Part shown: positions 1 through 64,000 of the stretch, piece after piece
Numbering within the stretch: the stretch's first letter is position 1
Layout: every line of letters begins with the position of its first letter
NCBI GenBank assembly: GCA_051313645.2
Contig: JBNRSN020000002.1
Coordinates: 209,374,001-209,438,000 of the forward strand
Length of the DNA stretch: 64,000 nucleotides
Origin: Centroscyllium fabricii
Lineage: Eukaryota
Reading direction: 5' to 3'
Notes under the pieces: generated by a model
Database searches by the model: none
What the model saw: only the letters and a program-made list of their open reading frames with translations
Told to the model about the DNA's origin: nothing
Made by a program: the position numbers and the translations under genes

Positions 1-419
1 CTTGCCGCACTCGCCAAGATGCCACCACCCATATCTGCAGGCCTTGGCACACCTATCATGAGGAACTGTCCTCATAGTGTATGGGTTATCAGAGAGTTCG
101 ATGTAGAGCCCATTTTTCTCATTGAACACCTATTAATTCCTCCATTCTATCAATGTCAGAATCTAAAATTTAAAATATGTTGCTGCAGGGCAGTGTATTC
201 TGATATAATGACAGCAGTTGGACATTAACCTTTAAGGAGTAATTTTACAAGTCTATACTGGTGGGAGGGGGAGCCTCACCTGCTGGTAGTGCTGGTACTT
301 TCAAACTGGTATTAGGAACTCTCAAACAGATATTCAGCATTGAAAACAAGTGAGGGTGACAACACCTCAAAGGTGTGCAATACTGAGTGAAGAAAAGAGC
401 TACACAGCGGGGTACAGCA

Positions 420-804
420 AAGTCTAGGAATGCTGTAGTAATTGGGGATTCGATAGTCAGGTGGACAGACAAGCAGTTCTGCTACTTACGATGTATGGTA
501 CGCTTCCTCCTTGGTGCCAGGGTAAGGAACATCATGGAGAGGGTGCAGAACATTCTGCAGGGGGAAGGGGAAGAGCTAAAGTCGTGGTCCATGTTGGAAC
601 CAACAACATAGGGAGGAAGAGGGTTGAGGTCCTGCAGTCAGAGTTTAAGCAGCCAGGGAGGAAGTTAAAAAGCAGGGCTTCAAAAGTAGTAATCTCTCAT
701 AACTCACAGTGCCTTGCGTGAGTGAGAGTAGAGATAGGAAGATGTGGCAGGTTAATGCATGCAGGAGGGAGGGCTTCAGATTCCTGAGACATTGGGACCA
801 GTTC
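420..804 (+). pseudogene. CR1 LINE ORF1 remnant (SGNH/esterase-like), 5' part; continues at 2131 after a solo LTR
   Basis: Frameshifted ORFs 387-611, 461-721 and 709-: VVIGDSIVR, VVVHVGTNNIGRKR, CRREGFRFLRHWDQF; same motifs as the ORF1 at 40125-40630. Confidence 0.85.
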
Positions 805-2126
805 TGTAGGATTCTCAAAATTCCCACATCACCCACAGTTATTAATAAGAAGACCCGAAAAAAAGGGCTTTTGGAATATGGCTGCAGTTTAAACAGAGGC
901 CAAGCAGGTCCTGGCCAAGGTCAAAGGGCGCAAAACTTAACATACTTGAAGGCAGGGAAGCCGCCCTTGAAATCCAGACAGTGAGTGAATACACTCCAAA
1001 CAGACACTCTCAAGAGATGACCTTATTCTGTAGACTTAGATACAATCAAAAACTGTGCATATATAATTGCCCACAGTTGGGCTGGCCACCGAGGCAAGAA
1101 AACAACAAATAAAGTTTGCATAACCAAACATCCCAAATCTCAAGAACAATTCAAACCAGTTACCGGGAACAGTTAACATATTCCAAGAGAATACACCCAA
1201 GACATTAAGGCCATTAAATAATGAGACAACCGCCCCGAAACCATTTAAGGTGGATGACCTTAATCACTTTTACGGGCCCACCAAAATTCAGACAAAAGAC
1301 TAGCCCTGATTTGGTGCGTAGATAAGGGACGCAGAATTTGTATAACTGCAAGGCCCACCCGTAACAAAAGACACGAGAGACGGAACACGAAGCAACACAA
1401 GACATGAATGCAAAGGTGAAGCATTCGGGCAGGAGAGCAAAAAGGAGGAAAACCCGAGAGTTTTTGAGCAGAGTATGCAGACGAAATCGGTGACCAACAC
1501 CACCGGAAGAACAAAGCCCGAAGTTTCCACTCTACAATCTAAGAGTACCCGGTAAAAACATTACTCTCCCTACTGCTAGCAGAGAAAAGTGGGTATTCGC
1601 CCGACAACATCCATAACCGCGCCCGACTGCATCAATGGACTCCACCCAACTGAAGGACCTGGTGCAGATCCTAAGAGTGAGACCACATGGAGGCGGCAGG
1701 CCCCAAAGGACAGAAAAAGCAAACCCCAAAACGCAACCGGCTGTAACAAAAATCCTTGCTTGGTGAGCATGAATCCCTGGTCTTTCTAGTGCAATTTAGT
1801 TAGGTATTGGAGGTGGGACAAGGTTAAGGGGATTCATAAATGTGATTTTTCCTTCGTTGTGCCATGTGTTCCCCATTCCTAATGAATGTACTTTTGAGCA
1901 TCTGTAATTTATTCCTGTAATATATACAGCAACTTCTCTCTGTTATAGTTTTGTTGTGTGACTTTAAAATAAGAGCAGTTTTCTTGCACCAAACTTGTTG
2001 TAAATTCCAATTTTGTATCGCAAACCTGTACCTAAGTCCAGTGTCTAGAACCTCAGGGGTGTGGGAGCAATTTGAACCACTCAGGTAGTCAGAGGCAAAA
2101 GCTGACCCACGAGGCCACCCCCTACA
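805..2126. mobile_element. Solo LTR (~1.3 kb) inserted in CR1 ORF1
   Basis: Termini TGTAGG...CCTACA; 4-bp TSD GTTC (801-804, 2127-2130); CR1 ORF1 reads on across the insertion. Confidence 0.85.
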
Positions 2127-2130
2127 GTTC

Positions 2131-2520
2131 TGTGGCAGGAGGGACCTGTTCATGATGGACGGATTGAAGTTGAACAGAACTGAGACCAATATCCTCTCGG
2201 GCGGGTTAACTAGTGTTGTGGGGGAGGATTTAAACTAATTCACCAGGCGGTTGGGCACCAAGATGTACTATTAAAAAGTAGAAACAAGGTGAACAGAGAA
2301 TTGGGAGAGACAGTTAGAGTTAGAATTAATACAGAATTAGGTGGGGTTACAGAGAAAATACAAAGAGGAGTAAGTTAGGTTTGTAGTGCATGTGTGTAAA
2401 TGCACAAAGTGCACTTAATCAGGTTGGTGAGCTGCAGGCATAAATAGCTATGTGGGAATATGATGTAGTGGTGATAATGGAGGCCTAGCTCAAAAAGGGG
2501 GAGATTGGATGCTTAATATA
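2131..2520 (+). mobile_element. CR1 LINE: end of ORF1 and start of the ORF2 APE endonuclease
   Basis: GRRDLFMMDGLKLNRTETNIL, then CVNAQSALNQVGELQA..YDVVVIMEA (degenerate). Confidence 0.75.
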
Positions 2521-4535
2521 AAGAAAGAAAGACATGCATTTGTATTTTTTAAATTCATTTATGGGATATGGGCGTCGCTGGCAAGGCCTGCATTTATTGC
2601 CCATCCCTAATTGCCCTTGCGAACGTGGTGGTGAGCCGCCTTCTTGAACCGCTGCAGTCCAGGTGGCGAAGATACTTCCACAGTGCTGTTAGGTATGGAA
2701 TTCCAGGATTTTGATCCAGCGACGAAGAAGGATTGGCAATATACTTCTAACTCAGGAATAGTATGTGATTTGGAGGGGAACTTAGAGGTGGTGTTCCCAT
2801 GCGCCTGCTGTCCTTGTCCTTCTAGGTGGAAGAGATTGCGGGTTTGGGAGGTGCTGCCAAAGAAGCCTTGGTGAGTTGCAGCAGTGCATCTTGTAGATGG
2901 TGCACACTGCAGCCACAGTGCACCAGTGGTGGAGGGAGTGAATGTTTAAGGTGGTGGATGGGGTGCCAATCAAGTGGGCTGCTTTGTCCTGAATGGTGCC
3001 GAGCTTCTTGAATGTTGTTGGAGCTGCACTCATCCAGGCAAGTGGAGAGTATTCTATCACACTATTTACTTGTGCCTTGTAGATGGTGGAAAGGCTTTCG
3101 GGAGTCAGGAGATGAGACACTCGCTGTAGAACAACTAGCCTCTGACCTGCTCTTGTTGCCACAGTAACTGGTCCAGTTAAGTTTCTGGTCAATGCTGACC
3201 CCCCAGGACATTGATGGTGGGGGATTCAACAAATGGTAATACTGTTGAATGTCAAGGGGCAGCGGTTAGACGCTCGCTTGTTGAAGATAGTCATTGCCTG
3301 GCACTTCTGTGGCGGAAATGTAACCTGCCACTTATCAGCCCAAGCTGAACGTTGTCCAGGTCTTGTCGCATGTGGGCATGGACTGCCTCATTATCTGAGG
3401 AGTTGTGAATGGCACTGAACACTGTGCAGTCATCAGCTGCATCGCTATTTCTGGAGAGAAGGTCATTGATGAAGCAGCTGAAGATGGTTGGGCTAGGACA
3501 CTGCCCTGAGGAACACCTGCAGCGATGTCCTGGGGCTGTGATGATTGACATTCAACCACCATAATCATCTTCCTTTGTGCTAGGTTTTCCCCCCGATTTC
3601 CATTAACTTCAATTTTACTAGGGCTCCTTGATGCCACACTTAGTCAAATGCTGCCTTGATGTCAAGGGCCGTCACTCTCACCTCACCTGGAATTCAGCTC
3701 CTTTGTCCATGTTTGGACCAAGGCTATAATGAGGTCAGGAGCTGAGTGGTCTTGGTGGAACCCAAACTAGGCATTAGTGAGCAGGTTATTGGTGAGTAAG
3801 TGCCACTTGATAGCACTGTTGATGACACCTTCCATCACTCTGCTGATGATTGAAAGTAGACTGCTGGGGCAGTAATTGGCTGGATTGAATTTGTCCTGCT
3901 TTTTGTGGACAGGACATACCTAGGCAGTTTTCTATATTGTCAGATAGATGCCAGTGTTGTAGCTGTACTGGAACAGCTTGGCTAGAGGCGCGGCTAGTTT
4001 GGGAGCACAAGCTTTCAGCATGATAGCCAGGATGTTGTCCGGGCCCATAGCCTTTGCTGTATAATACCTTTCATGACCACAGGTGCTATGTAACACCTTT
4101 CATGACCACAGGATGTCCGTGGAGCTTTACAGCCAATTAAGTACTTTTGTAGTGTAGTCACTGTTGTAATGCAGGAAACGCAGCAGCCAATTTGCGCTCA
4201 GCAAACTCCCACAAACAGCAACGTGCTAATGACAAGATAATCTGTTTTAGTGATGTTGATTGGAGGATAAATATTAGCCAGAACACCAGGGATAACTCCC
4301 CTGCTCTTCTTCACAATAGTCCCATGGTATCTTTTACATCCAGCTGACAGAGCAGACAGGACCTTGGTTTAACATCTCATCTGAAAGATGGCACCTCCAA
4401 CAGTGCAGCACTCCCTCAGCACTGCACTGGAATGTCAGCCTAGATTTTTGTGCTCAGGTGTCTGGAGTTGGACTTGAACTCACAATCCTTCTTCTGACTC
4501 AGAGGTTCGAGTGCTACCAACTGAACCACAGCAAA
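2521..4535 (-). mobile_element. Deu-domain SINE (SacSINE1/AmnSINE-like), split by a LINE insertion: tail 2521-2545, body 4061-4535
   Basis: Collinear with the intact copy at 43146-43604 (aaagacttgcattt tail; ...gggcagacggggcctcggtttaacgtctcatc Deu-type core); tRNA B-box-like ggacttgaactc near 4470. Confidence 0.8.
2546..4060 (-). mobile_element. 5'-truncated CR1-clade LINE (RT 3' half and 3' UTR) nested in the Deu-SINE
   Basis: ORFs 2782-3192 (IYKAQVNSVIEYSPLAW) and 3335-3637 (AGVPQGSVL); 3' tail gggcaataaatg...cccataaatgaatttaaaaaa. Confidence 0.85.
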
Positions 4536-5354
4536 CATTTGACATTCCTGGGTACAAGGCATTCAGGAAAGATAAGGAAGGAAAAAAAGGAGGAAGGGTA
4601 GCAGTTTTGATTTAGGAAAATATTACAGTGCTCGAAATAGAGAATGTCCTTGAGGAGTCAAAGACAGAATCGATTTGGTTGGAGTTGAGAAACTATTGAG
4701 AAACTTGAGCTATTATGCTACTTGATGTATTTTATAGGCCACCAAATAGTGGGAAGGAGATAGAGGAGCAGATTTGCAGGGAAACTACTGAGAGGTACAT
4801 GAGCTATAGAGTAGTGATAATGGGAGACTTTAGCTACCCCAGTATTGACTGAGGCAGTGATTGTGTTAAAGGCAGAGCCGAAGATAATTTTCTGAAATGT
4901 GTTCAGGAGAACATTTTTGATCAGTATATTACCTGCTCAGCAAGGAAGGAGACATTGCTGGATCTAGTCCTGGGGAATGAAGTCGATTAAGTAGAGAATG
5001 CCACAGTGGGGGAGCATCTCAGGAATAGTTATAATGGTATCACAAGGTTTACATTATTATGGAGAACAACATGGAGCAATCTAGAATAAAAATGCTTAAC
5101 TGGAGGAGGGCTAATTTCAATTAATTGAGGAGGGATCTAGCCAGGGTAAATTGGAGTCAAAGACTGACAGGCAGAAATGTAATAGAGCAATGGGCGGCCT
5201 TTACAGAGGAGATGGTTTGGGTACAGTCTAGGTACATTCCTACAAGGGGGAAATGGGAGGGCAACCAAAACCAGAGCTCCCTGGATAACGAAGGAGTTAG
5301 AGAGTAGGAGTAAGCAGAAAAACAGGATGTATGACAGATGTCAGCATGATAATA

Positions 5355-6271
5355 CAGGTTGTGCACCGAAAATCCGTGACCCGAAACGCCGGCAGCTTCA
5401 GTCTGCCGGAACAAATTGCCCCGACTGCACTGCGCATGCGCAAGATGGCAGCCGCCATCGCGGCTTCGGCGAATGATCTGCGCATGCGCCGCCGAACGGC
5501 GAGCGCATGCGCAGATCTTTCAAATCGGCTGCCGGGTGTTTTGAATGATCTGCGCATGCGTCGCCGGACGGCTAGCGCATGCGCAGATCATTCAAAACGG
5601 CCTCCGGTTATTTTCTCAATAGGCTGGGCCGGGACTGCCGGGACTCTGTGAACGCGGGCTGGGCCGGGACTCTCTGAATGCGGGCTGGGCCGGGACTGCC
5701 AGGACTCTGTGAACGCGGGCTGGGCCGGGACTCTCCGAATGCGGGCTGGGCCGGGACTGCCAGGACTCTGTGAACGCAGGCTGGGCCGGGACTCTCCGAA
5801 TGCGGGCTGGGCCGGGACTGCCGGGACTCTCTGAATGCATTTCAAACAGCCAAATGCTAAATTGTAAGTTGGTACTGATACTTGTTTGATGACCAAGTTT
5901 AGGAATGAAACTTTGTACAGTATTGTATATATTTTGCAGCAATATTTTGATGGTTTAAATACAAGCTACTTCTGTGCGAACAACTTTTGCTTAAATTACA
6001 AATAATTCTGGACTCTTTGAATGCGGGCTGGACTGCGGCTGCCGGCGCTCTCTGAACGCGGGCTGGGCCGGGACTCTCCGAATGCGGGCTGGGTGCTGGT
6101 GTTCCACGAACGATAAGCGCATGCGCAGACCACAAAATGGCCGCCGGCCTTTCGCGGCAGCCATTTTGAATGGTGCACGCATGCGCATTGTCCAACTTCA
6201 TTCTCCCGGTTTTTTCACTTTCCCGGCATGGGCCTGGTCCCGCCCGTGCCGGATTAATGGTGCACAACCTG
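5355..6271. mobile_element. Non-autonomous TIR DNA transposon (Tc1/mariner-pogo-type MITE)
   Basis: TIRs CAGGTTGTGCACC...GGTGCACAACCTG, flanked by TA on both sides (5353-5354, 6272-6273); CR1 resumes afterwards. Confidence 0.85.
5621..5836. repeat. GC-rich minisatellite inside the MITE (~61-bp higher-order unit built from GCGGGCTGGGCCGGGACT subunits); further units at 6019-6092
   Basis: Direct inspection; explains the repetitive ORFs 5588-5896 and 5616-5942. Confidence 0.9.
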
Positions 6272-6876
6272 TACAAGAGAGAATCAGGCTGAATATAAAA
6301 TGTACAGAGGAGAAGTGAAAAAAGAAATGAGGGGCAAAGAGACAGTATGAGAATAGATTGGTGGCGAACATAAAACGTCTTATTTTGACATATTAACAGT
6401 AAAATGGTTGTCAGAGGAGTGGTGGTTGTCAGAGGAGTGGTGGGGGCCGAGTTGGGACCAAAATGGAGATCTATTGGTGGAGGCAGAAGGTATGGCTGTG
6501 ATACTAAATGAGTACTGTGCATCGGTGTTTACCAAGGAAGAGACTTTGCCAAAGCTACAGTAAACAAGGAGGATGTTGGGATAATGGATGAGATAAAAAT
6601 AGATAAAGAGCATGAACTAGAAAGTCTGGCAGTACTTAAAGTGGATAAGCCACCCATTTCGGATGGGATGCATCCTAGGTTGCTGAGGGAAATAAGGGTA
6701 GAAATTGCGGAGGTGCTGGCCACAATCTTCCAATCCTCCTCAGATGCATGGATGGTGCCAGAGGACTGGAGGATTGCAAATATTACACCCTTTTTCAAAA
6801 AATGGGAGAAGCATAAACCCACCGATTACAGGCCAGCCAGTTTAATGTCAGTCGTGGGGATGGTTTTAGAAACAAT

Positions 6877-7609
6877 GGACCAGAAATTTGGGTTGGAGGC
6901 TTCCCGCGAGTGCAAGCCTCCAACCCACACTTGCGGAGCGCGCCTGCCGTTCTCCATTCCACCATCATGAAATCCCGATCTGGGGCCCTGCTGAGAGGCC
7001 GGCACGCTGTGCTGCTGTATCTCAGCGTCTGAGTTAGTGCGAAGCTTCCCGCGGGATCACGTGGTCTGCGGGGAGCCAATCGGAGCACAGAATGCTCCAT
7101 TCATACGTTTGACAGGAAGAGCTGTCAAACTTATGAATTACTACAGCCCCAAAACCTCACTAAACCTTTAAATAATTTTTTTTAAATATCACATTTTTAA
7201 AATAACTATCAATTAGTTTAAACAAAAATTAAAAATTTTGAAATAAATATTTAAAGTACTTAACGGGCCTAAAAATCAACTTGCCTTTCTTTAAAGTTTA
7301 AAAAAATGAAAAACCCATGGAAAAAAATGTTTAATTGAATAAAATAAAGACTTACCGGATGAAATCCACTCGTTGCGCCTGAAAATATCAGCCATAATTT
7401 TTAAAATACTTACCCTGATACAAACCTTTGAAAAAATCAGAAGTGCATTGCGCACCTCCTGCCACGCACGTGAACACGCTCCGGCCCCTGACCCCTTCTG
7501 TCAGGGGATCGGAATTTCCAGTTTCGCACGCATGCGCGTTGCATGCCGGAAACCGACAAATCTGATGGGCCCATGCGTGAGTACACCGTCCGCCCCTAAT
7601 TTCTGGGCC
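6877..7609. mobile_element. PIF/Harbinger-type MITE
   Basis: Termini GGACCAGAAATT / AATTTCTGGGCC; 3-bp TSD AAT; same termini as 43722-44471. Confidence 0.8.
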
Positions 7610-7685
7610 AATAATCCAGGAGAAAGTTAGCAGCCACTTGGACAAGTTTGAACTAATAAAGGAGAACCAGCACAGATTTGATGAG

Positions 7686-8615
7686 GTTCATCATAACTTC
7701 CTTGCTTTTGTACTCAATGCCTCTATTTATGAAGCCCAGGATCCCGTATGCTTTTTTAAGCGCTTTCTCAACCTGTCCTGCCACCTTCAATGATTTGTGC
7801 ACATATACCCCCAGGTCTCTCTGTTCATGCAGCCCCCTTTAGGATTGTACCCTTTAGTTTATATTGCATCTCCTTGTTCTTCCTACCAAGATGTCTCATT
7901 TCGTATTTTTCTGCGTTAAATTTCATCTGCCACGTGTCTGCCCATCCCACCAGCCCTGTCTATGTCCTCTTGAAGTCTCACTATCCTGCTCACTGTTCCA
8001 AGTTTTGTGGCATCTGCAAATTTTGAAATTGTGCCCTGTACTCCCAAGTCTAAGTCATTAATATATCAAGAAAAGCAGTGGTCCTAGTACCGACCCCTGG
8101 GGAACACCACTACATACATTTCTCCAGTCTGAAAAACAACTGTTCACCACTACTCTCTAAGGTCTTCATGTCCTTCCTAAAGTGCGGTGCCCAGAATTGA
8201 CCACTGCTGTTTTTGATCTACTTTAATCACTTGGACTTTTGGGTACAGGGCACAATTTCAAAATTTGCAGATGACATGAAACTTGGAAACGTAGTAAGCA
8301 ATAAGAAAGAGTAACAGACAGAGGTAATAGATTTAAGGTGATTGGCAAAAGAACCAGAGGTGACTTGAGGAAAAACTATTTTACGCAATGAGTGGTTAGG
8401 ATTTGGAATGCGCTGCCTGATAGGGCGGTGAAAACAGATTCAATAGTAGCTTTCAAAATGGCAATGGATAAATACTTGAAGGAGAAATAATTGCAGGGAC
8501 ATAGGGAGTGATGCGGGGAGTGGGACAAACTGGATTGTTCTTCGAAAGAGCCAATCCAGACTTGTTGGGCTGAACGGCCTCCTTCTGTGCTGTATTATTT
8601 TATGATTCTATGATT
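7686..8615. mobile_element. Rearranged CR1 RT and 3' end pieces (7686-8200 minus; 8200-8615 plus, ending in a (tatgattc)n tail)
   Basis: Minus [20 protein letters not shown]; plus ISKFADDMKLG and CR1 3' UTR. Confidence 0.75.
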
Positions 8616-9339
8616 TTATATCAAAACATTTAGATGCCCGTTGTCCACAATTTGCAGATGAAATGAACAGAAAATGCAGGGCAGCACATGCTCTAATTTC
8701 CAATATGCAATGCCAGCATCTGTGGCACCCTGGCAACAGCGCAGACTTGTAAACCTGTCCTTTTATAGCTTTGGTTTGCTATAATTGTTGCTGTTATCAG
8801 TAATTTTAACTGCACTACTGGCTGTGAAATACAGATAATAATGTAAAAATATAAGATTATGTTAAATTTCATTTATCCTCAATTCCTGTAACTCCAAAAA
8901 GAAGTTTAACGGTTGCAAAACATTTTCAAATTCAGGAATGCTCGTGGGTCTGTGAGGATTTTATTCATCTGCTGTATACTTCGCCATCAAACTCATGCTG
9001 CTACTCTGTCCCCTTTTGTATCACCATCCTCTATTGCCTTCACATCAAAGGCTGCTGAATAGCTCCTACTTATCTTGTCATTTTAATTCCAATCCCATTT
9101 AAGTCAAATTTAGCATAGTGCAGGGTGTTGTCAGGCTCTCTTCAAATGCTGCAGAGAGGATCGTAATGTCTCACAATTGGTTGCAACAATTACCATGCAA
9201 GTGGGTACCCATTAAATGTGAACATGTATTACATGCAAAAGGGTCTGTGCAATCTACCATCACATAAACGCTCCCATGTAATATTCAGATATATTGCTTT
9301 CAACATGCTTATTGGTTTCAAATCCCAATATATAATCAG

Positions 9340-10050
9340 CAATAACAACTTGCATTTAGATAGCACCTTTAATGTAGTAAAACATCCCAAGGCGCCTCAC
9401 AGGAGCATAATCAGACTTAAAATGACACCGTGCCAAATAAGGAGACATTAGGGCAGGTGACAAAAAGCTCTGTCAATGAGGTAGGTTTTGAAGAGCGTCT
9501 TAAAGGAGGAGAGAGAGGCAGAAAGGTTTAGGGAGGAAATTCCAAAGCTTGGGGCCTAGATGGCTGAAGGCACGGCCAGCAATGGTGGGGTGAAGATAAT
9601 TGGGGATGCATAAGCCAGAGTTGGCAGAAGGCAAAGTTCTCAGAGGGTTATAGGGCTAGAGGAGGTTACAGAGGCAGGGAGGGGCGAGGCCATGGAGGGA
9701 TTTGAACAGAAGAAAGAGAATTGGTGGACCAGGAGCCAATGTAGGTCAGCGAACACAGGGGTGATGGGTGAACGGGACTCGGTGCGAGTTCAGGTTACAG
9801 GCAACAGGTTTCTGAATGAGTTCATGTTTATGGAGGGTGGAAGATGCAAAGCTGGCCAGGAGAGCATTGGATTATTTGAGTCTGGAGATAATAAAAGCAT
9901 GGATGAGGGTTTCAGCAGCAGATGGGCTGAGGCAGGGTCGGAGATGGGTGATGTAACGGAGGTGGAAGTAGACAGTCTTTGTGATGGCGAGGGTATGGTG
10001 TTGAAAGCTCAGATCAGGGTTAAGTAGGATGTTGAGGTTGTGAACAGTTA
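9340..10050 (-). mobile_element. L2-type LINE 3' fragment
   Basis: Reverse complement of the same 3' end seen at 26575-27114 (aaatgcaagttgtt tail). Confidence 0.7.
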
Positions 10051-10109
10051 CAATTACCTCACTATTTCAGCTCAGTATTGACCTTTTAACACTTCCAACA
10101 TCTGATTTG

Positions 10110-10620
10110 CTTTACTCACTGCCGCCGACCATTGTTGTCAATCAGGACCCCCAGATCTCTTTCATTTTCCATGCAGATTATTTTCTTTCTATTTAACTAA
10201 CAGTCCCTTCCTGGATTTTTTATCCCCATGTGAAGCACTTTCCATTGCTCTACATTAGCATTCATCTTCCACCTGTCTGCCCAATTCCCAAGGATATTCA
10301 GATCCTCCTGTAGCTTATGCCTGTAAAATGGGCACAGCATCAACACATTTCTAACCTGGAGCTTTAGCGTCTACCACCTTCATTAGCGTTTTATCAACTG
10401 CAAATTTAGTTTGTGACTCCAGTTCCAGATCATTTATGAAGATAATAAACAAAAGAGCTCGCAAACCAGGCCACTGTGGGACCCCAAGCTCATGACAATC
10501 ACTATATCACTTACCCTCTGGGTTCTATTGGTCAACTAATTATGTATCCACTGTAAAATATTTCCACAGATTCCTTTATATTCAGCACTTGGGGAAGCCT
10601 TTTGGCCCATGACTCCTATT
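10110..10620 (-). mobile_element. Highly degenerate CR1 RT fragment
   Basis: Remnants of GVPQ, FINDLE..KFAVD and QFNVEQWKVLHMG on the minus strand. Confidence 0.5.
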
Positions 10621-10662
10621 TTGGTTATCCAAAAATAATGGTAGTTACACTTTAAAAACATT

Positions 10663-10831
10663 GGCATGAATTTTCACTTTTACAGCCATGTGGAAAATCG
10701 ATGGTGGTGGATCGGTCGCCTGTTCTACACACTGCCCAATTTAGTACTCCATGACTTCACTGTGTGTAAAATCAATGGCCAATCTGCGACTGCCCATTTT
10801 CCTGCCTGTGGTAAAAGTGAAAACTCACACC
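10663..10831. mobile_element. Small (169-bp) Harbinger-type MITE
   Basis: Imperfect TIRs GGCATGAATTTTCACTTTTAC / GTAAAAGTGAAAACTCACACC; TSD ATT. Confidence 0.7.
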
Positions 10832-11839
10832 ATTCAATTGCCAAGAAAACACATCCTACTCAGTAAGCACAGCTTGGATGTGCATGAAAATATTATTTTG
10901 AATCCAACAGGGGAACTGGGACATTTAACCTCAATAAATAAATTACTACTAGTGATGAATTATTTACAACACACTTTATTCATGAAAGTTGTATTCAAAA
11001 TCTTCTACTTCAGGATTGAAAGGAAAAATAGCCACTCGAAGCCACAAGATGATATGAGGAAAAATATTAAAACTTGTATCTCATGTATCAAGTATAGTTT
11101 GTGAATAACAACAGCAAAGTTACATATTCTTTGTTAGTGGGAATACAAACCTGATGTGACTCAATGGGGGAGAAATTGTTTAGTGCAGGCCGGCCGATGC
11201 AATCTTAGTGCAGAGAGCAATTCACATGCTTATACAAAGGATCGAATGCCTGTTTCAGGCTCGGGCCCAGGACGCCTCTACTGGAGCCTTTACCAATGTC
11301 GTGGCGGCGCACCTCGAATGCGGAATGTGCGTGCGTGCACCGCCCGCCGTATTGAACACTTAAGCACCTGTTTTACGCCTGCACAATGGGCACAGCATCA
11401 ACAAATCTCTAAGCCAGAGCGTCCAATCGGGAAAATTCAGCTGAAAAGTGAAATATCTTACCTTCATCAAGAGTGGGGATGACATCTTCTCCCTGGACTT
11501 CCAATCCACTCTACAGCCTTTTTTTTTCAATTAAAGAGGTAGTAAACCTAGATCACAGTGCTGTGCAAGCTGAAAGTCAGTTTTTCTCTCTCTAGCTTAT
11601 TCAATAGAAACTAGTAGGTGGAAATGGTGCAGACTGACTGGTCAATATTTATGGCTGATGCTGTGTTTTACCTTTTTATTGAATGAAGGAAAGTCACAGA
11701 TTTTATTCCTAATCTGTACTGAGTTACATGATGGCCAATGATTGCTTTGATGTCTCTCAGCTGAGGTGTGATGTGAAACAGCTGGAGAGACCACATTGTT
11801 CTCTCTATATATGTGCTATGTTTAAATGAATCTCGTCAC

Positions 11840-12033
11840 TTCGCCTGAGGAAGGAGCAGCGCTCCGAAAGCTTGTGATTTCAAATAAAACTGTTGGACTA
11901 TAACCTAGTGTTGTGTGACTTATTATAATTGTCCACCCCAGTCCAACACCGGCACCTCCGCATCAAGGTTATAGTCCAACTGTTTTATTTGAAATCACAA
12001 GCTTTCGGAGCGTCTGCCCCTTCGTCAGGTGAA
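11840..12033. mobile_element. Fold-back pair of Penelope-like terminal repeats, each arm carrying a minimal hammerhead motif
   Basis: Inverted arms 11840-11905 and 11967-12033; CTGAGGA-A-GGAGC-agc-GCTCC-GAAAGCTT on plus, CTGACGA-A-GGGGC-agac-GCTCC-GAAAGCTT on minus. Confidence 0.7.
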
Positions 12034-12175
12034 ATCCCAGACCGTGGATGTCGGCGGTTACTGCGTGGTAATGCTGTCGGTGAGCGGCGCAGTGTACAAG
12101 AATTTCAAACTCCTGGTCCTACCCAACCTGTGCGCGGCCGTCCTCCTGGGGTTAGACTTCCAAACCCACCCTGAT
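12034..12175 (+). pseudogene. Isolated Gypsy protease fragment (same family as 31841-36674)
   Basis: SQTVDVGGYC..YKNFKLLVLPNLCAAVLLGLDFQTH aligns with SHTADVTGYC..YRNFKLYVFQQLCAPVLLGLDFQCH in ORF 33287-35242. Confidence 0.75.
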
Positions 12176-12229
12176 GGCCAATCAGGGATGGGGATCCAAC
12201 CTGAGAGTTTTCTTTTGTTTATGGCTCAG

Positions 12230-12828
12230 AGATAGGAATATAGGAGCAGGAGTCGGCCATTGAGCCCCTCGAGCCTGTCCCACCATTCAATGAGATCATG
12301 GCAGATCTGTGACCTAACCCCATATACCCGCCAAAGCCCCAAATCTGTTAAGAACTTTAGTAAACAAAAATATACCAATCTCAGATTTAAAATTGACAAC
12401 TGATCTGGCATCAATAGTCATTTGCAGAAAAGTGTTCCAAACTTCTACCACCCTTTGTGTGTAGACGTGTTTCCCAATTTCACTCCTGTAAGGTCTGGTA
12501 CTAATTTTTAGATTATGTCCTAGACCCCCCAACCAGCAGAAAGAGGTTCTCTCTATCTACCCTATCTGTTCCCCTTAATAGCTTGAAAACTTTGATCAAG
12601 CCACCCCTTAGCATTCTAAATTATCGGGAATACAACCCTAATTTGTGTAATCTCTCACCATAATTTAACCCTTGGAGTCTGGGTATCATTCTGGTAAACC
12701 TACGCTGCACTCCCTCCAAGGCCAATATGTCCTTCCTAAGGTGTGATGCCCAGAATTGCGCACAGTACTCCAGGTGTGGTCTAACCAGGGCTTTGTATAG
12801 CTGCAGCATAACTTCTACCCCACGATAT
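12230..12828 (-). mobile_element. CR1 3' end fragment
   Basis: LYKALVRPHLEYCAQFW..VQRRFTRMIP; YTQRVVEVWN; CR1 3' UTR. Confidence 0.85.
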
Positions 12829-12844
12829 GACATTTGAAGATGAA

Positions 12845-13401
12845 TTCACTCTACTTGATCACTCGGGTGAGGTCATTAAACTTCTTCCTGCACTGAGTCC
12901 AGGTCCTCACAGCTAAACTGCTGCCATTTACCACAGTGGCTATCTGCTGCCACTGCAGTCAGGCCTGTTGCCTGAAGGGCCTAAGGCCCCCTATGAAAAA
13001 AATACCTCTCTCCTGGATTTGGCTTCCTAGACCAAGGCCTCCAGTGCTGCAACTGAGAACCTTGGCATCCTTTTGCTGGCCTGTTAAGCCATTATTCAGC
13101 AGTCTTCTTTTTGAGCCTTGCCTCCCCACGAAGTACACCAGCTGCTGCAGGCTGAAGGCACCTCCCCTTTAAAAGGTGCAGACTGCCTTTTAGAAGTGGA
13201 GGCTAGCATCACATGAACTTATGCCCACTGGTAAGCTTTCAGCCATTCAGCAGCACGTTCAGCATTGGGCTGAACACAACAATCATGTAAATTAGTAACA
13301 GCACAAGTTTGCATGCTGCCTGCAGTCCACTGAATGGGTGTTAGTTGATTGCGCATCACGATCTCCATGCTCATTTTCAAGACTTAACCAATTTCTAGGC
13401 C
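12845..13401 (-). pseudogene. PIF/Harbinger terminus with a degenerate Myb/SANT-like DNA-binding ORF
   Basis: Minus-strand translation MPRFSVAALEALV..WQQIATVVNGSSLAVRTWTQCRKKFNDLTRV; terminus GGCCTAGAAATT at 13401. Confidence 0.75.
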
Positions 13402-13690
13402 TGGAACTCTCATCTATGCTCACTGGGACTGTCAGGGGTGGGGATCAGAGGCAGGAATGCTGCCACTGAACCAAGTCTCACTCCAGCACTAGTGTAAAAT
13501 GTACATATGCTAATAGGCCTGGTAAATCTTGCAGTAGAACGCAGCTGTAGCGGATAACTGAGCCAGGTGCCACGTCAGATCACATGTCAAGTAAATTAAC
13601 TCATCCCTATTCTGTCCTTCCCTGCATGAAATGTATGTTTAGCAAGCTTAATATTACAGTACGACAAAGATCATTGTAGCAAAAAGCAGA

Positions 13691-13770
13691 AACCTGAGTT
13701 AGCATAAGGTGAACCAGTTAAGTGATATGAACCTGAGTTAGCATAAGGTGAACCAGTTAAGTGATATGAA
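13691..13770. repeat. Perfect 39-bp tandem duplication
   Basis: (aacctgagttagcataaggtgaaccagttaagtgatatg) x2. Confidence 0.95.
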
Positions 13771-15119
13771 GGAGTGCGTTGATTGTGGGCTTTAATGATT
13801 GGGTATACTGCATAGTTTGCATTGGCACAACCTGTGTAACTTAACTCTGGAGTGAAGTTGCAAGGATCACATTCTAGCAAACGATAGGAGAGCATTTCAA
13901 GATGATTGCCTTACACTTGCTTTGTCTTCACATTGGCTGCAATACAATTATAGCCAGTGCAAAGCAAACTTTAACAAGTACCCAGGAGGTCTAACAAAGC
14001 TTTTAAATGTAATTTTTAAAGCATTTTTTAATGTTGGCAAAGAGCTGTGCTAACATTAAAAATATAACTATTTTTTGGGTGGCAGTGAATGGAGTACTGT
14101 TATATTAGTATATAAGTACTGGGCTATGGTTAGCCTGGCCAGAAAGTATTGCATTGTTAGCACTGCTCTACCAGCTCCTCATCAATTTGAGAAGGTGCGA
14201 GTTTCAAAATATTATCTGCATCATTAGCCACTGATACCGACTGTGGTCAAACATAGCTGAGTGCTGATAACCTGGTTTACTAAGCTGACATGTGAAGAAT
14301 GGTTCCTACCCTAAGTTCCATTACAGGGCTGCCAGCAACCGTGCTGTCATTCCCCGGCTTATGAGGGGATGAAACAGGTCTGCATCGCGCACGACTTCTG
14401 GGTGGAAGGTAGAGGTTGAGCGGAGCAATTTCTTAGCACAAATTCCCGTGCCTGGGGCATCCTTCAAAAATAGGCCAACTGGGGCCTAACGCCTGTTGTG
14501 GGACCCCGTCACCAAATTCAGCAAAACCTGAGTAGCCTATGCACCATGCAGCTTTTCCAGATCTGTAGTGGCCTCACCAGCGATCCTGAAAGGGACCGCT
14601 GGAGGACACCAAATAACAAGTACGTTTTTTTTTATTTTTTACTAACAACGTGGAAGCAGGAGGAGTAGCAAAGTTTGCCTCCCCGCCGGAGGAACTTGAG
14701 AAGGCCCTGACCAGCGAGCAGCATCGGGATGCCCGATTGGCATCCGCAGCTCACCAATATTGTGTAAGTGAGGGCTGAATTCGAATTTCCAGCAAACCTC
14801 AGCCCTTCATCTTCAGACATGTGCTCTAGGCATGCCACTCACTTCTCACACGAGACCAATTTCCCGGTGAATGTGTTTTTGCAGTCTTCCGGTGATGTCT
14901 GTGATTTGGAACAATGCATTGCTCAGAAACATTTTTATGGTGGTTTTCAGCCTTTTACACTTACTCCGAATCTAATTATTAATAGAACCGTGACATGTCA
15001 AAATTGATTCAATATCATTGATTTTGAGGTGTAAACAAAGACTGTGGTCAAATAAATATTTTGAATAGCGAAATACATTGAATTTACTCTGACCATATTT
15101 CGTGGTTTGTTGAAGTCAT

Positions 15120-15856
15120 GGGGGAAAAATTGAGTCATGCCCCCTTTTGGGCGCTAACCATGGCGGGGCGCTACGTTTAGCGCCCTGAAAACGTTTGCAC
15201 CGTTCTGCCGTATATTCAGTTGCAGCGCCCCAAGCAGGAGGTGGGGCGCTTCTGGAAGCGCTCCATCTCGTTCCTGGGGCACTACAACTGAATTTCTTGG
15301 CGCAGTGTGTCGCAGCACCACGCTCCGCGGCATGTCGTGCCGCGGTACTGCAGGCCTTCCTCCCCTTCTTAAAGGGGAGGGGCCTAGCTCGACCACCAGG
15401 GATCGGGAGTGCTGATAAAAGATCCCGGCACTCGAGAGAAGTGCCGGGCTCATGGAGCGCAGCCGGCACTCGGCGGGGGGCTACAGAGGAGACTGGGGAC
15501 GTCAGAGGGGGCAGGTGCTGGCAGGCGGCAGCAACAGAAATGGCTGCCCAGCACCGCTCCTTTAACTTGCACTGCCCCGGCTGCAAGTATGCCCCCCTAA
15601 CCCTGTTAGACAACGCGTCCAGTGGTAAGTCAGGGGGCGCGAATTTAGATCGCGGCCAGGGCGCAAGCAGGGCGCTGCACATGGCAATGACATCATCATT
15701 GGTGGTGCAGAACCATGGGGCGCTAATGGCTACCGCCGCCGCCAGCCTCTCGCTGAATTTCATGGGAGGCGTGGGCAACGTCACGCCTAGGCGCCAGGCA
15801 CTTTATGCCCCTCTTGGGGCGCTAACGGCTGGCGCAAGCAACCCAATTTCTAGCCC
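15120..15856. mobile_element. GC-rich Harbinger-type MITE (related to 38308-39183)
   Basis: Termini GGGGGAAAAATTG / CAATTTCTAGCCC; shared internal ttaaaggggaggg motif; TSD unclear. Confidence 0.65.
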
Positions 15857-18800
15857 ATAGAGTCATAGAGTTATACAGCACAGAAAGAGGCCCTTCGTCC
15901 CATCGTGTCCATGCCAGCCATCAAACCCTGTCTATTCTAATCCCATTTTCCAGCACTTGGTCCATAACCTTGTATGCTATGGCGTTTCAAGTGCTCATCT
16001 AAATGTTTTTTGAATGTTGTGAGGGTTCCTGCCTCTACCACCCTTTCAGACAGTGAGTTCCAGATTCCAACCACTCTCTGGGTGAAAAAGTTTTTCCTCA
16101 AATCCGCTCTAAACCTCCTGCCCCTTACCTTGTAACTATGCCCTCTGGTTGTTGACCCCTCCACTAAGGGGAAAAGTTCTTTCTATCTACCCTCATAATT
16201 TTGTACACCTCAATCAGGTCCCCCCTCAGCCTTCTCTGCTCTGAGGAAAACAACCCCAGCCTGTCCAGTCTCTCTTCATAGCTGAAGCTCTCCAGCTCAG
16301 GTAACATCCTGGTGAATCTCCTCTGCACCCTCTCCAATGCAATCACATCCTTTCTATAGTGTGGTGACCAGGACTGCACACAATATTCCAGCTGTGGCCT
16401 AACTAGCGTTTTGTGCAGCTCCATCATAACCTCTCTGCTCTTATATTTTATGCCTCGGCTAATGAAGGCAAGTATCCCATACGCCTTTTTAACCACGTTA
16501 TCTCCCTGTCCTGCTGCCTTCAGGGATCTATGTACATGCATACCAAGATCCCTCTGATCCTCTGTCCTTCCTAGGGTCCTACCATTCATTGTACATTCCC
16601 TTGCCTTCATTGTCCTCCCAAAATGCATTACCTCACAATTTTCAGTGTTAAATTCAATTTTCCACTGTTCTGCCCACCTGACCAACACATCTATATCGTC
16701 CTGTAGCCTGAATTTTCCGTCCTCGCTTTTTACCACTCCACCAATTTTCGTGTCATCTGCGAACTTACTGATCATACCTCCTACATTCATATCTAAATCA
16801 TTAATGTACACTGCAAACAGCAAGGGACCCAGCACCGATCCCTGCGGTACACCACTGGACACAGGCTTCCAGTCACAAAAACAGCATTCGACCATCACCC
16901 TCTGCCTCCTGCCACTAAGCCAATTTTGGATCCAGTGTGCCAAATTGCCCTGGATCCCATGGGCTCTTACCTTCTTGACCAGTCTCCCATGCGGGACTTT
17001 GTCAAAAGCCTTACTAAAGTCCATGTAGACTACCTTAACTGCACTACCTCATCCACAAACCTAGTCACCCCCTCGAAAAATTCAATCAAATTGGTTAGAC
17101 ACGATCTCCCTCTGACAAAGCCATGCTGACTATTCTTGATTAATCCTTGCCTCTCCAAGTGGAGACCAATTCTGTTCCTCAGAAATTTTTCCAATAATTT
17201 CCCTCCCACTGAAGTTAGGCTCACTGGCCTGTAATTCCCTGGTTTATCCCTACTACCCTTCTTGAATAATGGTATGACATTAGCTGTCGTCCAGTCCTAT
17301 GGAACCTCCCCTGTGGCCAGAGAGGTTCTGAAAATTTGTGTCAGAGCCCCTGCAATCTCCTCCCTTGGCTCACACAGCAGCCTGGGATACATCTTGTCCG
17401 GACCTGGGGATTTATCCACTTTTAAGCCCGCTAAGACCGCTAGCACCTCCTCCCTCTCAATACTAATTTGTTCAAGTATACCACAATCTCCCTGCCTGAT
17501 TTCTATGCCTACATCATCTTTCTCCATGGTGAACACAGATGCAAAATATTCATTTAAAACCTCACCCACATCTTCCGACTCTACACAGATTGCCACTTTG
17601 GTCCCAAATGGGCCCTATTCTTTCCGTGGTTATCCCCTTGCCCTTAATATACTTATAACACACCTTAGGGGATTTTCCTATATTTTGCCCGCCAGTGTTC
17701 ATTCATGCACCCTTTTTGATCTCCTAAGTTCTATTTTAAGTACTCGCCTGCACTTTCTATACTCATCTCGGGCTTCCACTGTTTTTAGTCCTTTGTATCT
17801 GCCAAAAGTCTCCCTTTTTTTCCTAATCCATTTTTGTATATCCCTTGACATCCAGGGTGTCCTTGGGCTGGTTGGTCCCACCCTTGCCCTTACGGGAACA
17901 TGTTGGCGTTGTACTCTCTCTATTTCCTTTCTGAAAGACTCCCACTGCTCTGATGTGGATTTTTCGACAAATAGCTGACCCCAGTCCACTTTGGCCAGAT
18001 CCTGCCTTATCACATTATAATCGGCCTTCCCCCAATTTAGAACCTTTATTTCCAGTCCATTTTTGTCCTTTTATAGAAACATAGAAGATAGGAGCAGGAG
18101 TATGCCATTCGGCCCCTCAAGCCTGCTCCGCCATTCAATGAGATTATGGCTGATCATCGAAATTCAGTACCCTGTCCCTGCCTTCTCCGCATATCCCTCG
18201 ATCCCTTTAGCCTTGAGGAATATATCCAACTCCTTCTTGAATATATTTAATGAACTGGCCTCCACCGCCCTCTGTGGCAGAGAATTCCACAGGTTCACCA
18301 CTCTCTGGGTGAAGAAATTCCTCCTCATCTCTGTCCAAAATGGCTTACCCCTTATCCTTATACTATGACCCTTGGTTCTGGACTCCCTGGCCATTGGGAA
18401 CATCCTTCCTGCATCTAGTCTGTCCAGGCCTGACAGAATTTTATAGGCTTCGATGAGATCCCCTCTCAATCTTCTAAGCTCCAGTGAGTATAAGCCAGAT
18501 CGACACAATCTCTCCTCATATGTCATTCCTGCCATCCCAGGTATCAGCCTGGTGAATCTTCGCTGCACTCCTTCCATGGCAAGAACATCCTTCCTCAGAT
18601 AAGGCAACCAAAATTGTACACAATACTCGAGGTGCAGTCTCACCAAGGTCCTGTACAGCTGCAGAAAGACATTCTTGTTACTGTACTCAAACCCTCTTGC
18701 TACGAAGGCCAACATACCATTTGCCTTCTTAACCACCTGCTGTACCTGCATGCTTACCTTCAGTGACTGCTGCAGAAGAACACCTTTTCCATGACTACCT

Positions 18801-19583
18801 TAAATCTCACCGAATTATGGTCACTGTCATCAAAATGCTCTCCTACTGACACTTCTACCACTTGCCCAGCTACATTCCCCAGAATTAGATCCAGTACCAC
18901 CCCCTCTCTTGCAGGAGTTTCTTCATGCTGGCTCAAAAAGCTCTCCTGGATGCACTTTAAGAATTCTGTACCCTTTAAGTCTTTCACACCCTGACTAGCC
19001 CAATTAATATTGGGGAAGTTGAAATCCCCTACTATTCTTACCCTATTATTTCTACACTTCTCTGAGACTTGCCAACATATCTCTTCCTCTATCTCCCCCT
19101 GACTGTTTGGGGGCCTATAGTACACTCCCAGCAAAGTGCTTGCCCCCTTTTTGTTTTTAAGTTCTACCCATATGGCCACATTAGAGGAACCTGCTAAAAT
19201 ATCATCCCTCCTTATAGCAGTAATTGGCTCTTTGATTAATATTGCGACAGCCCCTCCTCTTTTACACCAGCCCCCGCCCCATTTCTTGCCTGAAGATTCT
19301 ATACCTCGGAATATTGAGCTGCCAGTCGTGCCCCTCCCTCAACTATGTCTCTGTGATAGCAACAATATCATACTCCCATGTGTTCATCAACACCTTCAAT
19401 TCATCTGCCTTACTTGCAAGACCCCCTTGCATTAAAATAAATGCCATCCAGCCTTGTCATACTCCCTTATGCCATTACATATTTGCTCTGCCTTCCAGGC
19501 TGGCTTGTTTTTTCCTCTATATTTGGTTGTGCATCATCCCCGACTATAGCTCCACTCCCTATCCCATCCCCCTGCCAAGTTAC
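15857..19583 (-). mobile_element. CR1 LINE with near-complete but disrupted ORF2 (EN and RT); 5' end cut by a Gypsy insertion
   Basis: ORFs 18760-19179 (GVYYRPPNS..VGDFNFPNINW), 17297-17596, 16164-17024 ([25 protein letters not shown]), 15937-16164; ctatgact tail. Confidence 0.95.
18073..18782 (-). mobile_element. Nested 5'-truncated CR1 of another subfamily
   Basis: ORF 18164-18751; tail ctatgtttctat; flanking cctttt duplication. Confidence 0.85.
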
Positions 19584-19944
19584 TGTGATAACCCCGGTAG
19601 CGAAAGCAGGACTTGAAGAGGCGTTATAACAGTAACAAAATGAGTGCTTTTATTCTCTGTCTGTACAGCTTAAATTACAACATGGAGGACCTGGAGTTTC
19701 CCGCCCTTGGCTGCCCTTTGACCCTCAGCCAGTACACAATAGCTGCAGCACCACTTGGTGGACAACCCCAATCATAACACCCCAGATTACTATATTCCTC
19801 CCCCCTTTAAGATTTCATTGTGAATTTCTGAACAACAACATTCCTAACGGTCACATAAGATTCTCCATTCACGATGTTCCTTACTTGACGAATCTAACAG
19901 ATTTGTACAAGTCTCTCTGGTGGCTTGCAAGCCCTCTGTGAACA

Positions 19945-22476
19945 TCAAACAGTAAAGTCCCCACTTGGTTGTGGTGCAGCCACCAGCTTCTCCTGAGCAG
20001 TGCTTGGAGTGTCTGACTCTGCAGCGATGATTTCTTCTTGACAAATGGGTTCCTGTGGAATTGTGTCTGTCCTTGGTGGTGACACCACAGATGCACTTGG
20101 ATAACTGGGGGCAACCCTGTCCTCAGCCATTGCCTTTGGAACCTCGATTTCAATTTCCCCTTGTCTGGTAAGTATCTGATCTACATGTCTGCGGACTACC
20201 CTACCATCTCCCTCCCCGACCTTGTATGATACTGGACCTGTCATTGAGTCTATGAAGCCAGGAATCCACTTTGGTCCAAAACTGAAATTCCTGGTAAGGA
20301 CGCATCTCCTTCTCCAAAACATCGGCTCCTTGTTCTTTTGTCATGGTTCTCTTTTTGTTTGATTTGTCTGTTTTCAATTTTCCTTTTTAGGTCTGGGTGG
20401 ACAAGGTCCAAAGTGGAGCAAAGTCTATGACCTAATAACATCTCAGCAGGAGAGAGTTCTGTGGTGGATTGAGGTGTTATTCTGTAGCTGAACAAAACCC
20501 CATGATACTTTGGTTGTTAAACTCCCTTCTGCACTTTTCTTCATCATTTCTTTGAAGGTCTGATGGCTCTCTCTGCAAGTCCATTTGCGGATGGATGATA
20601 TGGAGCTGAGGTCACCTGCACTATACCATTCTTCCTCATGAACTCCTTTATCTCGGTACTCACAAAACAAGTGGCATTGTCACTTACCACGATCTCCGGT
20701 AGCCCTTGATTACTGAAGCTCTGATGCAGGCAGTCTATAGTAGTAGTGGAGGAAGCAGAATTAACAAGATAAACTTCCATCCATATGGAATGTGCATCAA
20801 TGATTATGAGGAACATCTTCCCCATGAATGGACCCGCATAATCTAAGTGCAATCTTCTCCATGGTTTATCCGGCCACTCCCATGGGTGGAGAGGAGCTGC
20901 TACTGGTGCCTTCCTGTGTACCTGACAAGTGCTGCATGTCTTGACTAGATTTTCTATCTGCTCATCTAGCTTTGGCCACCACAAGTAACTCCAAGCCAAG
21001 GCTTTCATATGCGAGACCCCAGGAGGACACTGATGTAGTTGCTTTAGGATAAACTGTCATGCTGGCTATGGAATAACCACTTGTGCTCCCCGCAACACGC
21101 AACCATCCTGCACACTTGGCTCTGTTTTCCTGACACTGTAGGGTGTGAAGTCAGTCCCTTCCGGATGCTGTGGCCATCCCCTCACCACATATTCTCGAAC
21201 TCTAGACAGTACTGGATCTTTACCTGTCCATGTTCTTACTTGTTCTGCAGTCACCAGTGCCATGTCAGTGTCCCCCAACATCAAAACTCTGTCCTCTGGA
21301 GCTGCCTGGATAGGTGTGCCTGGCAGTGGAAGACGGCTCAAGGCATCTGCGTTCCCATGGTACTTGCCCACCTTGTAGACGATGACATATTCATATGCCC
21401 TCAATGTCACTGCCCACCTCTGGATCCGGGGTGACACCATCTGTGGAACTGCTTTCATTTCATTGAAAAGAGAGATAACAGGTTTATGATTGGTGCATAT
21501 TATGAATTTCCTGCCATGGAACCTCCCAAACATTACTGCTAACCCCTCTTTCTCTAACTGGTAATAGTTTTTTTCCGCTGGCGTTAGGGTTCGTGACATG
21601 AACCCCCAATTGGTCTTTCAGTTCCATCTTCCATGCGGTGTGAAATAACTGCTCCCACCCCGTAAGGTGAAGCATCACGAGAGAGAATGATGTCTTTCTC
21701 TTCATTGAACCAGCACATCTGCCGACAGCATCAGTTTCTTGGACTGTTCAAATGAAACCCTCTGCTCCTCTCCCCACTGCCACTGTGTCTCCTTGAACAG
21801 TAGTTTGTGAAGAGGTGCTAACACTGTTGACAATTTTGTCAAAAACCTGTTATAATAGTTCAGAGTCCCAGGTAGGCCTTTAAGTCAGCTACATTTGTAG
21901 GAGCAGGGGCTTCCTGGAGTGCTTGTACTTTCTCCTTGATTGGGTGGAGCCCGGTGGTGTCCACTCTATATCCCAGGAGCACTGCCTCCTTCCCAGGAAA
22001 GTGCACTTACTCCTCTTGAGCCATAAACCTGCATTCTCTAATCTCTGTAGTACCTCTCTCAGAGTGCTCAGATGCTCCTGGTCAGTTCTTCCTATCACCA
22101 GAATGTCATCCAGATAGATGGAAACATGTGGAATTCCTTGCAGTACACCTTCAATTGTCCTCTGGAAGATAGCTGGACTAGATGAGACACCAAACGGTAA
22201 GCGGTTATATGTAAAGAAGCCCTTATGGGTATATAAGGTAACATACTTCTTCGATTCGTCATCCAGTGTAATCTGCAAGTATGCATGACTCATATCCAAC
22301 TTTGTGAATTTCTTTCCTCCGGCTAGGTTTACAAAGAGATCCTCTATTTTAGGAATCGGATACTGCTCTAGTTTGGACACCCGATTGACTGTCAATTTAT
22401 AATCTCCGCAGAGCCTTACCGAATTGTCCAGTTTTAGAACAGTTACTATGGGAGCTGCCCATTCTGAACATTTCAC
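19945..22476 (-). pseudogene. pol: Gypsy Pol (RT, RNase H, integrase), frameshifted
   Basis: VRLCGDYK, YNRLPFGVSSSPAIFQ, IYLDDILV; YYQLEKEGLAV, NADALSRLP; CSTCQ, RLHLDYAGP, VSDNA, NGLAER. Confidence 0.9.
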
Positions 22477-22659
22477 TGGTTCCAGTATGTTCTCTCACAA
22501 TAGATGGTCAAGTTCAACCTCTACCTTTGGTTTCATGGCATAAGGCACAGGTCGTTGTTTAATAAACATTGGCAGTGCCTCCTTGTCTACATAAATCTTA
22601 GCTTGTGCCAAGTTCCTCCTTCAATACATTCTCATATTCCCTCAACACTTCTTGCAAGG

Positions 22660-23718
22660 TCACTGTTTGCCTTCATCTATTTGATTTACTGCTCCCCAGT
22701 TCAATTTAAGAACTTTTATCCAGCCCCGACCTAACAGGTTTGGTCCGGTACCCGATACTATAACTACAGGTAACTGTTCCACTGTGTCCCTGTGTTGCAC
22801 CGTTACATTAGTTACACCTAATGTTGCTACACGTTCACCTGTATATGTTTTAAGATGCAGAGAGCAAGACTTTAACTCTGGAATTTTTGCACGGTTACCC
22901 AATTTTGAGTACTCTGCCCTGTTCATTATGGTTACCACACACCCTGTATCAATTTCAAAGTTCACCTTAGCATCATTTACTGTCAGTTGCAATGTGATAG
23001 GAGCCACTTTTGGGATGTTCTCTAACATTGTGAACATGTCCTCTTCTTCCTCAGCTTCCCCGCTGATGTGGTGTGCTCCATGTTTTTTCACTTCTCCTCT
23101 TAGGTTTTTCTCCACAGGTGATTTTGCCCGACATGCTTGTTTTATGTGTCCTTGTTTCCCACACTTGTGGCACTTTTCCTCCCGAAACCTGCATTTACTC
23201 GCTAGGTGATCACCCTCGCATCTATAACATGCCTTTACATGCTCCCATTGTGGTTTCTGACGCATGTTTAACTTGTACACAATAGCTTGACCTGTGACTT
23301 GCCTAGCATTAGACTTGTCTGAACCCTGTATTTCTTTTACATCTCGGTTCGCTGTCTCTAAGGCTTGAGCAAGTTCCAATGCTTTTTCATTTGTAAGCCC
23401 AGTCTCGGATAATAATCTACGCTGTATTTGGTCATCCATTATTCCGCAGATCAGCCTATCTCTCAGCATTTCCTTCAGGTTGTTTCCATAATTGCAATCT
23501 TGTGCTAATTTGCACAACGCTGCTGCATAGTCCATTACACTCTCTTCCTCTTTCCTGTTCCTTGAATTAAACTTGAACCGCTGTACAATTTCACTTGGCT
23601 TAGGGTTGAAATGCTCTTTTAGCAAAGCCACTAATTCAACCATTGATTTGTCACCAGGCTTTTCAGGACTGAGAAGATTCTTCAGCAAACTATAGGTCTG
23701 GCTTCCCACAGAACTCAA
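22660..23718 (-). pseudogene. gag: Gypsy Gag (zinc-knuckle region) plus aspartic protease
   Basis: LRDRLICGI, CYRCEGDHLASKC, CHKCGKQGHIKQAC, FEIDTGCVVT, LLGRGWI. Confidence 0.9.
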
Positions 23719-24068
23719 TAGGATAGCTTTCCTTTTTCCAGGATCACTTATTTAATATGCCTCAAAGAAATAACCCAACACTTCACAGTATTCCTCCCAG
23801 GTTTGTGTTTGAATATCAAAAGCGTAGACCATTCCTACCTTGGCAGCCATGCTCGCGTCCAAATTGCAGCGACTTTAGCTCGTGAGTTTGTTATTTCTTT
23901 TTTCTTTCTTTTCCAAAAGTCCTGTTTGACTTTTTTTCGTTCTTCTGGGTTCTTTTTTATCTCATCGCCAGATGTGATAACCCCGATAGCGAAAGCAGGA
24001 CTCAAAGAGGCATTAAACAGTAACAAAATGAGTGCTTTTATTCTCTGGCTGTACAGCTTAAAATACAA

Positions 24069-24135
24069 GAAGTCACACAACACCAGGTTATAGTCCAACA
24101 GTTTTATTTTAAATCACAAGCTTTCGTCAGGTGAA
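24069..24135 (-). mobile_element. Short Penelope-like terminal fragment abutting the truncated 5' LTR
   Basis: Matches 11870-11920 and 11967-12031; hammerhead stem II deleted (aagctttc|gtcaggtgaa). Confidence 0.65.
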
Positions 24136-24224
24136 AGAGAGACTGACTTAAAGAACGCACATATGGGAGGAAGGGAGAAATCCGATCTCTCCCACATCTC
24201 ACATTAGCAGAGATAGACAGAGCA

Positions 24225-24505
24225 CACAAAGGAACATTAGGAACATGAGTAGGCCATTCAACCCCTTGAACCTGTTTTGCCATTCAATTAGATAATCGCT
24301 GACCTGAACCTCAACTCAATTTTCCTGCCTTTGCTCCATATCTCTTGATACTCTTACCAAGCAAAAATCTATCTATCTCAGTCTTAAAAGCTCCAATTGT
24401 CCCAGGATCCACTGTCTTTTGTGGGGAGAGAGTTCCAAATTTCTACCATCCTTTGTATGAAAAAGTGCTTCCTAATTTTGCTCCTGAATGGCCTAGCTTC
24501 ATCCG
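24225..24505 (-). mobile_element. CR1 3' UTR fragment
   Basis: RKHFFIQRMVEIWN on the minus strand, plus CR1 3' UTR. Confidence 0.7.
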
Positions 24506-24519
24506 CTAGTCTAAATAAC

Positions 24520-25910
24520 CACCCCCTCCTCCACCGCCATACCGTGACTGCAATGTTTACTATCTACAGAATGCACTGTAGCAACTCATGAAGGATTCTT
24601 TGGCAGCATCTTTGAAACCTGTGGGGGGTGATTTTCATTGACCCGTGGAGTTGGGATTGGAGGTGTTTGGGGGGTTAAAGTCCTGAATTCAGGGGTCGCG
24701 ACACCATCCCGCACCCACCCCGTCTCCATGTCAGTTTCAAAGGAGGCAGGCACTCGCCCCACACTGGGACCAGCCTACCTGAGGCGGGAAGGGGATTAGT
24801 GCCAATTAACTGCCTGTTAACAGGTAGTTAACAGGCAGTTTTTAGCCTAATCCATATTTTAAACATTGAACTGTGAGTTTCCCGACGGCTCCAAACCACG
24901 CCAAATTAGAGGAGTCGGGCCGTCGGGTTGAAGGACTTGGAAGGGTCGAGATGTCAGTGTTCTTGTGAGTGATGTGTGCTTGAGTGCAAAGGCAAGTATA
25001 TTTGGTGTGTCTAAAGTGATTAAATAAGTTTAAATTAACTTTCCTTACCTTTCCAGCCTTCCTTCCTTTAGGCTTCGAAAGTGCCTCATCTAACCGGCAC
25101 AGAAAGCAGAATGGCTGTGATCTATCAGAAGTGAGAGCCTGCAGCTTTCTGTGCCATTGAGATTTCTAACTGAGTCTGTGTAGAAGGACTCAGGTTAGAA
25201 GTAATACTGTCAGTGTTTGACAGCTTCAAACAGCTGTGAAACACTGATATTTCATCTGTCAAGGCGTCTTGATAGATCAAATTTCAGTCTGTGACATCAC
25301 CTGTTGCCAGGTGGCCCTTAAGTGGCCTGCTGCACCCATTGGGCAGGCTCAACAAGGTCAACCAAGTTAAAATTGTGTGGATTGGCCGCATGTCGATGGA
25401 GGCGGGACTACAAGCCCGAAAGTTGTAGTCCCGCCTCCTTCCCGACTTCTCAATGAAAATCACCCCTGTGATCTCTGCCTCCTAGAAGGACAACAGCAGA
25501 AGGTGCATAGGGATACTAATACCTCCAAGTTTTGTTCCAAGTCACGCCCATCCTGACTTGGACATATATCGCCGTTCCTTCACTGCCGTTGGATCAAAAT
25601 TCTGAAAAAACCCACTTAACTGCATTCCCATCATCTGCTAAACCCTCTCCTCTTGATTTGATGGTTTTTCCCAATGTCCAATTGTAAAGCACTTGGGGAC
25701 ATTTTCTTTGCTAAATGCACTGTACAAATTCAAGTTGTGTTTTTAATAGAATTATATTTATATATTTCCTTTGAAGATCAAACAATTTCTTCATCACACA
25801 GACTGCAATGATTCAAGAAAGAGGGGCCATCACCACCCCGCCTTCACAGCACTACTAGGAATGGGCAATAAACACCAGCCCTGCCAACATCACATGAATA
25901 ATTTTTTTTT
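24520..25910 (+). mobile_element. Degenerate CR1-clade 3' end (same family as 2546-4060) hosting a MITE
   Basis: HRHTVTAMFTIYRMHCSNS; gggcaataaa...catgaataa tail. Confidence 0.6.
24624..25467. mobile_element. Harbinger-type MITE (family shared with 41925-42560 and 63377-64000)
   Basis: TIR GGGGTGATTTTCATTGA / TCAATGAAAATCACCCC; TSD GTG. Confidence 0.85.
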
Positions 25911-26574
25911 AATTAACAGCAAACACAATTCCCTGTAATTTGTACTGGGTTTGCGCTTCTTTCTTTTTGTGCCCATTTAAAATGTGAGCAAAGGATGCTC
26001 CCCGGCTTTTATATAGTCTATGGAAATGTCTTTGTAATATTTATTGTATTTATTTTGTTCAGTGTTTCCAGGGAACCTAATAGACTGTGGAGCTGAAACA
26101 ATATATAAAATAGGTTTTGTCCTTTGAAGAATCTGTAATCGCTGGATGAAACTTTACTGGGGCTCAGAAACTGACTTTCTGAACCATTTGTGGATCAAGT
26201 GGGCTGAGGGCATAATGACATTAGAAACTGTGTGATTGGATGAATAAGGACCCAACAGGAACTGACAGGGTGAGCCTAATTTTAATAAATATGGTGAACT
26301 GCTGTCCCATATTGGTCCTGGTACTGGGAGTTCACCTGAAGGGGTGAGGAATGCAATATATGTGATACCCATCCATTGAGCTTATGACATTATTACAGTT
26401 TTCAAAGGAAGCACTTGGACACCATCTTAAGCTGTATAAAATATACATTTCTTGTTTAATTTAAATTCCGTTTTCATTGCAATTACCGTTACAATTTTTT
26501 AGATTTTGTACTAAATGTTCTCACAGTTTTTGATGTCATCAATCACTCCCATCACTATTTCAATAAACTCTCCA

Positions 26575-27114
26575 AACCCATCTTTCACCTTCCATAAACT
26601 TGAGCTCATCCAAAAATCGGCTGCCTGTATCCTAACTCACACCAGGTCCCGTTCACCCATCACCCCTGTGCTTGCAGGCCTACATTGGTTCCTGGTTCAG
26701 CAATGCCGCGAATTTAACATTTTCATCCTTGTGTTCAAATCGCTCCATGGTTTCACCCCTCCTTATCTCTGTAACCTCCTCCAGCCCTACAACCCTCTGA
26801 GATATCTGCGCTCATCCAATTCTGCCCTCTCGTGCATCACCAATTTTTATCGCTCCGCTAGTGGCAGCTGAGCCTTCAGCTTCCTTGACCCTAAGCTTTG
26901 GAGTTCCGATCTAGACGCTTCCGCAGCTACACCTCTCTCTCCTTCTTTAAGATGCTCCTTAACACCTACCTCTTTGACCAAGCTTTTGGTCACCTGTCCT
27001 GATATCACGTTATGTGGCTCAGTGTCAAATTTTGTCTGATAACGCTCCTGAGAAGCGCCTTAGGACATCTTATTACATTAAAAGGGCTATATAAATGCAA
27101 GTTTGTTGTTGTTG
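26575..27114 (+). mobile_element. L2 LINE 3' end
   Basis: LELIQKSAACILTHTRSRSPITPVLAGLHWFLV; tail gctatataaatgcaagtt(tgt)n. Confidence 0.85.
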
Positions 27115-27430
27115 TAAGCCAACTTCACATCCCCAATAATCTGGATTGCATCTTTTATTGCCTAATATCTATTTAAATGATAGAGTGACCCAGGATTGTA
27201 ACATGGAACCTTTGCTGAGAATACCAGCTGCTGTAAGATCATATATGTTGCTACATGAGTTCTCTCTTTGCACAAGACTGAAAAACATTCTACTGAGATG
27301 AGGCATGACTGCAAACCAATAAACTAGTTTATTTTACATAAAATGTATGGAAATTCAGAAAGCAGTTTTCACAATGAGAATGGCTAACTTCCTATGGTCC
27401 ATGATAATAATAAAAATAAAGATGCATGCA

Positions 27431-28213
27431 GGGGCAATTTTCCCTCGGGTGTGGGGAATTGGCAGGTTTCCGGCGGGTCAGGTTTCCCACGCAAATACTA
27501 AAGGGCCTGGGAGCCCCATGCAATTTTGGCTCAATTGGCCAACTGATCCCCACGTGTGGGAACCCTTGCCAATTGACTATTTCCAGTCTGAAAGTCGGCG
27601 GGGTGCCGGCTGTTTAAAGACCAGAGCCCCGTTACAATGCTAAGTGCAACACAGCCCTTTGACTGACAACTGCTGGTTAGTTACAATGGGAAGTAATTCA
27701 GAGCCTTAACATTGACAGCTGCTGCAGAGCTATCTGTCAAATATGAAAAGAGCTGCAAGCTGAGTTTATAAAAAACTATAATCTCACTGATATTGTACAC
27801 CCTGGGGATACAGTTAGCCCTCCTGCAGGCTGCTGCTCAGGGACGACTTCTGGTTCAGCTGATTGCATGTCCTCCTTTGACTTGCAGCTGATACTCAGCA
27901 AGCCGATTGTGTCCCTGCCAGGTTTCACCGGCGGGGTTTCCAGCTGGCGGGTTATGGGTGGGGAATGCCTGAAAATAGCGAGGACACCTTAAAATGGCAT
28001 TATACATGCCAAGTAAGGGTGCTTAAGGAGCCTATCGACCATTACCGCTGGTCGCGGACGGGAAAGATTTGGGGCGGGCAGACACGGCGGCGAGAAATCG
28101 CAAAGCAGCGGGGATCTGGTGGGGTTCGGGACTTGCCCCCCCCCCCCGGTTTTGCTATTTTGCACCCCGCTCCACTAGAAAACCCACCTCATGGCCCAAG
28201 GAAAATTTACCCC
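27431..28213. mobile_element. Harbinger-type MITE
   Basis: Imperfect TIRs GGGGCAATTTTCCCTCGGG / CCCAAGGAAAATTTACCCC; no clean TSD. Confidence 0.6.
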
Positions 28214-28214
28214 A

Positions 28215-30237
28215 ATATAGAAATCAGTATTTGTAGGGAAATGGTGTTAGAGAAATTGATGGGGTTGAAGGTCGATAAATCCCCAGGGCCTGATAATCTA
28301 CATCCTAGGGTACTTAAGGAAGTGGCCCTAGAAAGAGTGGATGCATTGCTGGTCATCTTCCAAAATTTGCTAGACTCTGGAACAGTATCCATGGATTGGA
28401 GGGTGGCTAATGTTACCCCACTATCTAAAAAAGGTGGTAGAGAGAAAACGGGGAATTACAGACATCGGTCGTGGGGAAAATGCTAGAGTCCATTATAAAA
28501 GATGTAATAGCAGAGTACTTGGAAAATAGTGACCGGATCGGACAAAGTCAACATGGATTTAAAAAAAGGTAAATCATGCTTGACTAATCTACTGGAATTT
28601 TTTGAGGATGTAACTGGTAAAATAGATAAGGGAGAACCAGTGGATGTGGCGTACTTGGATTTTCCAAAAGGCTTTCAATAAGGTCCCGCATAAGAGATTA
28701 GCATGTAAAATTAATGCACATGGGATTGGGGGCAAGGTATTGACTTGGATAGAGAACTGGTTGGCAGACAGAAAGCAAAGAGTTGGAATAAACGGCTCTT
28801 TTTCCAAGTGGCAGGCAGTGACTAGTGGGGTACTGTAGGGATCGGTCCTTGGACCCCAGCCATTCACAATATATATTAATGATCTAGACGAGAGAACTGG
28901 ATGTAATATCTCCAAGTTTGCAGGTGACACAAAGCTGGGTGGGCATGTGTGCTGTGAGGAGGATGCCGAGGAATGGCAGTATGATTTGGACAGGTTGGGT
29001 GACTGGGCAGAAGCATGGCAGATGCAATATAACGTGGATAAATGCAAGGTTATCCACTTTGGTGTCAAAAACAAGAAGGCAGATTATTATCTGAATGGCA
29101 ATAGATTGGGAGAAGGGGAAGTACAACGGGACCTGGGTGCCCTTGTGCACCAGTCACTGAAGGTAAGAAAGCAGGTGCAGCAGGTGGTTAAAAAGGCAAA
29201 TGGCATGTTGGCGAGAGGGTTTGAGTGCAAGAATAAGGATGTCTTGCTGCAGTTGTACAGGGCCTTGGTGAGACCACATCTTGAGTATTGTGTATAGATG
29301 TGGTCACCTTATCTAAGGAAGGATGTTCTTGCCATGGAAGGAGTGCAGCGAAGATTCACCAGGCTGATACCTGGAATGGCAGAAATGTATGGGGAGAGGT
29401 TGGGTCGATTGGGCTTGTACTCATTGGAGTTTAGAAGAATGAGAGGGGATCTCATTGAAACTTGTAAATTTCTAACAGGACTAGACAGACTAGATGCAGG
29501 AAGGATGTTCCCGATGGTGGGGGAGTCCAGAACCAGGGGTCACAGTCCAAGGGGCGGCACGGTGGCATAGTGGTTAGCACTGTTGCCTTACAGCATTGGA
29601 GACCCGGGTTCAAATCCAGCCTTGGGTACTATCTGTGTGGAGTTTGCACATTCTCCCCGTGTCTGCGTGGGTTTCCTCCGGGTGCTCCGGTTTCCTCCCA
29701 CAGTCCAAAGTTGTGCGGGTTAGGTTGATTGGCCATGATAAATTGACCCTTAGTGTTAGGGGGATTGAATATGTGGGGTTACGGGGATAGGGTGGGATAT
29801 GTGTTGGTGCTGGCTCGATAGGGATCGAGGGATATGGGGAGAGGGCAGGGACAGGGTGCTGGGTTTGGATGATCAGCCATGATCTCATTGAATGGCGGAA
29901 CAGGCTCGAAGGGCCAAATGGCCTACTCCTGCTCCTAGTTTCTATGTTTCTATGTTTCTATGTTAAGCCATTTAGAACAGAGATGAGGAGGAATTTCTTC
30001 ACCCAGAGAGTGGTGAACCTGTGGAATTCTCTACCACAGAATGCAGTAGAGGCCAATTCATTAAATATATTCAAGAAGGAGTTAGATATATTTCTTAAGG
30101 CTATTGGGATCAAGGGATATGGGGAGAAAGCAGGGACGGGTACGGAAATTGAATGATCAGCCTTGATCGCATTGAATGGCGGAGCAGGCTTGAGGGGCCG
30201 AATGGCCTACTCCTGCCCCGATCTTCTATGTTTCTAT
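28215..30237 (+). mobile_element. 5'-truncated CR1 (RT and 3' UTR) with a nested SINE
   Basis: LKVDKSPGPDNLHPRVLKE, FQKAFNKVPH, LYRALVRPHLEYCV, FFTQRVVNLWN. Confidence 0.9.
29551..29963 (+). mobile_element. tRNA-derived V-domain SINE (HE1-like) with a CR1 3' tail
   Basis: A box TGGCATAGTGG, B box GGTTCAAATCC; V-type core tgtggagtttgcacattctccccgtgtctgcgtgggtttcctccgg; (ctatgttt)n tail. Confidence 0.85.
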
Positions 30238-31289
30238 ATATTACTGACCCCCTAGGCATAGGCGTACTTTCAAGCCCAACTATTCCAAAACTAGTTTGTG
30301 CTGACTTTCTTTTCCAGGCTGCAAGGGCTCACTTGCGCACTCTGTCTCTGAGAGAGTGTGAGACCTCTCTAACACCTGTCTTAAGTCTCTGCAGATCAGG
30401 GGTTTGGCCTGACAAGCTGTCAATCGTCAAGGGCTCTAGACTAAGCTTACTCTTAAAGCAGTAGGCAAATAACATACCTTTCATTGTTTAATTAGCCTAG
30501 AATGACTAGCTATCACCACTGAAACAATCTTTGTTGATATTCCTACATTCTTGTCAATGACTGACTGACATCCTCGGGGGTCTTCAAATGAAGACCCAAT
30601 TGTCAAATTGATCTCTTCGCCAATCATGTCAAATTTGTCTTCTCTATCTACTAACCTGGTCAATTATCCAAAACAATATGCTGGATGACAATGCCCTTTT
30701 AATCAGTTCAGTGTTAATAATTGGTTACTATCTTTGTCTCACTCTGGGACACTGCTTGATTCCTATAAGAATTATAAATTAATTAAAGATTTCAAAGATA
30801 TCTGATGTGGTGCACTACTAAGGAGAGTTGTAATTAACTCTGATATATGTGAATCCCTGTTTTAGCAAACGATCCCCCTCTGTCCAAGATCCTCTTATGT
30901 TTCTGCTTATATGCAGCCTTTTTGTCTGTTCCTTATGGCGGTAACAATGAATAATTCAGTAGCTCAATATAAAAAAAAAGCTTTGTATTTTCTTCTGACA
31001 GTCAGATGATGTGCATTTGTATATGTCATAGATGCTTTTAATGCTCTCCAAAAAAAGCAGAAAAAGCTGGAAACACGTAAGATCAGCCAAAACTTAAAAC
31101 TCAAAACAGATTCATATTTAGGGTGGAGCTCTTCAATGAGAATTGAAGAATATATTTACTAATACTTACGACAGTGGAGGTAATTTTGACTTTGGGCCCT
31201 AGTGTAAAACGGGCGATATTCGATTTACTGTCTTTTCTACATCTCTCCCGATTTTAATTTCCATTGACTTCAATACTTTGAATGGAGGA

Positions 31290-31840
31290 AAGCTGCATGA
31301 TGGGGAAGAGCAGATGGTTCATGAGACATTAAAAACAGCACCACAAGTGGATAAGGCCATAAAGCAAAGCTAATGGAATACTGGGTTTATGGCTAGCATT
31401 ACAGCATATTAATGTCAAGTTATAATGTTGAATATATAATGTCTTAGTGAGGCATTATCGGAGCACTGTTTTTGTTAGAAGACATTACAAGGTGATTTTA
31501 TAGAGATGTTTAAAATGATAAAAAGAAAAAAATTATGATTAAAATTATGAAGGGATGGACAGAAAAGATAGAAATTGTTTTCACTGTTTGACGCATCTAG
31601 ACTAAGAGGACATAGATATAAGACAAAATGGTTCTCATCCACCGTAACTTTGACTTAAGAGCCACAGAAATGCTGGAAAAATGGTATAAACAACATATAT
31701 GCTGTTTTTCTGGGGATTCCCTGGCACTTCCACCAAAATTACGCTGGGCAATTTGATGAACCCTTGCGGAAGTGACCCTAAAATGTAAGAGTGCAGGAGA
31801 AACCTTTTTACACAGAGGGCTGTTTGGCTGTGGAATGCAC
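31290..31840 (+). mobile_element. Old CR1 3' fragment; continues at 36680-36870 after the Gypsy insertion
   Basis: ANGILGFM; tttacacagagggctgtttggctgtggaatgcac|taccagag. Confidence 0.6.
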
Positions 31841-32173
31841 TGACGTATCGTCAATCAAATGCAAAAGACAAGTAGTTACCCAAATTATAGGCTTTTATTC
31901 ACTAACAATGGAGCTGGTCTCCTGTTGAGTTCAAGGCGAGAGTGAGCGGGGGCAGGGCAGCCCTCACCTATATGCTCCGACCTGAGGGGAGGAGTTAGGG
32001 GTGTGGCTGACCTGGCTTAACATACAATATCAAGGTGAGCACATCAACTATATACAATGGTAATACACGGTTACCACATTCACCCCTTCTTTAAAAACAA
32101 GTCCGGCGGGGTGAACGTGCCTTCTCTTGAGAGGAAGAGAGAGAAAAAAGCTCAATATGTCCATTAGACGCAA

Positions 32174-33181
32174 TCAGCATTGCGTTATTAGTCTCTCCGG
32201 CAGTCGCGTCTGCCTGGGGGACCGCCGGGGTGCCGGTAATGGTGGTGCCGGTTGCAGGGCCGGGATCGAGCTCACCGCCAACGGTGCCAGCGGTGCAGTG
32301 TCCGATCCCGGGTCATCGATCAGTGGTGTTGAGGGCCCCGGTGTGTGTATGTATGGGGGCCAGTATTCGGTGGGTGGTGGCTGGTCGGGCTGAGGCTCGA
32401 CCGGGGGTTCTGCCCTAGTGCTCCCGGAGGGCGCCAGGTCCCTGATCGAGACTGTATCCTCGCGCCCGTCCGGGAATGTCACGTAAGCGTATTGCGGGTT
32501 GGCGTGGAGCAGGTGCACCCGTTCCACCAGGGGGTCGGTTTTGTGGCCGCGGACGTGTTTCCTAAGCAACAAAGGCCCCTGTGCTGTGAGCCACAGCGGC
32601 AGTGCTGTCCCCGAAGTCGACTTCCTGGGGAAGGAAAACAACAGGTCATGAGGTGTTGAGTTAGTGGTGGTACACAACAGAGAGCGAATGGCATGGAGCG
32701 CATCTGGGAGGACCTCCTGCCAATGGGAAACTGGAAGGCCTCTGGACTTCAGGCCCAGGTTGACCGCCTTCCAGATGGTCCTGTTCTCCCTTTCTACCTG
32801 GCCATTCCCCCGGGGGTTGAAACTGCTCGTTCTACTTGAGGCAACCCCTTTCTGAAGCAGAAACTGATGCAGCTCGTCGCTCATGAACGACGACCCCCGG
32901 TCGCTATGGATGTAGCTGGGGAGACCGAAAATGGCGAACAGCGTGGTGAAGTGTTTGATCACCGTTGCGCTCATCATGTCTGGGCAGGGGAAGGCAAAGG
33001 GGAAGCGTGAGAACTCGTCTATGACCGTGAGGAAATACGAGTTGCGGTCAGTGGAGGGAAGGGGGCCTTTGAAGTCCACGCTCAGGCGTTCAAAGGGGCG
33101 GGTGGCCTTGATGACGTGCGCCGTTTCTGGCCTGTAGAATTGGGGTTTGCACTCATCACAGACAGGGCACTCTTTGGTCAT
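32174..33181 (-). CDS. Gypsy integrase (335-aa open frame)
   Basis: CPVC, RLSVDFKGP, IDEFSRF, IHSDRGSSF, GNGQVEREN. Confidence 0.9.
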   Translation of the reverse strand: MTKECPVCDECKPQFYRPETAHVIKATRPFERLSVDFKGPLPSTDRNSYFLTVIDEFSRFPFAFPCPDMMSATVIKHFTTLFAIFGLPSYIHSDRGSSFMSDELHQFLLQKGVASSRTSSFNPRGNGQVERENRTIWKAVNLGLKSRGLPVSHWQEVLPDALHAIRSLLCTTTNSTPHDLLFSFPRKSTSGTALPLWLTAQGPLLLRKHVRGHKTDPLVERVHLLHANPQYAYVTFPDGREDTVSIRDLAPSGSTRAEPPVEPQPDQPPPTEYWPPYIHTPGPSTPLIDDPGSDTAPLAPLAVSSIPALQPAPPLPAPRRSPRQTRLPERLITQC

Positions 33182-33286
33182 AGCCTTTATCTCCGTGATG
33201 AGTAGGGGAGGCTATGGGATTTGACGAAGTGGGCGAGTCTGGTGACACCCGAGTGGCAGAGACGATCGTGGAGGGCCTTCAGCCAG

Positions 33287-35242
33287 TCAAGCTGGGCGCT
33301 GGCGCACGTTCCCCTGGACAGTGCGTCCGGGGTTCGTTGAGTTTGCCTGGACGGTAAAGAATGTCGTACTCGTAAGTCGAGAGTTCAATCCGCCACCGCA
33401 GGATCTTATCATTCTTGATCTTACCCCGTTGTTTATTATTAAACATAAACGCCACCGACCGTTGTCAGTGAGCAGGGTAAAATGCTTACCAGCCAGGTAA
33501 TGACGCCAGTAGCGCACTGCCTCCACGATGGCCTGGGTCTCCTGTTCCACCGCTGAGTGGCGAGTTTCGGGTCCCTGTAAGGTCCTGGAGAAAAACGCTA
33601 CGGGCCTGCCTGCCTGGTTCAGGGTGGTGGCAAGGGCGAAGTCTGAAGCGTCACTCTCCACCTGGAAGGGGATGGACTCATCAACGGCGTGCATGGTCGC
33701 CTTGATGATGTCATCCTTGATCCGAGCGAATGCCGTTTGGGCTTTTTCCGAGAGGGGGAAGACGTTGGCCTTGAGGAGAGGTCTGGACTTATCCGCGTAC
33801 TGGGGGACCCATTGCGCGTAATAAGAAAAGAACCCTAGACATCTCCTCAGGGCTTTGGGGTTGTGAGGTAAGGGCAGCTCTTGCAAGGGGCACATACGCT
33901 GTGGGTCAGGGCCGAGGACCCCGTTTTCCACCACGTATCCGAGGATAGCGAGCCGATCCGGACTAAAGATGCACTTGTCTTTATTGTACGTTAGGTCCAG
34001 CCGTTTTGCCATGTGCAGGAATTTGGCGAGGTTGGTATTGTGGTCCTGCTGGTCATGGCCGCAGATGGTCACGTTGTCCAAGTAGGGAAAGGTGGCCTGC
34101 AACCCGTTCTGGTCAACCATACGGTCCATCTCCCTCTGGAACACCGACACCCCGTTGGTCACACCGAAGGGGACCCGGAGGAAGTGGTAGAGCCGGCCGT
34201 TCGCCTCGAAGGCGGTGTACTGGTGGTCGGATTTCCGGATGGGGAGTTGGTGATACGCCGACTTGAGGTCGATTGTGGAAAAGACCTTGCACTGGGCGAT
34301 CTGGTTTACCATATCCGAGATGCGGGGGAGGGGGTAGGCGTCAAGCCCGGTGTAGTGGTTAATCGTCTGGCTATAGTCGATGACCATGAGCAGTTTCTCG
34401 CCCGTCTTAACCACTATGACCTGGGCCCACCAGGGGCTGGTGCTGGCCTCAATTATCCCTTCATTCAGCATGCGCCCGACCTCCGACCTGATGAACGCCC
34501 GGTCCCCTGCACTGTAACGCCGACTTTTGGTAGCAATGGGCTTGCATTTAGGCTTGAGATTAGCGAACAGTGAGGGGGGGTCGACTTTTAATGTGGACAG
34601 GCCGCAAGTCGAGCTCTGCGTCATGTTGGGAGTGTCCCGGCTACTGACAGTGAGGGGGGCCAGGGTTCCACCAAAATCGATCGTCACGCTCTTCAGGTGA
34701 CACTGGAAATCCAGTCCCAGTAAGACTGGGGCGCACAGCTGCTGGAATACGTACAACTTAAAGTTGCGGTAAATGCAGTCCCTGATCGTGAGCGTGATGC
34801 TGCAGTAGCCGGTGACGTCCGCTGTGTGGGACTTTGAGGCAAGGGAGACTTGGTAGTGCGTGGGCTGGGTCTGCAGTGTGTCGCTCCGCACTGTGTCGGG
34901 ATATATGAAGCTCTCTGTGCTGCCGGTGTCGAACAGGCAGTTACTGGCGTGCCCGTCCACCTTAATCCCCATCATCGAGTTGGACAAGGTGTGCGGCCTA
35001 GCCTGATCGACGGTGGCTGAGGCCGAAGTGTATGTGTGTGAGTGGGGGCCCTCCGCTAGCTGGGGCCCCGGCCGGGGCAGTTGGCAAGATGGCCGCTCAG
35101 AAGATGGTGGCGCTGGCGATGCGCCTGTATCCGGCTGCTGTGGACAAGATGGCGGCACCCGTGGTTCGCACGCGGCCCACTGCTGTGGATATGATGGCGG
35201 TGCCCGTGGTTCGCACGCGGCCGACAAGATGGCGGCGCCCAT
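33287..35242 (-). CDS. pol: Gypsy Pol: protease, RT and RNase H (651-aa open frame, frameshifted near its end)
   Basis: LFDTGSTESF, IDLKSAYHQ, VPFGVTNGVSVFQ, YLDN, VESDASDFA, PVAFFSRTL. Confidence 0.9.
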   Translation of the reverse strand: MGAAILSAACEPRAPPSYPQQWAACEPRVPPSCPQQPDTGASPAPPSSERPSCQLPRPGPQLAEGPHSHTYTSASATVDQARPHTLSNSMMGIKVDGHASNCLFDTGSTESFIYPDTVRSDTLQTQPTHYQVSLASKSHTADVTGYCSITLTIRDCIYRNFKLYVFQQLCAPVLLGLDFQCHLKSVTIDFGGTLAPLTVSSRDTPNMTQSSTCGLSTLKVDPPSLFANLKPKCKPIATKSRRYSAGDRAFIRSEVGRMLNEGIIEASTSPWWAQVIVVKTGEKLLMVIDYSQTINHYTGLDAYPLPRISDMVNQIAQCKVFSTIDLKSAYHQLPIRKSDHQYTAFEANGRLYHFLRVPFGVTNGVSVFQREMDRMVDQNGLQATFPYLDNVTICGHDQQDHNTNLAKFLHMAKRLDLTYNKDKCIFSPDRLAILGYVVENGVLGPDPQRMCPLQELPLPHNPKALRRCLGFFSYYAQWVPQYADKSRPLLKANVFPLSEKAQTAFARIKDDIIKATMHAVDESIPFQVESDASDFALATTLNQAGRPVAFFSRTLQGPETRHSAVEQETQAIVEAVRYWRHYLAGKHFTLLTDNGRWRLCLIINNGVRSRMIRSCGGGLNSRLTSTTFFTVQANSTNPGRTVQGNVRQRPA

Positions 35243-35435
35243 GGTTCACACGCGGCCGACTGCAGTGGACAATATGGCGGCGTCGGGAGGTCGCACATGG
35301 CCGACCGCTGAGTATAAGATGGCGTCGCCCGTGGTTCGCACGCGGCCGACCGCGGTGGACAAGATGGCGGCGCCAGGGGGTCGCATATGGCCGACCGCTG
35401 TCAATAAGATGGCGGCGCCGGGGGGTCGCACATGG
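35086..35435. repeat. ~45-bp tandem repeat array between Gag and protease
   Basis: Repeated aagatggcggcgcccgtggttcgcacgcggccgaccgc.gtggac units. Confidence 0.9.
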
Positions 35436-36383
35436 CCGGTCGCGGTCGCGTTTGGAGTGCAGCGCCTGTGCCGCGCGCGCGGCCGGCCTCCGCCGTACAG
35501 TTAAAAGGGATTGAGGCACCCGCGTTTTACCCCCGGCTGACCGCTGCTGGGTCGCGCTGCAACACTGTACCTGGAGCCATGGAGTGGCATCGCTGTTCTC
35601 ACAGGCCGTGCTGTTGTGTCTGGAGGTGGAGGCTGGGCTGGACTTGCACACCTTTGCGTAGTGCCCCTTCTTCGCGCACCGCTCGCAGGTCGCATTCATC
35701 GCGGGGCACTACGCCCGCGGGTGCTTCCCTTGGCCGCAGAAGTAGCATCTGTGCCCTGCCGGTGTCTTCGCAGCCACCGCTGCCATCGTGGGGTTCTCGG
35801 CCTGTCACTGTGTCGCCCAGGGGTCAGGGGTAACGTGTGAGCCATGGTCTCCGTACGCCTCCAGCTTTCGGAGCGCTCCGTCCACCGCATTAGAGAGGGT
35901 TATTGCAGACTCGAGCGACAGTGTGCCCTTCTCCAGCAGCCGCTGGCGGGCCTGGCTGGACCTGAGTCCAGCCACATAGGCATCCCAGATTAGGAGGTTC
36001 GCTTCTTCCTCCACCTTCCTTGCCTGGCAGTCGCAGGCCCGTGCGAGGTCTTGAAGCGCTAGTAGGAACTGTTCGTTAGATTCACCGAGTCGTTGTCTTC
36101 TGGTCGCCAGAACATGCCTGGCATAGACCGAGTGGGCTGGGCACATGTAGCAGTTCTTTAGTTTCTTAATCGCTTCCTCGTAAGTCTTGAGGCCGCGGAT
36201 AAAAGAATACACCCGGCCGCTGATCCGTGATGAGATTACCTGGAGTTTGTCCTCATCACTCGTAGCCTTTACGGCCTTCATGTAGGCCTCGACCAGGCCA
36301 AACCAGTGTTCGAAGTTGTTAGCAGCATCGGGTGCCTGAGGATTTATGTCGAGGCGATCTGGTTTCACTGCGTTACTCTCCAA
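35097..36383 (-). pseudogene. gag: Gypsy Gag (frameshifted) with a CCHC knuckle
   Basis: KPDRLDINPQA..EHW, YARHVLATRRQ..GES, RQRLLE; CERCAKKGHYAKVC. Confidence 0.85.
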
Positions 36384-37227
36384 GTTTTAAAATTTTTGAA
36401 TAAAATTGACGTATCGACAATCAAATGCAAAAGACGAGTAGTTACCCAAACTATAGGCTTTTATTCACTAACAATGGAGCTGGTCTCCTGTTGAGTTCAA
36501 GGCGAGAGTGAGCGGGGGCAGGGCAGCCCTCACCTATATGCTCCGACCTGAGGGGAGGAGTTAGGGGTGTGGCTGACTTGGCCTAACATACAATATCAAG
36601 GTGAGCACATCAACTATATACAATGGTAAGGTGAGCACATCAACTGTATACAATGGTAATACATGGTTACCACATGCACTACCAGAGCTAGTAATTGAAA
36701 CATGTCAACACTTAAGAATAGATTCGATAGATGGTTAAAAGTAAGGGGAATAAAGAGATTTGGGAGCAGAGCAGGCATAGCAGGTTACGATTACTGCTCC
36801 TGTGGAGCTCCAACATAGATCAGTTGGGTCGAATGGCCTGTTTCTGTGTTGTAATTTTCATGCAATTCTATGCAGTACTGAGCCATATAGAACAGAAGAT
36901 CCTCGGCTGTATCTCCAAACTATTCTGAGTTGGTTGATATCGGGGGCAGCAATTTGTGTGTTCCAATTGGCTTCAGATGCCCTCGTCTAGGTGAACCAGG
37001 TTTCCTGTTCATGAATGCTGCCCCGTTACTTATCTGGAAAAGTGCATGCGACAGAAATTCAATGGCACCACACCCACTTTCCAGCACAAAATGTAAACCT
37101 ATGCATCACATATGGCGGGTGAGAAGTGTGCGCTCATTATGGGCCGGTAGTGCACCACCCACCATATTGGATTGGGCTGCTCCGTAGGCATCCAGGGTGC
37201 CCGCCAGAACTATTAAAATGGCTAATT

Positions 37228-38279
37228 TGTAAGGGAATGGTAATGGATCTGGTGAGCGGGGCCCAAATGCAGAAACACTGAGAAACCGTCTTGATACAAA
37301 AACCCCTTTAATCTAACAAAACATGTTTGAATAAGACATACAATACTAGACACAAGTCTTTGACTAAAGACAGGCACATACTTTAACGTTATTATTAAAA
37401 CCCTAGAGGCAGAATATTAACAAGTCCTCTTCCGAACCGGACAGGCTTTCTACTGGGCGTGGAACCCTTTAAACCGACCACAACCCCAGAGAGGTACAAG
37501 CCTTAGTGGAACCTGTTATCATGACCACTTCCATCAGAGAGGAACAAGTTCTACGCAGCCAAGTAGTAGAGTAGCTAACATACAACAGGGCCTAATAACA
37601 ACAGATAATGAACAGTCCAATTATGAAGGTAGAATGCAATGATGTCCAGCTCCTCTGTTCCACCACAGAGACTTAACCCCATGGTAACAGGCAGGAAAGA
37701 TAATTCCTGATCTTCCTAACAGATGTCCAAACCTCGGTTCGGGTGAATTAAGCCAATGTCCAAGGAGTAGAAATGGGTCCGACCTACTTCTTCTGCTCCA
37801 CCACGGAGACTTAACCCCATGGCATCAGGCAGTAGCGCACCAGGTCTACTGGCAGGGGAACTCCCTTACCCAACAGATGAGTGTCCATGTCTGAGTCCCA
37901 GATAGCAGGGTACTATGTCAAGATGGAGTGATGTGGGCTCGGTCCCATAGTCCCTCTTAAGGCGGCTCAGAGAAGCAGAGCAAATCCCTTCTGCTTCTTT
38001 TCCATCCAGTGAAGTGTGATATCATAGAAGGTCCTGCAATGATCCCGCAACCTGTCTGGTCAAACCATCAGCTTATAAACCCAAACCAGCCTAATCAGAT
38101 GATTGATGTTGACCAATCAGGGTGCAGGCATATACAAACAGAAAACACCTGTGGTGAACAACCCAATTGATACACTTAACCCACACATAGAACAACACTT
38201 AGAACCAAAATGGGAACATTAAAGGGATATGCCCAAATAAAACATGGATGCCTTAAAGGGGGCATGCCAAACTGTGACA
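37228..38279 (-). mobile_element. Solo LTR (family shared with 51493-52507)
   Basis: TGTAA...TGACA; TSD TAATT; patchy homology to the reverse complement of 51493-52507. Confidence 0.8.
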
Positions 38280-38307
38280 TAATTAAGATATTTAAATAAG
38301 TGTCCTA

Positions 38308-39183
38308 GGGGGAGAAATTTGGTATCGCCCTGTTTGGGGCGCAATTAGCAGCCAGGCACAAAGTTTAGCACTTGCCGCTAATTATTGCCTCCGACTGCAA
38401 ATTTAGCTTCTATCTGGAGGTGATTGGAGCGCAAAATCAGGCGCTACACACTTCTCTTAAGGCGCTAACGCTGAGGAGCAAGGCGTTACCTCAGAGCGCT
38501 GACGAAACTCATGTGATGTCAGTCAGCAATGGAACACTGACACACTGGCACCGGCCAGTTCTTAAAGGGGAGGGTCGATCTTGCTCTCCATCCACACCTT
38601 GCTCATTGCAGCCTTGAATCTCAACCTGGAGAGACTGGTACATCAAATCTGCTGGAAAGAACAATGGAGAGACCCAGGGAAAGAGCTCAGAGTGCAGTCC
38701 CCATAGTCTCTTCTAAATCGATGCAAGGAAGGTCAAATCAAAATGAACCTGCAAAGTGCAGCTCAGTACCCAAAACTCCTTCACACAGCGTTGAATCTCT
38801 CCAGAAGTCTCTCTCTCTCTCTCATAATGCGTGGTGCAAAGATGTCAGCAAAAAAATAAATCAGAAAGCGGACGCCTTTAAATAGCACTCCCCCAGTCCC
38901 TTCCCGACTGCAAAACGCTCCCCTCAACCTGCCGTTGCTAGCGGCAGGTGGTAAGGCAGGGGACGCCACTCAATATCCAGTCCAGGATATTGCATGCTCG
39001 ACTGATGTCATGATCTGCGGGCGCAGGAGATCGTGGCAGTAGTGTTTAGCAGCGCTGCAAAATGTTTGGTCAATTTTGCGAGCGGCGCAAGCATTGCCGC
39101 GCCCGGGCGCTAGTTGCTTTATGCCCTATTAGCGCCCTCTTAAGGCACTAATGGGTAGCGCAAAGCAACCAAATTTTTCCCCC
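38308..39183. mobile_element. Internally deleted Harbinger derivative
   Basis: TIR GGGGGAGAAATTTGG / CCAAATTTTTCCCCC; MERPRERA start (38664) resembles the N-terminus of the Harbinger Myb ORF. Confidence 0.7.
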
Positions 39184-39399
39184 CCTTGACTTTCTGATGT
39201 TGGGTTGCCCCAGCCCCTAACTCATTCATGATAAACTTGCCCAGCAACTCATGGTACTAATAGACATGAAGGACCAATCAACAATGCTATTTAAAAATCT
39301 GATCCATTACATACCGATTAGTTGCTGGCTTATCCTTTTAGGCTGGTGGTTAACTCTGGCAAATATTTGGCCCATTTTCTGCCATATACAAATTAATTC

Positions 39400-40090
39400 T
39401 GACTGATTTTGCTGGTAGGGCTGCCTTTGGGGCTGGAGGAGAAAGGGAGCAACAACAAGACATAGAGAGCAGAAGCAGCTGAGACAAGAGCGAGGAGGAG
39501 GGTATTGTGCAGGAGGCCATACCCACAGCGGATCTTCAGGGAGAACTTCTCCAACCTCAACTTCTCTGAGGAGCAATGTTTGAGGTGCATTTGTTTCACA
39601 AAGGAGACTATCACCGAGCTATGTCACCTGCTGCAGCCACAACTCAAGCCTCAAACCAGGGCATGGACAGCACTGTCTGTGGCTGTCAAGGTTACTTTTA
39701 TGCAACAGGCTCCTTTCAGGCTGCAGCAGGTGACATTAGCGACACCTCACAGTTTTAAGTCTGCCATTGTATCGAGAGGTACCCGAGGCTCACGACGCAA
39801 GAAGGAACAGCTAGATTGCTTTCCCCATCGACAATGCGAAGTAGGATAAGAGAGTACTAGGTTTTGCTGGCATTGCAGGCTTCCTGAGGGTCCAAGGTGG
39901 CATAGACTGCACTGAACTTGCCTTGGGTGCTCCTCATCACTGCAGCTGGTTTACGACCACAGGCAATGCATCATGCAGGTCTGAGCTCAGTTTCCTGGCA
40001 GTAGGCATAACTCATTCATCCTTCGCCAGTCCTCTGTGTCACCTTTATTCCAACCAGGCCGCCAGGTTATAGGACCACTACTGAGCAACA
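39400..40090 (+). pseudogene. PIF/Harbinger transposase (HARBI1-like) remnant
   Basis: RRPYPQRIFR..SEEQCL..FTKETITELC, ALSVAVKVT, FYATGSFQ, GFLRVQGGIDCT, AQFPGSRHNSFIL. Confidence 0.85.
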
Positions 40091-41924
40091 ACTCATGACT
40101 GTATGGAGAGGACGAAGAAGGTCATAAAAGCAATAGTGATAGGAGTATCAGTAGTTAAGGGAAGAAACAGGCGATTCTACAGCTGATGACGTGACTCCAG
40201 GTTGATATGTTGCCTCCCCGGTGCCAGGGTCAAGGATGTCACTGAACGGCTGCAGGACACTCTGAGGGGGGAGGGTGAACAGCCAGTGGTCGTGGTCCAC
40301 ATCGGTACCAACGACATTGGTAGAAAGAGGGATGAGGCCCTGCAGGCAGATTTTAGGGAGCTAGGAAAGAGATTAAAAAGCAGGACCTCAAACCCCGGTA
40401 CCATGCGCTAGTGAGTACAGAAATAGGAGGATAGAGCAGATGAATGTGTGGCTGGAGAGATGGTGCATGAGGGAAGGCTTTAGATTCCTGAGGCATTGGG
40501 ACCAGTTCTGGGGGAGGTGGGACCTATACAAACCAGAAAGGTTGCACCTCAACAGCACCGGGACCAATATCCTCGGGGGTGGGGTTTGCTGGTGCTTTTG
40601 GGGAGGGTTTAAACTAGCTTGGCAGGAGGATGGGAACCTGAGCGTAGATTTGGAGAGGAGAAAAGCAAAGCTGGAAATGGAAGGCAGTAAATTAGTAAGT
40701 GAGTTTGGAAGGCAGAGGAAACAAAGGCTAGAAAATAGACAACAAAGGGGTTTGTCAGTGCTTAATGGTATATACTTCAATGCAAGGATTCTAGTAAATA
40801 AGGCAGATGAGCTGAAGACGGATAGACACGTGGAAGTATGATATCAGCTATTACTGAAACATGGCTGAAGAAAGGGCAGGGATGGTAGCTCAACATTCCT
40901 GGTTACAGGGTTTTCAGACGAGGCAGAGAGGGGGATAAAAAGGGAGCGGGAGAGTCACAATATTGGTTAAAGAAACAGCTGTGAGGAGGAATGATATGTA
41001 TGAAGGATCAAATGAGGCCACATGGGTTGAACTGAAGAACAAAAAAGGGACAATCACACTGCTGGGCATGTACTATAGACCCCCAAATAGTCAGAGGAAG
41101 ATAGAAGAGCAAATATGTAGGCCAATTTCTGAGACGTGAAAAAATGATAGGGCAGTAATAGTAGGGGATTTCAATTACCCTAATATTAACTGGGATAGAA
41201 TCATTGTAAAATGTACAGAGGGTGCAGAATTCTTAAAATGCATTCAGGAGAACTTTTTTAGCCAGTATGTAATAAGCCCAACAAGAGAGGGGGCGGTTCG
41301 GGACTGAGTTTTAGGTAATGAAGCTGGACAGGTTGAAGGGGTATCAGTAGCAGAGCATTTTTGGTGGTAATGATCATAATTCAGTTAGATTTAGCATAGT
41401 TATGGAAAAGGACAAAGATAGACCAGGAGTAAAATGTCTCCATTGGGGAAAGGCCAATTTTACTAAGCTGAGATGTGATTTAGCAAAAGTGGACTGGAAA
41501 CAACTCGGTGGACTGGAAATCAGTGGGAGGGAGTCAAGGAGGAGAAAGTGAGGGTTCAGAGCAAATATGTTCCCACAAAGTAAAATAGTGGTACTCCAAA
41601 ATCTTGAGCCCCCTGGATGTCAAGGGACATACAGGGTAGGATAAGACAAAAAAGGGAGACTTATGTCAGACACCGAGAGCTAAATACTACAGAAAGCCTA
41701 GAGGAGTATAGAAAGTGCAGGGGTGAAATTAAAAAGGAAATTAGGAAAGCAAAGAGAGGGCATCAAAATTATTGGCAAGTAAAATCAAGGAAAACCCATA
41801 GATATTTTATAAATACATAAAGCGCAAGAGGATAACGAAGGAAAGAATAGGGCTTATTAGAGACCAAAAAGGTAACCTGTGAGTGGAGGTGGAAGACGTG
41901 GGTAAGGTTCTTAATGAATACTTT

Positions 41925-42560
41925 GGGCAGGATTTTCATTTGGGCCATGGAGACGGGGTTGGAGGCGTGTGGGGGGTTAAAATCTCGAAATCAGGGGGCA
42001 TGAACCCATCCCACCTCCAACCCGCCTCCATGCTAGTTTCAAGGAGGCGGGTGCCCCCGCACTGTGATCCGCCTCCCCGAGGCGGGAAGCAGATTAGTGC
42101 CAATTAACTGCCTGTTAACAGGTAGTTAACAGGCAGTTTTTAGCCTAATTCCTATTTTCATTGGTGAAATGTGGGATTCCCGACGGCTCCAAACCACACC
42201 AAGTTAGCGAGGTAGGCCGTCGGGATGAAGGGCTTGGAGGGGTCAAGATGTCCAGTGTTCAGGTGAGTGATGGGTGCATGAGTGCAGAGGTAAGTGTGTT
42301 TGGTGTGTGTAAAGTGTTTAAGTAAGTTTTACTTACCTTTACTTACCTTTACAGCCTTGACAGGTGAAATATCAATCTGTGACATCACCTGCTGCCGGGT
42401 GGCTCTTAATTGGCCTGCTGAGCCCGCAGGGCAGGCTCAACAAGGTCAATTAAGTCAAAATCGCCTGGGTTGGCAAGAACTCGATGGAGGCGGGACTACA
42501 ACCCAACCCCGAAAGTTGTAGGCCCACCTCCTACCCGCCTCCTCAATGAAAATCCAGCCC
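41925..42560. mobile_element. Harbinger-type MITE, shorter relative of 24624-25467
   Basis: TIR GGGCAGGATTTTCATT / AATGAAAATCCAGCCC; TSD TTT. Confidence 0.85.
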
Positions 42561-43145
42561 TTTGTGTCTGTCTTCACAGAAGAGAGAGACGATGCAGACA
42601 TTGTAGTTAAGGAGGAGGAGTGTGAAATAGTAGATGAGATAAACACAGTGAGAGGAAATATTAAGTGGTTTAGCATCTTTGAAAGTAGATAAACCACCAG
42701 GCCCAGATGAAATGTATCCCAGGCTGTTAAGAGAAGCAATGGAAGAAATAGCGAAGGCTCTGACCATCATTTTCCAATCCTCTCTGGCTACAGGTGATGT
42801 AGTCGACATGGATTTTAGCAAGGCTTTTGACAAGATCCCATAATGCAGACTGGCCAGAAAACTAAAAGCCCATGGGATCCAAGGGAAAGTGGCAAGTTGG
42901 ATCCAAAATTGGCTCAGTGGCAGGAAGGACAGGGTAATGGTCGATGAGTGTTTTGTGACTGTAAGGCTGTTTCCAGTGGGGTTCCGCATGGCTCAGAACT
43001 CGGTCCCTTGATTTTTGTGGTATATATCAATGATTTAGACTTGAATGTTTAAGAAGTTTAGGGGGCATGATTAAGAAGTTTGCAGATGATACAAAAATTG
43101 GCCGTGTGGTTGATAGTGAGGAAGAAAGCTGTAGACTGCAGGAAA

Positions 43146-43604
43146 AAAGAGAAAAGAAAGACTTGCATTTATATAGTGCCTTTCACGATCACTGGACGTT
43201 TCAAAGCGCTTTGCAGCCAATGAAGTATTTTTTTTGGTGTAGTCACTTTTCTAATATAGGAAACGTGGCAGCCAATTTGCACACAGCAAGCTCCCACAAA
43301 CAGCAATGTGATAATGACCGGATAATCTGTTTTAGTGATGTTGGTTGAGGGATAAATATTGGACAGGTCACCGAGGATAACTTCCCTGCTCTTCTTCAAG
43401 TAGTGCCATAGGATCTTTTACGTCCACCTGAGAGGGCAGATGGGGTCTCGGTTTAATGTCTCATCTGAAAGACGGCACCTCTGACAATGCAGAAATCACT
43501 CAGTACTGCGCTGGATCGTCAGTCTATTTGTGCTCAAGTCTCATGGAGTGGGACTTGAACCCACAAACTTCATGACTCAAAGCCAACTGAGCCATGGCTG
43601 ACAT
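43146..43604 (-). mobile_element. Deu-domain SINE
   Basis: tRNA-like head (tcagccatggctcagttgg, gggttcaagtccc on minus), Deu-type core, aaatgcaagtcttt tail; flanking aggaa duplication. Confidence 0.85.
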
Positions 43605-43721
43605 TAAGGAAGATATCAATAGACTGGTCAGGAGGGCAGAAAAGTGACAAATGAAATCCAATCCATTGAAGTGTAAGGTAATAAATTTGGGGAGGGTTAA
43701 CAAGGCAAGGGAAAACACAAT

Positions 43722-44471
43722 GGCCCAGAAATTGCAGTGGAGCCTTTGTGCGGGTGCAGAACCTGCTTAATGCACTTTAATTGCCCATATTCAGTTTTAC
43801 TTTTTTGCACTGAGAAATTCCCGTTAGCCCAGCCTGTCAGAGCTCCATGCGAGTTTCATGGGCATCTGAAGGGTGTAATTAGTGCAAAGTGGCTTTTGAT
43901 ACCACGTGATTGGCAGGGAGCCAATCAGTGGAAGCAATTCTCCGTTCAAAACTTCCACAGAGAAATCTGTGCGAGTTTTGAAAAGAGAGATTCTCAAAAG
44001 ACATCTAAACACAAAAATAAAATATGTTTTCAACATTACCCCAACTAACACAAATAACCTATTTTAAAGAAAAAATAAAAATTTGCAGATTTTTTTTTTC
44101 ACTTCCAACAGGTCTAAAAAAATACTTACCTGTCTTTAAAGTTATCAACAATTAAAAACCTGAAAAAACAACAATTAAAATCAATAAAATACACACTTAC
44201 CAGATGAAAATGGGTGTTAACGACTGCCTTTTTCCAGCGTTGAATTTTCTTCTCTTGGTCCGTAGAAAAAGTTAAAAAAAACATCAGGAAGTCTGGGCGC
44301 GCCCGTAGTTCGCTGCTTCTTGCGCTGGACCTCGCAGGAAGCAGCGACCCCCCCGCTGGGCAGCACAGGAAGTCCCAAAGCGTGCGCTCTGGCTGCTTCC
44401 TGCGGGTTTAAGCTCTGGTGCGCTCGCACCAGAGCTTAAACCCGATATGCGCTGACTGGAAATTCTGGGCC
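43722..44471. mobile_element. Harbinger-type MITE
   Basis: TIR GGCCCAGAAATTGCAGT / ACTGGAAATTCTGGGCC; TSD AAT. Confidence 0.85.
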
Positions 44472-44646
44472 AATATGTTAAGATACAGAGAAGTGTAGAG
44501 GATCAGAGGGACTTTGGAGTGCATGTCCACAGATCCCTACAGGAAGCAGGACAGGTAGATAAGGTGGTTAAGAAGGCATACGGGATACTTTCCTTTATTA
44601 GCCAAGGCACAGAATATAAGAGCAGGGAGGTTATGCTTGAACTGTA

Positions 44647-44945
44647 TGTAATGTTGTCGATTACTCCAATTAAAGGCGACAAGTATATACCGAAACTAAA
44701 AGGCTTTTAATTGCTAAATAATGGAGCTACTCTCCCAACGAATAACTGTACAGAACTGGGTGGAGCCCCGGTCAGACCACACCTATATAGAGCCCCACAA
44801 GGGGAGGAGTCAGGGGTGTGGCTGACCTGGCTCCCAACAAGATTACAGTAAACTGGGCTGTGCTTAACATCAGCTCAGCCCACAATCAGTCATGGCAATA
44901 CATAGGAACAACTGTGGAATACAGTGGAACAGAACGGTTACCACA
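44647..44945 (-). mobile_element. Solo LTR related to the 31841-36674 LTRs
   Basis: TG..ggttaccaCA; TSD CTGTA; shared ggggaggagt.aggggtgtggctgacctggc. Confidence 0.9.
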
Positions 44946-45528
44946 CTGTATAAAACACTAGATAGGCCACAGCTAGAATACTGTGTGCAGTTCTGGTCAC
45001 CACATTACAGAAAAGATGTGATTGCACTAGAGAGGGTACAGAGGAGATTTTTGAGGATGTTGCCAGAATTGAAGAATTTTAGCTATGAGGAAAGATTGGA
45101 TAGGCTGGGTTGTTTTCTTTGGTGCAGAGGAGGCTGATGGGGAGACTTGATTGAAGTGTATAAAATTCTAAGGGGCCTAGATAGAGTGGATAGGAAGGAA
45201 TTAGTTCCCCTAGCAGAGAGGTCAACAACCAGGGGGCATAGATTTAAAGTAATTCATCAAAGGATTAGAGGGAAGTTGAGGAGAACTTATTTCACCCAGA
45301 GGGTGGCGAGGGTCTGGAACTCACTCCCTGAAAGGATGGGAGAGGCAGAAACCCTTATCACATTTAAAAAGTACTTGGCTGTGCACTTGAAGTGCTGTAA
45401 CCTACAGAGCTACAGGTCAAGTGCTGGAAAGTGGGATTAGGCTGGATAGCCCTTTTTCGGCTGGTACAGACACAATGGGCTGAATGGCCTCCTTCTGTGC
45501 TGTAAATTTCAATGATTTCTATGATTCT

Positions 45529-46556
45529 GTGACTCCTGTCAGGAACCCAGGCACAGCTGCATTGATGGCATACAACGAGAGCCATGCTGCCACTGGGAAC
45601 ATCATCGACTAATCAATCGGCATACTCAAGCAACGCTTTTCACCTCTTTCTAGCGGATTCAGCCCTGCTGAGTTGCTACAAGGCAGGAAACTTCGTACAA
45701 CCGTGCCAACTATGCCATCACTCCTGACCCCAGGCTGGCCCGACCTCCAGAATTTTACAGACAAGGACAAACAATCTAAACTAAGACAACAGGCCAACTT
45801 TAACAGGCACCACAGAGCTAAGCCCTTGTGTCCACTCCTTCCAGGTGACTATGTGTGGATTCAGGACTCCCACAAAAGAGGCATTTTGCAAGGACAGGCA
45901 ATCGCCCCAAGATCGTATCTGGTTGATATCCAGGGCCAGATTGTTCGCAGGAACCGCAGGCACCTCGCACTTACATAGCAGCCCCCTGACGCTTATGAGC
46001 CTTCCATTCCCGATGACTACAATGGGGATGCAAGTCCTGGAACTCTCCCACCCACAGGGGATACTCCACCTCCATCGGGTTCCAGAAAATACCCTGAAAG
46101 GGTCCGCCAGCCTCCTTCATACCTCCAGGACTTTGAAACATGAATAGCTTAAGAACCAAGACACCTCATTGGGTCAGAATAATACCCGAGGTACTTGATG
46201 GAGGGTTCAGGCAGTCGCCTTGTCCCTCCAAGCTTACTCTGCTAGTATTATTCGTGGGTTTTTTTAAATGGAAAGAGAGATGCATTAGAGATGTTATATT
46301 TGTTAGAGTTATTATAATGTTTGTTAGAGTTTGTTATTTCTTAAGCACTGTAAAAAAGTTATGATTTGAAAATGTTGACAGTAAAGGAATATTTTTCAAA
46401 GTATGTTTAGAAAGGGAGATGTGGTGATAGTTACACTCTGCCCAGTAGGGGGGCAATAAAGGGTTAACAGGAAGTGAAATGAGATTAAACAGGGCCTCGA
46501 GCAATGGCTGAACACACACCATCCTGTCTCTGTCTCGATGTGTTGAACACATTACA
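45529..46556 (+). mobile_element. 3' end of a Gypsy element (integrase C-terminus, PPT, 3' LTR 46420-46556)
   Basis: SPAELLQGRKLRTTVP..APRSYLVD..RRNRRHL; PPT agaaagggaga followed by TGT..ACA. Confidence 0.8.
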
Positions 46557-49500
46557 CACGGCACCCTCGGCCGTGGGATCCTGGCACTCCTTCGCACTCC
46601 TGCCCCCACAGGTGGAATGACTGATCCCTCTGTGGGCTCCTCACAGTCCCAGATTATGGGCTGGAGACCCACACCTGTAGCGCCGCTCACCACTCCCTGC
46701 TGTTTCCTCCTCTTATCAGCTCTTTCCCCAGGGTTGAAAAGCTTCGACTGATTGATATGGAACCACTTAGTGTGTCGGGCCATTTTGACCGCATATACCA
46801 TTGGACTCACCTTATCCACGATACTGTATGGTCCCATGTATAGTGGTTCAAAAGTCCCTACCCTGGTGAAGTTTCTAACCATTATTTGATTGCCGACCTC
46901 CCACTCATGGTGCCTCTGAGACTCAAGCAATAAATGATTTCTACGATGTTGCTTCCTCATGTTACTGGCAGCCTGCCAATGGATCTGTCTGAGATACTCA
47001 AGCAAATTCTTAAAGAAACAGTCCCGGTTCACCTCTCTCAACTGACCTGCCGTGAGAACCGGGGCCAGTACATGGCTGGGCGTTCTCATGACCCTGCCAG
47101 TCACGAGCTCATGCAGGGAATACACTGTGCTTCTAGACGGGCTGGCTCAGACCCCCATCAGAACTAACGGCAAGACCTCCGCCCATTTTTTAGGCGAGTC
47201 TCCCGTCTCCTTCCGTAACCTTTCCTTGATGGTCGTATTCATTCGCTCCACAATCCACGATGACTGCGGTTTGTGCCATTTACCCTATCCACCTAGCATT
47301 TTCAGAATCGCCTGCATGACTGCCCCTGTGAAATTACTCTCGAGATCGGACTCCACATACTGCGGTAGCCCCCACCTAGAGAACACTTCTCTCACTAGAA
47401 TCCTTGCGGTCCCCAAAGCTGTGGCTGTTCAGAATGGGAAGGCTTCTACCCATTTCGAGAACTCATCTACCAGGACCAGGCAGTAATTGTAACCCCCCTG
47501 TGTGGTGGGCAGCGGTCTGATATAATCTACCTGTATGGACTGCCATGGTCCCTCCACTCTCCTAATGTGTCCCATGGATACCTTCCTTTTCTGGGGGTCA
47601 GTGTTGTTTGCAGCACACACCAGGCAATCCGCACAGAAGGCGTGGACGTCATCCCTCAGTTGCGGCCACGACCCTGCCTGTTCCACCCGTTGCCAGGTGG
47701 TCTCTGGCCCGGGGTGCCCCGCTCCTGGACCCTCATGGGCCAGCTGAAGGAATTCCCTCCGGTGCTGCTATGGGACTACCTACTGTTCCCCTCTGAAAAC
47801 CATCCCTTCCTTTACTGTAATACCTGCCACTCCGTATGGTCCCTCTACCTTTTCACCCTTAGCCAGCATCTCCAGAACAGTCTTTAGGGCGGGATCCTGT
47901 GCCTGGACCATCTTTAGGTCCAGGGCCAATTCTACCCCTGCACTACCTTGGGTCCCACCTCTGTCTCTGATCGCTGCTACCAGACTCGACCCATATGGAT
48001 CCCAAAACATGCCCGTTCGAGCACCCTCTTTGGCCAGCACGTCGGCCTGCTGATTGCCCTCCACATGGGGTTCTGTCATAGCATGTGCCTTGACTTTGTG
48101 GATATAGAAATCCCCCTGGTTTCCAATCGATGTTATGATCTGTCGCAACAATGGCTTGGTTGCTAGGGGTTTCCCATCTGCAGATGTGAACCCACGACGA
48201 GACTAAATGGCTAAATATTTTGTACACGAATTGCAAGTGAACATGCTGTCCGAGCAAATCATGTAGGGTGTAGGGAACTCTTCGGGGTCGGTAACACTTT
48301 TGCGTGCTGGGCACTCATGGTGCTCAGGAGTTTAATGACCTTGGCAATGCCTGCCTTTGGGTCAAAAATCCCAAATCCAGTGAGTCACTCCCCGGCCACT
48401 ACTGAACTGGACCCGTCTACATAGATCTCACAGCCCGTGGGATGGATCCCAGCCTGAAATCCTATGTCTACGTCCCATACCCCTTCAACAGAACATTTGT
48501 GGGCCACCCCGGGTAGATCAAATTTGTGGTGAGCTTGGGCTCACAGAGGCCTTTCACACTCAAATTCATCTGAGAGAGCAATAAATTCCAGTGAACAATG
48601 CGTGCACTGCTCACCATGCCGTCCTTTATCCTCCCATCCAGAAACACCTGAGTGGGCGTATGGTGGATTAAGCGAGTTACCGGGGAACGCCCCCGTGAAG
48701 ATTTGTGATGTCCTCATGGCCCAATGTGTGGCAAGCAGGTGCCTCTCACAATTGGAGTACCCCCTCTCTACATCTGTGAGGATTCTTGATGAGTATACCG
48801 TAGGCCTCGGCTTGCCATGCCGCTCTTGGAGCAGCACTGCGCTCAAACTATCCCCTGTGGTATCTGCCTCCAAAATGAATTCCTTTCCCCCATCAATCAC
48901 TCCTGAAACCAGTGTTGTCTGCAGATCTCCCTTCAGATGACTAAAAGTTGCCATGCAATCCTCATCCCACTCCCAGCCCACTCCCTTGTGGAGGAGCCGG
49001 ATTAGAGGAGCTGCTATAGTGGCATAGTCCTCTATTAAATCCCTGCATTACCCTGAGTCCCAGGAAGGATTTTACCCCCGTTACCATGGTCAGGGCAGGT
49101 AGCTCCTGTACCGCCTTCCTCCTTGCCTCATCGATGGCTCTCTCCCCAGCACACATGGTCAGCCCGAGGAATTTTACATCCTGTTGGCCGATCTGTGCTT
49201 TCTTGGGATTAACTTTAAACCCATCTTACTTTAACAGACTTAGCAGCTCAGTCAGCAGGGGACCATGCTCCTCTCTCTCGTTGGAGAACAAGAGCAGGTT
49301 GTTCACATACTGCACGAGCTGCTGTGGTCTGCTAAACCCTTTTAAACAGTTGGCCATACATTGGTGAAAAATAGAAGGACTGTTGGGAACCCCTTGGAGA
49401 AGGCAGGTCCATGTGTACTGCTGACCCTTGAAAGTAAATGCGAACTTATACTGGTCCTCACTTTTGAGAGGGATAGACCAGAATCCGTTCTAAATGTCCA

Positions 49501-50372
49501 ACACCGTGAATGTATTCGTGGATGCTGGGATATATCCGATCAGGTCGGCTACGGCTGTGATGGTGGGGGCACAGGCTGGGATGTTCTTGTTGAGAATCTG
49601 ATAGTCCACAGTGGCTGTCCACGAATTGTCTGGTTTCCTAACCGGCCAAATCGGAGAGTTCACATGTGTTGCTATGGGTCTCAACACACCCTGCTCTACC
49701 AGTGATCCCACTGCCATCTCTAAATCCGCCTCTGCCTCTCTGAGGAAGTTGTACTGTTCCTGTGGTTGGGCCATGGGGTCCCCTTCTACTCTGACCTCCA
49801 CCCTTATTACCCTCCCACAGTCGTGCTTGTGTGTAGCAAATGCCGCGAGGTTGGCTTGCAAATCCGCTATGTACTCTGCCAGGGTAGAAGTGACCAAAGG
49901 TTCAAGGTCATAACTACCTTTGGGCTTCATTGTGCACACAGTTCCCTTGCATTGCTTCCCTGGTATAACTACCACCTCCCCCTCCTTTCCCGTGCATACT
50001 ACCCCCAAAGACAGTGATTCCGGAAATCCACCAATATCTTGTGGGCCAGGATGAAGTCTGCCCCCCAAATCCCTATTCCATCCCGCTCCCAATGCATCAG
50101 GACACATTTCCACTCCATATGGAGTGTACCCAGATCGATGGCTAGCGGGATGGAGAAAGACCCAGCCTGTTCGTTCCCAGTGAACCCTGCGAAGTCATGT
50201 GGGACCCCGCTCGATAGAGGTGATGTGGTCGGGTTATCCACATAGACAATGGTGCTTGAAGCTCCAGTGTCCAGCAGATAGGTCTCTTGAACCTACTCCA
50301 CCCCTATTTTCATGCACAGTCTCTTCCAAGCATCATAACTTAGTGGGCACAGGTAAACGGGCTGAGAAGCCC

Positions 50373-50379
50373 CTAGTCA
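50373..50379 (-). promoter_or_regulatory. Gag stop codon in a readthrough context (UGA-CUAG)
   Basis: ...CCA TGA CTA G...; the protease LLDTGAS lies in the same frame downstream. Confidence 0.65.
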
Positions 50380-51492
50380 TGGGTCGGGATTGTTCGGGGT
50401 GGATGGGAATATGCTGCCTGCTGCTGCGTCCACCCTACCCTGCCCTGCCGGAAAGATTGCGTGGAGAGCAGCCACGAATATCACAAATCGATCAGTACTG
50501 CTTCCTGCCACAGCTGCGGCTTTCTGCAATGGCGCTGGAGAATCCCCTTTCCCGCTCCTTTTGTCAGAGACTGGGCAGTCCTTCCTCCAGTGCTCTTTTC
50601 TCCTGCACCTATAACAACCCTGCTTCTTCTCTGAGCTACCTGCTTCCTGGTGCCAATCTCTACTAACGTTGCCTCTGCTAGGCTTTAACTCATATACTCT
50701 GCCCTTTGATTTGTCATCCTGACCCCTACCAGTCTTAAAAGAGAGAGTTAACTGCCTGATCACACTCTCTTCTGTGGTCTGGGGATCCCTGGAATCGAAC
50801 CACCCCTCTGCTTTGGCCTTGATCCTGGGCAGGCTGTTCGCTGCCAGGGTCCTCAGCCAATGAGCCCTAGGCTGTCCCTACAGCTGTGCTCGGTCAGGCA
50901 CCCCTGCACAGGCACTCTGGTAGACGCACCAAAGCCTGTCCAAGAAAGCCTGCGGTGCCTCCCCAGCTGACTGCAGTGTCCTTTCCACCCGGGAGAAGGG
51001 ACTTCCATCATTGAGGCCCATACCCTTTAGGATGTCATCCTTTATGCCCTCTAACGTACCCTGCCCCCTCTTGCTACCCACTGAGAGTGACTGGTGGAAC
51101 CTACTATCCAGGGAAAACTAAAGTAATTTGGTTGTCTCAGCTTCATTACAATTATTGATCTGCCCCCACCTGCTCCACATCTGTAAAATGGACAAATGGG
51201 TCCCCTGTGCTGGTTAGTTTGGTCAGATTAAAGACCATTGCCTGCAGCTAGGGTGTTGTATATGGGATCACAAAGTCACTCCGCAGTGCTCCTTGCTCTT
51301 GACCGTCTACGGCGCACCATATTTCCGCTGCCGGACAGGGCACATGGGTCCTGGTCCTGGCACTTCGGGCGGTGATTGAACGTCCTCCTCTGCCTTACAG
51401 TCCTCCTTATCTACCTCCTACTCTTTCTCATCTACCCGGGTCACTCCCTGAGCTATCAAGCAGACCATCCCTTTGGCCTTAGATAGAGCATC

Positions 51493-52507
51493 TGTCACAG
51501 GGGGCCTGTTCCTTTAAATATTAGAAACAGTTTTTACTGTGGTTCCACAGCTGTTTTAGGGAATAGGTTCCCTTGTTATGTAATTAACTGTCAATTTATC
51601 TGTGTATTTGCTAGTTGTGCTCTGCTCTCATTGCCTCGAGATTATTGGCTATATCTTAATGGTGTACTTGCTGGGTTTAGGATATAATCAGGAGGTTGGC
51701 TTGAGAGCAGAGGCGGGATCATTGGATGGTAATGCATCATGGGACTGGATATCTATTTTCATTCTACAGGCCACTGGAAGGAGGTGGTTTTCTGCTGTTG
51801 TGCTGAGTGGCCGTCAGAGGCAAGGAGGTTGGAGATCGACTGACTCAGCTTGTACTTGCACTCTGCTATTTCAGGTGCTCAGGCTGGGTTGCCCAACAGG
51901 GGCATTGGGGTGGAACTCATTTCCCTCCGCCTTGACAGTGCGCCCTGCTATTGGGAACTCAGCAATGGACAACTCATCTGTTGGGTAAGGGAGTCCCCCT
52001 GCCAGTAGACCTGGTGCGCTACTGCCTGATGCCATGGGGTTAAGTCTCTGTGACGGAGCAGAAGAAGTAGGTCGGACCCATTTCTACTACTTGGACATTC
52101 ATTTCTTCATCCGAACCCTGGTTTGGACATTGGTGATCTGGAAGCATAAGCTGTTCCCAAATCCTCTACGTAGAGGGTGGATTGAGATGTCATGCTCGCT
52201 GAGGAGGACTTGCTCGGTTCTCTTTAAGTTGGACAGTTATGCCTGGACTAGTATTCTTTGGGAGAATGGCGCGCTGGATTGCGTGGCACCCCTCTATTCA
52301 TTACTCGCTATGTTGGGAAGTCTGTGCCAGTCTGTTGATAAGACTTGTGTTAAATATGTGTCTTATATAATTGTATTTGTGTCTTAGATAATTGTAGGTT
52401 TATGGTATAATATGATGTTTTAGTAATAAAGGAGTTTAGTTTTATAGACGTTTCAGTGTCTCTGCATTTGGGCCCCGCCTTCATTCCACTAACACCCAAC
52501 CGTTACA
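51493..52507 (+). mobile_element. Solo LTR inserted in the gag of the retrovirus-like element
   Basis: TGTCAC...GTTACA; TSD GCATC; AATAAA at ~52425. Confidence 0.88.
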
Positions 52508-53157
52508 GCATCGGTCAAATTCCAGGTCTGTTCCTGGCAAGGACCATGATTACCCATATCAAATCCTCCAGTGCTGGCGACTCTGTATGCCACCTGAATA
52601 TCCTTCAACTGCTCTCACAGCAACTTTACCTCACTCGACAAGCGAGCGTTCTCCTCCCTAACCACCCTCTTGTTCCCCATTGCCTCAGTTACCTGGCACT
52701 GCTAGAACTCCTTATGGTTAAGGAAGGTTTCCTCCTGGCGTATTTTTCCCTTCTTCTCATCCCTTAGCTCTGTGCATAACCTGCTCCCTACTGCAACCCT
52801 TGCATCTGACTGTACCTCAGACTCCCTGAGCTCTGCCTTTAACTTAGCCACCTGCTTATCTAGCAGTTGCACTTGTCTTTGTAGACAGATGAGCCATATC
52901 ACCTTTTCAGTGCTGCGCCTATGCTCCTTGCCCTCCATCCATTTTGACGCTGCATCCACCAGACGCTCAGCACGCAACAAGCCTGGCACCCACTTCTTAG
53001 TGACGTTAACCTTCTTAAACACATATGAAGAAATCCTTTCCTCCATTTGGGATCTTTCGCCAGAAGTGCTGTCCATGACTGATTTATAGTCCTTTAAGCC
53101 AGGTTCTGCCGCCGGTCGCCAAGAAATGTAAATGGTTTTCACACTCCTTTAACCTGG

Positions 53158-53175
53158 GTCCTGCCGTGGTCGCCA
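53158..53175 (-). promoter_or_regulatory. Primer-binding site, tRNA-Arg type
   Basis: TGGCGACCACGGCAGGAC; from recall, about 17/18 complementary to the vertebrate tRNA-Arg(UCG) 3' end GTCCTGCCGCGGTCG-CCA. Confidence 0.75.
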
Positions 53176-53717
53176 ATAGACATAAGTGGTTTTTGATCCT
53201 AGTCCAATTGCTAGACAGATGGTTCGAATTGCCCCCGCCTTATGAAAGTTCTATACCCAGGGATTATTATTCACAGTGTAAAGGAAAAAACTCATGGACA
53301 GGAATGCTTATGTGAAAAATCAAACTTGTATTTATTTGGTCTAACATACACTAGCTAAAACATGCACTACTAAATGAAATCACTATCCCTGTGGAGAATA
53401 GAATCCAGATTACAATCAACATACATACAATACAAACCTGGGGACTATAACAAGCAGTAATTCCCTATGGTGGACTCTAATTCCACCCCTATCCACGAAT
53501 TACCCAGTTGCATAAACCCCTTCGCCTGGCTGCACCAAATGAAGCTCCCACCCTTGGAATAGCCCAAAAGTTTGACTTCTGAGAGACTATGCTTACCCCC
53601 ACACACAGTTGGTTTTGATCGCTCTGCTCATCGGCTTCTCTGGTACTTCTTGTCAGTTCGATCATGTAGGAGCTGGGAGCGAGAGAGAAAATGGTGGAAA
53701 AGAATCTATCTGTATAG

Positions 53718-53928
53718 TACAATAGCAAAATACTGCAGATGCTGGAAATCCGAAATAACAACAGAAAATGCTGGAAAAGCTCAGCAGGCCAGGCAGCATC
53801 GGTGGAGAGAAATATACAGTCGACGTTTCGGGTTCAGAAAGGGTCCGAACCTGAAACACAACTCTATATTTCTCTCCACCGATGCTGCCTGGCCTGCTGA
53901 GCTTTTCCAGCATTTTCTGTTGTTATTT
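53718..53928. mobile_element. Fold-back Penelope-like terminal insertion
   Basis: ~85-bp inverted arms homologous to the PLE 3' ends at 56780-56899 and 61185-61304; flanked by ctatct(g/t)tatag. Confidence 0.8.
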
Positions 53929-55284
53929 CTATCTTTATAGTGGTCTGCCTGCCCCTATCTTTTCAATTTCAATTTTAAAAACTTTATTGGCATGACAGGA
54001 TACATCCCTATGTTGCCAAAGTATAAAACATAACATACATAGTTAAAATGCATAGATACAGATACAGATACAGGTATACAATGTATGGGCAGATATGCCC
54101 CTGTACGTATATATATATATATATACACACAATACATCTGTAACCTTTTATCGGTTGCTACACGTTCTTGCAGTTACAATCTTTTCCTGGTTATCTTTTC
54201 CTGCCAATCTTTAAAATCCATTTCTTTCTGAGCACTCTGGTGCTTAATCAGTGATGGGTCATCATCGGACCCATGTGTATTTCGTGATTGGATTAATGGC
54301 CCTAAGTCTGAGACATAACTTCGGTCTTTGTGTTGGGAAAAAAAAGCCTGGCTCCCTTATGGCTGGCTGAGGCCAGTGGGTTCATTGTTCTGCTTCTCTT
54401 CTGAGATGGAGGTGAGAAGTGCTTTTGCATATTACAGTGGCCTTTTAATCAAGTTCAATGGCCCCCTTCCTTTTTCCAGGACTGTCGGGCGAACCCATAC
54501 ATTCTGGATGATGGACAGTTCTTTAGTCACAGCCAACTGCCATGCTTTCTCTGGAGTTTTTAACAAACCAGTCTTTCATGTATCTGCACAGGGCGATCCC
54601 ATAACAGGCAAAATACCTTCAGAAAAATCCCATAAAGTCCACAAAAATATTCTTGACTGAGTCCATTCTTCAGCGACTTTGCGATCTCTTCAAGACTGAT
54701 GCCACTTCTTCAACTATATCTAGCATGAGTCACCACACTCTGGGAAGAGAACATTTTAAAATGTGGTGGGTAACTATTATTTTTAACTTGATTTAATAGG
54801 GTAGTGGATTATATAAAGCAATTTAGTGGTTTCGATGACAAGCATAAACACTCCTATGGTTTATATCATCTGAAGCCAATTCTGCTACTGCCTTGTAATT
54901 CTGCATGTAGCTATCTACTGTTCCAGATCTATCTGTCAATACAATAAGAATTCTTGTGTCTGGTGTCCACAGTTCCCACTTCTGAAATGTCACTTTTTTC
55001 ATGTGTATGGAGTGATGAAGTGCCACTTTTGCACATTCTTGCTGGTTGTCTGGTTTCATAAAACCAACCAAAATAAATTTCAGAGATTTCTTTTTCAAAT
55101 TCTTTCTTAAACAATTTACTGTAAAAATAGCTCATTAAAACCTTTACATGGATTAATTCAGAAAACCAAACAAGCATATGAAATAAGAAACCAACAAATC
55201 ATGTTGGAAAAAAGTAACACATTTTCAGATACCATGACAGTTCCCATTCCTAACTGTGTTAATCTTCCACCCCGGGCATTTTTT

Positions 55285-55524
55285 TGAATTCTCAGCCTGA
55301 AGGTTACTCCAAGATTACAAATCATCCTGACTTGGAAATATATCATCGTTCCTTCATCGTCGCTGGGTCAAAATACTGGAACTCCCTCTCTAACAGCACT
55401 GTGACCTCACGGAATGCAACGAATCAAGAAGGCGGCTCACCACCACCTTCTCAAGGATAATTAGGGATGGGCAATAAATGTTGGCCTTGCCAGTGATGCC
55501 CACCTCCCAGGAATGAATAAAAAA
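55285..55524 (+). mobile_element. CR1-clade 3' tail (same family as 2546-4060)
   Basis: tcctgacttggaaatatatc...gggcaataaatg...gaatgaataaaaaa. Confidence 0.75.
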
Positions 55525-56075
55525 TGAACCTTCTTTCTCCTGTCATTGCAGACCTTTCCGCTTTGCCTTGGCCTGCTCCTGTGAGGGGTCTCAGCAATGT
55601 TTGTGACTTCTTTATAAGGCATCTTCCCCTCACCTCCCCTTTCATCATTCTGTAGGGACCACTCCCTCCGAGACACCCTAGTCCACTCCTCTACCACCCC
55701 CAGCACCCCTTTCCCTTCATCCGGCACCTTCCCGTGCAAGCGCAGGAGATGCAACACCTGCCCTTATACCTCCCCCCTTCCGACTGTCCAGGGCCCCAAA
55801 CACCCCTTCCAGGTGAAACAGCGATTTACGTGTACTTCCTGCAATTTAGTATACTGTACTCGCTGCTCACGGCGTGGTCTCCTCTACATTGGGGAGACCA
55901 AACGCAGATTGGGTGACCGCTTTGTGGAACACCTCCATTCAGTCTGTACGGGGGAGTCCAGTCTACCGGTGGCCTGCCACTTTAATTCACCGCCCCATTC
56001 CCACTCTGACCTCACCGTCCTTGGCCTATTGCACTGTTCCAATGAAGCTCAATGTAAGCTCGAGGAACAGCACCT

Positions 56076-56406
56076 CATAGAATCATAGAATTATAGAATC
56101 ATAGACTCCTTACAGTGTAGATAGAGGCCATTTCAGCCCATCGAGCCTGCACCGACACATATCCCACCCTTTTCCCGTAACCCCACATATTTAATCCCCC
56201 TAACACTAAGGGTTAATTTATCCTGGCCAATCAACCTAACCCGCACATCTTTGGACTGTGGGAGGAAACCGGAGCACCCGGAGGAAACCCACGCAGACAT
56301 GGGGAGAATGTGCAAACTCCACACAGATAGTACCCGAGGCCGAATTTGAACCAGGGCCCCTGGCGCTGTGAGGCAACAGTGCTAACCACTATGTCACATG
56401 CTGCCC
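56076..56406 (-). mobile_element. tRNA-derived V-domain SINE (HE1-like)
   Basis: Same head and core as 29551; (ctatgatt)n tail. Confidence 0.88.
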
Positions 56407-56761
56407 TCTTTCGATTAGGCACTTTACAGCCCTCTGGACTCAACTTAGAGTTCAATAATTTCAGATCATAACCTCGGCCCCTATCACATACATATATGTT
56501 CCCTTTCTTTTTAATCCACACTTTCGTCTGGGCTTTTTTTTTCCTTCCCACATGGCAGCTGTCCTTCATTCTGCCAGGGCCATTCACACTTCATCCAGAG
56601 CCATCCTTTGTTCCTTGAATATCTCTTAATGTCTCTCAATGTCTCTTAATCTCTCCTGCTTTCTATCCTATCTCTGACCTTCCCTTCTGTTCTTTCATCC
56701 CCTCCCCCTTTTCCTAGCCCCCACTTGCTTTAAAATCTATCCCTTTTCTTGCTTTTCTTCC

Positions 56762-56798
56762 AGTACTGATGAAGGGTCTTTGACCTGAAACGTTAACT
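56762..56798 (+). ncRNA. Minimal type I hammerhead ribozyme motif (PLE-associated)
   Basis: agta-CTGATGA-A-GGGTC-ttt-GACCT-GAAAC-GTT-aact; palindromic AACGTT helix III. Confidence 0.65.
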
Positions 56799-57390
56799 CC
56801 ATTTCTCTCTCCACGGATGCTGCCCTGACCTGCTGAGTTTTTCCAGTGTTTTCTGTTGTTGTTTTGGATTTCCAGTCTCCGCAGTATTTTGCTATCGTAT
56901 TTGTGACTTGGAAGTGGCACAATGCTGAGCTCTTTTGCCTCCGCCTTCGTCCCCGTGCCCACTTCTTTGGCCAGTAGTCTTCCCCCCGCATAGCTGACCG
57001 TTTCTCCCGCTTTCTGAATTCCTATTCTACCTGGACCCCTCCCTCTGGCCTCTTACCCTCTCTAGATCTTTTCATTGCAAACTGCCACCATGCCATCGGC
57101 TGTCTTCATTTCTCTGCTCCCCTCACTCACTCTACCCTACCTCTCTCTGAACATGCAGCACTCCATTCTCTCAGATCCAACCCTGACATTGTCACTAAAT
57201 CTGCTGACAAAGGGTGGTGCTGTTGTTGTTTGGAGAACTGACCTCTACCTAGCGGAAGCTGAATGCCAGCTCTCAGACACCTCCTCCTACCTCCACCTGG
57301 ACCATGACCCTACTACTGAACATCAAGCCACCGTTTCCAAGACTGTCACTGACTTCATCTCCTCTGGAGATCTTTCCCCCCCATGGCCGC

Positions 57391-57655
57391 TGATACCGTA
57401 TCAATGACCTCGGAGACGAGAAGTTACGAGGTGAATAAAGGCTTTTATTCGCTAAAGGTTGGGCATGTACCAGCTCGTCGACTGCTCCCAGAATGAATGG
57501 GGGGAGGGAGACAGTCACCTTTATACCTGTCCTGGGAGGAGGAGTCACAGGCGGGGTTAGCATGGGCATGCCCAGACAGACAGTACACACAGAACTATAT
57601 ACAGTATTACAGGCCGTAGATATATACACATATATACACAAAGTGGTTTACCATA
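57391..57655 (-). mobile_element. Solo LTR nested in the PLE RT
   Basis: TG...ttaccaTA; TSD GCCGC; layout like 44647-44945 and 31841-32078. Confidence 0.85.
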
Positions 57656-58651
57656 GCCGCCAACCTCATAGTTCCGCAACCCCGCACAGCCCGCTTCTAC
57701 CTCCTTCCCAAGATCCACAAATAGGACTGCCCTGGTAGACCCATCATTTCAGCCTGTTCTTGCCCCACAGAACTTATCTCTTTCTATCTCGACTCTATGT
57801 TTTATCCCCTTGTCCAGTCTCTCACCACCTACATCCACGATTCTCCCGATGCCCTCCGCCACTTTAACATTTTCCAGTTTCCCGGCCCCAACCTCCTCCT
57901 TTTCACCACGGACGTACAATCCCTCTACACCTCCATCCCCCACCAGGATGGCCTGAGGGCGCTGCACTTCATCCTTGAACAGAGGCCCAACCAGTCCCCA
58001 TCCTCCACCACCCTCCTCCGCCTAGCTGAACTTGTTCTCACATTGAACAACTTCTCCTTTGACTCCACTGATTTTCTCCAAATCAAAGGTGTTGCTATGG
58101 GTACCCGCATGGGTCCTAGCGATGTCTGCCTTTTCGTGGAATATGTGGAACACTCTTTGTTCCAGTTCTACTCGGGTACCCTCCCTCACCTCTTTTTCCA
58201 GTACATTGATGACTGCATCGGTGCCGCATCCTGCTCTCGCCCTGAACTAGAAAATGTCATTCACTTTGCTTCCACTCTTCCCTCACATAGTCCATCTCCG
58301 ACTCTTGCCTTACCTTCCTCGACTTCTCTGTCTCCATCTCTGGGGATAGGTTACTGACAAACAGTCATTACAAGCCCACTGCCTCCCACAGCTACCTGGA
58401 CTACACTTCCTGCCACCCCGCCTCCTGTAAGGGCTCTATTCCATTCTCCCAGTTTCTCTGTCTCCATCGCATCTGCTCTGACGATGCCACCTTCCATACC
58501 AGTGCTTCCGACATGTCTTCCTTTTTCCTCAACCGAGGATTCCCCTCTACTGTGGTTGACACGACCCTCGACCGTATCCGTTCTATCTCCCGCACTTCTG
58601 CTCTCACCCCTGCCCTCCCTCCCAGAACCATGATAGATTTCTCCTCATCCT

Positions 58652-60260
58652 TGTTCTTGGGAAGCTTAAAGGTAGACAAATCACCAGGGCCGGACGCGAT
58701 GTTCCCCAGGCTGCTGTTCGAGGCCAGGGAAGAGCTTGCGGGCCCCCTGTCTCAAATTTTCAGGTCCTCTCTCGCGTCAGGGGATGTACCTGAGGACTGG
58801 AGAACGGCTAATGTAGTACCCCTGTTTAAAAAGGGTAGTAGGGACAAACCGGGTAACTATAGGCCAATCAGTCTTACATCTGTAGTGGGGAAAGTAATGG
58901 AAAAAATTCTGAGGGACAAAATCAGTTTGCATTTGGAAAAGCAGGGTTTGATAAGGGATAGTCAGCATGGCTTCGTCAAAGGTAAGTCGTGCCTAACTAA
59001 TCTGTTGGAATTCTTTGAAGAGGTAACAAAGAGGGTGGATGAAGGGAGTACTGTTGACGTGGTGTATATGGACTTTAGCAAGGCTTTTGATAAAGTCCCA
59101 CATAGGAGACTAATAACAAAGGTTAAAGCACATGGGATACAGGGCAACTTGGCACAGTGGATTCAAAATTGGCTGGGGGATAGGAGACAAAGGGTAATGG
59201 TAGCGGGCTGCTTCTGTGACTGGAAACCAGTAACCAGTGGTGTCCCCCAAGGATCGGTTTTGGGACCCTTACTGTTTCTAGTATACATCAATGATTTGGA
59301 CATGGGAGTAGGGGGTACGATCAGCAAATTTGCTGATGATACGAAAATTGGAAGGGTGGTAAATAACGATGAAGATAGTAAAAGGCTTCAGGAAGATATA
59401 AATGTAATGGTTAGTTGGGCAGAAAAATGGCAAATGGAGTTCAACCCAGAGAAATGCGAGGTCATACAATTCGGCAGACCAAATGGGGTAAGGGAATATA
59501 CCATGAACAAAAAAACGTTAGGTAGGACCGAGGAACAGAGGGACCTTGGGGTACAGGTGCACAGCTCCCTGAAGGTTGCTGGACACGTAAACAAGGTGGT
59601 TAAGAAGGCATACGGAATTCTGGCCTTTATTAACCAGGGCATAGTATACAAAAGTAGGGAGGTAATGTTAAACTTGTATAACACGCTGGTGAGACCTCAG
59701 CTAGAGTACTGTGTGCAATTCTGGTCACCGCGCTTCAGGAAGGATGTGGTTGCCCTGGAGAGGGTGCAGAGAAGGTTTACCAGGATGATACCTGGTCTGG
59801 GGGACTTATGCTACGAGGAAAGGCTGGACAGGCTGGGGTTGTTTGCCTTGGAGAAGAGAAGATTGAGGGGTGACATGATTGAGGTGTACAGGATCATGAG
59901 AGGACACGATAGGGTGGATAAAGGGGCATTGTTTCCCTTGGTGGGAGAGTCAAATACTAGGGGACATAGATTCAAGATTAGGGGGGGGAGGTTTAGGGGG
60001 GAGGTAAGGAAACATTTCTTTACTCAGAGGGTGGTGGAAGTGTGGAACTCCCTGCCTGTAAGGGTGGTGGAGGCAGAAACCATCGCAACATTTAAAAAAT
60101 ATTTGGACCAGCACATGAAGGACCGTAACATACAGGGTTATGGGCCAGGTGCGGGCAAATGGGGTTAGTATAGTGAGGAGTTTCCTGGGCCGGTTCGGAC
60201 TGGATGGGCCGAATGGCCTTTATCCGCACTGTAAAGTTTCTATGATTCTATGATTCTATG
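58652..60260 (+). mobile_element. Young 5'-truncated CR1 with an uninterrupted RT frame (to 60168)
   Basis: About 505 codons without a stop: [34 protein letters not shown]; TSD ATCCT; (ctatgatt)n tail. Confidence 0.95.
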
Positions 60261-61166
60261 ATCCTCACCTTTCACCCCACCAGCCTCCACATTCAACGGA
60301 TCATCCTCTGCCATTTCCGACACCTCCAGCGTGATCCCACCACCAAACGCATCTTCCCCTCACCTCCCCTTTCAGCATTCTGTAGGGACCACTCCCTCTG
60401 CGACACCCTAGTCCACTCCTCTACCACCCCCAGCACCCCTTCCCCCAGCACCATCTCATGCAAGCACAGGAGATGCAACACATGCCCTTATACCTCCCCG
60501 TTTCGCATTGTCCAGGTACCCAAACGCCCCTTCCAGGTGAAACAGCGATTTACTTGTACTTCCTGCAATTTAATATACTGTATTCGCTGCTCATGATGTG
60601 GTCTCCTCTACATTGGGGAGACGAAATGCAGATTGGGTGACCGCTTTGCGGAACGCCTCCGTTCAGCCCATAAGGGGAACCCCGAGCTCCCGGTCACCTG
60701 TCACTTTAATTCACCGCCCAATTCCCACTCAGAACTCACTGTCCTCGGCCTCTTGCATTGTTCCACGGAAGCTCACCGTAAACTCGAGGAACAGCACCTC
60801 ATCTTTCGATTAGGCACTCTACAGCGCTCTGGACTCAACATAGAGTTCAACAATTTCAGATTATAACCTCGGCCCCTATCACACACACATATATATATAT
60901 ATATTCCTTTTCATTTTATTCTTTTTTTAGTCCACACTTTCATCTGGGTTTTTTCTTCCCTCCCACATGGCAGCTGTCTTTCATTCTGCCAGGGCCATTC
61001 ACACTTCATCCTTTGTTCCTTGAATATCTCTTAATGTCTCTCAACATCTCTTAATCTCTCCTGCTTTCTATCCTATCTCTGACCTTCCCTTTTGTTCTTT
61101 CATCCCCTCCCCCTTTTCCCAGCCCCCACTTGCTTTAAAATCTATCCCTTTTCTAGCTTTTCTTCC

Positions 61167-61203
61167 AGTTCTGATGAAGGGTCTTCGACCTGAAACATTA
61201 ACT
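61167..61203 (+). ncRNA. Minimal type I hammerhead ribozyme motif (second PLE copy)
   Basis: AGTT-CTGATGA-A-GGGTC-ttc-GACCT-GAAAC-ATT-AACT. Confidence 0.6.
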
Positions 61204-62430
61204 CCATTTCTCTCTCCATGGATGCTGCCCTGACCTGCTGAGTTCTTCCAGCGTTTTCTGTTGTTATTTCAGATTTCCAGCATCTGCAGTATTTTGCTAT
61301 CGTATTTGTGACTTCTTTACCTGACCCCAGACTATTCTCCTTGACAGCCTCTCTTGATCATTCCCTGAGCCTTCTGATTTTTCCTCACATGTCCAGTCTC
61401 TGGCTCAATCTGACAAACAAATCCATGAGCTTCCTGCCCCAGTGAGTACAATCCCTCTCAGTCTTCCAGTCCCTGGCCCACACATGCTCTGCTCATTCCC
61501 CAGACTGCCTCTGCTCTTTCTTAATTCCTGCCTCATCGCTGCTCTTCATTCATTTCCTGATCCACCCCTCTTCCAACCCCTCTCCCCGTTATGCCTGCTT
61601 CTTCTCAGGCCCTTCAATTTCTTCCCAGGCCCCAATTCAACCCAATAGTTTTTCACTCATATTTTGAATGACACAATGCTTTCTCTGACAATCCCCCACA
61701 GAGCAAGTTGTTGATTCTCAGTAGGCAGCAGGTAGGTTGTCACAGTAAGAGGTTTGCAGATTGAGCTTGGGGGCCTGGGCATTCCTATTCCCTCTGGGAC
61801 CCATTCATTCCTTGTAAAGCTGCTGGGTCCATCACGTTCACTGACTCAGTTTCTGCCATAGTTGATCCCTGTGGGAGATGCTCTTTTGTGAGTGATAGGC
61901 CATCAATAATCCAAGCGAGAGGTTTAAGGACTTAAAGGGAGGCTTTTAATAACTAAGAACTGTGGTGCATGTTCCCACACTGAGTTCTCCCGGTCGAATG
62001 GCTCAAGCCGCTCTGGAGTCCTCCATATAACAAAAGACAAGGGCGGAGCCCGACATATACAATAGACAAAGGTGAGCAGTACATACTTTCCATACATTCC
62101 TAGCACAGGCAAGTCCAGGGGAAAAGCACAGTCTGATGAACATACTTATTTCATCACAGTGAGTTTCTAATTCTATCCACATTTCTGATAACTGAGAATA
62201 TCCTGAAGCACCTTTGGGAAGATGTTTCCCTGACTTAATGCAATTTTTTCTGTAGATTCTGAAGCCAGGTTTTCTGTGAGTTAACATTTCATGTTCTGGT
62301 TACACATTCCCTCCCAGTCCCAGGCTGTCTGTTATTTCTCAGGTCCACTCCAGTGCTCAGACCCTTCCATGCATTCTCTGCCATGCGCTTTCCCAGCTAC
62401 AGTCTGTCTCCTTCCATTGTAGGCATGGTT

Positions 62431-63209
62431 TGTAGACTGCCTAGCTATGCGAGGGTGTGGTCGACAAAGCAAAACTGAAACAAAGCAGCCAGAGTCAGAA
62501 ATTCCACAAAGAAAAGATTTTTATTTTGAAAAGGTGCGGGAAAGGGGTTGGGGAGAAAAGGCAACTCAGGTTCTTCCTGGTCAGGGCTTCACTCGGGGTG
62601 TCCAGTCCTTAGTCGAATCCGTTTGGTCATTCCAGTAGGTGAGAGCTGCCGCACTCTAGTTGGGGGGTGACTGAGTCCTTAATAACCTCCAGCTCTACAG
62701 GCACATCACAGGTTCCAGTCTTCTATAGTATTCACAAGCTTCACTTCAAGAATTCCTTTTAAATTCTAGGTTTCTGGACCAATGGCCGCTTACCGCCCAA
62801 GGAGTAGGAGAGGAGGCTCTGGTCCGGGGAGAGGTTCGGCACCCTCTCTGTAGCGAGGTCCAACGTACTCTCTCTCTTTGTCCTTGTGCTCTGTATAAAA
62901 AGGCTGCCAGAGTGATTAGTGTCAATTAGAGAATGCGGCCCACCTGTGCTCGCATTCCCCATGCTTTCTCTGGCTGTTTGGTAATCAGGTCGATGCTATT
63001 CAGATGTGCTGCCTGAGAATGGAAAATCCCCACTCTGCCTCTGTGCCACGGCTCTCTCCAAGGTGCTGAACCTGTCGAGGGGATAGTTTGGAAGGTATTG
63101 GTCTTCAATTACCTGCCAGGGGTCTGCGTCGCCGATATGGTTGGCCGCCGTGATGGTTGCGGTGGGTTTATAACTCGGTGGAGCACCGAGAGCGGATTGG
63201 GGCGCCACA
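62431..63209. mobile_element. Solo LTR
   Basis: TGTAG...CCACA; 4-bp TSD GGTT; minus-strand AATAAA at ~62520. Confidence 0.75.
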
Positions 63210-63376
63210 GGTTTCACACTCCTCCCTCAGCCCCAGATGCCTACACCTCCTGAGGATCTGGTCTGCCATGCCCTCCCAGTCCCAAACCTCAACCCCCTCC
63301 CCCAGTTTCTCTTGCACCCGCATGTGTTGCAACTGGCAGGTGGGATAATCTGATTGCTGTCCTTTGTAAACACTTT

Positions 63377-64000
63377 GGGGGTGATTTTCATTCAGTTGGG
63401 TAGGAGGCGGGACTACAACTTTTGGGGTTGTAGTCCTGCCTCCATTGAGAATGGACCAATCCACACGATTTTAACTTGATTGACCTTGTTGAGCCCACCC
63501 AGTGGGCTCAGGAGGCCAATTAAGGGCCACCTAGCAACAGGTGATGTCACAGACTGAAATTTCATCTGTCAAGACGTCTTGACAGATGAAATATCAGTGT
63601 TTCACATCTGTTTGAAGCTGTCAAACACTGACAGTCTTACTTCTAACATGAGTCCTTCTCCAGAGACTCAATTAGAACGTTTTCCTGCACAGAAATCTGC
63701 AGGCTGTCACGTTTGACAGTTTACAGCCATTCTGCTTTCTGTGCTGGTGAGATGAGGAACCCCCGGTACCTAAAGGAAGGAAGGAAGGCTGAAAAGGTAA
63801 GAGAAGGTCATTTAAACTTATTTAATCACTTTAGACACACCAAACACACTTACCTTTGCACTCATGCACACATCACTCACCTGAACACCGACATCTCAAC
63901 CCCTCCAAGTCCTTCAGACCCAACAGCCCGACTCCTCTAACTTGGCATGGTTTGGAGCCATCGGGAAGCTCACACTTCAACATTAAAAATAGGGATTAGG
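63377..64000. mobile_element. Harbinger-type MITE, inverted relative to 24624-25467 and cut by the window end
   Basis: GGGGGTGATTTTCATT terminus; reverse-complement homology to ~24845-25467. Confidence 0.85.

Follow-up and report, generated by a model that had tools for sequence, protein, structure and literature searches.

The minus-strand retroelement at 46557..54692 of the window (the whole 64-kb stretch of DNA analysed) combines a Gypsy-type tether with a second RNase H, raising the question of whether it is a lokiretrovirus or Odin relative, or a sister clade of these, as the initial annotation proposed. With a probability of roughly 0.87, it is instead a dead, 3'-truncated endogenous retrovirus (ERV), probably of a cartilaginous fish, whose reverse transcriptase (RT) lies among deep-branching canonical retroviruses and is neither class I nor foamy proper; it likely belongs to 'clade Huo'/class III, broadly understood, a label given by association with SnRV alone. 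As the RT groups with deep-branching frog, coelacanth and fish retroviruses and not with lokiretroviruses, the element is likely a new family of an already known kind of deep ERV.

Anatomy and decay of the element

Coding pieces were translated in frame, with stops written as X, and then scanned with Pfam. The order on the minus strand is 5' LTR, primer-binding site, gag with one CCHC knuckle, in-frame stop, protease, RT, tether, second RNase H and integrase. The protein features first listed (RT, tether, second RNase H, CCHC knuckle, MHR-like motif and Gag N-terminus) were all recovered on this strand from the in-frame pieces by Pfam and by comparison with relatives, the Gag coiled coil as weak matches only. 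Rfam matches and tRNAs predicted by ARAGORN both number zero in the window.

The putative 5' LTR (53177..54692, minus strand) starts with TG at 54692, has an approximate 3' end and contains later insertions. Its outer edge is visible in sequencing depth: in run X1, summed contig depth drops from ~30,000 to 12 at 54692/54693, and a contig of the unique flank ends 30 bases inside the LTR edge. LTR bins are ~10 times deeper than internal bins. The span originally given, 46557..54162, is right at the 3' edge (46556), but the repeat boundary is 54692/54693 and not 54162. No second LTR copy is present in the 64-kb window. A palindromic MITE-like insertion (53718..53929; self-inverted match of 90% over 179 bp) lies inside the LTR and has related copies near 56800 and 61200.

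A primer-binding site exists, as annotated, at 53158..53175 (minus strand), sharing 13 of 18 bases with the SnRV site in L001; its type is presumably tRNA-Arg. The leader holds two primer-site-like repeats, not one: the second (53104..53121, minus strand) lies 54 nt downstream of the first, with ~31 of 40 aligned columns alike by eye.

The gag gene is in two parts. The N-terminal part (52508..53076, minus strand) has two stops and is likely a coiled coil, with weak matches to coiled-coil families (E 0.035 or worse). The second part (50377..51492, minus strand) contains a capsid/MHR-like region, of which the MHR-like stretch can be aligned (E 1e-4) to the Gag part of the coelacanth protein P0012, and a single zf-CCHC knuckle (Pfam, E 3e-4); similarity to SnRV Gag is not detectable. 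Between the parts lies an unrelated plus-strand solo LTR of 1015 bp (51493..52507), bearing TG..CA ends and a 5-bp target duplication, an interruption absent from the initial annotation. It has a relative at ~37250-37930 (88% over 210 bp). Depth over it is 0-4 in run X10 as well as in run X16, and X10 contains a contig joint that passes over the insertion. The second part of gag ends in a TGA in frame with the protease and followed by CTAG, and TGA with CTAG is a known readthrough context.

The aspartyl protease (50002..50376, minus strand; one stop) matches PF00077 at E 0.008, below the Pfam cut-off, and is 54% identical to that of P0008, an intact sister element. The RT (49052..49999, minus strand; PF00078, E 2.7e-27) has two stops and a damaged catalytic motif. 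It is followed by the tether, a Gypsy-type RNase H that has degenerated and is spread over two frames (48531..49047, minus strand; PF17919, E 4e-17; PF17917, E 1e-11). The Pfam matches of the tether cover 48682-49047 while the other frame continues to ~48531, and its closest counterpart among solved structures is the connection domain of MLV (E 1e-5).

The second, retroviral RNase H, which had been placed at 47940-48430, likewise lies in two frames (48020..48438, minus strand; PF00075, E 1e-9). Its C-terminal part (~48020-48271) scores 38.7 bits on PF00075, above the cut-off of 25.8, and its best match among solved RNases H is 2lsn (E 5e-5). On a profile of relatives the domain scores 35 and 93 bits, the 35 bits belonging to the N-terminal part (48301-48438), for which Pfam and PDB gave no match. 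The integrase (46557..47776, minus strand) has an HHCC zinc domain and a core (PF17921, PF00665), and a GPY/F-SH3-type tail with weak matches to PF24626 and PF22938. There is no Pfam match to dUTPase in the element.

At 46556 the provirus is truncated by an unrelated plus-strand Gypsy 3' fragment (45540..46556), consisting of an integrase tail and an LTR (46292-46556) and delimited by its LTR ends; the junction is as first described. The fragment is 43-45% identical to Gypsy integrase tails (E 1e-25), has almost no depth in run X16 and is itself cut by a CR1 LINE. Consistent with the earlier observation that no env is visible, none of 10 env-type queries matches the window at E 0.1; the SnRV Env itself has no fusion-glycoprotein Pfam match.

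These features are consistent with the following history. The provirus would have been transcribed from its LTR, Gag-Pol would have been made by readthrough of the gag TGA stop, and reverse transcription may have been primed on host tRNA-Arg. The family would then have spread to many loci. The window copy would subsequently have gained the solo LTR in gag together with point mutations, and the Gypsy insertion plus a deletion probably removed everything 3' of the integrase.

The element has many related copies, and several related species carry its family in abundance; a host test with a CR1 protein gives weak support for a shark. The family occurs in 20 listed sequencing runs, none of them an RNA run; its share is small in 16 of the 20, among which X5, X10 and X16 had their contigs examined. 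Family loci with downstream DNA were found in neither of two candidate stretches among viral contigs (P0008 as query) nor in any of 597 metagenome contigs, and the contig rows listed, whose contigs are short, include no sequence past the 46556 junction.

Placement of the reverse transcriptase

The RT tree was built from 48 hand-picked rows, which include no ERV-L, ERV4, class II, Odin or fish foamy-like row; it is for this reason that the 'Huo' label depends on SnRV. A mixture-model tree used 33 of these rows, and an RT+tether tree used 35, with P0008 standing in for the window element. Anchors were matched by eye to the supplement of PMC7947760 (P0106 RT, Loki-Lro row; P0118/L001, SnRV row).

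In the 48-row tree, the canonical retroviruses including the window RT form a clade supported at 99/98, whereas lokiretroviruses form a separate branch (100/100), as do Gypsy elements (100/99) and, on a long branch of their own, foamy viruses (100/100). The canonical clade recurs with the window RT under the mixture model (97/92) and with P0008 on RT+tether (100/99), and the tether tree also places the window element within it. The window RT pairs with P0008 (100/100), and the pair joins frog and coelacanth proteins at 90/94, but this latter link vanishes under the mixture model and on RT+tether. The branching order within the deep canonical group is a polytomy in every tree. RT identities to the window element are 68% for P0008, 43-50% for the frog and coelacanth proteins (coelacanth 47%), 40% for SnRV, 31-34% for lokiretroviruses and 32% for foamy viruses. 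These results uphold the claim of a deep lineage, while placing that lineage inside the canonical retroviruses.

The initial proposal, a cartilaginous-fish lokiretrovirus or relative of Odin, has in its favour the dual RNase H, a Gag N-terminus that is coiled-coil-like as is that of zebrafish Bik-1, and the pairwise scores of tether, RNase H and integrase to lokiretroviruses, which exceed those to SnRV; this copy has also lost the region in which the Mononegavirales F-like Env of lokiretroviruses would lie. The layout of tether plus second RNase H is, however, common to all retroviruses and therefore not diagnostic of lokiretroviruses. Union with lokiretroviruses, whose RT clade is sister to the canonical retroviruses, is rejected by the AU test with the window RT (p 0.033 and 0.019) and on RT+tether with P0008 (p 0.0019). 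The RT signature shared by lokiretroviruses and Odin is absent from the window RT, and P0008 has the canonical form. The distance from protease to RT is 168 aa, compared with 125-167 aa across all 14 canonical rows and 520-561 aa in both Loki rows; signature and long spacer are traits seen in the anchors and not part of the published definition. For Odin, whose RT is sister to that of lokiretroviruses, whose host is a sea anemone and which is described without an env, the argument is indirect, as the trees had no Odin row: the window RT is excluded from the Loki side and lacks the signature of the printed Odin rows. Kinship with either group is therefore very improbable.

The description 'spuma-like' holds loosely. 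A foamy-like ERV (clade Tu) would fit the best solved matches of both RT and RNase H, which are foamy, and union with foamy viruses is not rejected on RT alone (AU p 0.135); the ranking of solved matches says little, because closer relatives are absent from the structure bank. Foamy viruses nevertheless keep their own long branch with the window RT outside, in a tree from which fish FLERVs were left out, their RT identity is low, and the window element has a zf-CCHC, whereas spumaviruses are without a CCHC knuckle (PMC8278194). A foamy-like ERV is thus improbable, if slightly less so than a lokiretrovirus.

Least probable of all is independent acquisition of the second RNase H by a Gypsy element. 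Although union of the window RT with Gypsy RT is narrowly not rejected (AU p 0.062) and no env is seen, two branches (100/99 and 99/98) separate the window RT from Gypsy, identity to Gypsy row P0028 is 27%, and the tether groups with retroviral tethers in its own tree. In agreement with the initial annotation, tether plus second RNase H is retrovirus-like and differs from ordinary Gypsy. Union of the window and P0008 pair with SnRV on RT alone is not rejected (AU p 0.26), nor is that of seven rows with SnRV (p 0.41), SnRV lying in a polytomy with deep canonical rows.

RNase H and integrase

The RNase H tree unites the window element with rows from foamy viruses, lokiretroviruses, frogs, coelacanth and turtle (85/91 and 89/93), while SnRV and class I fall elsewhere; in PMC7947760 this group (group I) has lokiretroviruses and foamy viruses as its only listed members. 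RNase H and integrase score higher against lokiretroviruses than against SnRV (224-244 versus 123 bits), and the tether likewise scores higher to lokiretroviruses. The Loki integrase, described as lying near CGIN1, is sister to coelacanth and frog ERV integrases (100/95; 95 under the mixture model), but the window integrase is not sister to that of lokiretroviruses and sits in a polytomy in trees without the CGIN1 row. The AU test rejects neither union of window and Loki integrases (p 0.20) nor monophyly of canonical integrases (p 0.25). Derivation of the Loki integrase from the deep-ERV grade was considered; two trees back it, whereas the AU test does not.

A possible though doubtful refinement of the deep-ERV reading is a distinct, unnamed early canonical lineage of sharks, coelacanth and frogs that would have retained an RNase H of foamy/Loki type together with an integrase of Loki/CGIN1 type, and would stand close to the donor from which lokiretroviruses took their integrase. 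The RNase H grouping, the sister position of the Loki integrase and the 'NYNRIN-like' annotation of relatives are consistent with it. Against it, support for the RNase H grouping is below 95, canonical integrase monophyly stands unrejected, the window's own integrase is not sister to that of lokiretroviruses, and the source papers call RNase H and integrase trees unreliable. Somewhat less probable still is the fuller proposal that this unnamed branch, abundant in several shark and ray species and kin to frog and coelacanth ERVs, joined a canonical RT to an RNase H of the ancestral foamy/Loki type and to an integrase of Loki/CGIN1 type, and that lokiretroviruses (and NYNRIN) took their integrase from it; the branch would then partly bridge the distance from lokiretroviruses to other retroviruses.

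Closest known elements and meaning

The nearest named relatives of this deep ERV are 'NYNRIN-like' Pol proteins of frogs and coelacanth (P0010-P0015; Rhinophrynus, Pyxicephalus, Aquarana, Xenopus tropicalis and Latimeria), which have the same domain order and spacing. The coelacanth protein shows weak Gag similarity, but its Gag part has no zinc-knuckle match, unlike the window gag, and the Pol proteins differ by a long separate branch and a grouping unstable across models. Reading these matches as lokiretroviruses was rejected after comparison with the Loki-Lch, Loki-Xtr and Loki-Rca rows in print, which they do not resemble. SnRV resembles the window element in RT, in having gag and pol in a single frame that one stop interrupts, in a coiled-coil Gag start, in one CCHC and in a similar primer site; it differs in Gag, in an RNase H and integrase that do not group with those of the window element, in a long insert between these two domains, and in a TAG stop where the window element has TGA.

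The zinc knuckle and GPY/F-type tail fit the unclassified SnRV/Ovex1-related ERVs of PMC4299795. ERV-L/XtERV-S (ERV3) and ERV4 (PMC8278194, PMC4299795) are likewise neither class I nor class II, and XtERV-S also has an in-frame gag-pol stop; by description, both are set apart in being without zinc knuckle and GPY/F, and ERV3 in having a dUTPase. Lokiretroviruses and Odin (PMC7947760, PMC9040795) share the tether plus second RNase H, an RNase H of the same broad group and a related integrase, and differ in RT clade, signature and spacer.

Clade Huo/class III ERVs, among them elephant shark CmiERV lineage I, are already recorded from cartilaginous fish (PMC4422223, PMC6001957), the likeness to CmiERV being one of description, not of compared sequences. 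The supplement of PMC7947760 records lokiretroviruses in none of six cartilaginous fish genomes; as a lokiretrovirus, the window element would have filled this stated host gap, which it does not. To identify a lokiretrovirus, tether plus RNase H together with 'NYNRIN-like' matches and a coiled-coil Gag is not enough. With this element, the deep ERVs of cartilaginous fish, a poorly classified set, gain one more family. Among the anchors listed from the published Loki trees, the deep-ERV grade was not found, and the remaining value of the family is phylogenetic: both its RNase H and its integrase are relevant to the domain swaps claimed for early retroviruses.

Pol domains and relatives of the element

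When the pieces of the element were read in frame on the minus strand, with X at stops, and scanned with Pfam, matches were obtained for RT (E 2.7e-27), the tether (PF17919, E 4e-17), the second RNase H (PF00075, 38.7 bits against a cut-off of 25.8), the zinc and core domains of integrase and one CCHC knuckle. The tether, second RNase H and single knuckle of the initial annotation are thus borne out. The whole pol, which reaches down to 46557, aligns in four segments (54–69% identity) with P0008, an intact sister of the element with the same domain set. This copy is dead: 10 stops were counted in the four pol pieces, frame shifts lie near 50.0, 49.05, 48.68, 48.53 and 48.30 kb, and the catalytic motif of RT is damaged. 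In the RNase H at about 48300 (minus strand), one of four acidic catalytic positions is seemingly non-acidic, in the window and P0008 alike.

The RT search yielded 21 proteins, none of them shark-named, of which P0008 was best (67%), followed by 'NYNRIN-like' Pol proteins of frogs, coelacanth and unnamed sources (43–54%, some partial). The frog and coelacanth matches were considered as lokiretroviruses and set aside, as the accessible printed rows of Loki-Lch, Loki-Xtr and Loki-Rca are unlike them by eye. In two frog gene models, P0011 (residues 1190–1331) and P0014 (after residue 560), Pol continues into a signal-peptide-like stretch, with a weak Ig match below the cut-off in the former (E 0.012) and none in the latter; in these relatives, an Ig-headed env may begin with this stretch.

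Placement among retroviruses

As anchors, the Labeo rohita protein P0106 matches the RT printed as Loki-Lro, and P0118 and L001 correspond to the row of snakehead retrovirus (SnRV), both by eye in the available part of the PMC7947760 supplement. Sixteen foamy-type genomes, so labeled from search motif and tree, were added, and every tree was built without Odin, ERV-L, ERV4, class II, fish foamy-like and CGIN1 rows.

Lokiretrovirus membership, as initially proposed, is contradicted by RT. A first tree (FastTree, 92 of 200 rows) placed Loki apart from the group containing the window and SnRV. In an IQ-TREE analysis of 48 chosen rows, canonical retroviruses including the window form one branch (supports 99/98) with Loki outside (100/100); the window pairs with P0008 (100/100), and both join a set of five rows from frogs, coelacanth and unnamed sources (90/94). 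Under a mixture model (33 rows) the canonical branch persisted (97/92) and the order inside it opened up, and RT plus tether, with P0008 standing in for the window (35 rows), gave 100/99. The tether tree, from a quick search, is concordant with RT (support 94). In AU tests, a union with Loki was rejected for RT (p 0.033 and 0.019) and for RT plus tether with the same stand-in (0.0019), but unions with SnRV (0.26), foamy (0.135) and Gypsy (0.062) were not rejected. Kinship with Loki or Odin is also not reflected in characters: the protease-to-RT distance is 168 aa, compared with 125–167 in 14 canonical rows and 520–561 in two Loki rows, and the RT signature common to the Loki and Odin rows in the accessible printed alignment is absent from the element.

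A plain SnRV label is opposed by other regions. The RNase H–integrase piece scores 224–244 bits to Loki versus 123 to SnRV, and the RNase H tree (34 rows) groups the window with foamy, Loki, frog, coelacanth and turtle rows (85/91), with SnRV outside; similarity between the element's Gag and SnRV Gag was not found. The integrase tree (44 rows) gives the window no definite place and makes Loki integrase the sister of coelacanth and frog ERV integrases (100/95; 95 with 27 rows). These results raise the case of an early canonical branch combining canonical RT, foamy/Loki-type RNase H and Loki/CGIN1-type integrase, to which we give low odds, since canonical integrase monophyly is not rejected (AU p 0.25).

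Overall, with a probability of roughly 0.87, the element is not a lokiretrovirus but a dead copy belonging to the deep canonical ERVs, a poorly classified set that cartilaginous fish are already known to carry. In the portions available, published surveys report lokiretroviruses in none of six chondrichthyan genomes (PMC7947760), an elephant shark lineage, CmiERV I, clustering with SnRV (PMC4422223), an SnRV-related clade, Huo, which spans all major vertebrate groups and takes in class III ERVs (PMC6001957), 2,843 clade III RT loci from six chondrichthyan genomes (PMC11089739), and still unclassified ERVs related to SnRV and Ovex1 that have a zinc finger and a GPY/F motif (PMC4299795). Neither a name for the element's family nor a shark lokiretrovirus was found in literature searches and in the accessible text of these and further papers (PMC9040795, PMC12440569, PMC8922424, PMC10435555, PMC9447858, bioRxiv 2024.03.25.586437 and 2023.10.26.564294), a scope outside which lie most subscription papers, Repbase, Dfam and bioRxiv supplements (e.g., the Repbase-based BHIKHARI tree).

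Boundaries, insertions and age

Contigs from 4 of 22 listed public sequencing runs (X1, X5, X10 and X16, source organisms coded) were placed on window positions 44800–55400. An X1 contig identical to the window spans 54663–55350 at depth 10, and summed depth just inside the element is about 30,000; this edge fits an LTR beginning with TG at 54692 rather than the start at 54162 first annotated. The latter is the left edge of another insert of high copy number (about 53940–54162), which lies within the LTR and contains a (TA)n run. Bins inside the element have depths of at least about 1,700 (X1), 9,000 (X10) and 2,300 (X16) versus 12–16 in the flank, and although contig depth is no copy number, by the tool's own warning, this shows that the family is abundant in three or more of the four organisms compared, X5 being shallow.

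Because seven X1 contigs among those listed differ from the window at 34–53 of 286–386 letters (12–15%), and CpG o/e is 0.43 in pol versus 0.85 in a nearby young Gypsy element, this copy is old. An X10 flank contig with 28 differences in 662 extends 327 letters beyond 54693, where it is unlike the element, suggesting an empty site; its low divergence is awkward with respect to the age of the copy, unless the flank is constrained. The single-copy flank (54693–55350) is conserved, at 100%, 96% and 88%, across three of the coded organisms, and contains a 102-aa frame (54823–55131, minus strand) with a weak Band_3_cyto match (E 0.025).

A solo LTR of 1015 bp, bordered by a 5-bp duplication, interrupts gag and is skipped by an X10 contig. 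A related solo LTR lies at about 37250–38270; its family is deep in X1 and X5 and absent from X10 and X16, and thus is likely lineage-specific. At 46556, a plus-strand Gypsy LTR and integrase tail adjoin the element, confirming the replacement of its 3' end noted initially; within the 64-kb window, no second (3') LTR is left and none of 10 env-type queries matches.

The flanks are rich in CR1/L2 LINEs and Gypsy elements. The young Gypsy element (31841–36629, minus strand) has LTRs 98% identical, long ORFs and the CpG o/e of 0.85, and a second one (19945–23751, minus strand) is more degraded, with gag-pol pieces. For a CR1 RT encoded in the window, the best 120 of 725 matches include a Chiloscyllium protein at 65% identity, with lower values for Mobula (55%), coelacanth and turtle (both 54%) and birds (41–53%); these values are consistent with a cartilaginous-fish host, though no proof of one. 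Two CR1-type RT proteins filed under Klebsiella and Proteus (P0269 and P0299; 68–70% to the window LINE) are probably animal DNA inside bacterial records.

Leader, gag stop and proposed expression

The leader contains two primer-site-like repeats, the first of which is identical to the SnRV site at 13 of 18 bases; the primer site is presumably of tRNA-Arg type. The repeats open the two units, each about 54 nt long, of a tandem duplication at 53074–53180 (minus strand).

The gag stop at 50373–50379 (minus strand) is a TGA with CTAG directly after it, which in cellular and alphavirus genes is a context for readthrough, whereas the stop of SnRV is TAG. Gag closes with this one stop, in frame with protease; SnRV likewise has one in-frame stop between gag and protease, as has XtERV-S between gag and pol according to the accessible text of PMC8278194. 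Gag-Pol would be made by readthrough of the gag stop and reverse transcription primed by tRNA-Arg; the family would then have been amplified to many loci, and this copy would afterwards have decayed through insertions, mutation and 3' loss.
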